Shown here: positions 1-64,000 of the stretch, in pieces
How the letters are laid out: each line of letters begins with the position of its first letter
How positions within the stretch are numbered: the stretch's first letter is position 1
IMG/VR virus record: IMGVR_UViG_2930461776_000001
Span: 1 to 64,000 of that record
Direction: 5' to 3' (one strand)
Source: a virus
Lineage: Duplodnaviria; Caudoviricetes
Length of the DNA: 64,000 nt
Made by a program: the position numbers and the translations under genes
Notes under the pieces: model-generated
The model's input: the letters and a program-made list of their open reading frames with translations, nothing else
What the model was told of the DNA's origin: nothing
The model's database searches: none

Positions 1-450
1 TCAGGCGGCGCGAGCGTCAGGGGAGTCCATAGTGATGATCTCCCCTTCCCACAGCTGAAACCACTGTCCCCCGGCAAGGAAGTCCTCGATGGCCGGGTTG
101 ATGACGCTGACGAGGTCGGCGACCGTCGCGGTGGAGGCGACGTGGATCTGGACGAGTCCGCACGACTCGCGCAGCTCGATGACCTTGCGCCAGTCGAGTT
201 TGGGGTCGACGACGTACTGGACGGTGAGGGGGCTCTCCGGTGAGTCGGCGCTGATGATGCGCCCGCGCCAGATCTGGAACCACCCGCAGTCGGCGAGGAA
301 TTCCTTGAGGGCATCGTTGAGGGCTTCGGCGCACTGGTCGATGGGTGCATCGCGGTCGACGCGTACCCGGAGCCGGCCGCGGGTCTCGCGGATCTCCACG
401 GTCTTGCCGGGTGCGAGGTCTGGTGATGCTTCGTACTCAACGCACAGCAT
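1..450 (-). CDS. Hypothetical protein with internal tandem duplication (immunity region)
   Basis: Two ~72-aa halves, each ending FLA..WFQxWxGxII..DSP. GGAGGG RBS upstream. Confidence 0.75.
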   Translation of the reverse strand: MLCVEYEASPDLAPGKTVEIRETRGRLRVRVDRDAPIDQCAEALNDALKEFLADCGWFQIWRGRIISADSPESPLTVQYVVDPKLDWRKVIELRESCGLVQIHVASTATVADLVSVINPAIEDFLAGGQWFQLWEGEIITMDSPDARAA

Positions 451-608
451 GCGCGCCCTCCCCTATAGCGGTGCGCGTGGGCGTGATGCGCCGGGCGCGC
501 ACGGTTGTGGAAGAGTACGCCGCGTGAGCAGGCGTCGACAATCAGTTGAAGTGAATGTCTACTTAGGGACTTTTTCAGTCACTTGACGACGCCGCAGCGC
601 GCCGGTTG

Positions 609-1040
609 CTAGCTGTTCTCGCGCCGCGCCCGTTCGTCGGCCTCGATCATCGCCCGCCAGCGTCGCAGCTCAGGCTCCGACATACCCGCCAAGTGGCCCA
701 CGATGATGCGGACTTCGTCGTTGTAGCCCGCCAACTCGGTGGCCTGGTATTCCAGCCACTGCTCGGCGGCTGCCCGCTTGACGCGCTGCTCGGTGAGGCG
801 CAGGGCGTGTGCGAGGGCGCGCATCTGTGCGGGGCTGGGGGCGTTGGCCGGCGGGTTGCTGACCAGCCGCTGGAGGTAGGGCTTGGAGAGCTTCGTGCCC
901 GTGTCGGGGTCGACGGCCCGGTCGGACATCTTCTGATAGGAGAGGCCTCGGTCGTTCGCGTCCTGGATGAGCTGCGAGAGCGCACCGCGGGGACTCGGCT
1001 CTTCCGTCCCGGATTCCGGGGCGGTGGCCGGTGCCGTCAT
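609..1040 (-). CDS. XRE-family phage repressor
   Basis: HTH segment GLSYQKMSDRA...LSKPYLQRL; ATG at 1040 after GGAAGAGG; divergent from the cro-like gene. Confidence 0.75.
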   Translation of the reverse strand: MTAPATAPESGTEEPSPRGALSQLIQDANDRGLSYQKMSDRAVDPDTGTKLSKPYLQRLVSNPPANAPSPAQMRALAHALRLTEQRVKRAAAEQWLEYQATELAGYNDEVRIIVGHLAGMSEPELRRWRAMIEADERARRENS

Positions 1041-1069
1041 GTCCTCTTCCTCTCGGGTCACGATAAGTA

Positions 1070-1283
1070 CCGACTGTCTCTGTAGGGGTCGCTGCGCCTC
1101 GGGAAAATACCAGCTCAGTCCATACAACCATCTGGGATCCGAGACAGTTCGTCTACACAAGGACGCTATCGAGCCACAAACTTTGCCGAGACTCGCATGT
1201 GGATCGTCTCGGATCTGTAGACGAAACGGCTCCACTATGCTTTGCTCTGTTAGGCAAACAGTTCCGCACCACTCGGGGGAATC
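1070..1283. promoter_or_regulatory. Divergent lysis/lysogeny control region with inverted repeats
   Basis: Perfect 10-bp inverted pairs GATCCGAGAC 1136-1145 / GTCTCGGATC 1206-1215 and TTCGTCTACA 1148-1157 / TGTAGACGAA 1216-1225, in an AT-richer intergenic stretch. Confidence 0.6.
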
Positions 1284-1568
1284 GTGAGCCGACGTTGGAC
1301 CCTACGCAGCATCCCGTTCTTCAGGCACTGCATGTTGAACCCGGGCCGATGTGAGTCATTCTCGGTCCGCACTCTGGCCGACGCGTCAGGCGTCAGCGTC
1401 GGAGTCATCGACAAGCTCCTGGCCGGGCGACAGAACACCGCCGACGTCGAGGACGCGATAGCCCTCGCGGAGGCCCTCGGAGTCGCGATCAACCCCCTTT
1501 TCGCGCCTCCATCGTCTCCAAATCCGAACCGAACGTCTCGAACCCCCACCCCCGCGAGCGAGGAATAG
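1284..1568 (+). CDS. Cro-like XRE HTH protein
   Basis: SVRTLADASGVSVGVIDKLLAG HTH; ALGV..LF ending. Confidence 0.75.
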   Translation: MSRRWTLRSIPFFRHCMLNPGRCESFSVRTLADASGVSVGVIDKLLAGRQNTADVEDAIALAEALGVAINPLFAPPSSPNPNRTSRTPTPASEE

Positions 1569-1572
1569 ACCA

Positions 1573-1794
1573 ATGCCGAACAAGCCCAAGCCCCCACCCA
1601 AGGGCTGGCTCTGGAGTGAAGACGCCGCCGACTACCTGGGTGTCCACGTCGTCACCCTCTACCGCTGGCGCCGCGACGAGATCGGACCGAAGAGCGTCCG
1701 CCACGGACAGCGCCGCTACCGCTACAAGGTCACCGACCTGGACGCGTGGATGAACGCCGACCACGCCGACGAGCCGGCCCGCGCCGCCGCCTAG
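1573..1794 (+). CDS. Excisionase-like/AlpA HTH protein
   Basis: AADYLGVHVVTLYRWRR...GP...RYKVTDLDAWM. Confidence 0.75.
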   Translation: MPNKPKPPPKGWLWSEDAADYLGVHVVTLYRWRRDEIGPKSVRHGQRRYRYKVTDLDAWMNADHADEPARAAA

Positions 1795-1879
1795 CGGCAA
1801 ACGAAGAGGCCGCCCCAAACGCCAGCCCGGGACGACCTCGCGATCCCCACCAGAACACACGGAATGAAAGGGACCGCCT

Positions 1880-2695
1880 GTGTCCATTCTGCCCCAGGAG
1901 TCAGCCAAGGTCGTCAAGCTCGACCTGTCAGCCGGCTCCATCGACACCGTCATCGTCGACGGTGAACCGCACGTCGTGTTCCGCCCGGCCGTCGAGGCGA
2001 TCGGCCTCGACTACTCCACCCAGCTGCGCAAGCTCCGCGACCGCTCGTGGGCCAACCGTAGGGATATCCCCACGGTTGCCGAGGACGGCAAGACCCGCCT
2101 CATGGCCGCGGTCGACATCCGCACCTTCCTGATGTGGCTCGCCACGGTCAACGAGAACAAGGTTGCCGACGAGGTCCGCGAGACCCTCGTCGCCTACCAG
2201 CAGGAGACGACTACAGCAGTCAACGCGTACTGGACCGAGGGCGGCGCCATCAACCCGCGCGCCACCGAGGACCAGCTCGACTCGCTCATCTCCCGCGCCA
2301 AGCAGCAGGCCGAGGTCCTTTCGATCCTCGCGCCGATCGTCTCGCCGCAGTGGCTGGAGACGAAGGCCCGTCTCGTCGCCGCTCGTGCGCTGGGCGAGGA
2401 ACCCGAGGTCGACCCGCTCGACATCCCGCTGTACGTCCCGGACTTCCTGAAGGACAAGGGTCTGAAGCGCCGGGAGATCGAGTCGGTGCAGTCCTGGTTC
2501 GGCCGGCGCGCTGCCGCCATCCACAAGGAGCAGACCGGCACGGAGATCGGGAAGCGGCAGACGGACCTGCCGAACGGCTCAGTACGCGAGACGAAGGCGT
2601 GGACGGAGAGGCACCGGCCGGTCTTCGAGGAGACCTGGACCCGCTTCTACGCCGCCGCGTTCCCCACCCAGCTCGGGCTTGGGGAGGCGTCGTGA
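1880..2695 (+). CDS. Phage antirepressor (P22_AR N-terminal type)
   Basis: PHVVFRPAVEAIGLDYSTQLRKL...DGKTRLM...FLMWLATVN; GAAAGGGA RBS. Confidence 0.8.
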   Translation: MSILPQESAKVVKLDLSAGSIDTVIVDGEPHVVFRPAVEAIGLDYSTQLRKLRDRSWANRRDIPTVAEDGKTRLMAAVDIRTFLMWLATVNENKVADEVRETLVAYQQETTTAVNAYWTEGGAINPRATEDQLDSLISRAKQQAEVLSILAPIVSPQWLETKARLVAARALGEEPEVDPLDIPLYVPDFLKDKGLKRREIESVQSWFGRRAAAIHKEQTGTEIGKRQTDLPNGSVRETKAWTERHRPVFEETWTRFYAAAFPTQLGLGEAS

Positions 2696-2958
2696 GCCGC
2701 CACTCCCGCGTCGACCACTTCATCGTCGCCGCCGCGTGCCAGGCCAACCCGGGCGAGTGGCAGCAGGTCGGTGAGTACAACTCGACGCAGAGCGCCTACT
2801 CGGCGACGGGCCACATCAGCAAGGCCACCGTCACGACCACCAGTCAGAGGTCCGCGTACAGCCCGGCCGGCTCGTTCGAGGCCCGGCATGAGCTGACGGA
2901 GTTCGGCGCGCTGGTTGAGGCCCGGTACGTGGGCGCCGCCAAGGCGGTGGAGTCATGA
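2692..2958 (+). CDS. Hypothetical phage protein
   Basis: GTGA overlap with upstream gene, GGAGG RBS. Confidence 0.6.
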   Translation: MSRHSRVDHFIVAAACQANPGEWQQVGEYNSTQSAYSATGHISKATVTTTSQRSAYSPAGSFEARHELTEFGALVEARYVGAAKAVES

Positions 2959-3248
2959 CCGCCTCGGTCAAGCCCATCGCCGCTCTGGATGTGCCGCTCT
3001 CCGCCGTCGAGGCAGAGGCGGAGCGTATCTGGGCCGAGCGTGAGCGCCGTGTCGCGGCCCTCTACTTCCGGCAGGCCGCCACTCGCACCGCGTCGCCGTC
3101 GGATCGGATCGCGTTCGCCCTGGACGCCCACCTGATCCGCGAGCAAGTGCCCGTGTCGACCGACGCCGACTACCCCGGATGGGCCGAGCACATCGCCGCC
3201 CTCCAGGCAGCCAACCTCAACGCCCGCAAGGAGGCGTCCCATGGCTAA
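2955..3248 (+). CDS. Hypothetical phage protein
   Basis: ATGA overlap, high-GC codon bias. Confidence 0.6.
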   Translation: MTASVKPIAALDVPLSAVEAEAERIWAERERRVAALYFRQAATRTASPSDRIAFALDAHLIREQVPVSTDADYPGWAEHIAALQAANLNARKEASHG

Positions 3249-3756
3249 GACCAGGGCCTGGCCGTTCGGTACGGACGCGGACGAGCACGACCCGCTGACG
3301 GCGCTGCGTATCCCGGTCACTGGCGCGCACCCGGGCTGGCGGTACATCGCCACCTTCGACCGCGAGTCTGAGGCGCGCCCCACCGACCTGGAGGCGCGGC
3401 AGCTGGCCTCCTTCATCGAGCAGTACAAGGACTACTTCTTCAACGACTGGTACAAGGCGAAGCTCCTCGAACGCCCGCTGGATGTCGACGCGGTGACGCG
3501 GATCTTCCACAAGTGGGGCGAGGGCGACTGGTCGTACCGGGTCGTCACCTGGCAGTACGGCCCGTTCTGGATCCCGGTCGCACCCCGCCTGCGCGGCGGC
3601 CGGCTCGACGACGCGAAGGCCTTGGGGCCGCTGTCGCTGGTGCAGGTCATGGACCGCGCCCACGCCATGCACACCGAGTACCCGAGCAAGGACTGGGCCG
3701 CATGGAAGGCCAACCACACCGAGATCTTCCCCGCCGAGGAGGCGTCCCATGGCTGA
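3241..3756 (+). CDS. Hypothetical phage protein flanked by 18-bp direct repeats
   Basis: AGGAGG RBS and coding bias. Confidence 0.7.
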   Translation: MAKTRAWPFGTDADEHDPLTALRIPVTGAHPGWRYIATFDRESEARPTDLEARQLASFIEQYKDYFFNDWYKAKLLERPLDVDAVTRIFHKWGEGDWSYRVVTWQYGPFWIPVAPRLRGGRLDDAKALGPLSLVQVMDRAHAMHTEYPSKDWAAWKANHTEIFPAEEASHG

Positions 3757-4450
3757 GTACCCGGAGATCGCGGCCCGGTTCGCCCGCGACACCGCCAAGC
3801 ACCAGATGGCCGTCCTACACGAGGACGGGCTGTACCGGCACCTGAAGTTCGCGGATCCCGCCGGCGGCTTCTACCGCTTCGACATCGTCACCTGGCCGCA
3901 CAACCTGTTCCTGCGCGGCGACGGCTTCTCCTTCGGTTTCGCGATCTACCCGACCGAGGACATGTTCGACGTGTTCCGCGGGTCGCGCAGCGGCGGCATC
4001 AACCCGGGCTACTGGCAGGAGAAGGTGACTGCCGGGCAGGTGAAGGACTGGTCGGAGGACCGGTTCCGGGCCTGGGTTCTGGACGAAGCGGCGAAGGCTG
4101 AAGCCAAGCACCCCGGCGTCGTGAAGGCCGTCGGCGATCAGATCCTCAACTCGGACGAGCACAGCCTGGAGTTCCAGGGCACCGCCGAGTACGCGGTCGC
4201 CAACTTCTCGCACAGCACCTTCCGTCTCCGCTTCCCGAACGACTGGGAGAAGGACTTCCAGGACTGGTCGTGGGAGTTCCTGTTCGCCTGCCACGCCGTC
4301 CTCTTCGGCATCGACATGTGGGACGCCGCGGCCGGTAAGGCCCCCGTGTCGCAGCACTTCGACAAGACGCCTGACCCGCTGGACGGCTGCCACTGGTGCG
4401 CGTGCGGCAACCGCTGGCCCTGCAAGCACGCCGGGGCGGTGACGGCATGA
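3749..4450 (+). CDS. Conserved hypothetical phage protein with C-terminal Cys/His motif
   Basis: HEDGLYRHLKF...INPGYWQEKV; C-terminal CHWCAC...C. Confidence 0.75.
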   Translation: MAEYPEIAARFARDTAKHQMAVLHEDGLYRHLKFADPAGGFYRFDIVTWPHNLFLRGDGFSFGFAIYPTEDMFDVFRGSRSGGINPGYWQEKVTAGQVKDWSEDRFRAWVLDEAAKAEAKHPGVVKAVGDQILNSDEHSLEFQGTAEYAVANFSHSTFRLRFPNDWEKDFQDWSWEFLFACHAVLFGIDMWDAAAGKAPVSQHFDKTPDPLDGCHWCACGNRWPCKHAGAVTA

Positions 4451-4656
4451 CGAACGTGCAGCTGCTCGCGATCGGTATCGACAGCCGGCCCGAGGAGATC
4501 CGCCTCGACGTCGTCGGCGGCATGCGGATCCAGCTCGCCCCCGGCGTGCACCTCGACCTCGCCAAGGCCACCCCGGAAGCCCTCCGCGAACTGGCCTCCG
4601 TCTGCAGTCTCGCGGCCCAGTGCAAGGACTTCCAGACCCTGCCGGAGGTGGCGTAG
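4447..4656 (+). CDS. Hypothetical protein
   Basis: ATGA coupling. Confidence 0.55.
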   Translation: MTNVQLLAIGIDSRPEEIRLDVVGGMRIQLAPGVHLDLAKATPEALRELASVCSLAAQCKDFQTLPEVA

Positions 4657-4959
4657 ATGGTGACTCTGTCCGTGACTCGCTCCCGCATCGCCGCCGTCCT
4701 CAACGCGGCCGCTGACGGCTTCCAGTCGGCGCCGTGGGACCCGCACCTGAACCCGCTGATGACCGCGATCGACGACGCGGCGGGCTGCGTCCCTGGCAAG
4801 TCGAGCAGCGACTGCGAGGCGACGACGCTCTCTGCCTGGGACGCCCTGGAAGCCCTCCTCGGCCAGTGGCCGGGCGACTGGGAGCGCGAGTCGGGCCGCC
4901 GCCAGGACGAGGTGGAGGCCGCACTCCGCGGCGCCGCAGCGAAGGCGGTGACGGCATGA
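4657..4959 (+). CDS. Hypothetical protein
   Basis: GGAGG RBS, abuts previous stop. Confidence 0.6.
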   Translation: MVTLSVTRSRIAAVLNAAADGFQSAPWDPHLNPLMTAIDDAAGCVPGKSSSDCEATTLSAWDALEALLGQWPGDWERESGRRQDEVEAALRGAAAKAVTA

Positions 4960-5078
4960 ACGACGTCGTCGCCTTCACCCTCTTCACGATCTACGTCGGC
5001 TTCCTCCTGTGGGCCGTTGCAGCTATCTCCCGGCGCATGGACCGCTACTACGCCAGGCGACAGGGGGTGAAGCGGTGA
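4956..5078 (+). CDS. Small membrane protein
   Basis: ATGA coupling, one hydrophobic segment. Confidence 0.5.
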   Translation: MNDVVAFTLFTIYVGFLLWAVAAISRRMDRYYARRQGVKR

Positions 5079-5290
5079 CCGCGCCGCTGCCGTCGCCGCG
5101 CCTGTCGCCGATGGCGGGCCTGTTCAACGGGGCCGTCCGCCTCCTGAACCGCCGCCTGCGCACCCGGATCGGCGAGCTCAACACCCAGCTCGCCGACGCC
5201 ATCAACGTCAACCACGAACTCCGCGACGCCGCCTCGTTCACCGACAGCCGGCGCTCGGGCTACGTCGACCGCACCGGCTTGGAGGCCTGA
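5075..5290 (+). CDS. Hypothetical protein
   Basis: GTGA coupling. Confidence 0.5.
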   Translation: MTAPLPSPRLSPMAGLFNGAVRLLNRRLRTRIGELNTQLADAINVNHELRDAASFTDSRRSGYVDRTGLEA

Positions 5291-5493
5291 TGTCCGGCCA
5301 CGAGCTCGAATTCGACTTCGGCCCCTGCCACATCGAGCCGGAGACCCGGCGAGCCGCCACCAGGTTCGTCGCCCGCCGGATCGCTGCCGAACACCCGCAC
5401 CTGACCGCAGCCGAGCTCGCGGCCGACCCCAGCATCCGCGCCGACATGCGCGACCTCCTCAACGCACTCGGCCTCACGAAGGAGACGCAGTGA
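5290..5493 (+). CDS. Hypothetical protein
   Basis: TGATG coupling, GGAGG RBS. Confidence 0.55.
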   Translation: MSGHELEFDFGPCHIEPETRRAATRFVARRIAAEHPHLTAAELAADPSIRADMRDLLNALGLTKETQ

Positions 5494-5912
5494 GCATCAC
5501 CAACCTGATCCCTGGCCTTCGCGGCAACGGCAGCCGGCGCGCCGTCGACGAGGTCGACCGACTCCGCGAGGACAACATCAAGCTCCTCAACCGGCAGGCC
5601 GCGGCCGACGACTTCTTCGCCTTCCTGTGGCAGGACGTCGTCACCACCAACGCCGCCTGGGAGCAGGAGAAGCAGCTGCGGGGCGAGGCCGAAGAGGCTG
5701 CCGCGCAGATGCGGATGGAACGCGACGAGTGGCGCGACGAAGCCCTCCGGCTGCGCGCCCAGTTCGGCCCGCAGCTGGCTGCCGAAGCCAACGCCAACCG
5801 CGTCACCGTCCCGCCCATGGTCCGCGACACCAGCGCCGTCGAAGACCAGGCCACCGGTCCGATCGACGTCCGCGCCCTCTGGGACGCCGCCGAAGCCGGA
5901 CGGCTCGGCTGA
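5490..5912 (+). CDS. Coiled-coil hypothetical protein
   Basis: AAGGAG RBS, GTGA coupling. Confidence 0.65.
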   Translation: MSITNLIPGLRGNGSRRAVDEVDRLREDNIKLLNRQAAADDFFAFLWQDVVTTNAAWEQEKQLRGEAEEAAAQMRMERDEWRDEALRLRAQFGPQLAAEANANRVTVPPMVRDTSAVEDQATGPIDVRALWDAAEAGRLG

Positions 5913-5981
5913 CACACAGCAAGAACCCCGCCGCGGTCCAGGCGACGGGGGTCCGACACCAAGCATCCCACGGAGACCACC

Positions 5982-6104
5982 ATGCAGATCGTTCAGGACG
6001 CCCTGTTCCCGCCGTCCGACCTGAAGACCGAGGGCTACGCTCAGCCCGAACCCCGCGACGAGGTCGAGGAGACCGGCGAAGCCGAGATCGAGGACGCGGC
6101 CTGA
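5982..6104 (+). CDS. Small acidic protein
   Basis: GGAG RBS; MQIVQDALF...; TGATG coupling to the clamp gene. Confidence 0.5.
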   Translation: MQIVQDALFPPSDLKTEGYAQPEPRDEVEETGEAEIEDAA

Positions 6105-7216
6105 TGCGTCTCACGATCCCTCAACCCGAGCTTGCCGCAGCCGCCAAGTGGGCAGCCCGGCAGGCCCCGAGCAAGCCGACCAACCCGATCCTGCTCGGGG
6201 CCCGCCTGGAAGCCGACGGGGACCGGCTGCGGGTGAGTGTGTGGGACGGGGCGACCGCCGCCCACGCCACCCTCGACGCCGACATCGAAGAGCCGGGCGT
6301 GGTCGTCGCTTCCGCGCAGATGCTCGCCGACATCACCGGCAGCCTCCGCAAGACCGACGTCGCCCTGGCTGGCGACCACGACCTCACCCTCACCACCACG
6401 GCTGCCGAGTTCCGCATCCCCGGCCTCGACCCGCACACCTACCCGCAACTGCCCGGCCTGCCCGAGACGCAAGGCGGCGTGGACGGCGGCGAGTTCGCTG
6501 CCGCCTACCAGCGGGTGCACCGGGCCATCGACCCGAAGGCCACCGGCTCGTTCGCCGGCATGACCGGGGTGCGGCTGAAGGTGATGGACGGACGGCTGAA
6601 GCTGTCGGCGACGGACCGGTTCCGTATCGCCTCCGCCTGGATCGACTGGCACGGCGGCGACACCGACACGGGCATGGCGGTCGTGCCGGGCAAGGTGATG
6701 GCCGACAACGCCCGAGCCTTCGACGGCCAACTGCAGCTGGCGCTACCGGCCGACGGCAACGGCACCGCAGCCCTGATCTCCGACGGCCGCTCAGTGTCGA
6801 CACTGCTGATCGACCCGGGCCTGTTCCCGCACAAGGTCGACACCCAGATCCCCAGCCAGTTCACCGGCGCCATCACCGGCGACGCAGACGAAATCACCGC
6901 AGCCATCCAGGCAGCAATGACCGTGTCCGGCGGAAACCTGCTGTGGCTCAACACCGACGGCGCCGACGTCATGTTCCGGGCCGGACGCGACGCCTCCAGC
7001 CGCGTCACCGCGGACGCCGAATACGACGGCGACCACGAGCAGTTCGAACTCGCCATCAACGCCGGCTGGCTCCTCGACGGACTCGCACCCATCAGCGGCG
7101 CGGCCCGCATCAACCTCACCACCCACGTCGCCCCGGCCGTCATTGAGGCCGTCGACGACGACACCTACCAGTACTGCGCCGTCCCCATCCGCGAACCCCA
7201 CAAAGCCGCCGCCTGA
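6104..7216 (+). CDS. dnaN: DNA polymerase III beta sliding clamp (phage-encoded)
   Basis: 370 aa; PILLGARL, YPQLP, MTGV...SATDRFRIA, AINAGWLLDGL and C-terminal VPIR are DnaN-like. Confidence 0.85.
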   Translation: MRLTIPQPELAAAAKWAARQAPSKPTNPILLGARLEADGDRLRVSVWDGATAAHATLDADIEEPGVVVASAQMLADITGSLRKTDVALAGDHDLTLTTTAAEFRIPGLDPHTYPQLPGLPETQGGVDGGEFAAAYQRVHRAIDPKATGSFAGMTGVRLKVMDGRLKLSATDRFRIASAWIDWHGGDTDTGMAVVPGKVMADNARAFDGQLQLALPADGNGTAALISDGRSVSTLLIDPGLFPHKVDTQIPSQFTGAITGDADEITAAIQAAMTVSGGNLLWLNTDGADVMFRAGRDASSRVTADAEYDGDHEQFELAINAGWLLDGLAPISGAARINLTTHVAPAVIEAVDDDTYQYCAVPIREPHKAAA

Positions 7217-7232
7217 ACCGGAGAACCCAGAC

Positions 7233-7877
7233 GTGATCACCATCGCAGACCACACCCTCAGCCGCCTCGTCGCCCAAACCAAGCCCCACATGGCCGACAG
7301 CAACGACGTCGAATCCCTGCAATGCCTCGCCTTCGACCACGACGGCACCTACCTGTACGCCATGGCCACCAACCGCTTCACGATGGGCGTGGCCCGCACC
7401 CAGCTCCTCAAGTCCGAAGACGAGCCGTGGACCGCGGTTGTTCACCGCATGCAGGTCCCCGAAGTCGCTGCGGCCATCCGGCTCCTCGACGCCAAGCCGG
7501 TCACCCTGGAGCGCACCGACACGCACCTGGTGCTGTCGGGGGAGTCCGGAACCCGCATCGCCATCGAGACCGTGCAGCACAAGCAGGGCCCGCTGAACTG
7601 GCGCAAGTACCTGCTGCCGCTCCTCGACGAGGCCGCCGCCAACTCGCAGATGGCGATGACGCCCAAGTTCTTCGGCGCCTGGAAGGGCCTGCCCGCACCG
7701 GTGCAGATGTGGTCCGTCGGCGAGCACCGGCCGACCGTGATCCTCGCCGCCGACTTCATCGGCATGCAGATGCCGGTCCGCACCAGCGAGGCCCAGGAGC
7801 TGACCACGCGCCGCGAACTGGACGCCTGGAAGGCCGCCAAGCCCGAGGAGCCGGTCGAACAGCCGGCCGCCGCCTGA
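7233..7877 (+). CDS. Beta-clamp-domain-like protein
   Basis: SLQCLAF...LYAMATNRFTMGVAR resembles the DnaN central ATDRxRL motif; ends GMQMPVR. Confidence 0.55.
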   Translation: MITIADHTLSRLVAQTKPHMADSNDVESLQCLAFDHDGTYLYAMATNRFTMGVARTQLLKSEDEPWTAVVHRMQVPEVAAAIRLLDAKPVTLERTDTHLVLSGESGTRIAIETVQHKQGPLNWRKYLLPLLDEAAANSQMAMTPKFFGAWKGLPAPVQMWSVGEHRPTVILAADFIGMQMPVRTSEAQELTTRRELDAWKAAKPEEPVEQPAAA

Positions 7878-8013
7878 CGAACAAGCCATCCCCATACGCC
7901 GCGTTGAGCGCCTTCCCCCAAGCGTTCCGCGGCACCCAGGGCCCGCTCCGTGAGGAGCAACCCCCGCCCGAACGGAGCGGGCCCGACCCCAGTGCACCCA
8001 GAAACGGAGAGTC

Positions 8014-8361
8014 ATGAGCCTCCCCAGCCCCACCTTCAACTCCGAGACCGCCCGTCACGCGCTGTGGCACTACGGCGCCGACGGCGGCTACCAGCCCGGC
8101 AGCTTCACGCAGAAGCTCATGGTCGCTATCGATGCCGCCGACGTCGTCAACAAGGCCCGCCTGCGCGCCTGCTACCCCGAGCTCGTTGACGCCATGAACC
8201 TGGCCGCCAACCAGGAAGACGGCATCCGCCGCCTCCAGCAGGGCCTGGGCGTCACCGTCGCGCCGCTCAAGTGCCGCTGCGGCGACGAGGACGGGCCGTT
8301 CACCGAGGACGGCCTGTGCGAGGCGTGCGAGCGCAGGGCGGCTGTAGGCGGTGTCGCGTGA
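8014..8361 (+). CDS. Hypothetical protein with C-terminal zinc-finger-like motif
   Basis: CRC...CEAC; GGAG RBS. Confidence 0.6.
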   Translation: MSLPSPTFNSETARHALWHYGADGGYQPGSFTQKLMVAIDAADVVNKARLRACYPELVDAMNLAANQEDGIRRLQQGLGVTVAPLKCRCGDEDGPFTEDGLCEACERRAAVGGVA

Positions 8362-9194
8362 CCGCCGCCGTCGAGGTGCCGGCAGAGGTCGAGCCCGGGC
8401 TGTACGACATCGACGCCGAGACCTACCACAGCGACCCGATCCCGGGCGGCAGCCTCTCGTCGACCGGCGCGAAGAAGCTGGCCAGCAGCTGCCCCGCCAA
8501 GTTCAAGCACTGGCTCGACAACCCGGAGCCGCCGAAGAAGACCCTCGACCTCGGCACCGCCGCGCACCGACTCGTCCTCGACGACGGCCCCGAGTTGGTC
8601 CTCGTCGACGCGGCCCGTTGGGACACCAATGCCATCAAGGCCGAGCTCGCAGCGATCCGCGCCGAGGGCAACATCCCGCTCAAGAGGCCCGAGCTGGAAC
8701 AAGTCCAGGCCATGGCCGCCCAGCTGCGCCAGGACCCCGAGGCCGTCCGCCTGCTGGAGCCCGGCACCGGCGACGCCGAACAGTCCGCGTTCTGGGAGGA
8801 CGGCGGAGTCTGGCGCAGGGCCCGCTTCGACTGGCTACGCCACGACGGCCAGATCGTCGACTACAAGACCGCCCGATCCTGCCGCCGCGAAGACCTTGAG
8901 AAGGCCTTCCACGAGCACGGCTACGCCCAGCAGCAGGAGTGGTACCTCGACGGCGGCCTGGCCCTCGACCTGGTCGACCCGGAGAAGCCGTTCCAGTTCG
9001 TGCTGCAGGAGAAGGAACCGCCCTACCTGGTGGTGGTCACGACCTGCGACCCGATGGCCCGCGGCATCGGCCGCCACCTCAACGAGGTCGCCCTCAACAC
9101 CTACGCCATCTGCCGGCAGTCCGGCGAGTGGCCCGGCTACCTGCCCAACCCGATGACCGCGCTGCCCTCGTGGGTCGAGCGCCAGTACGCCTAG
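8358..9194 (+). CDS. RecE/exonuclease VIII-like PD-(D/E)XK exonuclease
   Basis: YH.DP...LSSTGAK, GTAAH, RARFD...IVDYKT, YAQQQEWY. Confidence 0.85.
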   Translation: MTAAVEVPAEVEPGLYDIDAETYHSDPIPGGSLSSTGAKKLASSCPAKFKHWLDNPEPPKKTLDLGTAAHRLVLDDGPELVLVDAARWDTNAIKAELAAIRAEGNIPLKRPELEQVQAMAAQLRQDPEAVRLLEPGTGDAEQSAFWEDGGVWRRARFDWLRHDGQIVDYKTARSCRREDLEKAFHEHGYAQQQEWYLDGGLALDLVDPEKPFQFVLQEKEPPYLVVVTTCDPMARGIGRHLNEVALNTYAICRQSGEWPGYLPNPMTALPSWVERQYA

Positions 9195-9207
9195 GAGAAA
9201 CCACCCG

Positions 9208-9996
9208 ATGTCCCAGCTTCCGCCGCCCGTCCGCACCGGACGCCCCGCCGCCGAACAGAACGGCAGCAGCAACCAGTTCGCGTTCCAGCCCGCCAGCAAG
9301 GCCGGCCGCAAGGCCCGCCTTTCCATCCAGGGCCTGTCCGGCTCCGGCAAGACCTGGACCGGCCTCGGCATCTGCTACGGCCTGTCCGAGGGCCGCAAGT
9401 TCGCCGTCATCGACACCGAGAAGGGCGCAGCCAGCCTCTACGCCGGAATCGGCGGCATCCAGTTCGACACCCTCGCCATGGACCGCTACGACCCCCGCGA
9501 CCTCGCCCGAGCCCTCGACGCCGCAGCCGCGGCCGGATACCCGACCGTCTTCGTCGACAGCCTGAGCCACTTCTGGAAGGGCACCGACGGCACCCTCGAC
9601 CAGGTCGAGAAGGCCAGCAGCCGTTACGGCGGCAACAAGTTCGCCGGCTGGAAAGACGGCACCCCCATGCAGAACGACATGGTCGCCGCGATCCTCGCCT
9701 ACCCCGGCCACGTCGTCGCCTCGATGCGCTCCTACACGGAGTGGGTGCTGGAGAACGGCAAGCCGAAGCAGGTCGGCACCCGGCCCGAGCAGCGCAAGGG
9801 CATCGAGTACGAGTTCGACGTCGCCGTCGCGATGGACATCGACAACACCCTCGAAGTCCTCAAGTCCCGCTGCCCGGCCCTGAACCGCAAGGTCATCCAG
9901 CGCCCGCAGGGAGCCCGCGACATCGCCGGCCCGCTCCTCGCCTGGCTCGCCGCCGAACCGACGGCGTCGACGCCCGCACCCGAGACCACCGAGTAG
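9208..9996 (+). CDS. Sak4-like (AAA_24) ATPase/annealase
   Basis: Walker A GLSGSGKT, IDTE, VDSLSHFW, EYEFD; follows the exonuclease. Confidence 0.85.
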   Translation: MSQLPPPVRTGRPAAEQNGSSNQFAFQPASKAGRKARLSIQGLSGSGKTWTGLGICYGLSEGRKFAVIDTEKGAASLYAGIGGIQFDTLAMDRYDPRDLARALDAAAAAGYPTVFVDSLSHFWKGTDGTLDQVEKASSRYGGNKFAGWKDGTPMQNDMVAAILAYPGHVVASMRSYTEWVLENGKPKQVGTRPEQRKGIEYEFDVAVAMDIDNTLEVLKSRCPALNRKVIQRPQGARDIAGPLLAWLAAEPTASTPAPETTE

Positions 9997-10056
9997 CCCG
10001 CACACGCCTGAGCCGGCCGCGGGCAATGCGGCCGGCTCCAGAACCAAGGACACCAC

Positions 10057-10449
10057 ATGACCCGTCGTCTGTCTGTCGCTGAGCGTCTCGCGTCCACCGA
10101 GAAGGACGCCCTCCTCGACGACATCACCCGTCACTCCGAATGGGACCGCTTCCTCGTCGAGCAGGCCGTCCTCCACTTCGGCGAACAGCGCGCCGAGTGG
10201 AGCTGCAACGACCTCCGCGAGGTGCTGCCCGAGCTCAGCCCCGGCTTCCTCGGCGCTGCAATCAACAGCCTCCGCACCGCCGGAGTCATCGAGCACACCG
10301 GCCGCATGGTTCCGTCCACCCAGGCCAGTACGCACGGGCATCGCATCAGTGTCTGGCAGCTGACGGCGAAGGGCCGCGGGATAGCTGCCGCCCGTCAGGC
10401 TGCCCGCCGCATCAAGGCCCGCATCGAGCAGCGGGGAGCCGCCGCATGA
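10057..10449 (+). CDS. Hypothetical wHTH-like protein
   Basis: AAGGA RBS; SCNDLR...INSLRTAGVI...WQLTAKG. Confidence 0.65.
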   Translation: MTRRLSVAERLASTEKDALLDDITRHSEWDRFLVEQAVLHFGEQRAEWSCNDLREVLPELSPGFLGAAINSLRTAGVIEHTGRMVPSTQASTHGHRISVWQLTAKGRGIAAARQAARRIKARIEQRGAAA

Positions 10450-11000
10450 TCCCCCTCGACCTGACCCCCGAAGAGAAGCAGGTCATTCGACAGCGCTTCC
10501 TGGCGAAAGTCGAGCAGGGCCCTGACTGCTGGACCTGGAAGGGAGTCGCGCAGACCCGCGGCGGCCGAGGACGGATGCGGATCAAGAACCGTGTCTATTA
10601 CGCCTACCGCGTCGCCTACGCGCTGGAACACGGCTCGCTCCCCGCCAACCTCGGTATCTGCCACCGCTGCGACAACCCGGCCTGTGTCCGGCCCGACCAC
10701 CTCTTCGCCGGCACCCAGGCAGACAACGTCACCGACATGGACAGGAAGGGCCGACGTAAGAACTCGCCCCGGTACGGACGTGACCACCACAAGGTGACGA
10801 CCACCGACGATCAGGTCGCTTGGGCCATTGCCATGTACCGCAGTGGCCGGATGACCCAGACGCTCATAGGCCAGATCCTCGGCGTCAAGCAGCAGACGGT
10901 CAGCGGATGGGTCCATGGACAGGTGCGCAGCACCACCGCGAAGGGCCGGCTCATTGCCGCCAAGCGGAATGCCGCACGCACTCAGCGGAAGGCGGCGTGA
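10446..11000 (+). CDS. HNH homing endonuclease with C-terminal HTH
   Basis: RFLAKV...CWTW...CHRCDNPACVRPDHL..GTQADN. Confidence 0.9.
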   Translation: MIPLDLTPEEKQVIRQRFLAKVEQGPDCWTWKGVAQTRGGRGRMRIKNRVYYAYRVAYALEHGSLPANLGICHRCDNPACVRPDHLFAGTQADNVTDMDRKGRRKNSPRYGRDHHKVTTTDDQVAWAIAMYRSGRMTQTLIGQILGVKQQTVSGWVHGQVRSTTAKGRLIAAKRNAARTQRKAA

Positions 11001-11101
11001 TGAAGGACATCGCCCTCTACCTCGCCAGCGCCGGCCTCTGCCTCAGCGTCGTCGCCGTCATCGCAACCCTCGCCGACCGGCGGCACAGGAGGCGGCGATG
11101 A
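11000..11101 (+). CDS. Small membrane protein
   Basis: TGATG coupling, hydrophobic. Confidence 0.45.
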   Translation: MKDIALYLASAGLCLSVVAVIATLADRRHRRRR

Positions 11102-11358
11102 CACCCGCACAGATCGACACCGTCACCAACGGACTCATCAACCTCCACGCGTTCGTCGCCGAGTACGCGCCCGCACTCATCGCCTTCGCCATCGCCGGCA
11201 CCTGCTGGTGGTCCATGTGGCGCTGGAACCAGCGGCAAAACCGCAGGCAGGCCCTCGTCGACGACGGCATCCGGCAGCTGGAGCAGTACGCCAACGACCC
11301 CGACACCCGCCGACTCCAAGACGACACCCACACCCAGCCCCGTGAGGAGGAACTGTGA
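11098..11358 (+). CDS. Small membrane protein
   Basis: AGGAGG RBS, one transmembrane segment. Confidence 0.55.
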   Translation: MTPAQIDTVTNGLINLHAFVAEYAPALIAFAIAGTCWWSMWRWNQRQNRRQALVDDGIRQLEQYANDPDTRRLQDDTHTQPREEEL

Positions 11359-12143
11359 ACACCGCCGTCCACGTCCCGTCCCGAGCCTGCTACCAGCGCG
11401 GCTGCCAGCTGCCGGAGTGCGCACGCGAGGACTACGTCTACCGCAAGCAGCTAGACCTCGATCACCTGCAGGGGCGCCGCCGCATGGTCGACGCCACCCA
11501 GGCCCGTATCCACATCGAGCGCCTCCAGGCCAACAACTGGACTTACGCGCAGATCGGCAATGCAGGAGGGGTCTCAGAGAGCGCCGTCCACGCCATCGCC
11601 ATGGGGCAGTCGGAAGCTCGCGCCAGCACCGTCCTCGGCATCCTGTCCGCCCCCGTCACGGCCAGGATGGAGCAGACCGTCGACGCCACCGGAACACGGC
11701 GCCGCATCCAGGCCCTCATGTACATCGGCCACACCGGCCGAACTATCGGCGAGCACGCCGGATACAGCGCCGACTGGATGCGCCGCATCGCCGCTGGATG
11801 GGTGCGGGCCGTGAACCTGGCGACCGCGGCCGCAGTCAAGCGCGCATACCGGCAGCTCGTCGCCAGGCCCGGCGCGAGCAGCAGGACGCGGGCCTACGCC
11901 CGACGGCACAACTGGCGCGGCCCGCTCGCCTGGAGCGACATCGACGACCCCAGCTGCAAGCCCGAGGCCAGCCGCAGGTCGCGGGCCAAGGACGGTGCAC
12001 GCGCGGCCCGCATCGACCCGGGGCGCGTCGCCGAACTCACCGCGGCAGGCCGCTCCACCCGGCAGATCGCCGACGAACTGGGCTGCCACAAGCGGACCGT
12101 CACCCGCGTCCGGCGCCGCGCCGAGATCGGGGTGGCGGCGTGA
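11355..12143 (+). CDS. Multi-HTH DNA-binding protein
   Basis: N-terminal CYQRGC..C; HTH motifs including STRQIADELGCHKRTVTR. Confidence 0.75.
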   Translation: MNTAVHVPSRACYQRGCQLPECAREDYVYRKQLDLDHLQGRRRMVDATQARIHIERLQANNWTYAQIGNAGGVSESAVHAIAMGQSEARASTVLGILSAPVTARMEQTVDATGTRRRIQALMYIGHTGRTIGEHAGYSADWMRRIAAGWVRAVNLATAAAVKRAYRQLVARPGASSRTRAYARRHNWRGPLAWSDIDDPSCKPEASRRSRAKDGARAARIDPGRVAELTAAGRSTRQIADELGCHKRTVTRVRRRAEIGVAA

Positions 12144-12961
12144 CGACCACGACCCCGCAGCTGCTCGAGGCGCTGCACGCCCACTACATCAAGCCCGAAG
12201 ACCGCCTCTCCCAGGCCGGCGCCGGAGCCGTCTTCCTCACCGAAGTCACCGCCCCCGGCGGCAACCGGCGAGCCGACGCCGTCTACCTCGGCCTCTGGCA
12301 GTCCCGCGGCGCCGGCGACATCGACGTCTGCGAACTCAAGACCTCGAGGTCCGACTGGCGCCGCGAACTCGACAACCCCGCCAAAGCTGAGGCGTGGTGG
12401 CCCTACAGCAGCCGCTTCTGGATCGTCGCACCCAGCACCGACATCGTGCCCGCCGAAGAGGTCCCCGACGGCTGGGGGCTGATGGTGCCCGGCACTCGAG
12501 GCCGCCGCTTCAAGACCATCGTCAAGCCGGCCGTCCGCGAGCCCAAGCTGTCGATGGGGTTGCTGCTCACCCTGCTCAAGAACACCGAGACGACGCGCAC
12601 CAACCAGCTGCGGACGCAGAGCATGCAGCTCCAGCAGGAGCACCACAACCGCGAGCAGCAACTCCGCCGCGAGCTCACCTCCAAGAACGACCCCGAGGTC
12701 AAGCGACGCCTCGAGGCCCTCGACGAGCTCGAGAAGAACCTCGGCATCCAGATCGGCAGCTCCAGCTGGCGACAGCAGATCGAACCCGCACTCGCCGGCC
12801 GCGCCATCGCCGACTACATCCGCGAAGCCGACGCCCGAGACAAGGCGCTCAACGGCATCAACTGGCAGGCCCGTGAGCTCGAGCGCCTCTCGCAACAACT
12901 CGCCGAAGCGGCCAGCGAACTACGCGCCGTACCCGCCAGCCGGCAGACGCCGGCCGCCTAG
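12140..12961 (+). CDS. MmcB-like PD-(D/E)XK nuclease-domain protein
   Basis: EV...RRADA...CELKTSRSDWRREL..P.K, followed by a coiled coil. Confidence 0.7.
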   Translation: MTTTTPQLLEALHAHYIKPEDRLSQAGAGAVFLTEVTAPGGNRRADAVYLGLWQSRGAGDIDVCELKTSRSDWRRELDNPAKAEAWWPYSSRFWIVAPSTDIVPAEEVPDGWGLMVPGTRGRRFKTIVKPAVREPKLSMGLLLTLLKNTETTRTNQLRTQSMQLQQEHHNREQQLRRELTSKNDPEVKRRLEALDELEKNLGIQIGSSSWRQQIEPALAGRAIADYIREADARDKALNGINWQARELERLSQQLAEAASELRAVPASRQTPAA

Positions 12962-12975
12962 CCCGGACACGACAC

Positions 12976-12998
12976 AGGCCCCGCTGCTGCGGGGCCTG
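12976..12998. terminator. Hairpin between convergent genes
   Basis: AGGCCCCGC-loop-GCGGGGCCT. Confidence 0.5.
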
Positions 12999-13018
12999 GA
13001 GGAGAGGAAGCGATGAGG

Positions 13019-13225
13019 TCAGGACTCGTCGTTGAGACGCTGCAGCCGGCGCTCGATCGCGGCTTGCGTGGCCTGCTTCTTGCGCCAGGCCTCGACGCGG
13101 GCGTGCGCGTGGCGGCGCAGGTCGTCGGCACGCGACGTTCCCTCCGCGGCGCACAGCTCCCCGTAAGCGGCCCAGGTCTCGTCGTCGATACGGACCATGC
13201 GGCCAGGGGTTCCCTTGGTCGTCAT
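13019..13225 (-). CDS. Ribbon-helix-helix-like small DNA-binding protein
   Basis: TPGRMVRIDDETWAAY...GTSRADDLR fits the RHH pattern. Confidence 0.6.
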   Translation of the reverse strand: MTTKGTPGRMVRIDDETWAAYGELCAAEGTSRADDLRRHAHARVEAWRKKQATQAAIERRLQRLNDES

Positions 13226-13447
13226 GCCGCCAGCGTAGCTGACCGTGCAGTGACTGGTCACCACGGCCGTCGTCAGCTTCCTCATCTCTCCTCCAGTTGT
13301 ATTGCTGATGTGTTGCGGGTGACTATACACCCTGAGGTAGGGTGGAGGCGTGCCAAGGCGGCACCAGATCCACAGAAGAAGCCGCCCTGAAGGGCTTGGT
13401 TCCGTGCGCCCAAAAGCCCCCAATCAGCACTCTCCGAAAGAAGATCA

Positions 13448-14209
13448 ATGGCCGTCTCTAAGCGCCTCCGATATGAGATCCTCCGGCGGGACAACCACGC
13501 CTGTCGGTACTGCGGCGCCGCGGCGCCGAGTGTGAAACTCAACGTCGATCACGTCATCCCGACGTCCCTCGGCGGCAACGACAGGCCCGAGAACCTCGTC
13601 ACCGCCTGCGCCGACTGCAATAGCGGCAAGACCAGCAGCCTGCCCAACGCGGAACCCGTTGCGGACGTCGACCAGGAAGCCTTCCGCCATGCGGCACAGC
13701 TGCGGCGCGAAGAGAAGCAGCGGCACGACATCATCGCCATCCACCTCTGCATGGTGTGGGAGTGGGCCTACGACAAGACCGGCCGCACCCCATCGCAGCA
13801 GGAAAAGCGCTGGTTCATGGAGGAGACCTACAAGGTTCTCGCCTGCGGCTACTCGGGGCAGATCGATCTCACCGAGCCCGCCTACAAGGCCGGACTCCAG
13901 AACGCGCTGGACCTTCAGTCCTACATCGAACTGCCATGGCGTGAGGCTTCCGTAGTTGACGGCCGATTCCTCGCAACTCTCGACGCCGTAGAGGCCTGGT
14001 CGACCGCGTGGAATGTGGCAGCGAAGGACCGTGACCCCTACCTGCACGAGACGAAAGAAGTCGTCGCCGCAATCCATCGGTTGCTCGATCACGGCCACGC
14101 GCGAGCCGTCATCACCTACGCCGCTTGCCGCGCCGGAGGCGAACTCAGGGTGGACGTTGAGAGCTTCCTCAGCCCGGCGTCCGAGGCGGCTGCGGACGGG
14201 GTTCTCTGA
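13448..14209 (+). CDS. HNH endonuclease-domain protein
   Basis: RYEILRRDNHACRYCG...DHVIP...GG.D..NLVTACADCNSGK. Confidence 0.9.
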   Translation: MAVSKRLRYEILRRDNHACRYCGAAAPSVKLNVDHVIPTSLGGNDRPENLVTACADCNSGKTSSLPNAEPVADVDQEAFRHAAQLRREEKQRHDIIAIHLCMVWEWAYDKTGRTPSQQEKRWFMEETYKVLACGYSGQIDLTEPAYKAGLQNALDLQSYIELPWREASVVDGRFLATLDAVEAWSTAWNVAAKDRDPYLHETKEVVAAIHRLLDHGHARAVITYAACRAGGELRVDVESFLSPASEAAADGVL

Positions 14210-15072
14210 TGGCTCGCATTCGGTCGATCAAACCGGAGTTCTTCACCTCGCTCACGATCGCCGACCTGCCCCTGTCCGCACGGCTCACCTTCATCGGGCT
14301 GTGGACCTACGTCGACGACAACGGCGTTGGGCCGGCCGACCCGCGGCTGATCCGTGCCGCGATCTGGCCCCTCGAAGAGACTCCAGACATCCTCCAGAGG
14401 ACTCGCGAGGATCTCCAGAGCCTTCAGGCGGCCCGCCTCATCACCCTGTACGAGGCCTCCGGACGGCCTCTCGTGATGGTGAACAGCTGGGCCGAGCACC
14501 AAAAGGTCAGCCACCCACGGAAGCCGCGCTTCCCGGCGCTCGACGAGCTCCCGCAGTGCCGTGACCAGGACTCTTCCGCCACTCCGGAGGATTCCCAGAG
14601 TCCTCCGGAAGATCGCCAGAGCGCTCTGGAGGATGACGCCCCTGAGCAGGGAGCAGGGAGCAGGGAGCAGGGAAAAGGAATTGAGGGAAATTCGGAGGCT
14701 GCCACCTCCGACGAATCCCCACCGCGCCCCGATGTCGAGCGCGTCTGTGAGCACCTGGCCGCCGTGATTGAGAAAGGCGGCGGCAAGAAGCAGCGGATCT
14801 CGAAGACGTGGCGCAACGACGTCCGGCTGCTGCTCGACGTCGACGGCGTAACGCCCGAGCAGGCAATCACCGCCATCGACTGGGCCCACGCCGACGACTT
14901 CTGGAACGCCCACATCCTCAGCCCCGGGAAGCTCCGGGCGAAGTACGAAACCCTCCGCCGCCAGGCACTGACGCAGCAGCGCAAGCGCGCCCCGCAGGGG
15001 CCGCCAACGGCGCCCCACGACACCCAATCGATGACCGATGAGGAGAAGAAGAGTGTCCTCCAGTTCCGCTGA
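14209..15072 (+). CDS. Phage replication initiator
   Basis: MARIRSIKPEFF N-terminus; WAHADDFW..HILSPGKLRAKY C-terminus; upstream of loader and helicase. Confidence 0.8.
   Translation: MARIRSIKPEFFTSLTIADLPLSARLTFIGLWTYVDDNGVGPADPRLIRAAIWPLEETPDILQRTREDLQSLQAARLITLYEASGRPLVMVNSWAEHQKVSHPRKPRFPALDELPQCRDQDSSATPEDSQSPPEDRQSALEDDAPEQGAGSREQGKGIEGNSEAATSDESPPRPDVERVCEHLAAVIEKGGGKKQRISKTWRNDVRLLLDVDGVTPEQAITAIDWAHADDFWNAHILSPGKLRAKYETLRRQALTQQRKRAPQGPPTAPHDTQSMTDEEKKSVLQFR
14582..14690 (+). repeat. Iterons and purine tract; putative replication origin inside the initiator gene
   Basis: CTCYGGARGAT at 14582, 14603 and 14624 (21-bp period); (GAGCAGG)x4 at 14644-14671; then an A-rich tract. Confidence 0.6.
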
Positions 15073-15673
15073 CGAGCTCAGCCCACGCGAATCCGTCCTG
15101 CTGGAGCGCCAGTCAGTGGCGCTGAACCAGTTCGACGAGTCGACTCCGGACATCTACCGCCGTCCGATCCCGCTGCCGAAGCAGGTGCAGGACTGGATCG
15201 GCGGCTGGGGCGGTCGGAGCTTGTTCCTGACCGGCGCGATCGGGGTCGGCAAGACCCACACCGCCTGGAAGACATGCCGGCGCTGGCTGGAAGCGCAGTA
15301 CGGTCCGGGGCAGCCGTGGCAGGGCACGCCGATCATCAAGCCCTTCCGGTCGACGGCCTTGTTCGATGCGCTTCGCCCGGACGCCCCCGAGGGGGAGGGG
15401 CGTTCGCTGGTGAAGAAGCTGCAGCAGGTGGATCTGCTGTTCGTCGACGATCTAGCCGCTGCCCGTCCGTCGACGTGGACGCAGGAGCGCCTGTTCGAGA
15501 TCTTCGACGAGCGGTACATCCGCCGGCGCCCCGTGATCATCACGTGCGACGTTCTGCCGAACGCCCTGTCCGAGGTGACCGGTCCACGAGTCGCCTCGCG
15601 GCTGGCGGAGATGTGCGGCACCAGCATCGTCCTGCTTGAGGGCCCGGACCGCCGGCAGGGGGCTGCCGCGTGA
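15053..15673 (+). CDS. DnaC/IstB-like helicase loader ATPase
   Basis: Walker A GAIGVGKT, Walker B LLFVDDL, RVASRL, GPDRR. Start uncertain (15038 or 15053). Confidence 0.85.
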   Translation: MSSSSADELSPRESVLLERQSVALNQFDESTPDIYRRPIPLPKQVQDWIGGWGGRSLFLTGAIGVGKTHTAWKTCRRWLEAQYGPGQPWQGTPIIKPFRSTALFDALRPDAPEGEGRSLVKKLQQVDLLFVDDLAAARPSTWTQERLFEIFDERYIRRRPVIITCDVLPNALSEVTGPRVASRLAEMCGTSIVLLEGPDRRQGAAA

Positions 15674-17037
15674 GCACCGACATGGACCTGTGGGACGCGG
15701 ACGAGGCTGCCGCGCTCGTTCCCGCCGGCAACGTGGAGGCCGAGCGGATCCTTGCCGCCACCGCCATGGCTGACCCTGGCTGCGTCGACGAGATGGCCGC
15801 GAAGGGCTTTGACCCTGCGGACATCTCCGACGAGCGCTACCGCATGGTGTGGTTCGCGGTCGAAGACCTCGCCGGGTCGATGGCGTCGTCAGCAATCCGC
15901 TGGCAGGCGGTCGCCCACAAGCTGCAGGTGTGGCATGGCGAGGGCCGCATGGTGGCCAGGCCTCTCACGGAGAACGAGCTCGGCGAGCTGTACATGTCGG
16001 CGATCCCCGGGGCCGCCGAGTACTGGGCTACCGCAGTGACCAAGGCCGCGGTCGCCAGCCGAGCCCGAACGCTCGGCTCGATGATCCACGTGAAGGCGTC
16101 GTCCCCGGCGTTCGACCCAGACACTGATGTCGCCGCGATCCAGTCAGAGGTCGACAACCTGGTGCGGCCTGCGGGCCAGTCGCAGATGGTCGACCTCGGA
16201 GATCTGCTACCGGACGTGCTGGTGCGCGCCACGACGCCGCCGACGAACGAGGACCGCGTGCCGACCGGCGTCATCGACCTGGACGCCCTCCTGTCGGGCG
16301 GATTCGCGCCCGGCCAGGTGGTCGTCATTGCGGCCCGGCCAGCGACAGGCAAGACCACGATCGCCGCCGGATTCGCCCGCGCCGCCGCGTTCACCAACAA
16401 GATCCCGTCGGCGATCTGGTCGCTGGAGATGGGCCGCGAGGAGCTGGCGACGTCGATCCTCTGCGGCGAAGTCAAGATTGCCCTGCATCACGTGAAGCAG
16501 GGAATCGTCGAGGACGCGATCGTCGCGCGGGCAGCGGCGAGGCTCCCTGAACTGGCCGCCGCACCCCTCAAGATCGACGACAACCCGTACCTGACGCTGC
16601 CCGGTCTGCGCGCCAGCATCCGCAACCTGGTCCGAACATTCGGCTTGAAGATCGCCTTCATCGACTACCTGCAGCTGATGCAGGCACCGCCGGCCGAGAA
16701 CCGCCAGGTCGCCGTGTCGATGATCTCTCGGGCCTTGAAGCTGATGGCCAAGGAGTTCGGCATCACGATCGTCGTGCTCGCTCAGCTCAACCGCGGTCCC
16801 GAGCAGCGCACCGACAAGGTGCCGATGGTGTCCGACCTGCGCGAGTCCGGCTCCATCGAGCAGGACGCGGACATCGTGATCCTGCTGCACCGCCCCGACA
16901 TGTACGAGCGGGAATCCCCGCGCGCCGGCGAAGCAGACCTCATCGTCGGCAAGCACCGCGGCGGACCGATGGCCACCGTCACCGTCGCCTTCCAAGGTCA
17001 TTTTGCCCGGTTCGTTGATATGGCGGCCGACGCATGA
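15670..17037 (+). CDS. dnaB: Replicative DNA helicase
   Basis: AARPATGKT, SLEM, IDYLQLM, AQLNR, DLRESGSIEQDAD, KHRGG. Confidence 0.95.
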   Translation: MSTDMDLWDADEAAALVPAGNVEAERILAATAMADPGCVDEMAAKGFDPADISDERYRMVWFAVEDLAGSMASSAIRWQAVAHKLQVWHGEGRMVARPLTENELGELYMSAIPGAAEYWATAVTKAAVASRARTLGSMIHVKASSPAFDPDTDVAAIQSEVDNLVRPAGQSQMVDLGDLLPDVLVRATTPPTNEDRVPTGVIDLDALLSGGFAPGQVVVIAARPATGKTTIAAGFARAAAFTNKIPSAIWSLEMGREELATSILCGEVKIALHHVKQGIVEDAIVARAAARLPELAAAPLKIDDNPYLTLPGLRASIRNLVRTFGLKIAFIDYLQLMQAPPAENRQVAVSMISRALKLMAKEFGITIVVLAQLNRGPEQRTDKVPMVSDLRESGSIEQDADIVILLHRPDMYERESPRAGEADLIVGKHRGGPMATVTVAFQGHFARFVDMAADA

Positions 17038-17306
17038 ATCAGCCCACCGCAGAAGACATCGCCGCCCTGAAAGCCGACGGCGACCTCGAGGACTACTTCC
17101 GCTCGCTGATCGGCCGCCCCGCCAAGCCGAAGCCGGCCCTGTCCGCAGTTCCGGAACCCGGCTACCGGATCACCCACACCGGCGGCTGGCCCCTCGGCAC
17201 CGCCGCCACGGGCCCCACCCCGCCGCCCGACGTGTGCACCTGCGCCCGATGCGGCGGCAACCCGAACGCCCGGCCCCACCGGCACCAGGAAGGAGACGCC
17301 GCATGA
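17034..17306 (+). CDS. Hypothetical protein with CxCxxC
   Basis: ATGA coupling; CTCARC. Confidence 0.6.
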   Translation: MNQPTAEDIAALKADGDLEDYFRSLIGRPAKPKPALSAVPEPGYRITHTGGWPLGTAATGPTPPPDVCTCARCGGNPNARPHRHQEGDAA

Positions 17307-18334
17307 CCAACCTCAGCCTCTGCTCCGGCGCCGGCACCCTCGACCTGGCCGTCGAGCAGATCACCGGCAACAAGACGCTGGTCTACGCCGAGAACGACCC
17401 GTTCGCCGCCCGCGTCATGGCCGCCCGCTTCCCGTGGGCCACAAACCTCGGCGACATCACCAAAGCCGACTGGCTCGGGGTCGCCCAGCAGTACCGAATC
17501 GAGTCACTCACCGGCGGCTTCAGCTGCCAGGACATCTCCAACGCAGGACGAAAGGCAGGCATCCGTGGCACACGGTCGGGCATCTGGACGAACTTCGCTG
17601 AAGCTGTGGGCGTCATTCGACCGCGCCTCGTCTTCCTGGAGAACGTGGAAGCGCTCCGCACGAAAGACCGCGGGCTGGACGTCGTCCTCGCAGACCTGGC
17701 CGCGATCGGGTATGACGCGCGGTGGACGTGCCTACGTGCTAGCGAAGTCGGAGCCCCGCACCAGCGGTGGCGCTGGTTCGCCATCGCCTATCCGGCTGAT
17801 GCCTACCCCGTCGGCACGGGATGGCATGGGGGGGCCTGGGACCTCGCCGAAGCGCAAGGGCGGCATGAATCTGCGGACGGCGGTCTCGCAGTTGCCCCTG
17901 GCGGAGGAGCTGAGCTAGCGCTCCTGCCGACGCCGGCCGCCCGTGACTGGAAGTCGGGCGCGTCGAACCTGATGGGGCTGCGCGGGGAGGGCCGCCCCCT
18001 CAACGAGTTCGTCGTCAACATGCTCAAGGGCTCCCTGCCGGACGGGCAATGGATCTCCACGGCGGGCGTCGACTACGGGCCTGCGATCCGCCGCTGGGAG
18101 TCGATCCTCGGCCGCCCCGCGCCAGCACCCGTCGTTCGCGGGCCGCGTGGTGGTCGCGCTCTCTCCGCCCGCTTCGCCGAGTGGATGCAGGGCAACGCCG
18201 AGGGCTGGATCACCGACATCGACATCCCCCGCAACGAGCAGATCAAGATCGCCGGCAACCAGGCCATCACCCGCCAGGCCGTCGAGGGCTACCGCCGACT
18301 GCTGTGCGCCGACCTCGACGCGATGGCCGCGTGA
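17303..18334 (+). CDS. DNA (cytosine-5) methyltransferase
   Basis: Motif I SLCSGAG, IV GFSCQ (PC changed to SC), VI ENV, VIII PHQRWRWF, X GNQA; AAGGAG RBS. Confidence 0.9.
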   Translation: MTNLSLCSGAGTLDLAVEQITGNKTLVYAENDPFAARVMAARFPWATNLGDITKADWLGVAQQYRIESLTGGFSCQDISNAGRKAGIRGTRSGIWTNFAEAVGVIRPRLVFLENVEALRTKDRGLDVVLADLAAIGYDARWTCLRASEVGAPHQRWRWFAIAYPADAYPVGTGWHGGAWDLAEAQGRHESADGGLAVAPGGGAELALLPTPAARDWKSGASNLMGLRGEGRPLNEFVVNMLKGSLPDGQWISTAGVDYGPAIRRWESILGRPAPAPVVRGPRGGRALSARFAEWMQGNAEGWITDIDIPRNEQIKIAGNQAITRQAVEGYRRLLCADLDAMAA

Positions 18335-18335
18335 C

Positions 18336-18530
18336 CGCGCGTTGACCCGCGCCCGCCGTTGCCGAGACCGAAGACAAGTCTCAGCACTCCGAGCCTTTCG
18401 GCCCGGAAGGTCCGTCACATCACCAAAGCGTAAGGACTTCGGTTTGAGTACGGTCTCTCGCTTCCGTCTGCCGTTGTTGCGGCAGGGTTGCGCCACCTGC
18501 CCGCCCCGCCTCCGCCTTACGGCGGGTGCG
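18336..18530 (-). ncRNA. Predicted TnpB omega/reRNA scaffold plus flank-derived guide
   Basis: Hairpins CCGGGCCGAAAGGCTCGG and GCTGAGAC..GTCTCGGC before the CAACGG end; position matches known TnpB RNAs. Boundaries are approximate. Confidence 0.55.
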
Positions 18531-19971
18531 GGTAGCGCGGGACTTCTGGTCGGCTCCACGAGGCTTCGACGCCACCGGGGCGGCGTCCTGGTCTCCGGCC
18601 ACTCCGGTACCAGTCATGCAGGTCGCCGCGAGCGCGGCGAGGTTGCGGGCTGCGTTGTCATCCCGGTCGATGACCAGGCCACAGGCGTCGCATTCGTAGG
18701 TCCGGACGTGCAGCGGCAGCTTGGCTTTCACTGCGCCACACCCGGAGCAAGTCTTGGAGGATGGGTACCAGCGGTCTGCGACCACCAGGCGGGTGCCGTG
18801 GCGTTGCCGGGCCTTGTAGTCGAGTTGGCGGCGGATCTCGCCGAATCCGGCGTCGGCGATCCTGCGGGCCATGCGCTGGCTACGGAGCATGCCGGCAACG
18901 TTGAGGTCCTCGACCACGATCGTGCCGTACTCGGCGGCCACGGCGGTCGTCAGCTTGTGCAGGGCGTCTTCGCGGAGGTTCGCCACTCGGTAGTGGACGC
19001 GATTGCGTGCGGCATTCGCCTTCTCCCAGCGACGAGATGGCTGCTGGCCGGTACGCCGGTCGGGGCCCTGGCGGCGGGCGACGACGCGGGAGGCGCGGCG
19101 CAGTTCCTTGCGCGCCCGGTCATAGTGGCCCGGGTTGGCCACGGTGCGGATCTCGCCCGTGCTGTCGGCCATCACCGCGAGGGTCTTCACGCCAAGGTCG
19201 ATCCCGACGGCAACGTCCGGGCGGGTGACGCGGATGATCTCCCGCTTCACCTCGACCTGGAACGAGGCGAACCATCGTCCGCGTTCATGCCGGACGGTCG
19301 CAGACAGGATGCGCGCGGTCCCGGCCTGTATGTGGCCGAGCAGCTTGTGCGTGGGCTCTTGGGTTCGGATCGCGCCCAGCCGGGGCAATGTGACGTGCCG
19401 GCCGTCGGCGTCCACGCGGATCGTGCCGGTGGTGAACCGGCAGGAGAGACGCGCCTTCCGCTTCGACTTGAAACGGGGCGCACCCATCCGCTTGCCGCGC
19501 CGCTTGCCGTTCTTCGACTTCGCGTAGTTGTCGAACGCGGCCGACGCGTTGGCGAGGCCGGTGTTGTACGCCTCCTTGGAGTTCTCCCCCCACCAGGCGG
19601 TGAAGCGCGGGTCGGTGCGCTTGGCCTCGTTGAACGCCTTCCGCAGCGACGGCAGCGACCATGGTCGCCTCTCCGTCAGTGCTGCCTCCGGGACGCCGTA
19701 GGACTCCTCGGCCCTCCGCTGCCACCAGGAGGCGGTCACCCAGCCGACAGCCCAGTTGTACGCAGCCCGGGCCGCACCGCAGTGGGAGCGAAGCGCGCGT
19801 TCCTGAGTGGTGTTGGGGTCCAAGGCGAAGCGGTACGCCTGCACCACGAAGCCGGGCTGCGACTGGAACCTCTTCACCTTCACATCCGACCGGTAGGGGC
19901 GGTGCCTGGAATGGGCTCTGACCTGCTGTTTCGCTCTGTTCAGTCTACCAAAATCCTTGCCTGCGCGGCCC
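18356..19971 (-). mobile_element. Non-autonomous IS607-type TnpB-only element
   Basis: tnpB with no tnpA. Right end reads ...GGCAACGG; CCGTTG is present at both junctions (18356-18361 and 19970-19975). Confidence 0.75.
18420..19883 (-). CDS. tnpB: RNA-guided endonuclease TnpB
   Basis: QAYRFALDP N-terminus; RuvC GIDLG, VVEDL, DRDDNAA; Zn finger CSGC/CDAC. Start GTG at 19883 or 19877. Confidence 0.92.
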   Translation of the reverse strand: MKVKRFQSQPGFVVQAYRFALDPNTTQERALRSHCGAARAAYNWAVGWVTASWWQRRAEESYGVPEAALTERRPWSLPSLRKAFNEAKRTDPRFTAWWGENSKEAYNTGLANASAAFDNYAKSKNGKRRGKRMGAPRFKSKRKARLSCRFTTGTIRVDADGRHVTLPRLGAIRTQEPTHKLLGHIQAGTARILSATVRHERGRWFASFQVEVKREIIRVTRPDVAVGIDLGVKTLAVMADSTGEIRTVANPGHYDRARKELRRASRVVARRQGPDRRTGQQPSRRWEKANAARNRVHYRVANLREDALHKLTTAVAAEYGTIVVEDLNVAGMLRSQRMARRIADAGFGEIRRQLDYKARQRHGTRLVVADRWYPSSKTCSGCGAVKAKLPLHVRTYECDACGLVIDRDDNAARNLAALAATCMTGTGVAGDQDAAPVASKPRGADQKSRATRTRRKAEAGRAGGATLPQQRQTEARDRTQTEVLTLW

Positions 19972-20052
19972 GTTGGGGCGCCCGCCCCCACGTCCCCCGC
20001 CCACCTGTCACCCGCCCCACTGAGACAACCCGTCAACAAGGAGACCAAGGCC

Positions 20053-20373
20053 ATGACCAGCACTGATCTTCTCCCGCCGCCGAGCCCCGCCCTCACCGTC
20101 CACCAGGCCGCCGCTGCTCTCCGCCGTACCGCCGAGTGCGCGGTCGCCGCGATGGCCCGCAACGACTATTGGGCAGGCGGCTGGCAGCGCGGCGTGACGA
20201 ACGCGATCAGCGGCTACGAGGGCGACCTGGCCGCGTTGTTCAGCCCCGAGATGGCTGTCGAGGTGGCCGACTGGCTCGACGAGGTGGCCTCTGCTGCGGC
20301 CCGGCGTGGTGAACCGCTTCCGCCGCTCGCCCTCACGATCGCCAGCGCCCTCGCCGCCCACCCCGCCCCCTGA
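20053..20373 (+). CDS. Hypothetical protein
   Basis: AAGGAG RBS. Confidence 0.6.
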   Translation: MTSTDLLPPPSPALTVHQAAAALRRTAECAVAAMARNDYWAGGWQRGVTNAISGYEGDLAALFSPEMAVEVADWLDEVASAAARRGEPLPPLALTIASALAAHPAP

Positions 20374-20419
20374 CTGCCCTGTCTGTCCGCCCTCACGCGA
20401 CCACCCCTAGGAGACCCGC

Positions 20420-20968
20420 ATGACCACCCTCAGTCCCGCCTCGCAGAAGCTGCTGCGAGAGATCGCTCGCCGCGACAAGGGCCACGGTGTCGCCGTCCGG
20501 TACGCCGGCCGCGGACGCTGGCACCTCGACGGCAGTTGCAACGACTACAACCGCGGCACGTTCCCGCCCCTGTTCGAGGCCGACCTGGTCGTCGGCTGGG
20601 ACGAGCACGATGACGATGGCCCGCTGAGCATCACCGACGCGGGCAGGAAGCTCGCCGGCGAGTTGGACGCGGAGGCCGCAGCGCAGCAGGCCGCGAAGAA
20701 GGCCCGCCCGAAGCCGTCCGCGGAAGGTGCGGCGGCGCAGCGCCTGCTGCGGGAGATCGCGAAGCGCTCCGAGTCGACGTTGATCTACTCCGACAGCCGT
20801 GGGCGCCGGACGTGGAGCCTCGGCTCACACGACGGCTACCGGGCGTCCGCCGACACCTGGCTCGCCCTCAGTGGCGCCGACCTGATCCACATCGAGTACG
20901 GGTTCGCCGGCGGCCGACGCGTGTCCGTGACCGACGCCGGCCGCAAGCGGCTCGCTGCCGGCCGGTGA
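20420..20968 (+). CDS. Tandem duplicated wHTH-like protein
   Basis: QKLLREIARR..ITDAGRK and QRLLREIAKR..VTDAGRK. Confidence 0.7.
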   Translation: MTTLSPASQKLLREIARRDKGHGVAVRYAGRGRWHLDGSCNDYNRGTFPPLFEADLVVGWDEHDDDGPLSITDAGRKLAGELDAEAAAQQAAKKARPKPSAEGAAAQRLLREIAKRSESTLIYSDSRGRRTWSLGSHDGYRASADTWLALSGADLIHIEYGFAGGRRVSVTDAGRKRLAAGR

Positions 20969-21045
20969 GCAGTTGGACGGCTGCCCGTGTTGGAGCCACG
21001 GGCAGCCGCAACCCGATCACATCACACAACCCGAAGGAGTCCCGC

Positions 21046-21591
21046 ATGACCCAGCCCGCCCCGCTCACCGACGAACAGCCCATCCGTGCCTGGACCGACA
21101 TCGACCCGAAGGACGCCGTCAGCCTCAACCTGGCCGAGCGCCTCGACATCACCGCCCCGCTCAATGAGAACGGCGAGCGCTGCCCGTGGCCTTGGGAGCC
21201 GCAGCAGCTCGTCGGCGCCCCGATGGGCCAATACCGGTGCGGCTACTGCATGGCCATGGTCATGGCCGGGATGCCGCACCTCGACTACTCGCCCGAGGAG
21301 CGGACGCTCACCCGCGAGAACACCGCCGAGGTCGCCGAGTGGTGCGGTGGCCGACGGGCGGGCGGGGCCAACGAGCTCGTCGCCTTCGACCAGTTCGGCG
21401 AGACCGTCTACGCCCGGCCCGGCGACACGATCCACCGTGACGGCTTCGGCGAGTTCACCATCCGCACGGCCTCCAGCGCCTCCGCACGGCCCGTTCCCGC
21501 CCCGGAGGCACCCGACGGGCCCGGAAGCGCCCAGACAGCCGCAGGCGGGCGTACAGAGGGCGCCACGGGCACGGGTGGGGGCGAGCGATGA
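21046..21591 (+). CDS. Hypothetical protein (Zn-binding motif)
   Basis: AAGGAG RBS; C...CGYC...H. Confidence 0.6.
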   Translation: MTQPAPLTDEQPIRAWTDIDPKDAVSLNLAERLDITAPLNENGERCPWPWEPQQLVGAPMGQYRCGYCMAMVMAGMPHLDYSPEERTLTRENTAEVAEWCGGRRAGGANELVAFDQFGETVYARPGDTIHRDGFGEFTIRTASSASARPVPAPEAPDGPGSAQTAAGGRTEGATGTGGGER

Positions 21592-21872
21592 GCGGCACGG
21601 CCGTCCGGCTGCAAGTCGATGAGATCGGCATAGCCCTGCACGCCCCCGCCGAGACCCGCCAGTGGTGGGAGCTGTTCCGGCTGCGCCATGCGGCTCGGCT
21701 GACGACTGTCGCAGTGCGTATGCCCGGTGACCTTGTCGAGATCAGCTGCGACGACCGTCCGCATGCCGAGTGGCTGCGAGGCGAACTGCGGCAGCGGGGC
21801 GTACCTCAGGCCTCACTCAAGATCAAGGCCCACTCACCGACCCCCGAGCAGGCCGCGCCGCTGACCCCGTGA
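21588..21872 (+). CDS. Hypothetical protein
   Basis: ATGA coupling. Confidence 0.55.
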   Translation: MSGTAVRLQVDEIGIALHAPAETRQWWELFRLRHAARLTTVAVRMPGDLVEISCDDRPHAEWLRGELRQRGVPQASLKIKAHSPTPEQAAPLTP

Positions 21873-21942
21873 CCACCCACCGGACCGGCCGCCGCTGCGG
21901 ATATCAGCGGCGGCCGGCTGCCCCGAACCTACTGGAGACCTG

Positions 21943-22683
21943 ATGACCGACAACCTGTTCGTTCCCCCGGCCGCCGAGGGCCTGCCTCTCGCCGCGCTCG
22001 ACTCCGCCACCGAAGGCGCCAACGCGCTCAACGCGTGGTCGACTGACCCGCGTGGCCGGAACTTCCTCGCTCACGCTCTGGTGCAACTGGCCCGCGACGG
22101 CTGGCTGCGTGTCGAGCCGGGTGAGGGGTTCGAGCCGATGCCCGAGCGGGAGCCCGCCGCCCCCGCCGTGCCGGTCCCGCCCACGACACTCGCCACCGAC
22201 GAGGCCGCCCTGCGCGACCGCATCGCCGAGGTGTTCGCCGAGCACGACTTGGCGTACTTCAGCCCCCGGCGCCGCTACGCGCTCGCCGACGCGGTGCTGG
22301 CCGTGCTGCCGCCGCCCGCCGACGAGGCGCAGCAGCCCGACACCGAGACGCCGCGCAAGTGGTGCAAGTGCCGGTCCTGCTGGGGCTGGTTCGTCGAGGA
22401 CCACCCCGGAGAGGACCTCGACGAGCTCGGCAGGGACCTGGCCTGGTGGTCGGGGCTGCCCGTGCACCGCGATGCGCCTTCCACCGCTGCTGTCCCGGGT
22501 CGTGCGGCCGACGAGGAACAGGGCGAGACGGACTGCTGCGGCGATGAGCCCCCGGCCGACGGCACTTGGGGCGACTGCTGGTGCACTCTCCCGCCCGGCC
22601 ACGACGGCCAGCACCAGTGCCAGCCCTGCACCGACCGGCACGGCGCACCCGGCTGGACGGACACCGAGGAGCCCCGCCGATGA
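21943..22683 (+). CDS. Mosaic Cys-rich hypothetical protein
   Basis: GGAG RBS; WCKCRSC and C..CTL..GH.G.H.C..C modules. Confidence 0.6.
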   Translation: MTDNLFVPPAAEGLPLAALDSATEGANALNAWSTDPRGRNFLAHALVQLARDGWLRVEPGEGFEPMPEREPAAPAVPVPPTTLATDEAALRDRIAEVFAEHDLAYFSPRRRYALADAVLAVLPPPADEAQQPDTETPRKWCKCRSCWGWFVEDHPGEDLDELGRDLAWWSGLPVHRDAPSTAAVPGRAADEEQGETDCCGDEPPADGTWGDCWCTLPPGHDGQHQCQPCTDRHGAPGWTDTEEPRR

Positions 22684-22976
22684 ACTGGCTCCTCACCGCC
22701 GCCGCCTTGGCCGCAGGGTTCGCCCTCGGACGGACCAGCCTCGACCGCATCGTCTCCTGGGCCGAGGGCTGGACCACACCCGGCTGGAAGCACTGGCGGT
22801 TCTGGCCCGCCGCTCCGGTAGCCATCGCCTGCCTCGCCCTGGTGTGGGTCGTGCACCCGCGCCGGACGCTGGCCAACGTCCGCTCCTGGCGGGCCGGGGA
22901 GCGGCTGCACCCGGCGCCCGAGTATCGGCCGCAGTGGACCGACCAGTCGCCGCGGGACGAAGGAGCCTCGCCGTGA
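22680..22976 (+). CDS. Membrane protein
   Basis: ATGA coupling, two hydrophobic segments. Confidence 0.55.
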   Translation: MNWLLTAAALAAGFALGRTSLDRIVSWAEGWTTPGWKHWRFWPAAPVAIACLALVWVVHPRRTLANVRSWRAGERLHPAPEYRPQWTDQSPRDEGASP

Positions 22977-23233
22977 CGGGTGTTGCCGCCTACGTGACGC
23001 TCACGGTCGTCCTGCCCGCGCTGCTGCTCGGGCATCAGGGGCAGGACTTCCCGCCCGCCGCGTGGTGGCGGGCGTGGCGCACAGCAGGGCCGAGAAGGGG
23101 CCTGTACGGGCCTGAGAGCGCCGAACAGCCCGCACCCGGCCCGGAGTCGCCTCCAGCGCCGCAGAGGCGCTCACACCGCCACACGCCCTCCTGGGCGCAC
23201 ACCCAACCACTCGACCGACAGGAAGCCGCATGA
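22973..23233 (+). CDS. Membrane-anchored hypothetical protein
   Basis: AAGGAG RBS, GTGA coupling. Confidence 0.5.
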   Translation: MTGVAAYVTLTVVLPALLLGHQGQDFPPAAWWRAWRTAGPRRGLYGPESAEQPAPGPESPPAPQRRSHRHTPSWAHTQPLDRQEAA

Positions 23234-23493
23234 CCATCGCCGAGCTCCGCCGCCAGCTCCTCGAACTCCAGCACCTGCCCGACAGCACACTCGTCGTCCT
23301 CGCCAAGGACGCCGAAGGCAACGGCTTCTCACCAGCCGTCGAAGCGATCCCCGGCATGTACCTCGCAGACACCACCTGGTCCGGCGGGCACTACCTCACC
23401 GAGGAACAGCGCCTCGCCGAGACGGATCCCGACGAGTGGTCACAGGCCCCGGACGACGCCATGCCCGCGGTCTTCCTCTGGCCCGTCAACTGA
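23230..23493 (+). CDS. Conserved phage hypothetical protein
   Basis: VVLAKDAEGNGFSP...AVFLWPVN. Confidence 0.65.
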   Translation: MTIAELRRQLLELQHLPDSTLVVLAKDAEGNGFSPAVEAIPGMYLADTTWSGGHYLTEEQRLAETDPDEWSQAPDDAMPAVFLWPVN

Positions 23494-23573
23494 CCACCCC
23501 GGCCGCCCCCAGCCCGGGGGCGGCCCGCACCCTCCCCGGCGCACACCCAGCCGAACAACCACGGAGACAACGC

Positions 23574-23936
23574 ATGACCGAACAGCCCTGCCCCTTCTGC
23601 GAGATCGTCGCCGGACGCGCACCCGCCACCATCGTCCACGAATGGCCCGAGGCCATCGCGATCGTCCCGCTCAACCCCGTCGTCGAAGGCCACCTGCTCG
23701 TCCTCCCACGCGAGCACGTCCGGGACTTCACCGACTACCCCACCGTCTCGGCCGCCACGATGCTCTGCGCCGCCGAACTCGTCGCAGGTATGGGCGCCTA
23801 CAACCTGATCACCAGCAAGGGGCGGCCCGCCACGCAGAGCGTGTTCCACCTCCACCTGCACCTCGTACCCCGCGCCGAGAATGACGGGCTGGCGCTGCCC
23901 TGGTACAGCGGGCGATCACGCAAGGCGCACACGTGA
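23574..23936 (+). CDS. HIT family nucleotide hydrolase
   Basis: CPFCEI, P...GHLLVLP..H, QSVFHLHLHLVPR. Confidence 0.9.
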   Translation: MTEQPCPFCEIVAGRAPATIVHEWPEAIAIVPLNPVVEGHLLVLPREHVRDFTDYPTVSAATMLCAAELVAGMGAYNLITSKGRPATQSVFHLHLHLVPRAENDGLALPWYSGRSRKAHT

Positions 23937-24090
23937 TCCGCGCCCTGGCCCGCCACTACGACGCGTGGGAACACGCCGCCCTCAACTGCCCCCACCGACG
24001 CACACTCCGCCGCTACCAGTGGCCATACACCGCGCTCTGCGCTGTTCGCATCGGACCCGCATGGATCAACGCCATCCGCAGGAGGGCGAC

Positions 24091-24252
24091 ATGACCGCCG
24101 CCGTCCAACTCGCCTACGACTGCGAGCCGATATGGGACCTCGACGACGCCGTCTACATCGAAGCCGGCGACCGCGACCTCCTCGGCCAACACGCCACCGC
24201 CAGGCAGATCACCAACGCCGACACCGCTGACCACGACGGGAGATACCTGTGA
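24091..24252 (+). CDS. Hypothetical protein
   Basis: AGGAGGG RBS. Confidence 0.5.
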   Translation: MTAAVQLAYDCEPIWDLDDAVYIEAGDRDLLGQHATARQITNADTADHDGRYL

Positions 24253-24611
24253 CCACACCCTCGTCACGCCGTGGACCGAGCAGCCGGCCGCTGACCCCCC
24301 GCCAGCTCAAAGCACTCCACCTAGCCGCCACCGGCCACACCCACCAGCAGATCGCCGGGCAACTCGGCATAGCCGCATCAAGCGTCGGCAAGTTCCACAC
24401 CGAGATCTTCCGCAAGCTCGGCGCCAAGTCCATGCCCCACGCCGTCCACCTCGCCTGGCAATCCGGGATCCTCCGCCGCGAACGCCACGGCGACCACGCC
24501 GGCTACGCCGCCCACCACTACCGCGGCGAAACACCCTGCGACCTCTGTAAAGCCGGGGAACGCAAGTACCGGAATGACCGCCGCAACCAGACCAAGGAGC
24601 AAGCAGCATGA
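24249..24611 (+). CDS. LuxR-type HTH regulator with C-terminal His/Cys motif
   Basis: LTPRQ..L...G.T..QIA..LGI...V..H..IFRKLG. Confidence 0.8.
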   Translation: MTTPSSRRGPSSRPLTPRQLKALHLAATGHTHQQIAGQLGIAASSVGKFHTEIFRKLGAKSMPHAVHLAWQSGILRRERHGDHAGYAAHHYRGETPCDLCKAGERKYRNDRRNQTKEQAA

Positions 24612-24820
24612 TCCAACCCGGCCAGATCTACGCAGCCTGCGACGGCTCCGGATACCGGTACCGCATCGACGCCTACACGCCGGGCGGCCAGCACGCCCAC
24701 GTCACCGACCTCCACACCAACAGGCCCAAACAGGTCAAGGCGGCCAACCTCCACGACAGTGACCGCACCCCGAGCGGCGAACCGCGCCGCACCGGCTACG
24801 CGCTGGAGGCCCAGACGTGA
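24608..24820 (+). CDS. Hypothetical protein
   Basis: AAGGAG RBS, ATGA coupling. Confidence 0.55.
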   Translation: MIQPGQIYAACDGSGYRYRIDAYTPGGQHAHVTDLHTNRPKQVKAANLHDSDRTPSGEPRRTGYALEAQT

Positions 24821-25032
24821 CCGTCAACGCCGACCAGAGCGGTCCGGCCGGCGAGACGGCAGCCTGCGCCCACAGCTTCCCCGACCCGTACCCGGCGCCC
24901 CTCGACCAGCCTGGCGACTGCCGGCACTGCGACACCAGCTACCAGACGGCCCGAGCCGGCCACGACGGGCCCAGCGTGGGGGAAGCAGCCGATAATGAGC
25001 GGCGCTGGGCGCTGGAGAAGGAGGGCGAGTAG
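24817..25032 (+). CDS. Hypothetical protein
   Basis: GGAGG RBS, GTGA coupling. Confidence 0.5.
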   Translation: MTVNADQSGPAGETAACAHSFPDPYPAPLDQPGDCRHCDTSYQTARAGHDGPSVGEAADNERRWALEKEGE

Positions 25033-25222
25033 TGCCCCGAGACCCCCGCTGGCTTACCGAGCCAGTCCTCGTACCCCGCGGCATCGCACTCGCCTTTGCC
25101 GCCCTCGGAGTGTTGACCATAGTCAACTGGGTGCTAGCGGCCCTGCTCTGGATATTGCAGGCCGCCACATGACAGCGGCGCCCGCCCCTAGACGAGGCGG
25201 GCGCCGCGTTGGCGTGTGCGGG

Positions 25223-25543
25223 CTACGGCGCGAACACGTGATACCCGGCCAGGCAGACCACGGACTGGTTGTACGCCGCCAGAGCCATCTCGTAGGCCCG
25301 CTGCTGGCCCGCCATCACCGCACCCCACACGAGGCCCCCCACCACAACCAGCAGGCCGATCAAGACCGCGCCCGTCACCGCCAGCCAGATGCCAGCGCCG
25401 ATCGACAGCAGGGCCGCCCAGAACTTCAGGTCCGGCTCACCCGGCGGGGCATACCGGCCGCGGTGCGGGGACTCGGCCGGCAGGGATTCCCAGTACCCGC
25501 GCAGCTGCTGAACGTTCATCGACTTGCAGTTGGGACACTCCAC
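25223..25543 (-). CDS. Zinc-ribbon two-TM membrane protein
   Basis: CPNC N-terminus, two transmembrane helices, C-terminal CLAG..F. Confidence 0.6.
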   Translation of the reverse strand: MECPNCKSMNVQQLRGYWESLPAESPHRGRYAPPGEPDLKFWAALLSIGAGIWLAVTGAVLIGLLVVVGGLVWGAVMAGQQRAYEMALAAYNQSVVCLAGYHVFAP

Positions 25544-25838
25544 CGTTGACCCCCGAGGCCGCGCCAAGTTGACGCTTGAGCGTCCGCGGAAGCGGAGCCT
25601 CCAGCAAGGCGAACGAAGGGGGTGTGAGCGGGCTCACCGAGCGAGCGCAACAGGGACATCAGCCGCCTCGCGCGTGTGCACGCACTAAGGCCGGGCTGCG
25701 CCCCCGAATATTGCTACCGCGGAAGCGGGAGTGTTTGCCAGCCAGTGTTGAGTAACCCCGTGTAGGTCTTTTAGGGCCCAACTGGTGGACTGTTCATACG
25801 TGAGGCGTTCATGCATGAAGGCTTCACCAGTGTCACCT

Positions 25839-26183
25839 TCATGGAGATCCACTCTGTGGAGTGTCATGGACGGTCAGGATCGTGACGAAGTCTCCCCCGT
25901 TCGGCTGCCCCTTCGGCACTCGCGTCTTGGCCCGGGTCATATAGCCGGCCGCCTCCAGCTCCTGGAAGGCTCGACGGAACGCCCGCTTACTCTCCGCCTG
26001 CGCCCCGCGGTGCCGGTCGGCGGACTCCCACAGCTTGGCCGCGTTCGTCTGCCAGCCCGGACGCTGGGTGAGCATTTGGATCAGGACCATGCGGGCGAGG
26101 GCGCTGAGCCGCTCGTCGAACACGAGGTCGTTGGGGATCTGGACGAAGTTCTTGCGGAGCTTCGAGCGCTCGACTATCAGCAC
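25839..26183 (-). CDS. Standalone wHTH resembling a replication-initiator N-terminus
   Basis: NFVQIPN...D.RLS..AR...W......RRAFQELEAAGY..R; AGGGGG RBS. Confidence 0.65.
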   Translation of the reverse strand: MLIVERSKLRKNFVQIPNDLVFDERLSALARMVLIQMLTQRPGWQTNAAKLWESADRHRGAQAESKRAFRRAFQELEAAGYMTRAKTRVPKGQPNGGDFVTILTVHDTPQSGSP

Positions 26184-26293
26184 GCGTCGCCCCCTGACTG
26201 GCAGGGTGGGACGTGGATCGGTATGGTCATTGCAGTGCCTTACGTAGCTGGGGGTACGGATGCGGCGGGGTGATGACCCGCTCAAAGCGAAAA

Positions 26294-26324
26294 CGGCCGG
26301 AGGGATTCAGCCCCCTCCGGCCGT
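26294..26324. terminator. Hairpin
   Basis: CGGCCGGAGGG-loop-CCCTCCGGCCG. Confidence 0.55.
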
Positions 26325-26393
26325 CGCCGTTTTGCAGATAATTCTATGCGACGCCTGCGCCTGAAGTGGCGTAATCCGGGCGCCTATTGGACG

Positions 26394-26849
26394 TCATCGC
26401 GCGCGGTATTCCTCGCGCACGCGCACCAGACGGCCGTGCGTGGCCCGCATCTGGTCGAGCCGGGCCGCGAGCGTGTTGATGACCGTCTCCAGGCCGTCCG
26501 GGTCCAGGCCCTCGATGAAGTGGTCGTCGACCAGTTCGATCGTGGCGTAGGGGAGGCGCTGCGCGATGGTGGGGGAGTGCGGCTCGACCTTGATGACGGT
26601 CGACAGGACGCGGAACTCCTCCGGACGACCATCCGTGTTCACGGGCAGGGTCATCGCCTCGGGCGGGGTCCAGCACCACAGGTCTTCCGGGAACACTTCC
26701 CGGCCCTGTTCGTGCGAGTGGTCGAGCGTGCATCCGTCCATGCAGGTATACGCCATCGGCTCGCCGGTGTGGCGGTTGACGAAGCTCCACGTGCCAGGTG
26801 TGGCGGAAGACGCAGGCGACATCGCGGCGTCGGGCAGTAAGGTGTTCAT
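26394..26849 (-). CDS. Hypothetical protein (DUF6907-like)
   Basis: C..GC..DH...WC motif and C-terminal L..LAARL..MRA; GAGAGG RBS. Confidence 0.6.
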   Translation of the reverse strand: MNTLLPDAAMSPASSATPGTWSFVNRHTGEPMAYTCMDGCTLDHSHEQGREVFPEDLWCWTPPEAMTLPVNTDGRPEEFRVLSTVIKVEPHSPTIAQRLPYATIELVDDHFIEGLDPDGLETVINTLAARLDQMRATHGRLVRVREEYRAR

Positions 26850-27020
26850 CCAGACCTCTCTCTTTGCGGGGAGTGGGTTGTTGATCGGCGAGTTCGCGCT
26901 CGCCGGTGGAACGAGCCCGGTGTTCGCGCACCGGGCCGTTCGCGTTTCAGGGCCCAACGTAAGGCCGACTTCAGGGCCCAACCGGTCTCTAGGGTCACGG
27001 CTCCATTACGAGACTCCTAG

Positions 27021-27431
27021 TCAGTGCGGCAGTGCCTCGTCGAGGTACTCCTGCACCGGCCCGTACAGGCCGTAGGGCACGTAGTCGGAGATCTCCGAGT
27101 GGGCGACCCAGGCCACCGCGTCCAGCTCCTCCTCGTCCGCGACCTTCGCCTCGCCCTGGAGCACCTCGCACGCCGTGTACGACATGAGCCGGCCAGTCTT
27201 CGGGTGTACCCGCTCACCGAGCAGGCGGAGCGCCTTCACGGTCAGCCCGGTCTCCTCGTCGGTCTCACGCACCGCCGCGTCCTGCGCGCCCTCACCGGCC
27301 TCGATCGCGCCGGCCGGGAACTGCCACATCAGCTCGCCCTCGGAGATGCGGCGCCGGACCATCAGCACCCGGCCCTCGGCGACGATGATGGCGGCGCTGA
27401 TGCCGGGCTTCTCGGTGGTCGTCTCGGTCAT
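27021..27431 (-). CDS. Nudix hydrolase (pSAM2 Pif-like position)
   Basis: Intact Nudix box G-AIEAG-E-GAQDAAV-RETDEETGL. Confidence 0.9.
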   Translation of the reverse strand: MTETTTEKPGISAAIIVAEGRVLMVRRRISEGELMWQFPAGAIEAGEGAQDAAVRETDEETGLTVKALRLLGERVHPKTGRLMSYTACEVLQGEAKVADEEELDAVAWVAHSEISDYVPYGLYGPVQEYLDEALPH

Positions 27432-28066
27432 GCGATCGCCTCCAGGGCGTTCAGGATGGGCGGGTAGATCTGTTCCTGCGGGATGAAGCGGGTCAGGGCT
27501 GAGCGCGGCACCCAGGTCACGTCGATGTTCTCCACCGGGTCCCGGTTCGTCGCATCGCCCGCCAGATGGTCGGCGAGGAAGTACGAGGCCATCACCCCGG
27601 TCACCGGGTGGATGCGCTCGCCGAGCTGGTCGCGGACTGTGCAGTGCACGCCCGTCTCACCGTGCGTCTCCTGCACTGCCACCGTCGACGGGTCCACGCC
27701 CGGCTTGACCATGCCAGCCGGGAACTGCCAGCGCAGCTCCCCATCCCCGCGCCGACACACCAGCAGCACCTCGTCACCTCGCAGCACGACGGCTATCGCT
27801 ACCCGCAAAGCCTGCGCCTCCATGCGCGGGGCGGGCGGGCGCAGCAGGAGAGCGAGCCGTCGCTGCACTTCTTCACCCGCTTCCCGGTAGGCGATGTCGA
27901 GGATCTGCTGCACCTCGGTCCGGTGAACCATCTCCGGTTGCGCGTGCCACCGGCTGATGGTGCGCGGGGAGATGCCGAGGCGTTCCGCGAACGCCTCGTT
28001 GGTCATCCGCATGGCCTCTTGAAGCAGGCATGCGGTGCGGCCGGTCCAGGTGTCTACGACGTCCAC
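27428..28066 (-). CDS. XRE HTH fused to degenerate Nudix domain
   Basis: MTNEAFAERLGISPRTISRW plus G-MVKPG-V-DPSTVAV-QETHGETGV. Confidence 0.85.
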   Translation of the reverse strand: MDVVDTWTGRTACLLQEAMRMTNEAFAERLGISPRTISRWHAQPEMVHRTEVQQILDIAYREAGEEVQRRLALLLRPPAPRMEAQALRVAIAVVLRGDEVLLVCRRGDGELRWQFPAGMVKPGVDPSTVAVQETHGETGVHCTVRDQLGERIHPVTGVMASYFLADHLAGDATNRDPVENIDVTWVPRSALTRFIPQEQIYPPILNALEAIA

Positions 28067-28147
28067 AATGGGGCTCCCGTGCTCGCTGCGCTCGGGTCTG
28101 GCGGGGCGATGTCCACGCGGTGGCGCCGCCATGTCTAGGTGCTGCTG

Positions 28148-28483
28148 CTATGGCTGATCGATGTCAGGGCCGTGTCCTTCTGCCGCGCCCGCGCGGGGCG
28201 TTGACTCGGCGGCATGGTTAGCTTTCCCCCGCTTCGCACTGCGCCCCCTGGCAAGGGCTTCGGCCCAGGCGTAGCTACGCCCGAAGAGATCGCCCACTTC
28301 CGCCCACGTGCGTCCCTTGCGCAGCCCTTGAATGGCGCCCTGCTGAAGTGCGTAGAGCCTCTGGTCGCTCTCTGCCAGCCTTTGGCGTGCTTCGAGAGCG
28401 GCGCGGCCCCGCGCGAGCAGGTCGTCAATGGCTTCGACTTCGGCGACTTTCGCCTCCAGGGACTCCGTGAACGCATCTGTCAT
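28148..28483 (-). CDS. HTH repressor (Kor-like position), probably leaderless
   Basis: RTWAEVGDLFGRSYAWAEAL HTH; TTGAGA-N17-TACTCT lies just upstream of the ATG. Confidence 0.65.
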   Translation of the reverse strand: MTDAFTESLEAKVAEVEAIDDLLARGRAALEARQRLAESDQRLYALQQGAIQGLRKGRTWAEVGDLFGRSYAWAEALARGRSAKRGKANHAAESTPRAGAAEGHGPDIDQP

Positions 28484-28565
28484 GAGGTCAGAGTAGGAGT
28501 CAACACGCCAGTTCTCAAGATGGTGTTGACAGACCCTCAGGCAGCGTTCAGGATGGTGTTGAAGC
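28484..28565. promoter_or_regulatory. Divergent promoters with operator repeats
   Basis: TTGACA 28526-28531, N17, CAGGAT on +; GATGGTGTTGA at 28519-28529 and 28552-28562; inverted TCAACAC at 28500-28506. Confidence 0.65.
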
Positions 28566-28691
28566 CGAGGGCGCTCCACCGCCCAAAGCCTCAAGCACCG
28601 CTCCACCGGTGCGCACAAATGAAGACGGGCCGGACACCGCGACTCCACTCGCAGGCCGGCCCTAACCACCAGGTTCTGTAGAGGAGACCCT

Positions 28692-29309
28692 GTGGCTACC
28701 CAAGAGCTTACCGGCGCTCTCAACAGCGTCGATCACGGGGACACGCCCCCGCTTCCGCCGGCCGCCGTGTCCGCGCTGCGTTCCGCCACTGTGGCGGATG
28801 TGGTGGCCCGGCTGAAGGCCGACGGCGGCCTGTACGAGTGGACCGCCGTCCACGCCCTGGGCTGGGGCATGGGCCCGGCGCAGAACGACATCTCCGCGGC
28901 CGTCGAGGCCGCGGAAGCGGCCGGCCTGGTGCGCACCACCACGCTTCGCGGCAAGAAGATGGTGCAGCTGGCTTCCCGCGCGGACCGCGTGAACGTGCTC
29001 CGCGAGTCGATCGCCCGCCGTGCTCTGGCCAGCATCGGCACGCCGACGGACGCACGCATCCTGCGCATCGTCTTTTCCGGCCCGGTGTTGACGGTGGCCA
29101 CCGAGCAGCCGGGCCAGTACTTCCCCTTCGGCGTCGACACGTTCCGCCTCCCCACCGCGGACGAGACCGACCTGGAGCAGGACGAGCCGCTTGGCCTGTC
29201 CGAATGGGTGCTGGCCGACCAGTACGGCGGGTTCGGTGAGGACGAGGTCGAGCAGATGATGGCGGACGCGGCCAGCTACGCGGCCACGCTGCGGAAGGCG
29301 GTGGCCTGA
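28692..29309 (+). CDS. Hypothetical protein, first gene of transfer operon
   Basis: GAGGAG RBS. Confidence 0.65.
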   Translation: MATQELTGALNSVDHGDTPPLPPAAVSALRSATVADVVARLKADGGLYEWTAVHALGWGMGPAQNDISAAVEAAEAAGLVRTTTLRGKKMVQLASRADRVNVLRESIARRALASIGTPTDARILRIVFSGPVLTVATEQPGQYFPFGVDTFRLPTADETDLEQDEPLGLSEWVLADQYGGFGEDEVEQMMADAASYAATLRKAVA

Positions 29310-29551
29310 TGACTACCGCCCTCTCCTCGGCCGACGCTGCCGCGCACATTGCGGCGCAGGGTCCGGTCCGCACGAAATCGGCCCCGAAGCCGGCCCGCCA
29401 GATCCTGCAGTCGTTCCCTGCGTCCGCCCCGCGCGGCAGCTGGCCGGCGGAGGAGTTCGCCGCCGACCGCCGCCGCGAGGGTGTTCCGGCCGACGTGGTG
29501 ATGGACCTGGCTTCCGACTCGTACCTCGTGTTCGTCGAGGCCGCGTCGTGA
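29309..29551 (+). CDS. Hypothetical protein
   Basis: TGATG coupling. Confidence 0.6.
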   Translation: MTTALSSADAAAHIAAQGPVRTKSAPKPARQILQSFPASAPRGSWPAEEFAADRRREGVPADVVMDLASDSYLVFVEAAS

Positions 29552-29738
29552 CCGCCGACGAGTGGGCCGAGCTCCGCCGCAAGGTCGCCGAGGCCAACAA
29601 GCGGTCCGAGAACCGGCCCCGCTAACCCCATAGCCGCCGCGCCGGCGGAGAAATCCGTTCCCCCACGGCACCCGCCGGCGCGGCTTCCAACTCCGCACCA
29701 CCCACCTGCTCCCACTGACCCGGAAGGGCCGATCCATC

Positions 29739-29960
29739 ATGTCCCCGTTCCTGTTCTCCGCCGATCACGCGGCCACCGTCGAGGGCCGCGAGGCTCGCGC
29801 TCTGACGCTCGTACCGGCGCTCCCCATCGCCTACCTGTTCGCCGAGTACGGCGCGGCTGTCGCCCGGGGCGACCGGGCCCGGATCGCGGAGCTGCGTCTC
29901 GCCGCTGACCCGGAGCTGCTGGCCGAGCTCGACGGCTTCGACTACAAGGCGGCCGGCTGA
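29739..29960 (+). CDS. Hypothetical protein
   Basis: GAAGGG RBS. Confidence 0.55.
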   Translation: MSPFLFSADHAATVEGREARALTLVPALPIAYLFAEYGAAVARGDRARIAELRLAADPELLAELDGFDYKAAG

Positions 29961-30124
29961 TGGCGATCCGTGAGTCCTGGGTGCCCGGTGAAGGCATGCG
30001 CTACCGGGTCATCGGCGACCCGCGCCCGTTCCGGAACTTCCCCACCCGGGAGAAGGCGGAGCAGCTGGAGGCCGAACTGGCCGAGGCGCAGCGGCGCGCA
30101 AACCGCAAGAGCGGGGCCGCGTGA
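29960..30124 (+). CDS. Hypothetical protein
   Basis: TGATG coupling at both ends. Confidence 0.5.
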   Translation: MAIRESWVPGEGMRYRVIGDPRPFRNFPTREKAEQLEAELAEAQRRANRKSGAA

Positions 30125-30504
30125 TGGCCACGGTCGAGATCGTCTCCTTCGGCTACCTGCACGACGCCCCGCCGGCTGCGGATCTGACGGTCGACTTGCG
30201 GCATCACTTCCGCGACCCGCACGTCGCCCCGGAACTCCGCCACATGACGGCGAACGACGCCCCCGTCCGCCGCGCCGTCATGGCGACGCCGGGTGTCTGG
30301 CCGCTGGTTGCCGCGACGGCGGCTGCTGTGGAGGCGTTCACGCAGGGCCCGTCCGCCGACACGGTCACCGTCGCGGCGGGTTGCGCGGGCGGCCGGCACC
30401 GGGCGCCGACGGTGGCCCGCGAACTCGCCTCACGCCTCATCCAGGCCGGGCACGCCGTTGTCGTACACCACCGGGACCTGGACAAGCCCGTCGTCCAGCG
30501 CTGA
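30124..30504 (+). CDS. Standalone RapZ C-terminal-domain protein
   Basis: VSFGY...AD..VDLR...DP...LR..T...GC.GGRHR...HRDL. Confidence 0.8.
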   Translation: MATVEIVSFGYLHDAPPAADLTVDLRHHFRDPHVAPELRHMTANDAPVRRAVMATPGVWPLVAATAAAVEAFTQGPSADTVTVAAGCAGGRHRAPTVARELASRLIQAGHAVVVHHRDLDKPVVQR

Positions 30505-30603
30505 ACCCAGCCCTCGCCGGGTCGATCCCGGGCCTACGCCGCAAACGCGGGTGAGGGCACGCACCAACAACTCATCCAGCAGCTACGAGAGGAAACCCCC
30601 ACC

Positions 30604-30792
30604 ATGCCCAAGTTCCAGGTCCGAGGCGCCGCGCAGCCCATGTGGTCCGACGAGACGCTTCACGTCGACGCCAACGTCAGCGCCTCCAGCGCGGCACACG
30701 CCGTGTCGAAGGTCGCCGAGCACGTCGAGGCCGAGCACGAGGGCTTCTACTTCCACGACGATCGCGCCACCGCCAAGCAGACGGACCGCTGA
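30604..30792 (+). CDS. Hypothetical protein
   Basis: GAGAGG RBS. Confidence 0.5.
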   Translation: MPKFQVRGAAQPMWSDETLHVDANVSASSAAHAVSKVAEHVEAEHEGFYFHDDRATAKQTDR

Positions 30793-30946
30793 ACGTCGCG
30801 CCGTGGCGGCGCTTCCCGGCCGCCACGGCCCCCGGCTTCTGGCCGGGCCCGAGGTCGCCCCGCACCCCACCCCATCCCCTCCGCGGGGCGACCCCGAGCA
30901 CGACCAGCACCACCGCCAACCGAATCCGATCCGAGAGGACCACCCC

Positions 30947-31120
30947 ATGGCCTGGAAGCAGGACCGCGCAGAGATCAAGCGGCTGATGGCTGCCCGCCCC
31001 GACCCGGACGGCAAGAAGAACTGCGACTCGCAGGAGGCCAAGGCCGTCAACGACCAGCTGAACCGCAAGCTCGCCGAGCAGCCCGTGTGGCGTCGCGGCC
31101 GATTCCTGTACGAGAGCTGA
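30947..31120 (+). CDS. Hypothetical protein
   Basis: GAGAGG RBS. Confidence 0.5.
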   Translation: MAWKQDRAEIKRLMAARPDPDGKKNCDSQEAKAVNDQLNRKLAEQPVWRRGRFLYES

Positions 31121-31200
31121 CCGGCTGCCCGATCCGCCCGTCTCGCACGGGCGGTGAGGGGAACCGCTCAGCGTTCCACAACCCACCGAGAGGAACCCAG

Positions 31201-31371
31201 ATGGGCTTGTTCAGCAGGGCCGCCGATTCCGCCGCTTCGACCGTGGCCCGCGCGGGCCAGAAGGTGGCCGGCGACAAGGGCGTCCAGGCCGCAAACAAGA
31301 TCACCGGTCCGTTGCTCGGTCGCACGCACGAGAAGTGCTCCGACACCTGCGACAACTGCAACAACCGCTGA
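31201..31371 (+). CDS. Small Cys-containing protein
   Basis: GAGAGG RBS; H..C...C..C. Confidence 0.5.
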   Translation: MGLFSRAADSAASTVARAGQKVAGDKGVQAANKITGPLLGRTHEKCSDTCDNCNNR

Positions 31372-31464
31372 CCGGCTGCCCGCGGCGCGCAACCCCGGTT
31401 GTGCGCCAAGGAGAACCGGCCAGCACCACCCCACCATCCGCCTTCGACCCCCGAAGAGGTCGTC

Positions 31465-31665
31465 ATGCTCCGTGTCATCGCCTGGGCCCTCCTGGTCCTC
31501 TACCTGCTGCTCGTCGGCCTGTTCCCCGCCGCCGCAGCCCCGGTGTCGCTCGCGTTCACCGGCCTCGGCGCCGTCGTCGCCGCGATCCCCGGCCCGGTAC
31601 TCCTGCTCGCCGCCGTCGTGGCGTGGCTGAAGCACCGGCCCACCCCCAAGTCCGTCACCGCCTGA
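31465..31665 (+). CDS. Small hydrophobic Spd-like membrane protein
   Basis: Almost entirely hydrophobic, upstream of the translocase. Confidence 0.55.
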   Translation: MLRVIAWALLVLYLLLVGLFPAAAAPVSLAFTGLGAVVAAIPGPVLLLAAVVAWLKHRPTPKSVTA

Positions 31666-31696
31666 CCACCCGCACGCCTGAAGGGATTGATCTACC

Positions 31697-32983
31697 GTGA
31701 CCGCCACATCCGTCGAGAAGGTCAACGGCCACGCGCCGGGCTTCGACGCCGTCGCGCTCGCCAGGGCGGAGGCGATCCGGACCGAGGCCGACGCCAAGGC
31801 CGAAGCGCTGCGTATCGAGGCCAAGGGCAAGGCTGACGCCGAGCGCACCCTCGCCGGCGAGCAGGCCGAAGAGCTGCGCCTCGCGAACGAGCGCAAGCGC
31901 ATCCGACTGGAGAAGGACCAGGTCGACCACAAGGCCTACGTCGCCAAGAAGGCCGCCGAGACCGCGAAGTCCCAGGCCGAGCAGGGGAAGACCGAGCAGG
32001 CCGCGGCCGATGAGGAGGCGGCGGAGGCGCAGCTGCTGGCCGAGCAGGAGCGGGCCGAGCGCTGGTGGAAGTGGGGCGCTCGCGGCATCTACGCCGTCGG
32101 CCTGATCATCGCCGCCCCGGTGCAGTTCATGCACTTCTGGGACCGCGAGCGGCCCTTCCTCATCGCCGCCCCCGCCCTCCTGGAAGGCCTCGCCCTCGTC
32201 CTCGCCTTCGGCGCTGCATGGGCGGTCGCCCACCGCCGGGACGTCGCCCCCTACCGGGTCGGCATCATGCTCGGCGCCGTCATCGCCGCCGGCATCAACC
32301 TGTACGGCGGCCTGTACGACGCACGGATCGGCTTCAACGCCGGCCTGATCGGCGCCATCGCCTCCCTCGGCGGGCCGATCGTCCTCATGGCCTACGAGCA
32401 CGGCATCGCCCAGAAGGCCGACGGGATCCCGTCTTGGCGAGAGCGCCGAGCGGCCGAGAAGAAGGCCGAGGCGGATGCGGAGGCTCGTGCCGCTGCCCGC
32501 GCGGCCAAGGCCGAGGGGGAGGCGAAGGCCGCATCCGACAAGGCGGCCCGGGAGAAGGCGACCGAGGAGGAGCAGGCTCGCAAGGACGCCGACCGTGAAG
32601 CGGGGCACCCAGACGTGTGGGAGGTCGCCGACGCGATCCGTTCCGCACGCGGCTCGCGGTACGTCACGGACCAGATTTGGGCCGAGTCGTGGTTCCTCGT
32701 GACGGGCTGCAAGACGGTCGGCATCCGTGCCGAAATCGAAGAGCAGTCGCGCGCCGCGCAGGCCCACATGCGGACCGTCACCGGCGCCCCCGTCTTGGGC
32801 TCGTTGTCGCTGATCGAATCCCAAAAGGTCCCCCGCGCCAAGAAGGACCCGAACGCCCCCGACGGACGCCGCAACAACGGCGGCACGCCGCCCGTCCGTC
32901 GGCCCGGAGAGAGCGCCCCCAACCACCCCCTCGCCCGCGCCCAGGCTCGCGTCGAGCAGACCACCGAGAAGGACTCGCAGTGA
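31697..32983 (+). CDS. SpdB-like coiled-coil, four-TM transfer/spread protein
   Basis: N-terminal coiled coil, four transmembrane segments, charged C-terminus; coupled to traB. Confidence 0.65.
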   Translation: MTATSVEKVNGHAPGFDAVALARAEAIRTEADAKAEALRIEAKGKADAERTLAGEQAEELRLANERKRIRLEKDQVDHKAYVAKKAAETAKSQAEQGKTEQAAADEEAAEAQLLAEQERAERWWKWGARGIYAVGLIIAAPVQFMHFWDRERPFLIAAPALLEGLALVLAFGAAWAVAHRRDVAPYRVGIMLGAVIAAGINLYGGLYDARIGFNAGLIGAIASLGGPIVLMAYEHGIAQKADGIPSWRERRAAEKKAEADAEARAAARAAKAEGEAKAASDKAAREKATEEEQARKDADREAGHPDVWEVADAIRSARGSRYVTDQIWAESWFLVTGCKTVGIRAEIEEQSRAAQAHMRTVTGAPVLGSLSLIESQKVPRAKKDPNAPDGRRNNGGTPPVRRPGESAPNHPLARAQARVEQTTEKDSQ

Positions 32984-35064
32984 GCATCGAGACGACCCCC
33001 AGCAACGCGCCCGACCCGGAGTGGGACCGGCTCACCGCCACCCTCGTCAAGGAGCCCGAGCCGGCCCGGTTCGAGTTCGAGAAGCGGCCCCGCCCGGCGT
33101 GGATGATGTCCGGCGAGCAGCTCCGCCAGTGGGCCGTGTACGCCGGCGACAACACGGTCGACGCGATCCGCTTCCACGTCACCCACAGCCCCTACTACCT
33201 CGGCTGGTCCGTGCGCGGCTATCGGCGGCTCTGCTTGCACTGGTGGGCCGCCCGGCACGACGACTACCGGCAGCAGATCGCCACCGCCAAGCAGATGCTG
33301 CGCGCCTCCAAGGGCAAGCCCGCCGACGAGGCCAAGTACAAGGCAATCGTCGACGTGCGCCGCGCCGAGTACAAGGCGCACAAGAAGCGCCACTGGATCC
33401 GCACCGGGATCTGTGGACTCACCGTCGCCGGTGGCAGCACGGCCGCATTCGTGCTCGGCAGTTGGTGGGTTCAACTGCTCCTCACTCTCGCCTACATCGT
33501 TGTTGGCGCCTGCTTCGGCCGGCCCGCCGAGCCCGCCGTGAAGCCGATCCAGGCACCGACCCGCACCAGCCACCTGGGCGAGGACACCATGCGCCGTGTC
33601 CTCGTCGAGGCCGGTGTCGTCCCTGAGAAGCGCGGCGACGAGATCCGCGGCGTCGGCATCCCCCACACCGAGGGCCCCGGCATCGCCTACGCCGTCCACA
33701 CCCCCTCGGGCATCCCGGCGTCGGTCGCCGTCGCGAAGAAGCAGCAGGTCGCCGCCGCGCTCGGCGTGCACTCCGACTGGCTCGACTTGTCTGTCGGCAG
33801 CGTCGAGACGCTGCTGCTGATCTGGGTCGCCAGCGAGGACCCGTTCGCCACGACTCGGGTTTCCCCGCTCGTCGGGCACAAGGGTGCTCTTGACCTGTGG
33901 AACGACGGGGCCCCGCTCGCGTTCGGCAAGCGCGGCAACACAATCCTGTCCCGGCTGCGCGACGCGATGATGCTCGTTGGCGGCGCCACCCGCCGAGGAA
34001 AGGGCATGTTCATCGCCAACCTGAACCTGGCCGGGGCGAAAGATGTGCGGGTCAACCTTCGACTCTTTGACGGCAAGGCCTCCGGTGAGCACAACTCGTT
34101 CGGTGGGCTGCTGGCTACGTTCGTAAAGAAGAACCCCGAGCGTCTCGCCCTGTTCCTCCGCGCCGTGCTGGAAGACCTGGACCGCCGCGCGGACTTCCTG
34201 GACGACCGCAACAAATCCAAGCTGAGCGAAGACCTCATTGAGGCGATCGGCGGCATCGAACTCATCGTGATCGACGAGCTCGCCACCTACAGCGCGAAGC
34301 AGACCAGCCCCTACCGCGACGAGATCATCGAGAGCCTGTGCCAGATCGCGGCCGTCGGCGCCTCCCTCGGCGTGCTGCTGGTGTGCGCCACGCAAGTTCC
34401 CGAGGTGGAGGTCGTCCCGGCGCGCCTGCGCCAGAACCTCATCTCGCGCGCGGCGATGAACACCGAGTCGCCGAGCGCTTCCAACGTCATCCTCGGCGAC
34501 GGCATGGCGGGCCAGGGGTTCGACTCCTCCCTGATTCCTCTCAATCAGCCGGGCAGGTTCTGGTTCAAGTCCCCCGACCTTGGCACGATCCCGCTGCGCA
34601 CGTTCCTCACGGAAGACGACGACAAGCCGCCGATCATTGCCGACGCCTACGAGCTCCGAAAGGCGGCCGGCCGGTTGCCTGGTCAGTGGAAGGACCCAAT
34701 CGAGGTCAGGTTGCTGGCCTGGACCGGCGTCTCGTCCGCGGCCGGCGGGGAGCGAGGGAACGGGCGCATCGTCCGCGTCACCCTCTTGGAGAGGCTGGAG
34801 ACGATCGCCCGGTCCACCGACCGCGGGGGAGCGACGAACGCCGAGGTGTTCGCCGCGCTGGCCGCGACGAGCAGCGCCAAGTACGGGCGGCAGGACGGCG
34901 AGACGGACCGCGGCTGGACCACCCGAGTCGGAAAGATCCTCAAGGACGAGATCGAGGCCCTCGGTGTCGATCTGGACGTCAAGCGGGTCACCGGCCCGGA
35001 CGGGGAGCGCACTCCCGGCTACCTCCTCACCGACATCATCGCCGCCCGGAATGTCCGCACTTGA
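32980..35064 (+). CDS. traB: TraB-like FtsK/SpoIIIE DNA translocase
   Basis: N-terminal TM pair; Walker A GATRRGKG; DGK; Walker B IVIDEL; ATQ.P; ILGDG; C-terminal wHTH ending GY...DI..A. Confidence 0.85.
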   Translation: MSIETTPSNAPDPEWDRLTATLVKEPEPARFEFEKRPRPAWMMSGEQLRQWAVYAGDNTVDAIRFHVTHSPYYLGWSVRGYRRLCLHWWAARHDDYRQQIATAKQMLRASKGKPADEAKYKAIVDVRRAEYKAHKKRHWIRTGICGLTVAGGSTAAFVLGSWWVQLLLTLAYIVVGACFGRPAEPAVKPIQAPTRTSHLGEDTMRRVLVEAGVVPEKRGDEIRGVGIPHTEGPGIAYAVHTPSGIPASVAVAKKQQVAAALGVHSDWLDLSVGSVETLLLIWVASEDPFATTRVSPLVGHKGALDLWNDGAPLAFGKRGNTILSRLRDAMMLVGGATRRGKGMFIANLNLAGAKDVRVNLRLFDGKASGEHNSFGGLLATFVKKNPERLALFLRAVLEDLDRRADFLDDRNKSKLSEDLIEAIGGIELIVIDELATYSAKQTSPYRDEIIESLCQIAAVGASLGVLLVCATQVPEVEVVPARLRQNLISRAAMNTESPSASNVILGDGMAGQGFDSSLIPLNQPGRFWFKSPDLGTIPLRTFLTEDDDKPPIIADAYELRKAAGRLPGQWKDPIEVRLLAWTGVSSAAGGERGNGRIVRVTLLERLETIARSTDRGGATNAEVFAALAATSSAKYGRQDGETDRGWTTRVGKILKDEIEALGVDLDVKRVTGPDGERTPGYLLTDIIAARNVRT

Positions 35065-35227
35065 GGTCTGACACAGGTCTGCCACCGCCTGGATAACCGC
35101 AGGCCGCAGGTCTGACACAGGTCTGCCAGCAGCAGCCAGCCGGCCACCGCTACGGCAAGACGTGTCAGACCTGCGGCAGACCTCCCACCTGCAGCTTTAC
35201 CGCCCACGACAGACCTCAGACAGACCG
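35064..35227. repeat. Putative clt locus: eight phased 8-bp TraB recognition repeats in two opposing sets
   Basis: AGGTCTGM at 35064, 35075, 35108 and 35119; inverse NCAGACCK at 35165, 35176, 35209 and 35220. Confidence 0.75.
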
Positions 35228-35240
35228 AAAGGAGGCCCGA

Positions 35241-35879
35241 ATGCTCACCCTGAAGATCCAGCAGATGACGATCAACGACCACCCGTACCTGTGCCCCGTG
35301 TGCGCCTCCGAGGCCTTCACCCTCGACGCCGCCGGCTTCATCGACGCCCTCCCCGTCCGCGGCAACTGCTGGCAGTCCCACAGCTGGGAAGAGCCCCTCA
35401 TCACCCTCGGCCACCTCAAGCTGATCAACGAGGTGCGCACCGGCCGCGAACGCGCCGAAGACGACGACACCTTCGCCATCCAGATCGGTTGCGCCACCCT
35501 CGCCGGGATCCTCCACCCCGACGTCATCCTCGACGACCTCAAGCGCGCCACCCGCGACGTGTACTGGAAGCGGATCATCAAGCCCGCCATCCGGCGCCGC
35601 AAGAACAAGGCGATCCGCACCGTGAAGCGGCCGTTCAAGAAGGCCGCAGGCGCCGTCTCCAGCCGTGTCGACGACACCGTCGCCGCGGCCAAGGCTGCCG
35701 CCATCAACGCCGCCTGGGACTGGCAGACCGGCGGCCACGCACCCGACCCCAACTGCCAGCCCGAACCCGTCAACACGTGCGCCGCCTGCGTCGGCGGCTA
35801 CCTCCAGCTCGACACCCACCTGCACCAGACCACCCGCGTCCGCTGCTCCGTATGCCACGGCACCGGCGAAATCGACTAG
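35241..35879 (+). CDS. Zinc-finger protein
   Basis: CPVC...C...H at N-terminus; CAAC.G...CSVCHGTG at C-terminus; AAAGGAGG RBS. Confidence 0.7.
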   Translation: MLTLKIQQMTINDHPYLCPVCASEAFTLDAAGFIDALPVRGNCWQSHSWEEPLITLGHLKLINEVRTGRERAEDDDTFAIQIGCATLAGILHPDVILDDLKRATRDVYWKRIIKPAIRRRKNKAIRTVKRPFKKAAGAVSSRVDDTVAAAKAAAINAAWDWQTGGHAPDPNCQPEPVNTCAACVGGYLQLDTHLHQTTRVRCSVCHGTGEID

Positions 35880-35887
35880 GAGAACTC

Positions 35888-36340
35888 ATGCCCGAGCACA
35901 CCGCGCCGCTGAGTGAGGAGGCCGCCAAGCAGGAAGCCCACCGACTCATCCGCGACGCCTACCGCCCCACCTCCTACCGCGACACCAGCCCCGTTCCTCA
36001 GCACGGCACCGCCCCGCCCGTACCGCAGCCCGGACGGCCCCCGATGTCGCAGCGGGCCACCGACATTAGCGGCGTCATGCTCGCTGGCAGCATCGCCTGC
36101 GTACCCGTCGGCGGCATGGCGTGCCTCGTCTTGCTCGCCCTCGATCAAGTCGACCGCGTCAGTCTCGCGATCGCCGCCGCCGCACCCATCGCCCTCGGCC
36201 TAGTGATCAGCCTTCTGCTCCACCGCGCCAAGGACGTACTGCCCGAGGAGCACCACCACCACTACAGCGGCAACGTCTACCAGCAGCAGAACACCACCAA
36301 CAGCCGGTCCGTGTGGGCCAAGAACATCAACGAGAAGTAG
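35888..36340 (+). CDS. SpdD-like two-TM protein
   Basis: Pro-rich N-terminus, two TM segments, HHHHYSGNVYQ tail. Confidence 0.6.
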   Translation: MPEHTAPLSEEAAKQEAHRLIRDAYRPTSYRDTSPVPQHGTAPPVPQPGRPPMSQRATDISGVMLAGSIACVPVGGMACLVLLALDQVDRVSLAIAAAAPIALGLVISLLLHRAKDVLPEEHHHHYSGNVYQQQNTTNSRSVWAKNINEK

Positions 36341-36351
36341 GAGGAGGCCCG

Positions 36352-36528
36352 ATGGCCCGCTCGCCGTTCGTGTACGGGGTCGTTGCACCCAACCTGCTGG
36401 GCCTGGCCGCCCTCGCCGCCATCGTGCTTCCCGGCGATCCGGGTACTGGGCGGATCCTGCTCGGGTTCGCCGTGTACCTCATTGTCGTCGTCGGCGGCAG
36501 CGGCGTCGGGAATCGGCTCATCCGCTAG
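36352..36528 (+). CDS. Small membrane protein
   Basis: AGGAGGAGG RBS, two TM segments. Confidence 0.5.
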   Translation: MARSPFVYGVVAPNLLGLAALAAIVLPGDPGTGRILLGFAVYLIVVVGGSGVGNRLIR

Positions 36529-36640
36529 CCGCGGCTTCCTCTCCTGCTCCCGATCTCGAATCGGTGACCGTTAAACCGTCCCGCATACATCAACATCATC
36601 CGCCGATAACCTACCGATCCATCACATCCCTGGGGGGACC

Positions 36641-37168
36641 ATGACGAACGACCAACCCGAAGAGCCGACTTCGACCCTGCCTGACGTGCCGCCGCCACCG
36701 GCCGAACCGCCAGCCGTACCCGGTCCCGAGACGCCGGAGAAGAGACTCAGCCCCCTCGCCGCCGGCCTGGTCGGCCTCGCCGTTGGTGCCGGCATCATGG
36801 GCGGCATCTGGGCCATCACCGCCACCAGCGGCCCCGACGCCCCCGCCACCTTCACCCTCGAGGGAGCCTTCGCCCTCACCGAAGAGGTCGACCCCTCCGG
36901 CGATGACTGCGCGGCCAGCTACGACTCCGGCTACGACGACATCTCCGAAGGCGCCTCCGTCACCGTGTACGGGGCGAAAGGCGACGTCATCGCAACCGGC
37001 GAACTCGGCGACTCCAAGTACGAGTCCTACACCTGCATCTTCGACATCGCCGTACCCGACGTCCCCAAGGGCGAGAAGTTCTACAAGGTCGAAGTCTCCC
37101 ACCGCGGCACTGTGCAGGTGTCCGCGAAGGAAGCCGAGAACGGCGACCTGTTCGCCAGCCTCGGCTGA
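36641..37168 (+). CDS. Membrane-anchored extracytoplasmic protein
   Basis: Single TM, GYDDI..G..VTV, Cys pair. Confidence 0.7.
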   Translation: MTNDQPEEPTSTLPDVPPPPAEPPAVPGPETPEKRLSPLAAGLVGLAVGAGIMGGIWAITATSGPDAPATFTLEGAFALTEEVDPSGDDCAASYDSGYDDISEGASVTVYGAKGDVIATGELGDSKYESYTCIFDIAVPDVPKGEKFYKVEVSHRGTVQVSAKEAENGDLFASLG

Positions 37169-37200
37169 GAGGATGAAGCCATGACGATCGGAGGGGCAGC

Positions 37201-37356
37201 GTGAAGAAGCTCCGGCACATCGGACGGGAGACTTGGCGGGTCATCCGCTTCCTTGCTACCGGCCGCACGAACAGCCGACGCGACCGGCAGGCACTCGCCA
37301 ACTACGGGCGCTACCAAGCCAGCGAGCGGGCCGCCGAGAGCAGCGGCGAGCGCTAG
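37201..37356 (+). CDS. Small basic hypothetical protein
   Basis: GGAGG RBS. Confidence 0.35.
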   Translation: MKKLRHIGRETWRVIRFLATGRTNSRRDRQALANYGRYQASERAAESSGER

Positions 37357-37553
37357 ACCCGACGCTCAGGGCCCCGGTCTCCGGCCGGGGCCTTCGCCTT
37401 GCCCGGCACCGCGCGCGCCATCCACCGGTTGTCCGTGAGCAGCCGCGGCTGCATCGCCGGCACCAAGCCGAGCGCAACCAGCTGGCGGAGGCCTTCCGCG
37501 CATTCCTGCTCGGTGTCTGCCTGAACCGCGAAGCGCATGCCCATAACGGCAGT
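37353..37553 (-). CDS. Hypothetical protein
   Basis: MRFAVQADTE...WMARA; start uncertain. Confidence 0.45.
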   Translation of the reverse strand, partial: TAVMGMRFAVQADTEQECAEGLRQLVALGLVPAMQPRLLTDNRWMARAVPGKAKAPAGDRGPERRV

Positions 37554-37678
37554 GTGGCCGCCCGTGAGGGCGCGTGTAGCCCGTTTAGGTGAAGACGGAA
37601 ATCTGGGCCCACAGGTGTGCAACCATCCCCATTCTTTACGTGTCCTTCACATACACATCGCACTTCCCAGGGGGACCC

Positions 37679-38341
37679 ATGGACCAGAACTACCCGCAGC
37701 AGCCCCAACAGCCCAACTGGGGCCAGCAGCCGACCCAGCCCGAATACGGCTACCCGCAGCAGCCCGGGTACCCGCAGCCGCAGCCGCCGAAGAAGCGCAA
37801 GACCGGGAAGATCATCGGCATCACCGCGGGCGTAGTCTTCGGCCTCTTCGTCATCGCCGCCATCGCCGGCGGAAGCGAGGACAACAAGAACGACAGCAGC
37901 AGCGACAAGCCGGCCGCCGTCACCTCCGACAAGCACAAAGCCGCCGCCGACGACAAAGATGACGAGCCCAAGGAAGAACCGGCCGCCGAGAAGACGACCA
38001 AGGCCCCGGTCAAGGAAGAGAAGACCGAGAAGCCCAAGCCGAAGGTCGTCACCTTCAAGGTGTGGGGCACCGCCCCCGCCGGCGCGCTCGGCCCGCTCGA
38101 CATCAACTACGGCTCCGACAGCGACAGCCGCACCGGCGAGTTCAAGAACGGCAAGTTCGAGGCGACACTGCCGCTGAAGGGCGACGCCATGTACTACAAC
38201 GTCATGGCCCAGTTGCAGGGCTCCGGCGACATCAACTGCTCGGTCACCGTGGACGGTGAGACGAAGAGCGCCCACGCGTCGGGCGACTACCAGATCTGCA
38301 ACGCCCAACTGAGCTCCGGACTCTTCGGAGGCTGGTCCTGA
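37679..38341 (+). CDS. Membrane-anchored protein, MmpS-like C-terminus
   Basis: P/Q-rich tail, TM, K/D/E linker, INCSVTVDG..C. Confidence 0.7.
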   Translation: MDQNYPQQPQQPNWGQQPTQPEYGYPQQPGYPQPQPPKKRKTGKIIGITAGVVFGLFVIAAIAGGSEDNKNDSSSDKPAAVTSDKHKAAADDKDDEPKEEPAAEKTTKAPVKEEKTEKPKPKVVTFKVWGTAPAGALGPLDINYGSDSDSRTGEFKNGKFEATLPLKGDAMYYNVMAQLQGSGDINCSVTVDGETKSAHASGDYQICNAQLSSGLFGGWS

Positions 38342-38811
38342 TGCCGGCGCCCAGCGTTACCCTCTACGACTATTGGCAAGCGTCAGAAGTGCCTGCGCCT
38401 GTCCTTGAGCGGTTCTGGTCGAAGGTCGCCGAGCAGGAGAACGGCTGCCTCACGTGGCAAGCGCAGCTGTCCGTCGGCGGGTACGGCGTCTTTTGCGTGC
38501 GGAAGCCGAAGAAGATGTACGCCCACCGCTTCGCCTATGAGCTGCTCGTCGGCCCAATCCCGGACGGCCTGGAGTTGGACCACCTGTGCCGGAACCGCTC
38601 CTGCCTGAACGTCTGCCACCTGGAGCCGGTGACCCACGCGGAGAACAGGGGGCGAACCCCTCCGAAGCGACACTGCCCCAACGGGCACGAATACACGCAG
38701 GAGAACATCCGCACATGGGTCAAGCGGGACGGCGTCGTCAGTCGGGCGTGTCGCGAGTGTCAGCACCAGCGAGCTCGCGCCTGGCGGCAGAGGAAGCGTG
38801 CCGTCGGCTGA
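38341..38811 (+). CDS. HNH homing endonuclease
   Basis: RFWSKV, AHR..YE, DHLCRNR.C.N..HLE.VT..EN, C..GH.Y...CREC. Confidence 0.9.
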   Translation: MPAPSVTLYDYWQASEVPAPVLERFWSKVAEQENGCLTWQAQLSVGGYGVFCVRKPKKMYAHRFAYELLVGPIPDGLELDHLCRNRSCLNVCHLEPVTHAENRGRTPPKRHCPNGHEYTQENIRTWVKRDGVVSRACRECQHQRARAWRQRKRAVG

Positions 38812-38891
38812 AGTCTGGTCCGTTCGGCGACTGGAGCTGACACACCCCCGCAGTCTGGCCCGGCTCGCGCCCGTGCGCGGCCGGGCCTTCG

Positions 38892-39137
38892 TCATGTCGT
38901 GGGCGGCTTGCGCCAGACGTCCAACCCGCGACCGTTGTAATTCGCTGAGGTCTCCATCGTGGGCCCGTTCCCGCCCGGCGATAGGAACGCTCGAACCTCG
39001 CCGGGGCCAAGCGGTGGAGGGGTGGGCATCGTCCCGCCGGAACGGCGGAGCAGGTGGCGTGTCACGCACACGGAGATGATCACGCCGAGTGCTGACCCGC
39101 CGCCAAGGCCAAGGAGCGCGGCAATCCCAGGACTCAT
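38892..39137 (-). CDS. Small membrane-anchored protein
   Basis: N-terminal TM; GGAG RBS. Confidence 0.4.
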   Translation of the reverse strand: MSPGIAALLGLGGGSALGVIISVCVTRHLLRRSGGTMPTPPPLGPGEVRAFLSPGGNGPTMETSANYNGRGLDVWRKPPTT

Positions 39138-39248
39138 GCTGCCAGTCTCCCAGAAGCCGCCGACTGTGCCATTGGCCCTGTGTGTCAACCTCTCATGCCA
39201 CCATTGGAACAAGAGTCGCCTTGCTTCCCGCACCACGAGGAGCCTGCC

Positions 39249-39974
39249 GTGCACGACTACTCCGATGACCTTCAGGGCTATGAGTGGCCCGCCTGTGTGA
39301 CGCCCCGCTGCAATCGGCAGTTGTGGGTGGCCGAAGCGGGCCGGTGGGCGTGCCGCCCCTGTGAGGACAAGACGGCCGCCCGTATCACCGAACTCCCCGG
39401 CCTCTTCGCCCAGCTCAACACGACGGCGATGCTCATGAAGGGCGCGTCCCGTATCAGCGGACCGTCCGGCAGCAAGACCCCGCCGATCCCGCCCCGCCTG
39501 GACGTCCTCAACCTCGTCGGCCCCGGCGGTATAGCCGCCAAGCTGTCGGCGATCGAGGACTCGTGGCGGAGTGCGCTCGGCTGGACGATCGCACCCTGGC
39601 GCGGCAGCCCGGCTCAGGCGATCCCGGATCACGTCCGCTTCCTGCGCGACAACCTGCTGTGGGCGTGCTCCAGTTACGAGTCTGTCGGTCAGGACATCGA
39701 CGACTTGCGCAAGCTGCACGGCGAATGCGCGGCGTTGGCGGCGGGGGAGAAGCGGCCCGGCCGCGTCCAGATCGGCGCCTGCCCCACCCCGGTCGACGAC
39801 GGCTGGTGCGGGACGGCGTTGACCGCATCCACCGGATCGCACCGTGTCCACTGCGGCGGATGCGGGGCACGCTGGGATGGGCTCGGGGAATGGCGGGAAC
39901 TGCGGGCCGCGCAAGAGGCCGCGACGGCTGAGCAGGCGCGGCAGGCGGCCGAGCAGGGAGAGGCGGCGGCATGA
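39249..39974 (+). CDS. Zn-finger phage protein (possible late regulator)
   Basis: C..C...C..C N-terminus; GACP...C...C..CG..W; GAGGAG RBS. Confidence 0.7.
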   Translation: MHDYSDDLQGYEWPACVTPRCNRQLWVAEAGRWACRPCEDKTAARITELPGLFAQLNTTAMLMKGASRISGPSGSKTPPIPPRLDVLNLVGPGGIAAKLSAIEDSWRSALGWTIAPWRGSPAQAIPDHVRFLRDNLLWACSSYESVGQDIDDLRKLHGECAALAAGEKRPGRVQIGACPTPVDDGWCGTALTASTGSHRVHCGGCGARWDGLGEWRELRAAQEAATAEQARQAAEQGEAAA

Positions 39975-40192
39975 ACAGCCCCCTCGCCCTCGGGATGCAG
40001 GCGCTGCGCCAGATCGACGGCTACGCCCGCTGGTGCATTCCGCGTGGCCACCTCTGGACCGGCCGCAGCGACGAGCACCCCAACTGGCGCGGCGTCTGCG
40101 TCACCTGCGGCAAAGTCGCACCCCCGCGCCCCGGATGGCGGCGCTTCATCTTCATGGGCGAGTGTGCCCCGAGCGGAGGGACGGCGGCGTGA
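39971..40192 (+). CDS. Small Cys-rich protein
   Basis: GGAGG RBS, ATGA coupling. Confidence 0.5.
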   Translation: MNSPLALGMQALRQIDGYARWCIPRGHLWTGRSDEHPNWRGVCVTCGKVAPPRPGWRRFIFMGECAPSGGTAA

Positions 40193-40425
40193 CCAGCGAA
40201 CCACTGCCTCACGCTGCCGACAAGATCCCCATCGTCACGGCCAACGACGGTCAGCCATACGCCCCCTGCGACGCCGTCCTTGCCCTCCTGCGGGCCATCG
40301 CCGAATCCTGCCGCAACCTCGCCGACGACCCCGACTGCGACCTCCACAGCGCAGGCGCCGCCATCGACATCGAAGCCGACACCCTCGAAGCACGCGCCAT
40401 CGGCCACACCACGGAGAACCCATGA
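40189..40425 (+). CDS. Hypothetical protein
   Basis: GTGA coupling. Confidence 0.55.
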   Translation: MTSEPLPHAADKIPIVTANDGQPYAPCDAVLALLRAIAESCRNLADDPDCDLHSAGAAIDIEADTLEARAIGHTTENP

Positions 40426-40565
40426 CGTGGCGAGACGTCCTCCTGTACGGCCCTGGCTGGGCCGCCTTCCTGATGTTGCCAGTCGGTTGGTGGCTAGACC
40501 GCCGATTCCGCCGCCGCTACCTCGAACGTTGGGGCGTCCCCTGTAACCCGAAGGGCTTTCGATGA
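40422..40565 (+). CDS. Small membrane protein
   Basis: ATGA coupling. Confidence 0.45.
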   Translation: MTWRDVLLYGPGWAAFLMLPVGWWLDRRFRRRYLERWGVPCNPKGFR

Positions 40566-40993
40566 GCGAGATCGCCGACTTCCTGCGGGCCCGGTACGCC
40601 GAACGGCGGGCGCTTGCCGAAGCGGCCGCCGAGGACTCCACGGCGAACTGGAGTGCCGGCGACGAGCACTTGGGTTCCAGCGTCAACGAGACCGCTTCGG
40701 GCGCGACAGTGGTCGTCGGACCATGGGATCACCTTGACTGGGACGTCCGCCGTCACATCGCCGCCAACGATCCGGCAGGCATCATCGCCAACCTCGACGT
40801 CAACCTTGCCGTGGTTGACCTGCACGACAGTGCCGGTTCGCACCGATGTCCCACCTACGACCAGTACCCCGGAACTGAGCGGTACGTCGACCCTGACCCG
40901 CGTATACGCGTCCAGCCGTGCAGCACTCTCCGAGTTCTCGCCCAGCCGTTCGCCGGCCACCCTGATCACAAGGGCGAGGAGTGGGCGCCATGA
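40562..40993 (+). CDS. DUF6221-like protein
   Basis: FLRARY...HIA..DP...LR.LA.P...HP...EW.P. Confidence 0.7.
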   Translation: MSEIADFLRARYAERRALAEAAAEDSTANWSAGDEHLGSSVNETASGATVVVGPWDHLDWDVRRHIAANDPAGIIANLDVNLAVVDLHDSAGSHRCPTYDQYPGTERYVDPDPRIRVQPCSTLRVLAQPFAGHPDHKGEEWAP

Positions 40994-41280
40994 CTGCCCC
41001 GCCGTGGGGCCACAAACCCCCACCCGTCGAGGACGTCACCACCTACTGGAACCAGCCCCCGCCCGCCATGTCCCCGCGCTGCGGCTACTGGATCACCCGC
41101 CACCACAACGGCACCTGGCGATCCAACCGGTGGATCAGACGCCAGGGCTACCACGCAGCAGCCGAACAGCTCGGAGTGTGGATCTGGGGGTACCTGCATG
41201 TGATCCGGCCGCTGATCGATGAAGAAGATGAGAGCCTCTCACCTGCGCGAATCCCGGCGAATAGATCCATATCCCAGTAG
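40990..41280 (+). CDS. Hypothetical protein
   Basis: GAGGAG RBS, ATGA coupling. Confidence 0.45.
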   Translation: MTAPPWGHKPPPVEDVTTYWNQPPPAMSPRCGYWITRHHNGTWRSNRWIRRQGYHAAAEQLGVWIWGYLHVIRPLIDEEDESLSPARIPANRSISQ

Positions 41281-41354
41281 AATTAGGGCAGTTGAGACCC
41301 CGGCGGATGCTGCGAACATCCCCGGGGCGCGGCCGACCTTCCAAGGAGATCGAC

Positions 41355-42008
41355 ATGGGTAAGGGTAGACCGTTCATACCCGCACACGAACGGCAGAAGA
41401 GCGAGCGTGAGCGCATAAGGCTCCCGTTCCGGCACCTCGTAGATCCACAGGACCCCTACTACTACGACATCTCTATGCACCTGGAGATGCAGCGCCGAGC
41501 CGGGATCGAGATCGATCAGACCGTTGCCGACAACGCGGTCAAGTTCATCCACTGGAAGCACGGCCTCACCAAGGAGCGCGACGAGAGGCGCAGGGCAGTC
41601 GAAGCAGCGCAGGCAGCACAAGCCCGAAGTGACGCAGAGGTCTGGCGTGCCCAACGCGAGGCCGCCAGACGATGGAAGACATCGCCTGGCATCGTCTACT
41701 ACATCCTCCGCGGTGCGCTCATAAAGATCGGGACAACCGTCCGACCCCGTCAGCGCTTCGACGCCCTCATGCCCGACGCCGTGCTGGCCATCGAGCCAGG
41801 AGACGCCGAACTCGAACGACTCAGGCACACCCAGTTCGCCGCCCTCCGAGATCAGAAGGTCGGACGCGAGTACTTCACCCCAGGTCCCGATCTAATCGAC
41901 TTCATCCGGGAGTTGCGGACCGAGCATGGAGTGCCCGACGTGCCACACGCCTCGCTCATCGATCGGGACACGGCCGATGCGACAGTGAAAGACCTGCTCG
42001 ACCCCTGA
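41355..42008 (+). CDS. GIY-YIG/T5orf172-like domain protein
   Basis: VYY...IKIGTT..RQR...E..RH.QF..LR...EYF. Confidence 0.75.
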   Translation: MGKGRPFIPAHERQKSERERIRLPFRHLVDPQDPYYYDISMHLEMQRRAGIEIDQTVADNAVKFIHWKHGLTKERDERRRAVEAAQAAQARSDAEVWRAQREAARRWKTSPGIVYYILRGALIKIGTTVRPRQRFDALMPDAVLAIEPGDAELERLRHTQFAALRDQKVGREYFTPGPDLIDFIRELRTEHGVPDVPHASLIDRDTADATVKDLLDP

Positions 42009-42090
42009 CCTGCGCGAGCCGCTTGTGCTACAGGCGATCACCCCTGTAATCTCCAAAACGACATAGGACACGTGTCCCCCCAGTCACATG

Positions 42091-42123
42091 AACCCCCGCC
42101 GTGAGGATCCCGGCGGGGGTTTC
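42091..42123. terminator. Hairpin with U-tail
   Basis: AACCCCCGCCG-loop-CGGCGGGGGTTT. Confidence 0.55.
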
Positions 42124-42143
42124 TGCATGCCCCGGGAGGTGTC

Positions 42144-42446
42144 GTGGACGGCTCCGCAAGTGAAGCCCGATGGAAAGCACTCGCCGAAGTCCAAGACGAT
42201 GTCGGCGCCGACGTCCTCGGCGACCTCTGGAAGGCGGCTGAAGCCGCAGGCGTCATGCCCAACACGCTGCGCGTCTGGATGACCCGCGGCAAGCTCAAGC
42301 CCCTCTTCGGAGAACGCGGCCAAGAGGTCTTCCACATTCCCACCGTCATCGCCATTGCCGAAGCCGGGCGATCCCGCAACATCCCCAAGGACCCAGCCGC
42401 CAACGCGCGCGGCCCCCACAAGCGGCGGCTCCAAGCAGCCGCCTGA
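42144..42446 (+). CDS. HTH DNA-binding protein
   Basis: AAEAAGV.PNTLRVW..RGKL. Confidence 0.7.
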   Translation: MDGSASEARWKALAEVQDDVGADVLGDLWKAAEAAGVMPNTLRVWMTRGKLKPLFGERGQEVFHIPTVIAIAEAGRSRNIPKDPAANARGPHKRRLQAAA

Positions 42447-42560
42447 TCTCCCTGCTGCTGTGGTGCGGCGCAGGGCCGGGCCTAGAAGCGCCACGCGCTC
42501 GGCCCACCGTCCGCCCGGTCCTTGTGGGGGACCGGGCGGGCAACAACCTCTGGAGGTGCC

Positions 42561-42818
42561 GTGGCCGCCGTCTACCGGTACGAGATCCCCGTCGACGACC
42601 GCTGGCACCCCCTCCAGTTCGATGGGCCAATCCTTCACGTCGCGTGTCGCAACATGCACGTGGTCGAGGTGTGGGTGATGAACGCGCCCGGCCCGAAGCC
42701 GACGCGGAGCTTCCGCGTCTACGGCACCGGCCACTCACTGCCACCCGACCTCGAGTACGTCGGGACCGCACTCGCGCCCGGCGATCAACTGGTCTGGCAC
42801 CTCTTCGAAACCGCCTGA
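42561..42818 (+). CDS. Conserved phage hypothetical protein
   Basis: GGAGG RBS; YGTGH...YVGT...LVWHLFE. Confidence 0.7.
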   Translation: MAAVYRYEIPVDDRWHPLQFDGPILHVACRNMHVVEVWVMNAPGPKPTRSFRVYGTGHSLPPDLEYVGTALAPGDQLVWHLFETA

Positions 42819-43043
42819 ACCCGGGGCTGGCCGCTCATCCAAGCCCCGCACGTCCCGCCGCCCGCCATCCCCCATGCCATGGGCGGCGGGACCCCGATAC
42901 GCAGGGGTGCCGGATGCTCCGGCGCAGCGCCTGGTGGGGAGCCCCAAGCGGTGTAAGTCCCATCGCGAAGCGCCAACGACTCCCCGGCACCCTTGCCCTC
43001 ACCTCTCCCGCGCCACGCGGCGCACACCTGAACGGAGTCCGCC

Positions 43044-43490
43044 GTGGCCAACCTGACATTCAACCAAGCGCTCGGCCGCGTAGCCGCGCTCGCCGCCCTG
43101 CCCGCCACGAACGACGCCCTCATCGCCGTCCCCCTCGAAGCCACCGGCCTTGTCACCGACGCGACCATGCGGGACTACGACACCCTCGACGCGATCCTCT
43201 CCGGCGCTTCCAACGAGCAGACCACCATGGGCCGCAAGACCCTGGCCTCCGTCACTGTCACCGTCGACGACACCAACGACCGGGTCGCGATCGACTGCGC
43301 CGACATCACCTGGACCGCCCCCACCGGCAACGCCGTCGGCGCTCTCGTCATCTGCTACGACCCGGACACCACCACCGGCACCGACGTAGACCTGATCCCG
43401 CTCACGAAGCACGACCTGGCGCTCACCCCTGACGGGAACAACTTCTCGCTGACCGTCGCAGACTTCTTCCGGGCCAGCTCCACCGCATAG
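43044..43490 (+). CDS. Putative virion structural protein
   Basis: T/D-rich beta-type composition at the start of the structural cluster. Confidence 0.65.
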   Translation: MANLTFNQALGRVAALAALPATNDALIAVPLEATGLVTDATMRDYDTLDAILSGASNEQTTMGRKTLASVTVTVDDTNDRVAIDCADITWTAPTGNAVGALVICYDPDTTTGTDVDLIPLTKHDLALTPDGNNFSLTVADFFRASSTA

Positions 43491-43505
43491 CCGGCGGGAG
43501 GCGCC

Positions 43506-44603
43506 GTGGCCACGTTCACCGACGACTTCAACCGCGCCAACACCTCGGATCTCGGCGCCGGCTGGGTCGAGGTGTCCGGCGACTGGTCCATCGTCTCCAA
43601 CCAGCTCTCGCCCGGTTCATCCGGCGGGACGATCATCCTGCGCGCCTCCGGAGCGATGGACAGCAGCGACCACTCCGCGCAGGTCAAGATCGCCGCCACG
43701 ACAGCGGCCAGCCAAGGCGTGTGGTGCCGCGGCAACAGCAACATCAGCTCGGGCTATCTGTGGCGCAACGACGGCAGCTCCTGGGATCTCTTCTCCGTTG
43801 TCGGCGGCAGCTTCACCGTCATCGGCACCTACGCGGCCGCCGCCGCACCCGGCGATGTCGCGAAGGTCCAGGCCGTCGGGTCAACGATCAAGGCTTTCGT
43901 CAACGGCGTTGAGAGGGTCTCGCTCACCAACACGCACGTAACCACGGGCACCAGTGTCGGCCTCCGCTCCGAATCAACCAACGCGATCCGCTTCGACGAC
44001 TTCACTGCAGCCGACGTCACCGCCGGCGCAACCCTCGACGTCGCAGCCTCCACAGAGACCGCACAGACACTCGCCGGCGCCAAAGCCGCCACGCTCGGGA
44101 TCGCAGCCGCCAGTCACGCAGCGCAGGCGCTCACAGGCTCGAAGAGCGGGGTACTCAGCGTCAGCGCCAACCTGGAGACGGCGCAGGCCCTGAGCGGCCT
44201 GAAGGCCGCCGCCCTCGACCCCGCGGGCGGCGCCGAAGCTGCCCAGCCCCTGACCGGCGGCAAGACGAGCGTGCTCGGTATCGCGCTAGCAGGCGCCGCG
44301 GCGCAGGCCCTCGTCGGCGCGAAGACCGCTTCGCTGACCACTGCCGCCACGATCGAGACCGCCGAGCCCCTCACGCTGGCCGCGAGCCTCAACCTCGCCA
44401 CAGCGGCAGCCACCGAAGCAGCCCGGCCACTGACTGGCGCCAAGACCGCCACGCTCGCCCCGGCCATCGAGGGCAGCACCGCGAGGCCACTCGCCGCAGC
44501 CGGCCCCGACGAAGACGTCGACCTCACCGTCGGCGCGCCGTACAGCCCATGGCAGGCGGGCACGCCACACGGCAGCGGCTGGGAGGTGGGCACCCCATGG
44601 TGA
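43506..44603 (+). CDS. Putative minor tail protein: lectin-like N-terminus plus ~19-aa Ala/Thr repeats
   Basis: FTDDFNRA...FDDF domain; repeated AQ.L.G.K...L units. Confidence 0.65.
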   Translation: MATFTDDFNRANTSDLGAGWVEVSGDWSIVSNQLSPGSSGGTIILRASGAMDSSDHSAQVKIAATTAASQGVWCRGNSNISSGYLWRNDGSSWDLFSVVGGSFTVIGTYAAAAAPGDVAKVQAVGSTIKAFVNGVERVSLTNTHVTTGTSVGLRSESTNAIRFDDFTAADVTAGATLDVAASTETAQTLAGAKAATLGIAAASHAAQALTGSKSGVLSVSANLETAQALSGLKAAALDPAGGAEAAQPLTGGKTSVLGIALAGAAAQALVGAKTASLTTAATIETAEPLTLAASLNLATAAATEAARPLTGAKTATLAPAIEGSTARPLAAAGPDEDVDLTVGAPYSPWQAGTPHGSGWEVGTPW

Positions 44604-44884
44604 TCCCCAGCACCTCCACCGAGTTCGTGCACGTGCCCGTCACAGTGCCCGCCGGCGTCGACACGGGATCAACCCCGGTGCGGATCGCGGTCGTCGCCCA
44701 CCGCGCCAATCCCGATGACGACGAATGGCACACCGCAGCCTGGGCCGGCAGCGACGCCCGCGTACTTGTCGGCCCCGGCACCGACCTCGTCCTCACCGCA
44801 GGCGACTACCGGGTGTGGATCGCCGTCGACCCGCCCGGCGCCGAGAACATCGTCCGCCAATCCGGAGTCCTCTCCGTCACCTAG
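44597..44884 (+). CDS. Putative structural protein
   Basis: GGAGG RBS; LVGPG...L.AG.Y.VW. Confidence 0.6.
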   Translation: MVIPSTSTEFVHVPVTVPAGVDTGSTPVRIAVVAHRANPDDDEWHTAAWAGSDARVLVGPGTDLVLTAGDYRVWIAVDPPGAENIVRQSGVLSVT

Positions 44885-45468
44885 CGAGCGATCGGCGGAG
44901 TGCGTTCCGGTGCCGGAGAGCGGGAGATATTCCGGAGACCGGTTGCGTGACGCTCGACGATCCAGCGGCCTATATCTAGGCGACGGGCGATACTCGCGTA
45001 GCTCTCCCCGGCGGCGAGTCCTTCATCAATCTTTGCGTCGATCTCTGGCGTGGTGGCCAAGGGGCGGCCACGGGGAAGATTCTTCTCCTTAAGGTCCGTC
45101 ATGTTCTCCTGGTGAGTCCCCAGGAACCAGTGCCGGGGGTTGTGGCACCACCCGTGATCGCAGGTGTGGCACACGTGGAGGTCTCCCGGGTCCTGCCCAT
45201 GGGCGATCTCCCAGCCGACCCGGGTGGCGATACGAGTCTTGCCCCTCCATCGGAAGGCCCCGCGGTCCACGCTGGCGTAAGCGCCTATCCAAGGCCAGCA
45301 TTCGTCAGGCCCCCTGCGATCCACCTTCTCGTGGTAGCGCTGCACGGGGGTCTTCTTAGGCGCCGAGGCGAGCGGATCTCCGAAACGGTGCCAGCGCAGG
45401 TAATGAGAGCGGCACCAGCCTCGCGATTGAACGTGAATTGGGTTCTCGCAACCTTCGATTGAACACAT
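44881..45468 (-). CDS. HNH homing endonuclease (antisense insertion)
   Basis: CS..GC...C..HY.RW.R.GDP; CWPW; CHTCD..C.NP.H..GT..EN. Confidence 0.9.
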   Translation of the reverse strand: MCSIEGCENPIHVQSRGWCRSHYLRWHRFGDPLASAPKKTPVQRYHEKVDRRGPDECWPWIGAYASVDRGAFRWRGKTRIATRVGWEIAHGQDPGDLHVCHTCDHGWCHNPRHWFLGTHQENMTDLKEKNLPRGRPLATTPEIDAKIDEGLAAGESYASIARRLDIGRWIVERHATGLRNISRSPAPERTPPIAR

Positions 45469-45513
45469 GCCTGCATTTTATTTGATAACGCGCCCGAAAA
45501 GGTGGTGTTCGTC

Positions 45514-45897
45514 ATTAGCGATAACCTTTCGAATACGGCCGAGAACCGGGCCCTGGATTGGCTGATGGGCGGAAGCCCCACCCCGCCGGACCCGGACATG
45601 AAGGTCGCCCTCGTCACCGCGGCAGGTGACGACGCCACTGCCGGCACCGAGGTTGTCGGCGGCTCCTACGCCCGCCAGACCCTCACCGTTGGCGCCGCAT
45701 CCGGTGGAGCTGTCTCCAACTCGGCAGACCTGGTGTTCTCCGGCATGCCGGCGTGCACGATCGTCGGCTGGGAAATCTGGGACACCGCCGGCACCCCGGT
45801 CCGCTGGTGGTACGGGCCCCTCGACACCAACCGGACGCTCCTGGCTGGTGATGAGTATCGGATTACGGCAGGGAATCTCGACTTGTCGATCAGCTGA
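45514..45897 (+). CDS. Phage tail-associated protein (start uncertain: ATT 45514 or GTG 45502)
   Basis: AENRALDWL...VAL.TA...EV.GGSYARQ...N.ADL.F. Confidence 0.7.
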   Translation: MSDNLSNTAENRALDWLMGGSPTPPDPDMKVALVTAAGDDATAGTEVVGGSYARQTLTVGAASGGAVSNSADLVFSGMPACTIVGWEIWDTAGTPVRWWYGPLDTNRTLLAGDEYRITAGNLDLSIS

Positions 45898-45909
45898 TCG
45901 GAGGCGTGC

Positions 45910-47025
45910 ATGCCCTCCCTATCGACCTTGATCGACGACTTCAACGACGCGACGATCGGGCCGAACTGGGGCAACAGCTACGGGGGAGTCTCCGAATCCG
46001 GCGGCAAAGCCCACGTCCCCTGCGGCACCGGCTACGCCGGTTACCAGACCGCCTACAGCTGGACCCTTGCAGGCGCCACCTTCTACGTCGCGGTCACCAC
46101 TGTCCCGGCCGCGTCGACGGCCACCGAGGCCTACGCGTCGGTGTTCGTCAACCATCCGGACATTGCCACCAATGGCACCCGCATCGGCTTCGTCATCAAC
46201 ACCGTCACCGGCCAGTTGAGGTGCAAGAACGACACCGGGTACTTCGACGCGGGCAGCGTCGACCTCACCTACTCGGCGGTCACGCACAAGTTCCTGCGGC
46301 TTCGTGAGGACGGCACCAACGTCTACTGGGACACGTCGCCCGACGGGACGACGTGGACCAACCGGCGCACCCTCGCCACCCCAGCCTGGGTGACCGCCTC
46401 GGTCGACACCTGCGCCCTGGACCTATCCGCTCACCGCGACGCAGGCACTGCTGACGAGGCGCAGTACGACATGGCGAATACGTTGTCGGACGGTGCCGTC
46501 TACACCGGCACCGCCGCAGGCAGCGCCGAGTCCGGGGCCACCGCGACCGGCATGCTCGCCGCCTCCGGCTCCGCCACCGGCAGCGCACAGTCGAACGCCA
46601 CCACCGTCGGCCTCACCGTCGTCCACGGCACCGCAACCGGCAGCGCGCAGAGCGACGCGAGCGCCACAGGCGTAGGCGACACGCTTCCGGAGGTGGCTGG
46701 ATTGACCGCCGGAACCTGGGACTTGAAGATCGAGCAGGGCGCCACCTTCGTCCAGACCTTCACCGCCCTCGACGACGGCTTCACCTGGGACGGCTGGACC
46801 GCCCGCGCCCAGATCCGCTCCGCACCCGCCGACTCCGGCGACCTCCTCATCACCCTCACCCCCTACCTGACCGTCGACGGCCCGTCCGTGCAGATCGCCC
46901 TGCCGGCCACCCAGACCCAGACCCTCACCCGCAACGGCGTGTGGGACCTCGAGATGGTGTCCGGCTCCACCGTCGTGCGCTGGCTGGAGGGCAAGGTCAT
47001 CGTGTCGCTGGAGGTGACCAGGTGA
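45910..47025 (+). CDS. Putative minor tail protein
   Basis: DDFND N-terminus, S/T/A repeats, C-terminal IEQGATF...AQIR...WDLE. Confidence 0.65.
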   Translation: MPSLSTLIDDFNDATIGPNWGNSYGGVSESGGKAHVPCGTGYAGYQTAYSWTLAGATFYVAVTTVPAASTATEAYASVFVNHPDIATNGTRIGFVINTVTGQLRCKNDTGYFDAGSVDLTYSAVTHKFLRLREDGTNVYWDTSPDGTTWTNRRTLATPAWVTASVDTCALDLSAHRDAGTADEAQYDMANTLSDGAVYTGTAAGSAESGATATGMLAASGSATGSAQSNATTVGLTVVHGTATGSAQSDASATGVGDTLPEVAGLTAGTWDLKIEQGATFVQTFTALDDGFTWDGWTARAQIRSAPADSGDLLITLTPYLTVDGPSVQIALPATQTQTLTRNGVWDLEMVSGSTVVRWLEGKVIVSLEVTR

Positions 47026-49979
47026 GAGTCCAGGTCACCGGCGACAACGTGCCCGACGCCGTAGTCGACGGCCGCCAAGGAATCGTCGTAGAAGCCAACG
47101 TCGGCGCCGTCTTCGCCGTCAACGGCCAAGTCGGCTCCGTCAACCTCACCGGCGTCACCGGCTGGGCCAACGTGCAGCGCCTCGGAGCCGTAGGCAACGG
47201 CATCATCGACGACACCGCCGCCATCCAGGCCGTCATCGACGCCTGCCCGCCCGGCGGGACCGTCTACCTGCCCCGCGGCGTCTACAAGACCACGACAACT
47301 CTGGACCTGAAGAACGGCGTCAGCCTGCGCGGCGAGCACGCCAACCTCATGGTCGGCCCCGGCATGACCGGCACCGAATACCCGTGCTTCATCCAGCCCG
47401 CCGCCACCTTCACCGGCACAAGCGTCATCCAGATCATCGGCGACACCGACGGCGGCCACCCGAACATCTCCGGCGAACAGCGCATCACCGACCTCATGAT
47501 TGACGGCAGCCTCCTCACCGGCAGCGTTGACGGCCTCTACGCACGCGGCAACGTACAGAACGTCGTCCTCGACAACGTCACGATCCGGCAGGCCACCAAC
47601 AACGGCATCGTCACCGCCTCCCGCTCCGACGGCACCTACCCGTACTCGTGGCGCCTCCACCACGTCATGGTCGACAACTGCCACGCCAACGGCATCCTCC
47701 TCACCGGCTGCACCGACGTCACCCTCGACGACGTCCAGGCAATCGGCTGCTGGGGGCAGGGCTTCATCCTGGAGAACTGCACCAACGGGCAGATGCTGTC
47801 CTGCCGCGCCGAATGGAACGGCAGCCACGGCTACCACATCACAGGCGCGTGGGGCGACTGGGCCGGTTCCGGCGGCATGCAGATCACCGGCTGCCAGACC
47901 GACCGCAACGGCCAGCACGGCCTTCTCGTCGACGCCACCGGCAATACCCCCATCCTCGTCAGCGGATTGCAGACCCGCCGCGACGGACGCAACGGCGGCA
48001 GCGGAGGCGGAGGCTTCGCCGGACTCGCCGTCATCGGCGCCACCGTCCCCGTAGTCGTGGACGACATCACCTGCTACCCCGGCGTCGACGACGGCGACGC
48101 CGGCACCAACTCGCCTCAGTACGGGGCACGCCTGTCCGGCTCCACCACGGTCCTGCTCGACAACGCCTACCTGCACGCGAACACCGCCGGCCTGCTCGAC
48201 GACGGCACCAACACGACCGTCTCCTACGGCGCCAACCTCGTCACCGCCGCCGGCGCCACCACGCAGACCGTCCGCACCCTGTCCAACCCCTACAAGGGCA
48301 TGACCGCGGCCCGGTACGTCGTCGCCAACAACGCCTCAGCACGCGAGAAGGCACGCGCCGACTACCTCTGCGACGGCATCGCCGACCAGGTGCAGATCCA
48401 GGCCGCGATCGACGCCGTCCAGGCTGAGGGCGGCGGCATCGTCCAGCTGTCCCCGGGCGGCTTCAACATCGCCGCCACCATCGAGATCAACGGCACCCTC
48501 GACGAAAACGACCCCCGCACAGTCACCCTCAAGGGCTGCGGGCAGCAGGTCACCGAACTCACCGTCGCATCCGGCGTCACCGGCATCACCATCTCCGACT
48601 GGGCACAGATCCACCTGGAGAAGCTCTGCCTGTTCATCTCCGGCGCGGGGATCGGCATCAAGTCGATCGGCGTCAACGACGTCGGCGACAACAACAACGT
48701 GTCGTTCTGGCACAGCTCGTTCCGTGACCTGCGGATCAACGGCGGTTTCGTCACCACGGCAACCACGTGGGCCATGGAGCTCGGCATGCCATGGCGAAGC
48801 ACCTTCGAGAACATCGAGATCGAAGGCTGCCGCAACGGCATCAAAATCATCAACGACGCGACCATGCAGAACGCAGGCGACTGCGTCTTCTCCCGGTTCT
48901 TCGTCGAGATCGTCGGCGCCGGAGGCTACGCCCTCTACGTCGACTCCATCGACGGCAACATGAACCAGAACACCTGGGTCGACTTCGAAGCCGGCGCCGG
49001 GACCGGCCGATCGGGCAACACCGGCATCTGGCTCGGCGGCACCGCAGGCACCGCAAGCCAGCGCTTCATCGGCAACCTGAACCTCGAACGGTTCGCCACG
49101 CTGATCAATGTCGCCAACGGCAACAGCAATGTCTTCGACGCGAACTACATCACCTGCGAGGGCGTAGGAGCCACGAACAAGGGCTTCGTCACCGGCACGA
49201 ACAGCTACAACAACACGTTCCGGTCCGCCTACTTCAACATCGCCTCGGGCGACACCGTTCAGGTCATCGAAGACGCCAACACCACCTCGAACGCGCCGAA
49301 CATCTTCGAGCGGATCCGCATCGAGAACAACACCAGCGGAACCGTCACCTACTCGAAGACGACGTCCACCGTCCTTCGGGACATCACCACGTTCAACACC
49401 GGCAACGCCATGCCGGACGGGCTGCTTCAGTACCCGCTGAGCACCGTCAACGACGCCACCTTCACCCCCGCCGACCATGGCCTCGTCGCCTGGACCCACG
49501 ACCCCGCCACACTCCGGTCGGCGTCCAACGCCACAACGAGCGGCACCGTCTACCTGTGCAAGGTCAAGGTCGTCAACCGTTCGACGCTGGTGTCCAACGT
49601 CATCGTCGGCATCGAAGCAGCCGGAGTCACCCTCACCTCAGGCCAGTGCTTCGTCGGCCTCTACAACAGCAGCGGCACCCGCCTCGCCGTCAGCGCCGAC
49701 CAGTCGGGCAACTGGACCTCGACCGGCCTGAAGACGATCGCACTCACCGCTGCACAGACCCTCGCCGTCGGCTCCTACTACGTCGCGATCCTCGCCGTCG
49801 GAACAACCCCGCCACAGTTCGCCATGGGCGCCGGCGGGGCCACCACTGCCAGTGCTGGCCTCACCGCCAGCACAGCCCGGTTCCTCACCGGCCCGACCGG
49901 CCAGACGTCGCTGCCGTCATCGATCACCCTGTCCAGCCAGACCGTCACCTCAGGCGCCCGCTGGGCCGCACTCAGCTAG
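47022..49979 (+). CDS. Tailspike/depolymerase with two right-handed beta-helix domains
   Basis: NV..LGA.G.G..DDTAAIQA.ID...GGTVYLP.G.Y and a second DG.AD..QIQAAID...GG.V.L..G.F; Asn/Gly ladders. Confidence 0.8.
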   Translation: MRVQVTGDNVPDAVVDGRQGIVVEANVGAVFAVNGQVGSVNLTGVTGWANVQRLGAVGNGIIDDTAAIQAVIDACPPGGTVYLPRGVYKTTTTLDLKNGVSLRGEHANLMVGPGMTGTEYPCFIQPAATFTGTSVIQIIGDTDGGHPNISGEQRITDLMIDGSLLTGSVDGLYARGNVQNVVLDNVTIRQATNNGIVTASRSDGTYPYSWRLHHVMVDNCHANGILLTGCTDVTLDDVQAIGCWGQGFILENCTNGQMLSCRAEWNGSHGYHITGAWGDWAGSGGMQITGCQTDRNGQHGLLVDATGNTPILVSGLQTRRDGRNGGSGGGGFAGLAVIGATVPVVVDDITCYPGVDDGDAGTNSPQYGARLSGSTTVLLDNAYLHANTAGLLDDGTNTTVSYGANLVTAAGATTQTVRTLSNPYKGMTAARYVVANNASAREKARADYLCDGIADQVQIQAAIDAVQAEGGGIVQLSPGGFNIAATIEINGTLDENDPRTVTLKGCGQQVTELTVASGVTGITISDWAQIHLEKLCLFISGAGIGIKSIGVNDVGDNNNVSFWHSSFRDLRINGGFVTTATTWAMELGMPWRSTFENIEIEGCRNGIKIINDATMQNAGDCVFSRFFVEIVGAGGYALYVDSIDGNMNQNTWVDFEAGAGTGRSGNTGIWLGGTAGTASQRFIGNLNLERFATLINVANGNSNVFDANYITCEGVGATNKGFVTGTNSYNNTFRSAYFNIASGDTVQVIEDANTTSNAPNIFERIRIENNTSGTVTYSKTTSTVLRDITTFNTGNAMPDGLLQYPLSTVNDATFTPADHGLVAWTHDPATLRSASNATTSGTVYLCKVKVVNRSTLVSNVIVGIEAAGVTLTSGQCFVGLYNSSGTRLAVSADQSGNWTSTGLKTIALTAAQTLAVGSYYVAILAVGTTPPQFAMGAGGATTASAGLTASTARFLTGPTGQTSLPSSITLSSQTVTSGARWAALS

Positions 49980-49991
49980 GAGGCCCGCGCC

Positions 49992-50780
49992 ATGGCCGAC
50001 GACCTGCTCGTCATCATTCCGACCAGAGGCCGCCCGCACACCATCCCCGAGATCATGCTGGCGTGGGATGGCACCGGGGCCACCGCGGACGTGCTGTTCG
50101 CGGTCGACACAGACGACCCCGAGCTCGCCGGATACAAGAAGCACGCCGCCGACCTCAAGGCCGACAGCCGGGTCCGCTTCACGTTCGGCAAGCGCAGGCG
50201 CCTCGTCGGCACACTGAACGCGCAGGCGGTGAAGGCGGCCAAGACCCACCGGTTCCTTGCGTTCCTTGGGGACGACCACCGGCCTCGCGTCGCAGACCAG
50301 CCGTGGGACGAGCGCATCCGCATCTGCCTGTCAGGCGGGCCCGGAATCGTCTACGGCAACGACCTACTGCAGGGCGAGAAGATGGCCACCGCCGTCGCGA
50401 TGACCTCGGACATCGTCACCACGCTGGGCTATATGTGCCCTCCGGCCCTGGTCCATCTCTGCGCGGATCTCTGCTGGGTCGACTGGGGCCGCGGCATGGG
50501 GCGGATCACGTACCTCGACGACATGGTCATCGAGCACCTCCACCCCGCCGCGTCCAAGGCGGAGATGGACGAGGTGTACGAGGACTGCAACAGCCCGGAG
50601 CGGGCCGAGCAGGACGCCGCCGCCTATTACGACTACCGCGACAACGGCGGCCTCGAAGCTGACCTGGCCGAGCTGCGGAAGCTCGTCGCGTACAGCAACG
50701 GAGGCGCACTGCCCGCTGGCACGACCAGCGCAACCAACACCACCGGGTCAGCCGAAGCCGTCATCAAGGGGGCGTCGTGA
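49992..50780 (+). CDS. GT-A fold (GT2-like) glycosyltransferase
   Basis: LVIIPTRGRP, VD.DDP, FLGDDH, IEHLHP. Confidence 0.75.
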   Translation: MADDLLVIIPTRGRPHTIPEIMLAWDGTGATADVLFAVDTDDPELAGYKKHAADLKADSRVRFTFGKRRRLVGTLNAQAVKAAKTHRFLAFLGDDHRPRVADQPWDERIRICLSGGPGIVYGNDLLQGEKMATAVAMTSDIVTTLGYMCPPALVHLCADLCWVDWGRGMGRITYLDDMVIEHLHPAASKAEMDEVYEDCNSPERAEQDAAAYYDYRDNGGLEADLAELRKLVAYSNGGALPAGTTSATNTTGSAEAVIKGAS

Positions 50781-51376
50781 CCGCCCAAGCCGTGATCCAG
50801 GCCTGGGATCAGGCCGACCCGTCCGCGATCCACCCGCTCCGCCGTGTCTCTGAGGAGGCGTACTGGGAGTCCGGGAAGGCGCAGGCCGACATGCTGGCCG
50901 CCGTCATCCCCGACGGGGCGAAGGTCATGGACTTCGGGTGCGGTGACGGCCGCGTCGCCATCCCCATGGCCGGACTCGGCTACGAGGTCACTGCTGTCGA
51001 CAGCTCGCAGCGGATGCTCGACCGGCTCACCGAACACGCGCCCGAGCTGACCACGGTCCAGGCGGATGCCGACGGCATCGCCGGGCATCTAGGCCGTCGC
51101 CGTATGGACGCCGTGTACTGCCTGGCCGTCCTCATCCACCACAGCTACGCGGACTGCCTGCACATCATCGGCAAGCTCCGGGCCGCCACCAAGCTCGGCG
51201 GGATCCTCGTCCTCGACTGGCCGCTCTCCGACCAGCCCGGCGAGGCCGACAGCTGGATCGGCGTCACCACCTGGTCCGCTCAGCAGCAGGACGACGCCTG
51301 CCAGCGAATCGGACTGGACCCCGTCGACAGCGAACTGCCGTGGGGCGTCTACCGGGCCGTGAAGGTGGACGCGTGA
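50777..51376 (+). CDS. Class I SAM-dependent methyltransferase
   Basis: VMDFGCGDGR, AVDSS..ML, GG.LVLD. Confidence 0.9.
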   Translation: MTAQAVIQAWDQADPSAIHPLRRVSEEAYWESGKAQADMLAAVIPDGAKVMDFGCGDGRVAIPMAGLGYEVTAVDSSQRMLDRLTEHAPELTTVQADADGIAGHLGRRRMDAVYCLAVLIHHSYADCLHIIGKLRAATKLGGILVLDWPLSDQPGEADSWIGVTTWSAQQQDDACQRIGLDPVDSELPWGVYRAVKVDA

Positions 51377-51771
51377 CTGGTGAGGTTGCGTTCGGGATCC
51401 TCCTCGCCCACCTCGTTGGGGACTACCTCATTCAGTCCGACTGGATGGCGAACGAGAAGACCAAACGGTGGTGGCCCGCCGCCGCGCACGCCGTCACCTA
51501 CGGCCTGCCGTTCCTGCTCATCACCCAGTCCCCGCTCGCGCTCGCGGTCATCGTCGTCACTCACGCGGTCATTGACCACTACCGGCTGGCCAGGCACGTG
51601 GTGTGGGCGAAGAACTTCATCGCCCCACGCTCCTACTGGCATCCGTGGTCGGAGTGCTCAGCGACGGGCTACCACAAGGATCGCCCGACGTGGCTCGCCG
51701 TTTGGCTGATGATCATCGCCGACAACACGATCCACCTCGCCATCAACGCCGCTGCCGTCACCTGGCTCTGA
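51373..51771 (+). CDS. DUF3307-like membrane protein
   Basis: AHLVGDY..QS.WMA..K; H..Y; H..ID; DN..H. Confidence 0.75.
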   Translation: MTGEVAFGILLAHLVGDYLIQSDWMANEKTKRWWPAAAHAVTYGLPFLLITQSPLALAVIVVTHAVIDHYRLARHVVWAKNFIAPRSYWHPWSECSATGYHKDRPTWLAVWLMIIADNTIHLAINAAAVTWL

Positions 51772-51780
51772 GGAGGTTCG

Positions 51781-52647
51781 ATGCGCGTCCTCCTCACGGG
51801 ACACCGAGGCTTCGTCGGCCGCCACCTCTACGAGGCCATGGACGAGCGCGGGTGGCTGGTCACCGGCATCGACCTCGCCGACGGACGCGACGCCCTCGAC
51901 TTCTTCCGCCGCGACGCCAGCCCATGGGACCTCGCCATCCACTGCGCGGCCATCGTCGGCGGCCGGGCCAGCATCGACGGCTCACCACTCGGCGTCGCCA
52001 CCAACCTCGCGCTCGACGCCTGGTACATGCGGTGGCTCATCCGCACCGGCACACCGCGCGCCGTGTACTACTCGAGCAGCGCGGCCTACCCGGTCGCGTT
52101 GCAGCAGCCCGGCGATGTGCGGCGCCTGTACGAAGAGGACATCAGTCTCGCGTACATGGAAGAACCCGACGCGACCTACGGGTGGGCGAAGCTGACGGGG
52201 GAGAAACTCGCCACCTACGCCGAAGCCGAAGGCTGCCGCATCCTCATCCCGCGCCCATTCAGCGGGTACGGCGAGGACCAGGCGCCGTGCTACCCGTTCC
52301 CCGCATTCATCCAGCGCGCCAAGCGGCGCGACGACCCGTTCGAGATCTGGGGCGACGGCAGCTCGACACGCGACTGGATCCACATCGACGACCTGATCGG
52401 CGCCACCCTCGCACTCCTCGACAACGAGGTCACCGGCCCGGTCAACCTCGGCTGGGGACGCGCCACCAGCTTCGACGAACTCGCCAACATCGTCACGGCG
52501 ACCGCCGGCTACCGGCCGCAGCTCAAGCACAGGCTCGACGCCCCGCAAGGCGTCCACCACCGCGTCAGCGACCCCAGCCGGATGCTCAACCACTACGTCC
52601 CGACGGTGACCCTCGAAGAGGGCGTGCGGAGGGCACTCAACACCTGA
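51781..52647 (+). CDS. NAD-dependent epimerase/dehydratase
   Basis: TGHRGFVG, SSSAAY, YGWAK, GDGSSTRD.IHIDD. Confidence 0.92.
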   Translation: MRVLLTGHRGFVGRHLYEAMDERGWLVTGIDLADGRDALDFFRRDASPWDLAIHCAAIVGGRASIDGSPLGVATNLALDAWYMRWLIRTGTPRAVYYSSSAAYPVALQQPGDVRRLYEEDISLAYMEEPDATYGWAKLTGEKLATYAEAEGCRILIPRPFSGYGEDQAPCYPFPAFIQRAKRRDDPFEIWGDGSSTRDWIHIDDLIGATLALLDNEVTGPVNLGWGRATSFDELANIVTATAGYRPQLKHRLDAPQGVHHRVSDPSRMLNHYVPTVTLEEGVRRALNT

Positions 52648-52673
52648 CCACTCCACCCGGAAGGCCCGCGCCC

Positions 52674-52883
52674 ATGGCCACCGACATGTCCTCTACCGAT
52701 CTGCGACACCTCGCTGACGCCCTCGACGCGATGGCCAAGATGAGCGCCGACACCGGCGTCACGATCACCGCCTACAGCGACACGCAGATCACCATCAACA
52801 ACCACGTCGTCCGGATCTCCTGGCATGAGGATGACGGCGGCAAGCCAGGTCACTACCTCGCCGAATGGCCGGACGGGATGTGA
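52674..52883 (+). CDS. Hypothetical protein
   Basis: Conserved start motif. Confidence 0.55.
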   Translation: MATDMSSTDLRHLADALDAMAKMSADTGVTITAYSDTQITINNHVVRISWHEDDGGKPGHYLAEWPDGM

Positions 52884-52894
52884 GAGCCCGCGCC

Positions 52895-53173
52895 ATGGCT
52901 TCCAACACCGACCTCCCCAAATGGGTATGGGATCTGACCATCGCCATGCTCAACCACGAAGACGAACACGGCGCCGACAGCACCTGCCTCAACGCAGTCG
53001 TCAGCGCCATCCCCGTCGACGTCCGCGAACAAGCCGAAGCCATCCGCTCCTACGTCCAAGCCGCCGGGCAGAGCTCGACGAAAGACCACATCGAGTCGAC
53101 GTGGAACACGTTGATGGACGGCTTCTCCGGGTTCAAGGCCCCGAAGACAAGCGATGGCGAGGCGACGCCGTGA
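52895..53173 (+). CDS. Hypothetical protein
   Basis: Conserved start motif. Confidence 0.55.
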   Translation: MASNTDLPKWVWDLTIAMLNHEDEHGADSTCLNAVVSAIPVDVREQAEAIRSYVQAAGQSSTKDHIESTWNTLMDGFSGFKAPKTSDGEATP

Positions 53174-53526
53174 ACGATGCCCTTCCCATCGCGCTGTCCT
53201 GGCTCGCTGCCGCAGCCGCCCTCGCCTTCCACTGGGACAACCGTCGACGGTGGCGCCGCATGAACCGCAAGCCCAGCCCGGCCAAGGCCATCGGCCCGAC
53301 AGCGGCTGTCATCGAGATCGTCGAAAAGGGGCGAGCCACCGACGGCACCCTCGGCGGCAGCGTGATTCTCCCCAACGACATCCGCATCAACGGCCAGTCC
53401 CTCGCTGCCCCCGCTGACCGCCCCATCGTCGTCCACGAGATCAGCACCGAACCCGACGACCTCGTCTGCGTCACCCTCACCCTCATCGCCCGCCGCGTCA
53501 CCATCGCAGCCGAAGGCGACCTCTAA
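53170..53526 (+). CDS. Membrane-anchored hypothetical protein
   Basis: GTGA coupling, N-terminal TM. Confidence 0.55.
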   Translation: MNDALPIALSWLAAAAALAFHWDNRRRWRRMNRKPSPAKAIGPTAAVIEIVEKGRATDGTLGGSVILPNDIRINGQSLAAPADRPIVVHEISTEPDDLVCVTLTLIARRVTIAAEGDL

Positions 53527-53547
53527 CCCCGCAACGGAGCCCGCGCC

Positions 53548-54144
53548 ATGGATCTCCACGCCTGGATCACCCAGCAAGTCGACGCCGCTGAGAAGCGGGC
53601 CCGAGCCTGCGACGCCACCGACTGGCGGCACGTCTTCGACGGCATCATCGTCGACCGCGACACCGATGGCTGGCAGTCCGCGCCCGACAACGCGCGCATC
53701 GCCAGCGTGGCCTACGAGCGGATCTACTGGTCCACCAGTCCGGCTCACTCGCCCCACGCCGACCACATCGTCAGCAACGACCCGGACACCGTCCTGCGCC
53801 GCTGCGAGGCGGACCGCCGCATCCTCGCCCGGCACCGGCTCGACCCCGACGTCACCTACGAGCCCGCCTGCAAGGGCTGCCGCACCTACGGCGACCAAGA
53901 CATGTCGTGGACCGACAACCTCAACGACTGCCCCGAGCTACTCGACCTCGCCCACGCCCACGGGCTGACGGACCGAATCCTCGCCGGACTCGACCGGCCG
54001 CAGCCGCCCGAGCAGCCCAAGCGCGAACCGCACCCGGACGGAATCCTCGGCATGCTCCGAGACGCCTTCGACCACGCGCTCACCGCGCCCATCACCACCA
54101 GCGACGTGCCCGAAGCGCTACGCGGGCCCCGCTGGAAGCCGTAG
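53548..54144 (+). CDS. DUF6221-like protein (second copy)
   Basis: HIV.NDP..VLRRCEADRRIL..H...C..C...CP.L..LA. Confidence 0.7.
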   Translation: MDLHAWITQQVDAAEKRARACDATDWRHVFDGIIVDRDTDGWQSAPDNARIASVAYERIYWSTSPAHSPHADHIVSNDPDTVLRRCEADRRILARHRLDPDVTYEPACKGCRTYGDQDMSWTDNLNDCPELLDLAHAHGLTDRILAGLDRPQPPEQPKREPHPDGILGMLRDAFDHALTAPITTSDVPEALRGPRWKP

Positions 54145-54168
54145 CCCCACACGCCAGGAGCCCGCGCC

Positions 54169-54792
54169 ATGCCCCGCTACCCGGTCACCTACCTCACCGG
54201 CACCACCGACTACACGATCAACTACCTCGACGGCACCACCGAGACCATCGAAGCCGACGGCGTCGAATACGACTCCGACGCCCGTGACTACACCTTTATC
54301 AAGGACAAGCAGGCCGTCGCCCTCGCACCCGTCGCCAACGTCCGCAGCGTCGTCCGTCAGGACACTGGCCCGAAGGCATCCGTCACCTACCCGCACCAGG
54401 ACGGCGACGTCACCGTTCTCGGACCCGAGGTGTTCGCCTCGACCGACCGCGAGGTGCGCAACGAGGTAACCCTCAAGCTCGACGACCAGGGCGTGCGCGG
54501 CGCTATCACCGCCGACATGAACAAGGCGCGCGAGCAGGCCGCCGAGCTAGAGCGGCTGCACACAGGTGAAGAACCCGTCACCGACGAACGCATCACCCCA
54601 ACCCCCGGCCAGTGGATCTGGAAGTGGAATCGGGTCACGCCAGAGAAGCGCCTCGACATGGCGGCACAGATCCTGGACAACATGCCGATCGCGCGCAACT
54701 GCTTCATGAACGACCACGAAGCGCAGATCGAAAGGCTGCGCGCCGAAGTCGAACGGCTCCGTGGCGAGACCGAACGCAGCCCCAAGGAGTAG
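54169..54792 (+). CDS. Mosaic hypothetical protein
   Basis: AGGAG RBS; duplicated Y...YL.GTT start. Confidence 0.55.
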   Translation: MPRYPVTYLTGTTDYTINYLDGTTETIEADGVEYDSDARDYTFIKDKQAVALAPVANVRSVVRQDTGPKASVTYPHQDGDVTVLGPEVFASTDREVRNEVTLKLDDQGVRGAITADMNKAREQAAELERLHTGEEPVTDERITPTPGQWIWKWNRVTPEKRLDMAAQILDNMPIARNCFMNDHEAQIERLRAEVERLRGETERSPKE

Positions 54793-54794
54793 CG

Positions 54795-55106
54795 ATGGGC
54801 GGCGGCTGGCAAGGCAGCACCCGACGCAAGAGACTCCCCCCGAACTGGGAATCACAGATCCGCCCCGCCGCCCACGCCCGCAACCCCGACCACATCTGCC
54901 ACCTCTGCGGACAACCCGGCGGCGACTATCTCGACCACAAGAACCCAGGCGACGACCACAGCCCCGAGAACCTCGACTGGGCCCACGACAAGGTGCCGCC
55001 GCACTGCCACCGGTACAAGAGCAGCCGAGAAGGCCACGCCGCGAAAGCCGCCAACCCGCGGCCCGGACGACGGCGGCCCGAAGAACCGCACCCCGGCGCC
55101 CTGTAA
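54795..55106 (+). CDS. Small HNH protein (packaging-associated type)
   Basis: RLP.NW...CHLC...DH..PGDDH...NL...CH..KS..EG; lies upstream of terminase. Confidence 0.75.
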   Translation: MGGGWQGSTRRKRLPPNWESQIRPAAHARNPDHICHLCGQPGGDYLDHKNPGDDHSPENLDWAHDKVPPHCHRYKSSREGHAAKAANPRPGRRRPEEPHPGAL

Positions 55107-55110
55107 GGCG

Positions 55111-55332
55111 GTGACCGTGCCCGCCTACCTGATCGTCCACCCGCGCGAGCAACGAAAAGATGACGTCCTCATCGAAGACCCCCACCTCACCCTCACCGTC
55201 GCTGACGGATGGGCCGTCTTCACCGACCAGGACGGCATCTGCCTCGCCATCCCCGCCGGACTAGGAGCCCATATCCAGCGGGTAGACGAACCCAAGGACC
55301 CCGACCAGGAGCCCGCGCCGCAGAAGGAGTGA
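55111..55332 (+). CDS. Hypothetical protein
   Basis: Coding bias. Confidence 0.55.
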   Translation: MTVPAYLIVHPREQRKDDVLIEDPHLTLTVADGWAVFTDQDGICLAIPAGLGAHIQRVDEPKDPDQEPAPQKE

Positions 55333-55337
55333 GACCT

Positions 55338-55577
55338 GTGGCCAGCAAAGGACGAGGCAACCGCGGCAACGCCGAAACCCTCCGCCGATACTGGAGTGTT
55401 TCGGGCCCCGGGAACGCCAAGATCCGCTGGGGAACTCCTGGCGACTGGACCCGATGCAATCGGCAGCTCAGCCGCTACCTCGGGGCACGGGCGCGCGGCT
55501 ACTGCCAGCTACTCCATCGCCGCAACACGGGCGTCTACACGGGCAGCCGAGCCAATGTCGGCCGTCGCAGCCGATGA
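55338..55577 (+). CDS. Small basic phage protein
   Basis: AAGGAG RBS; GNAETLRRYW...KIRWGTPGD.TRC...GYC..LH. Confidence 0.65.
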   Translation: MASKGRGNRGNAETLRRYWSVSGPGNAKIRWGTPGDWTRCNRQLSRYLGARARGYCQLLHRRNTGVYTGSRANVGRRSR

Positions 55578-55676
55578 GGAGCCGCCCCACTGTCAGCGGG
55601 CGTTGAGACAATAGAACCCCGGCGAGCGTTGCACCGCTCCCGGGGCCATGGCCAACCCTGACGCGACAGGACCGAC

Positions 55677-56551
55677 ATGACCCAAGCTACACGCCCTAAG
55701 TTCATCCACTGCGCTCGATGCGGCGTCGAAAAGAAGGTGGGCAAACGCGGGCCCGTACCCGCCTTCTGCTCGGGAGCCTGCCGCGCCGGAATCGCGCATG
55801 ACCGGCGCATAGACATCGAGTGCGCGAACTGCGGCCAGCCGGCCAGCGTTCGCAGCGGCAGCCGCTACTGCTCTGCCGCTGCAGAAACGCCAGCAACCAC
55901 CAGGCGGCCCGGATGGATGGGCGATACGACGCCGACCTCGCTAGGCGGCGCGAGGAGACGGCTCGGCGGCGCTCCGCCCACGCGCGACCGTGCCCGTACT
56001 GCGGGGGCCTGATGTTGCCGCCAAGGCGTATCCACTGCGGAGAGCCTGAATGCAAGCGAGCCAACAACGCCGAACGGGCGAGAGCTTGGCACCGCAACTA
56101 CACGGAGGCGACGGGCAAGCGGTACGGGACCGAGAGGTACCGCGAGCAGTCCATCGAGTACTACAAGCAGCGTCGTGAGCGGCTCGGCCACTGGCGGCAG
56201 CTCTACCCGGAAGCCGCGGCACTGGCCGACGCGCGGCGCCGCATGCTGATCCAGCAGGCCGACCAAGGCGAACGGTTCGCACCCAAGGACGTCTACGACC
56301 GGGACGACTGGACGTGTGGGCTGTGCCAGCTACCGGTGGACCCAGGTCTGCCATGGCCGCACCCCATGAGCGCCTCGGTGGACCACATCCTTCCTCTGCC
56401 CCAAGGCGGATCGCACACGCTTGCCAACGTGCAATGTGCTCATCTGAGCTGCAACAGTCGGAAGAGTGATCGAGTTGATGTCGAGATGATCGCCGAGCTG
56501 AGTACCGACCGCGAGGTCGAGCCGGCCCTTCAGGTGATCTTCAGAACGTGA
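55677..56551 (+). pseudogene. Multi-Zn-finger HNH endonuclease with apparent frameshift near 55875
   Basis: First frame breaks after RYCS; the -1 frame continues RCRNA... to RD.W.C.LC...DH..PL..GG.H...N..AH..CN..K. Confidence 0.7.
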
Positions 56552-56569
56552 TCCAATCCCGAAACGGAC

Positions 56570-56645
56570 ATAGGGGGCATGCCCCCCACCCCATGATCTT
56601 TTAGGATCGGGGCCGTAATGCACCTGACATCGCGCCTGGGTTTCC
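56570..56645. other. Candidate cos/packaging site region
   Basis: Non-coding; palindrome GGGGGCATGCCCCC; CGGGGCCGTAA at 56608-56618; strand composition flips from C-rich to G/T-rich here. Confidence 0.4.
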
Positions 56646-56768
56646 AAGGCCCTGACCTGGGGCGATGTCGGGCCCGTTGTTGAGCCTCGCGCCGGCCGAT
56701 CGTCCCGCCTTCGTAACATCCCAGGTCAAGTGGCTGTAGCCGTTAACTAGGCCGGCTAGGCTGGCTGC

Positions 56769-57395
56769 ATGCCAGGGACGCTTCAGAGTTGCGAGTACTG
56801 CGGTGGGGACCTGCCGGTGATGCACCGGTCGGACCGCCGCTACTGCACGAACTCTCACCGCGTCCTTGCCGCTCGGGCCCGTAAGCGGGAGCGGGAGGCC
56901 GCCCTGGCTGCCGAGCAGGCGGCCCGCATTCCGTCCGAGTTGACGTCGCGTCCGCGCTGGGTGCGGCACAAGGACAAGGTGCCGATGCGGACGGATGGCC
57001 GCTTCGCTTCGGTCAATGACCCGTCGTCATGGGCGGACTTCGCTGCGGCCTGCGCCTCCAGGACTGGTGACGGCGTCGGCTTCGTCCTGACGGCCGGCGA
57101 CGGATTCGTCGTGCTTGACCTGGACCATGCGGTCGAGGACGGTCGGGTGCTGCCGTGGGCGCGGGCAATCGTCGACATGCTGCCGCCGACGTACATGGAG
57201 CGGGGTCGCTCCGGTACCGGCTTGCACCTGTGGTTCCGCGGGGCGGTGCCGCATGGCCGGCGTATCCGGCGGGGGGAGTTGGCGGTCGAGGTGTACTCGG
57301 ACCGCCGCTACATCATCGTGGGCGACCGGGTTCCGGGTACGCCTCTTGAGCTTGCCGAGCTGCCTGATGCGGCCGGTTTGATCGCTTCGCTCTGA
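56769..57395 (+). CDS. Zn-finger plus Prim-Pol (AEP) domain protein
   Basis: CEYC...YC..H; VLDLD, S.TGLH.W, EVY. Confidence 0.8.
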   Translation: MPGTLQSCEYCGGDLPVMHRSDRRYCTNSHRVLAARARKREREAALAAEQAARIPSELTSRPRWVRHKDKVPMRTDGRFASVNDPSSWADFAAACASRTGDGVGFVLTAGDGFVVLDLDHAVEDGRVLPWARAIVDMLPPTYMERGRSGTGLHLWFRGAVPHGRRIRRGELAVEVYSDRRYIIVGDRVPGTPLELAELPDAAGLIASL

Positions 57396-57477
57396 CGCCC
57401 CGGCGGCGTCCTGCGGGGCGTCGTTGTTTCCAGCCCTTCGTGCGCCCTGGTGGCGTGCTCTGACCCTGGAGGTCGTC

Positions 57478-57921
57478 ATGGGCGCTCGTGGACCTGTCGG
57501 TAAGCGCTCTGAGGAGCGCATGGGCCATCGCTCGAAGAATGAGAAGGACTCGATCACAAAGGCCCCGTCGGGGACCCCGGATGACCTGCCGGACCTGCCG
57601 GACCCGAGTCCGCTGTGGGATCCGATCGCAACTGACTGGTACCTGTCGCTGCGCAAGTCGGGGCAGGCCGCGTTCTACCAGCCCTCAGACTGGGCGGTTG
57701 CCCGGTATGCCGCGGAGCTGATGTCGCGGGTATTGGACTGCTCGGAGCGAGGCCCGAACGGGCAGCTCGTCGCCGCGCTCAATTCGGTGATGGCATCGCT
57801 TCTCACGACTGAGGGCGACCGCCGCCGGGCCCGCATGGAGCTGGAGCGGAAGAAGCCCGCAGGGCGCAGCGATGCCGACGTGACGGTGCTCGATGACTAT
57901 CGCGCTGCCTTCGGTGGCTGA
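57478..57921 (+). CDS. Terminase small subunit
   Basis: RGP..KRSEER..H; SGQ..FYQPSDW; L.TEGDRRRAR.ELE. Confidence 0.85.
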   Translation: MGARGPVGKRSEERMGHRSKNEKDSITKAPSGTPDDLPDLPDPSPLWDPIATDWYLSLRKSGQAAFYQPSDWAVARYAAELMSRVLDCSERGPNGQLVAALNSVMASLLTTEGDRRRARMELERKKPAGRSDADVTVLDDYRAAFGG

Positions 57922-59668
57922 CGGCGAGGTCGAGGAAGTCCCGGACGAGATCACCCCTGTTGCTATTGGCCCTACCTGGAAACGCGGCGAGGACGGCTTG
58001 TTCGTCAAGCCGGCGTTCACGCTCGGCTGGCACGTCCTGGTGTGGACGGGCAAGTACTTGCAGCACCGCGGCTCCCGGTGGAGGTACACGAACGAGCAGG
58101 TTCGGCTGATCCTGTGGTGGTTCGCGCTGGACCCGAACACGGGAGAGTTCGTCTACCGGGACGCTGTGCTGCAGCGCTTGAAGGGGTGGGGTAAGGATCC
58201 CTTCGGGGCGACGCTGTGCGCCGTTGAGTTCGTGGGGCCGTCGCGCTGGTCTGGCCGCATCGCAGGTCCGGACGACGAGAGTGGCGTCCCGGAGGGGCAG
58301 CCTGTCGGTGAGCCGCATCCGGAGCCGTGGGTGCAGGTGGCGGCAGTCTCGAAGGACCAGACCCGCAACACGATGATCATCTTCGGGTCCTTGTTCACCC
58401 CGAAGGCCCGCGCCGAGTACAGCATCGACGTCGGCAAGGAGATCGTCTACGCGCACAAAGGTGACGCCCGGATCGAGGCGGTCACCTCGTCGCCGCGTGC
58501 TCTTGAAGGCGGCCGGACCACGTTCACCCTGCTCAACGAGACGCATCACTGGATTGAGTCGAACCAAGGCCACGAGATGGCGGCGACGATTGAGCGGAAC
58601 GCCACCAAGTCGGCGGACGGCTCGGCCCGAACTTTCGCGATCACCAACGCCTTCGAGCCCGGTGAGGACTCGGTGGCCGAGCAGACCCGCGACGCCTACG
58701 AGGCAGCGGAGGCGGGCCGCGCCGAGGACACCGGGATCCTGTACGACTCGCTGGAGGCGCCGCCCGAGGCGAAGCTGACGAAGCCGTGGCTGGCGAAGGT
58801 GCTGGAGGCGGTCCGCGGCGACTCGGACTGGCTCAACATCCCCCGCCTGGTGAAGTCGATCCTGGACCCGCGGAACCCGCCGAGCCGCTCGAGGCGGTTC
58901 TGGTACAACCAGATCGTTGCAGCCGAGGATGCGTGGATGGCCCGCTACGAGTGGGACGCCTGCAAGCGCGACGACCTGCATCTGGCGGACGGCGACGAGA
59001 TCGTCATCTTCTTCGACGGCTCCAAGTCAGACGACGCAACCGGGCTGGTGGCGTGCCGCATGTCAGACGGGCTGGTTTCCGCGCTGGGCGTGTGGCAGAA
59101 GCCGGCGAACTGGCCTCAGCCGAACACGCCAGGCTTCGTCCCGTACCAGGTGCCTCGCGATGACGTGCACGGCGTCCTCGAGAACGCGTTCGCCCGATTC
59201 AAGGTGCTGGCGTTCTTCGCCGACCCGGGCGGCGGCAAGGACGACGAGGACGGTGAGATGTACTGGGATTCGTACATCGATCTATGGGGCCAGGCCTGGG
59301 GGCCGAAGCTTGCCCTCCGTGCCGTGGCGTCTGGGCCGAAGGCGCACGCGATTCGTTGGGACATGCGTGGCGACTCGCGGAACCAGGAGACGTTCACTGA
59401 GGCCGTGAAGCGGACGCATGCCGACGTGCTTCAGCGCCAGTTGGTCCACGACGGCCATAAGGCACTGCGCATCCATGTGATCAACGCCCGTCGCCGCACG
59501 AACCGTTGGGGCGTGACGATCGGCAAGGAACACCGCGCCTCCGCGAAGAAGATCGACCTGGCGGTGTGCATGGTCGGCGCGCGGATGCTGCGCCGGATGA
59601 TCCTCAACTCTCCGAAGCGCGCCAAGAAGAAGACGCCGGGCAAGGGCAGGGTGGTGGTGCTTCGATGA
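57914..59668 (+). CDS. Terminase large subunit
   Basis: RLKGWGKDP, QVAAVS..QT.N, NETHHW, FDGSKSDD.T, KID.AV. Confidence 0.93.
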   Translation: MADGEVEEVPDEITPVAIGPTWKRGEDGLFVKPAFTLGWHVLVWTGKYLQHRGSRWRYTNEQVRLILWWFALDPNTGEFVYRDAVLQRLKGWGKDPFGATLCAVEFVGPSRWSGRIAGPDDESGVPEGQPVGEPHPEPWVQVAAVSKDQTRNTMIIFGSLFTPKARAEYSIDVGKEIVYAHKGDARIEAVTSSPRALEGGRTTFTLLNETHHWIESNQGHEMAATIERNATKSADGSARTFAITNAFEPGEDSVAEQTRDAYEAAEAGRAEDTGILYDSLEAPPEAKLTKPWLAKVLEAVRGDSDWLNIPRLVKSILDPRNPPSRSRRFWYNQIVAAEDAWMARYEWDACKRDDLHLADGDEIVIFFDGSKSDDATGLVACRMSDGLVSALGVWQKPANWPQPNTPGFVPYQVPRDDVHGVLENAFARFKVLAFFADPGGGKDDEDGEMYWDSYIDLWGQAWGPKLALRAVASGPKAHAIRWDMRGDSRNQETFTEAVKRTHADVLQRQLVHDGHKALRIHVINARRRTNRWGVTIGKEHRASAKKIDLAVCMVGARMLRRMILNSPKRAKKKTPGKGRVVVLR

Positions 59669-61128
59669 CGGTCACCAGTCCCGATATCCCGCTGGCGTTC
59701 TTGTCGGACGACGAGCTCGCCCTGATCAACATGCTGCGTGCGGACATGCTGCGGGACCGGTGGGCTCTGCAGCTGCGGGATGCCTATTTCAACGGTGAGC
59801 AGCTCATCCGGGACCTCGGCATCAGCATCCCGCCTCAGCTGAAGGGCCTGCACACGGTCATCGGCTGGCCGCGGGTGGGTGTCGAATCCCTGGAGGAGCG
59901 CCTTGACCTGGAGGCGTTCCGATGGGCGGACGGCTCGGACTCGTCGGAGCTGACGGAGATCGCCGACGCTAACGACTTGTTCGACGAGTCGAGCCTGGCG
60001 CACCTGGATGCCCTGACATATGGCCGCGAGTATCTGGCTGTCGGCTCTGGGGACTGCGGTGGCGATGACTGTCCGCCGCTGATCTCGGCGGAGTCTCCGC
60101 TGGACATGACGGTGATGTGGGATGCCCGTATCCGCATGAGCACGGCGGCGCTTCGCGAGTGCGCGGCGGACACGTTCATCGAGTCCGGCCCTGAGGAGCG
60201 CATGCTGGTCCTCTACCTGCCGGATCAGACGGTGATGGCGTTGCCGTCGGCGTCGGGTGGCTGGGAGGTCGTCGACCGCGACATGCACGGCCTGGGTGTC
60301 GTCCCGGTGGTGCGGATGGCGAACCGGCAGCGCACCGCGGACCGTGTCGGCAAGTCGGAGATCACCCCAGAGGTTATGTCGATCACGGATGCTGCTTGCC
60401 GGCGCCTGATGGGCATGGAGGTGGCGGCGGAGTTCTTCGGCGCCCCGCAGCGCTACATCTTGGGCGCGTCGGAGTCGGCGTTCCAGGACGCGGACGGTAC
60501 GGCGAAGTCGGCGTGGGAGACGTACATCGGCCGCGTCCTCGCGTTGGAGCGGGATGAAGACGGCAACGTCCCGGACGTGGGCCAGTTCGCGGCTCATGAC
60601 CCGACCGGCATGACGAAAATCATCGACCTGTATGCGCGGATCATGGCGTCGCAGATGTCGGTGGCCCCGCACGTCCTCGGCTACAGCAGCGACAACCCAG
60701 CTTCTGCCGACGCGATTCGTTTCGCCGACAACCGTCAGGTCAAGAAGGCCGAACGGCGCATCCGTCGCTTCGGTGCCGGCTGGCAGCAGGCGATGCGGCT
60801 CGCTCTGTGGGTGCGCGACGGTGAGCCGCCGGACAAGGCGCGGCGCATCGAGACGGTGTGGCGCAATCCTGCGACACCGACGGTGGCGGCCCAGGTGGAC
60901 GCCACGGTCAAGCTCGTGCAAGCAGGCGTGCTGCCCGCGGACTCCGACGTGACGTTGGAGATGGCCGGGTTCACGGAGGCGCAGCGGCAGCGGATCGCAG
61001 CCGATCGGCGGCGGGCTGCTGGCAGGGCTGGGAGTACTGCGCTGCTGGACCGCCTGGCTGAGCTCAGTGCTGGTGGCTCGCAGGCGGGCATAGAGCCGTC
61101 GGAGGCCGAACTTGGCGACCTCGGATAG
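59665..61128 (+). CDS. Portal protein
   Basis: YFNG.Q, WPR..V.., HLDAL.YGR.Y, G.SEI, AEFF..PQRY, NPASADA, WRNPATPT. Confidence 0.92.
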   Translation: MTVTSPDIPLAFLSDDELALINMLRADMLRDRWALQLRDAYFNGEQLIRDLGISIPPQLKGLHTVIGWPRVGVESLEERLDLEAFRWADGSDSSELTEIADANDLFDESSLAHLDALTYGREYLAVGSGDCGGDDCPPLISAESPLDMTVMWDARIRMSTAALRECAADTFIESGPEERMLVLYLPDQTVMALPSASGGWEVVDRDMHGLGVVPVVRMANRQRTADRVGKSEITPEVMSITDAACRRLMGMEVAAEFFGAPQRYILGASESAFQDADGTAKSAWETYIGRVLALERDEDGNVPDVGQFAAHDPTGMTKIIDLYARIMASQMSVAPHVLGYSSDNPASADAIRFADNRQVKKAERRIRRFGAGWQQAMRLALWVRDGEPPDKARRIETVWRNPATPTVAAQVDATVKLVQAGVLPADSDVTLEMAGFTEAQRQRIAADRRRAAGRAGSTALLDRLAELSAGGSQAGIEPSEAELGDLG

Positions 61129-61921
61129 TTCGACGAGCGTTGTCCGTTGGCGCCAGGCGCAGGCTGGTCTGTCCACGCTGCTGTTGCGTGATCTGCGTGG
61201 GCTGCGGCGTCTCATCAACCCGAACCGTTTGCAGGCGACGGTGCCGACGTGGATCGAGGCGGTAGCGGCCCTGGTGGCACGCTATGCAGAGGCGTCCGCA
61301 AGCCTGGGCGCCGACTTCTACGACGGTGAGCGTGAGACGGCCAGTGTGCCCGGGACGTTCACGGTGCCACTGGCTGATCCGCCTCCGGATGAGCAGACGT
61401 CGAACTCGCTGCGCTGGGCCACGAAGGACTTGTGGCCGCGCGACGAGCGTGAAGCGTCTGTAGCTCAGCTGGAGCCGCTCGACATCCGCCTGGAGGCGGC
61501 AATGTCGAAGGCGGACGGCGCTGTCGGCCGGCTGGTGTTGAACGCGGGCCGGGAGACGGTGCAGGAGGCTGTCCGGGAGGACCGCGGGGCTGTCGCCTAT
61601 GCGCGGGCCGCGGCTCTCGGCTGCTGCTCGTTCTGCGCTCTCATGTCCAGCCGTGGCGCGGTCTACAAGGACCGCGGGACGGTCGGTGAGGACGCCAATG
61701 ACCGGTTCATCGGCAACGACAGTGTGATCAAGTATCACAACTACTGCCGCTGCCAGCCGATCCCCGTTTTCCGAGGTCAGGCGTTCGAGCTGTCGGCGAA
61801 GGCCCAGGAGTGGGATCGCATCTACCGCGAGTTCGCCCAAGGGCATCCTGGTGAGCAGCTTCGGCTCTTCCGGGCCGCGCTCGCGGAGCAGCGTGCGCTA
61901 GCGGATCCCGGATCTTTCTGA
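61112..61921 (+). CDS. MuF-like/capsid maturation protein
   Basis: AR....C.FC..M.SRG.VY...H..C.C..P; between portal and scaffold. Confidence 0.75.
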   Translation: MATSDSSTSVVRWRQAQAGLSTLLLRDLRGLRRLINPNRLQATVPTWIEAVAALVARYAEASASLGADFYDGERETASVPGTFTVPLADPPPDEQTSNSLRWATKDLWPRDEREASVAQLEPLDIRLEAAMSKADGAVGRLVLNAGRETVQEAVREDRGAVAYARAAALGCCSFCALMSSRGAVYKDRGTVGEDANDRFIGNDSVIKYHNYCRCQPIPVFRGQAFELSAKAQEWDRIYREFAQGHPGEQLRLFRAALAEQRALADPGSF

Positions 61922-61984
61922 TCAACGAGGTCGCCCTGGTGGCGGCCTTTCTCATTTCCACAGCCCCTGGAGGGCCGATTCGTC

Positions 61985-62647
61985 ATGCCCGAAGAGAACG
62001 AGCAGACCAGCGAGCAGCAGCAGGAGTCCGGCACTGAGGAGACCGTCGAGGAGACGGCTGCCCAGGAGCAGGGCGGCGCTGAGCAGCAGGAGGACGCCCA
62101 GGAGGCGGAGTCCGGCGGCGAGGAGAAGCCGTTCGACCGGAAGCAGGCCGAGGCGAAGATCAAGAAGGCGAACTCGGAGGCTGCGAACCTCCGTAAGCGC
62201 CTGAAGGAGCTGGAGCCGGCAGCTGCCGAGCTGCGGCGCATCAAGGACGCCGAGAAGTCGGAGTCCGAGCGTCTCACCGACCAGCTGAACCGGGCGAACG
62301 AGCAGATCGCCGCTACCCGCAAGAGCCTCGTGGAGGCGCGCGTGCAGGCCATGGCCGGCGCCCAGGTGGGGGAGCGGGCCGCATTCACGGACCCGGAAGA
62401 CGCTGTCGGCCAGCTCGATCTGACCTCGTACATCGACGAGTCGGGCTCCATCGACGAGACCGCCATTGAGGCGGATCTCCAGGCGCTGTTGGAGCGCAAG
62501 CCGCACTGGGCGAAGACCCAGCCCCCGGAGGGCCCGCGGCGACCCGCACCGGATCGCACTCAGGCGTCCGGTGCCAACCGAAAGCAGGCCCCCAACCCGG
62601 AGGACGAGTTCGCCGGGTGGTTGAGTTCGCGGCTGCCTAGCCGCTGA
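61985..62647 (+). CDS. Capsid scaffolding protein
   Basis: Acidic N-terminus, K...EAANLR.RLK coiled coil, KPHW. Confidence 0.85.
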   Translation: MPEENEQTSEQQQESGTEETVEETAAQEQGGAEQQEDAQEAESGGEEKPFDRKQAEAKIKKANSEAANLRKRLKELEPAAAELRRIKDAEKSESERLTDQLNRANEQIAATRKSLVEARVQAMAGAQVGERAAFTDPEDAVGQLDLTSYIDESGSIDETAIEADLQALLERKPHWAKTQPPEGPRRPAPDRTQASGANRKQAPNPEDEFAGWLSSRLPSR

Positions 62648-62658
62648 GAGAAGGAATC

Positions 62659-63615
62659 ATGGTGGCTACGGCCCCCCTCACTCTGTCCAATGTCGATGCG
62701 TCGCTCCTGCCGCGCACGATCACCGCCCCGATCTTCGAGAAGTCGGTGGAGCAGTCCGCCGTGATGGCGCTCGCCCGGCAGGCGCCGCTCGCCCTGGACG
62801 CCACGACGAGCGTGCCGATCCCGATGGACGTTCCGACCGCGGACTGGGTCGGGCAGGCGGCGAAGAAGCCGCTGTCGACCGGCGGCGTCGACGTCAAGCA
62901 GATGCAGGCGAAGAAGCTGGCGGTGCTCATTCCGGTCGCCATGGAGGTCGCCAAGACCAACGCAGGCGGCCTCTACACCCAGCTGCAGAAGGATCTGCCC
63001 ACGGCGTTCGCGCGGGCCTACGACCACGCCGCGATCCACGGGAAGACCATGAAGGGCGCCACCGGGCCGTTCACCGAGTACCTGGCAGCCACCACCAACT
63101 CGGTGGCCCTCGGCACCGCCACGCAGGCACAGGGCGGCATCTGGGCCGACCTGGTGACCGGCATGGAAGAGGTCATCGACGGGGACTGGGACTACACCGG
63201 CACCGTCGCCGACCACCGGCTGAAGCCGAAGCTGCTGCTCGCGACCGACACCACGGGCCGGCCGATCCTGGTCGACACGCAGACCCCGGGCACGGACATG
63301 GCCGCGGCGGGCACGCTGATCGGCGAGCCGCTCGCCTACTCGCGGTCGGTGTCGGGCAAGCAGCGCCGGCAGTCCGCGAGCACGGACACGGGCCTGCGGG
63401 CGATCGGCGGCGACTGGTCGCAGGCGGCGTATGGCGTCGGCATGGACATCACGGTGCGGATCTCCGACCAGGCCACCTACGTGGACGAGGACGGCGGCGT
63501 GCACTCGGCGTTCCAGGAGAACCTGGTTCTGATCCTCGCGGAGGCGTACTACGGCTTCGTGATGGGCGACGTCGACGCGTTCGTGAAGTTCACCGGCACC
63601 CCGAGCGGTTCCTGA
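62659..63615 (+). CDS. Major capsid protein (HK97 fold)
   Basis: LLP......IF; WVG....KP; KKLAVL.P; D.A..HG; GDWS; FQENL...AE...GF. Confidence 0.92.
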   Translation: MVATAPLTLSNVDASLLPRTITAPIFEKSVEQSAVMALARQAPLALDATTSVPIPMDVPTADWVGQAAKKPLSTGGVDVKQMQAKKLAVLIPVAMEVAKTNAGGLYTQLQKDLPTAFARAYDHAAIHGKTMKGATGPFTEYLAATTNSVALGTATQAQGGIWADLVTGMEEVIDGDWDYTGTVADHRLKPKLLLATDTTGRPILVDTQTPGTDMAAAGTLIGEPLAYSRSVSGKQRRQSASTDTGLRAIGGDWSQAAYGVGMDITVRISDQATYVDEDGGVHSAFQENLVLILAEAYYGFVMGDVDAFVKFTGTPSGS

Positions 63616-64000
63616 TGGCCAGGGCTGTCCCGGCTTCCGCGCCGGGCGGGGCAGCCAAGCCCCTGAAGATCGTGGCCCGCGTTCATGCGATGCCGCCGGA
63701 GCACAATGCGGGCGCCGAGTACATGCTGGTGTCGATGCTCCGGCCGCTGGTGGAACGCGGGCACGATGTGTCCGTGTGGCTGTCCCGCTACGGGAAGGCC
63801 CACAAGGAGTACGAGTACCGGGGCATCAAGGTCGTGCCACTGGAGTCCCGTCTCGACTTCCCGACCGCTGTCCGCAGGGCGGATGTGCTGCTCGCGCATC
63901 TGGAAACAGTGCCTGCGACGGCGTCGCTGGCCCGCGGCTACGGCAAGCGGCTCGTGGTGGTGTGCCACAACACGCACCGGCCGACCTTCCGCGACATCGC
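63615..64000 (+). CDS. GT4 (GT-B) glycosyltransferase, 3' end outside the window
   Basis: Hand translation: MARA...KIVARVHAMPPEHNAGAEYML..ML..LVERGHDVSV...ADV..H...VVVCHN; TGATG coupling to the capsid gene. Confidence 0.8.
   Translation, partial: MARAVPASAPGGAAKPLKIVARVHAMPPEHNAGAEYMLVSMLRPLVERGHDVSVWLSRYGKAHKEYEYRGIKVVPLESRLDFPTAVRRADVLLAHLETVPATASLARGYGKRLVVVCHNTHRPTFRDI

Follow-up and report, generated by a model that had tools for sequence, protein, structure and literature searches.

A conserved pair of paralogous Nudix genes, one fused to a helix-turn-helix domain, with an operator-like array on a prophage-like Streptomyces element

We analyzed a window of 64,000 nucleotides, corresponding to positions 1–64,000 of the 87.9-kb IMG/VR "provirus" record IMGVR_UViG_2930461776_000001. 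Two genes follow one another on its minus strand. The upstream gene (27428–28066), which starts with GTG, encodes a protein of 212 aa in which a domain of the helix-turn-helix (HTH) type is joined to a Nudix fold, and this form was 100% identical to the stored protein P0003. The downstream gene (27021–27431) encodes P0001, a canonical small Nudix hydrolase of 136 aa, and has a GC3 of 0.96. Hereafter, the two products are termed the fusion and the partner, respectively. The genes share the sequence ATGA at 27428–27431, where the stop codon of the fusion overlaps the start codon of the partner by 4 nt. By eye, GGGAG was recognized approximately 8 nt ahead of the GTG of the fusion, and an alternative ATG at 28132 would lengthen the fusion by 22 residues to 234 aa.

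The AF2 model of the fusion, built with 41 relatives, showed a mean pLDDT of 91.6 and consisted of an HTH domain at residues 9–75 (27842–28042, minus strand), a low-confidence linker, and a C-terminal Nudix fold at residues 88–212 (27431–27805, minus strand). The HTH domain is XRE/CI-like and contains five helices (residues 9–18, 23–30, 34–42, 50–62, and 65–75, pLDDT >90), of which residues 34–42 (PRTISRWHA) form the predicted recognition helix. All Pfam HTH models scored under their cut-offs on the fusion (Xre-like-HTH, 21.5 vs 25.8; HTH_3, 21.2 vs 23), and the HTH_3 cut-off was passed at 49.7 bits by P0127, a relative containing a Nudix tandem. The HTH matches to the fusion were XRE-like only, and none to GntR was found. 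The Nudix fold was supported by Pfam NUDIX (PF00293), with scores of 80.7 bits for the partner and 51.5 bits for the fusion against a cut-off of 21.1, and by Foldseek, which matched the model of the fusion to Nudix structures with a probability of 1.00. Fold and sequence searches of PDB and BFVD yielded generic Nudix neighbours only, namely small MutT, Ap4A, NudC, or RppH-type enzymes, with no HTH-Nudix structure and no clue to the substrate. The source annotations of both proteins also read simply 'NUDIX hydrolase' or '8-oxo-dGTP diphosphatase'.

BLASTP aligned the partner with the fusion at 46/122 identities (38%, E 5e-24), and the segments WQFPAG and LGER.HP.TG..(M/A)SY were common to both proteins. 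The partner is closer to the fusion than the solved Nudix structures in the fold search, which were only 12–26% identical to it. The Nudix box of the partner, GAIEAGEGAQDAAVRETDEETGL (residues 41–63; 27243–27311, minus strand), fits G-x5-E-x7-RE-x2-EE-x-G, and its E44, G46, E47, R55, E56, E59, and E60 were invariant in 31/31 aligned partners. These results agreed with the initial annotation, which had described a coupled pair of Nudix paralogues, one of them with an intact box. The full canonical signature G-x5-E-x7-R-E-U-x-E-E-x-G-U is present in the partner and absent from the fusion, whose box, GMVKPGVDPSTVAVQETHGETGV (residues 118–140; 27647–27715, minus strand), carries the changes E41>K, E44>V, R52>Q, and E56>G in MutT numbering and retains E53 and E57.

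The conservation of these changes was investigated in 111 parsed boxes of the fusion family: one from the window, 34 from genome loci, and 76 from the 80 viral loci, of which the other four were missed by the pattern. The position equivalent to MutT E41 was Lys in 111/111, and that equivalent to E44 was Glu in a single box of the 111. At the R52 equivalent, Arg was found in 34 boxes and Gln in 55, and at the E56 equivalent Glu never occurred (Gly in 44, Ala in 43, Asp in 19, Ser in 4, and Asn in 1). The equivalents of E53 and E57 were both Glu throughout (111/111). One clade of fusions carries RE..DE and is changed just at the E41 and E44 equivalents. Since the changes are fixed over 111 relatives, they are a family signature under selection rather than the product of decay. 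In E. coli MutT, E53 and E57 are direct metal ligands that account for 10^4.7 and at least 10^5 of kcat, respectively, and E56 is a non-ligand residue contributing 25-fold (PMC9173781). As the equivalents of E53 and E57 are kept in the fusion, a metal-nucleotide complex could still be held and some residual activity is possible; judging from its sequence, the Nudix domain of the fusion could retain the capacity for metal-nucleotide binding. Regarding the earlier description of this box, the changes E>V, R>Q, and E>G were confirmed, but a fourth, the E>K in 'VKP', had been missed. Its designation as "catalytically degenerate" was appropriate in that the box is altered in a conserved way in the 111 boxes, but may go too far in implying a loss of catalysis, considering that E53 and E57 are kept in all of them.

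Relatives of the pair were identified by several searches. A word-indexed search returned 1426 relatives of the fusion; the best 120 of these 1426 were all 192–262 aa long and named "NUDIX ..." only, the source name 'Pif' being absent among these best 120. When one genome per species was sampled, 40 loci were found, distributed among Streptomyces, Kitasatospora, Amycolatopsis, Actinosynnema, Haloechinothrix, Lentzea, and MAGs of Pseudonocardiaceae. A full-length fusion was present in 34 of the 40 genome loci, and a canonical Nudix gene was located directly downstream in 33 of the 34; at the 34th locus, the contig ends. A script detected the 4-nt ATGA/GTGA overlap in 26/33 loci and, by the first start codon, an overlap of 20–29 nt in the remaining seven, two of which (L006 and L018) were wrong-frame start picks with the same ATGA present. 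In IMG/VR, both genes were side by side in 80/80 kept loci (52–87% identity; contigs mostly 50–127 kb). Searches of other collections were less productive. None of 20 tblastn records from the plasmid collection showed at least 80% coverage of the fusion, five DNA matches there were weak, and nothing informative emerged from two plasmid regions around partner-like Nudix genes. The single match of the fusion among 50,697 cultured-phage records was in a Microcystis phage and covered the Nudix domain only, and a megablast search of 24000–36000 against cultured phages gave no match.

The two domains were also found in single polypeptides. An HMMER pass over representatives at 50% identity gave 1972 matches, and in many of these a canonical Nudix domain came after an altered one within the same chain. 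In P0127, P0140, and P0124, an HTH domain, an altered Nudix domain, and a canonical Nudix domain constitute one polypeptide, and Pfam placed HTH_3 in front of the tandem in P0127 (49.7 bits, as above) and P0140. In other bacteria, the N-termini of such tandems were assigned by Pfam to EAD11, alpha/beta-hydrolase, DNA_processg_A (SLOG-like), and HD-CE. In Pseudonocardiaceae loci, the altered Nudix domain was also joined to a second, different HTH-like N-terminus, with no canonical Nudix gene next to it, suggesting that this domain recurs as a regulator module. The adjacency, the gene overlap, and the fused forms supported the view that the two genes would act as a unit.

A small gene for a protein of 111 aa (28148–28483, minus strand) lies upstream of the fusion gene and is probably the first gene of the operon. 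Its same-strand Streptomyces homologues end upstream of the fusion, and its GC3 is only 0.71. The encoded protein matched no family of Pfam, PHROGs, or PADLOC, and its segment '...GRTWAEVGDLFGRSYAWAEALARGR...' appeared HTH-like by eye. A divergent plus-strand ORF at 28214–28681 was rejected as the real gene because relatives conserve the amino acid sequence of the small protein encoded on the strand of the fusion; GC3 is low for this ORF (~0.72) and the small gene alike. In the region ahead of the fusion, a word scan identified seven G[AC]CA[CTG] words that keep an 11-bp phase and form an operator-like array (28098–28176, minus strand). The words are located at −110, −99, and −88 and then at −69, −58, −47, and −36 from the GTG of the fusion; four are in the 81-nt spacer before the fusion and three inside the 3′ end of the small upstream gene. 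The pattern GMCAY-N6-GMCAY-N6-GMCAY had two matches in 64 kb, both in the array, and none in 100 shuffles. A phase statistic that counted 5-mers with up to one mismatch gave a mean of 3.90 at period 11, compared with 2.63–3.42 at other periods and 2.86 in shuffles, but this measure is too lenient to decide and is only moderately above the controls. A consensus scan of 26800–28900 for promoters and terminators returned zero of each.

Arrays of a different word occupied the same place in more distant relatives, where three to six copies of RTGCA, often as the palindrome RTGCAY, were spaced by exactly 11 bp. At that position, 18 loci had three RTGCA words at 11-bp spacing, a single further site lay elsewhere (L021), and the array spacers vary among loci, whereas the words are retained. 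We compared the recognition helix with the words over 115 loci, in which the genome and viral sets overlap (e.g., L007 is identical to L056). Among the 33 loci with the helix S.RT[IV][ST]RW, at least four GMCAY words were found in 31 and at least three RTGCA words in none. Conversely, among the 76 loci with the helix ..R[TSA]VA.W, at least three RTGCA words were found in 65 (54 of them in phase) and at least four GMCAY words in none. The exceptions were thus 11/76 loci with fewer than three RTGCA and 2/33 loci with fewer than four GMCAY, and, because the clades share ancestry, the whole comparison represents few independent helix/word events. The six other loci showed other helices and, as judged by eye, other words (GGCAS, GTAYA).

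Two further comparisons bear on the identity of the DNA-binding protein. Three viral loci (L081, L083, and L086) have the Nudix domain of the RTGCA-using clade, yet the helix and the upstream region of the window type, a combination indicating that the HTH and the array travel together. The type-A Streptomyces loci and the Pseudonocardiaceae loci have RTGCA words and near-identical helices in common, but their upstream genes are unrelated: that of Pseudonocardiaceae encodes an XRE plus coiled-coil protein, and that of Streptomyces a small protein of ~80–111 aa. As the words are shared despite the unrelated upstream genes, this suggested that it is the fusion that binds them. The fusion thus has the appearance of a regulator that binds DNA at an operator-like array of its own, resembling a heteroimmune autoregulatory repressor. 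In Streptomyces, the small upstream protein could also be the array binder.

The host element is prophage-like and carries TraB/Spd-like genes. Phage replication genes (P22 AR N-terminal domain, PDDEXK, AAA_24, and DnaB) and genes for terminase, portal, and capsid were present in the window, and the remainder of the record encodes a protein of tape-measure size (1394 aa) and a tyrosine integrase. Further proteins are encoded between these genes. A TraB/FtsK-like protein was below the cut-off in Pfam and matched phrog_1358 with E 6e-33; a 428-aa protein was Spd-like by eye and matched neither a Pfam nor a PHROGs family. The same stretch likewise encodes a RapZ-C protein and a DUF6907 protein. 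The element differs from an AICE of the pSAM2 type. DnaB, a DnaB loader, a LuxR protein, the 428-aa protein, and TraB recur around the pair in relatives; accordingly, the mixture of phage and TraB genes is a recurrent type of element and no accident of one record. In the GC3-filtered ORF list, the block 25223–28483 is the sole leftward gene block of the otherwise rightward 64-kb window besides a TnpB, a layout that fits a region for lysogeny, maintenance, or immunity. The DUF6907 gene (26394–26981, minus strand, 75.7 bits) starts 39 nt downstream of the stop codon of the partner. Together with 25839–26285, whose product matches phage DNA-binding and replication-initiator N-terminal families, and 25223–25567, it may share a leftward transcription unit with the Nudix pair. 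The surroundings of the integrase showed no classical CI-type repressor, a truncated leftward ORF at 1–450 aside, and a tRNA scan of the 64-kb window gave none. Among 301 sampled genomes of the genus to which the genome of locus L009 belongs, 21 (7%) contained a full-length relative, one copy each, and this patchy occurrence is typical of mobile DNA.

The combination of an HTH domain with a Nudix fold has known counterparts. NrtR-type factors are ADP-ribose-sensing repressors of NAD metabolism, and in NrtR a Nudix-like domain at the N-terminus precedes a winged HTH at the C-terminus. The domain order of the fusion is the reverse (HTH at 9–75, Nudix at 88–212), and its HTH is XRE/CI-like rather than a winged helix. 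Furthermore, unlike NrtR, the fusion is translationally coupled to a dedicated Nudix paralogue with an intact box, is carried on mobile elements, and is accompanied by a phased array of 5-nt words. More generally, Nudix folds are known as sensors of HTH transcription factors, and one-component regulators with a Nudix or a WYL sensor have been described (PMC9503650, Iyer et al. 2022). The fusion also resembles CI of the lambda type, as described in textbooks, in its N-terminal HTH, in a C-terminal domain in the position of the oligomerisation/signal domain, and in its leftward orientation against lytic genes; the joint change of operator words and recognition helix between relatives is likewise that of lambda-type heteroimmunity. 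Unlike in lambda CI, a Nudix fold replaces the S24 peptidase, which suggests that induction would be brought about by a nucleotide, not by RecA-stimulated self-cleavage.

Among actinomycete elements, pSAM2 provides a close parallel. Its genes korSA and pif are said to have been placed in one operon by Possoz in 2003. The locus studied here is similar in that a putative repressor and a Nudix protein with an intact motif are encoded together on a TraB-type actinomycete element. It differs in that KorSA belongs to the GntR proteins and lacks a Nudix domain, whereas the putative XRE-like repressor here itself carries a Nudix-like domain, and in that the host element is a prophage that has genes for head and tail. 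KorSA and the Nudix protein Pif keep pSAM2 integrated (PMC2440964, te Poele 2008), and Nudix genes are common on AICEs (PMC2440964; PMC3218068, Ghinet 2011). The same articles describe an mdp-nud-xre cluster on pMEA100, pSE211, AICESco5349, and Frankia AICEs (PMC2440964, PMC3218068). As in that cluster, an XRE regulator neighbours a Nudix hydrolase here; as far as these descriptions go, however, xre, nud, and an HD phosphohydrolase gene are separate there, and no HD gene lies beside our pair. A one-sentence mention in PMC9513070 concerns an HTH+nudix gene in Streptomyces mobile DNA that is possibly CI-like; this gene has the same domain combination and drew the same CI-like guess, but can be likened to the fusion by description only, since that sentence gives neither a sequence nor a partner gene, an analysis of the box, or an operator. 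The coupling of an altered to an intact Nudix gene, the fixed box signature, the fused tandems, and the phased arrays were not found in the article passages searched. A tie of the pair to pock formation, conjugal immunity, or counter-defence, as raised in the initial annotation, would be an analogy only.

The feature is real and conserved, and we infer its function in outline only. The evidence at hand suggests that the pair most likely ties the gene control of the Streptomyces element itself to a nucleotide. With moderate confidence, we propose that a CI/XRE repressor with a Nudix sensor and a coupled active hydrolase form a self-contained regulatory module of temperate actinomycete elements. 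The fusion would be a repressor of the CI/XRE type whose C-terminal hydrolase fold was re-tooled as a nucleotide-binding and probably dimerising sensor, with both metal-ligand glutamates kept and three other residues of the box lost. It would bind the phased words upstream of its own gene and repress or tune the leftward operon; adjacent palindromic words one turn apart would suit HTH dimers, and the Nudix fold would be the dimer and ligand domain. The coupled partner would be a still-active sister hydrolase that either cleaves the nucleotide sensed by the fusion or forms a pair with the sensor domain, and it would set the threshold of the switch, whose output may be maintenance, induction, or immunity. 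A more specific version is offered only tentatively. In this version, the fusion would serve as master immunity repressor for a large, hitherto undescribed family of temperate actinomycete elements of 50–90 kb, in which phage heads and tails occur together with transfer genes of the TraB type. The hydrolase-turned-receptor would sense a small nucleotide, which the active sister enzyme keeps below the threshold, so that induction would depend on this nucleotide and not on RecA, and heteroimmune types would arise via exchange of the HTH together with the 11-bp-phased word array.

Other explanations of the same locus were weighed. The fusion may both bind DNA and be an active hydrolase, perhaps a slower one or one of altered specificity, the two proteins then being enzymes for different substrates. 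The retention of both direct metal ligands of MutT (PMC9173781) in 111/111 boxes and the clade with RE..DE, changed only at the E41 and E44 equivalents, are consistent with such an enzyme. We nevertheless regard it as rather improbable, because the E41>K charge reversal is fixed in 111/111, E44 is lost in 110/111, and E56 is never Glu; the box of the adjacent paralogue is whole in 31/31, a finding difficult to reconcile with changes that are catalytically neutral. Another explanation requires no ligand switch: the fusion would be a non-catalytic scaffold subunit whose HTH parks an active heterodimeric hydrolase at a DNA site, where it might clean nucleotides or remove 5′ caps or triphosphates of nascent transcripts. 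Nudix enzymes are often dimeric, the genes are translationally coupled, the altered-then-canonical tandems occur in one chain behind many N-termini, and the sequence neighbours of both proteins include RNA pyrophosphohydrolases of the RppH type. The second fusion of an HTH with the altered Nudix domain in Pseudonocardiaceae, which has no adjacent canonical Nudix gene, argues against this arrangement, and we consider it unlikely.

The two genes might simply be housekeeping Nudix duplicates carried as cargo, with the repeats belonging to another function, e.g., that of a partition site, of an origin, or of a clt-like site. Plasmid centromeres, e.g., R1 parC, also contain arrays of 11-bp repeats, and both proteins bear plain Nudix hydrolase or 8-oxo-dGTP diphosphatase annotations. 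This is very hard to reconcile with the strict adjacency and coupling across genera, the fixed non-canonical box, the co-variation of helix and words, and the patchy 7% occurrence (21/301 genomes) typical of mobile DNA, and we give it almost no weight. A role in defence or counter-defence, in which the unit would sense and destroy a nucleotide immune signal or pool and the HTH would turn on helper genes, also seems doubtful. In its favour, N-termini of the EAD11, SLOG-like (DNA_processg_A), HD-CE, or esterase kind, as are typical of conflict systems, occur in tandem relatives, Pif confers conjugal immunity (PMC2440964), and both P0001 (E 7.4e-17) and P0003 (E 2.1e-7) matched the PADLOC candidate PDC-S07, a model that has no curated cut-off and may recognize Nudix domains generically. 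PDC-S07 is a candidate only, however, and is listed in a table of predictions (PMC11514479); moreover, the unit is located in the element's own regulatory block rather than a defence island, and cultured phages do not carry it, with one Nudix-only match among 50,697 records.

On the preferred reading of a repressor with a Nudix sensor and a coupled hydrolase, the module may be useful beyond this element. How Pif keeps an element quiet and immune has been an open question since 2003, according to the accounts in PMC2440964 and PMC3218068. The module would offer a cleaner handle on this question, as a putative sensor, an enzyme, and a putative DNA site are contained within ~1.2 kb, and naturally occurring variants in specificity are available for swaps. 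If the ligand were found, it would name a nucleotide signal governing lysogeny or transfer in Streptomyces and would provide a portable nucleotide-responsive pair of repressor and operator. The tandem of altered and canonical Nudix domains on conflict-system domains suggests that a sensor-plus-eraser logic may extend beyond actinomycetes.

A second repeat was detected just upstream of the small gene. The repeat scan identified two copies of TCAACACCATC[TC]TGA, 33 bp apart, at 28515–28562 on the minus strand, and these were the only two matches with up to one mismatch in the window. Their offsets of −496 and −463 are kept in L003, L006, L008, and L023, which also carry the small upstream gene, and a single copy is present in L009. 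By eye, the proximal copy overlaps a promoter-like pair, TTGAGA-17 nt-TACTCT.

The Nudix pair, that is, the gene fusing an HTH domain to an altered Nudix domain and its coupled canonical Nudix partner, lies in a single integrated element that carries transfer genes (TraB/FtsK-like and Spd-like) alongside a full phage gene set, comprising terminase, portal, capsid, a tape-measure-sized protein and a tyrosine integrase. These transfer and phage genes occupy positions 31697–35064 and 57893–63615 of the window and 67814–82422 of the record (L045). Since the TraB/Spd and DnaB parts flanking the pair are common to relatives, the element looks like a recurrent type of phage/AICE hybrid. Upstream of the terminase gene, and apart from the tail genes, are the genes for an LtfC-like protein (45910–47025, +) and a protein of 1012 aa containing a pectate-lyase-like beta-helix (46941–49979, +). 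The two may represent a depolymerase tail spike or fibre in an unusual placement.

Another nucleotide-handling enzyme, a HIT-domain protein (23436–23936, +; 61.6 bits), is encoded 3 kb from the pair and adjoins a gene for a LuxR-type regulator (24249–24611). In the relative L004 a homologue with 82% identity is found near the pair, and 8 of the 80 viral loci likewise have homologues there. The replication and regulatory blocks are separated by an inserted IS605-type OrfB/TnpB with a Cas12f-like TNB domain (18420–20162, −). The leftward block ends with a gene (25223–25567, −) for a 114-aa protein for which no family match was found; by eye, it begins with a CxxC zinc ribbon and contains a hydrophobic stretch. 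Homologues were present near the pair in 16 of the 80 viral loci, and the protein may be a membrane-anchored, exclusion-type protein.

Two further candidate operator sites were identified. Two copies of TCAACACCATC[TC]TGA, 33 bp apart, precede the small upstream gene (28515–28562) and are kept at equal offsets in four relatives; they may form a second operator serving either the small protein or the fusion. In one relative, an extra array of three RTGCA words, the operator-like word found upstream of the fusion gene in more distant relatives, is located approximately 0.5 kb past the partner gene (L021:11527–11553, −) and may serve the regulator as a second target.

The altered Nudix domain also occurs in other fusions. 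In Pseudonocardiaceae and Lentzea loci (L024–L041, e.g., L025:3584–3991, −), a second kind of regulator carries the same domain behind a different HTH-like N-terminus ('...GTLSVRHLQRL...RPATARLLERIF...'); it is located a few kb past TraB, with no adjoining canonical Nudix gene. In P0149, P0158, P0159, and P0171, from other, apparently low-GC bacteria, tandem altered and canonical Nudix domains are joined to an EAD11, esterase, SLOG-like DprA, or HD-CE domain, architectures typical of nucleotide-based conflict systems.
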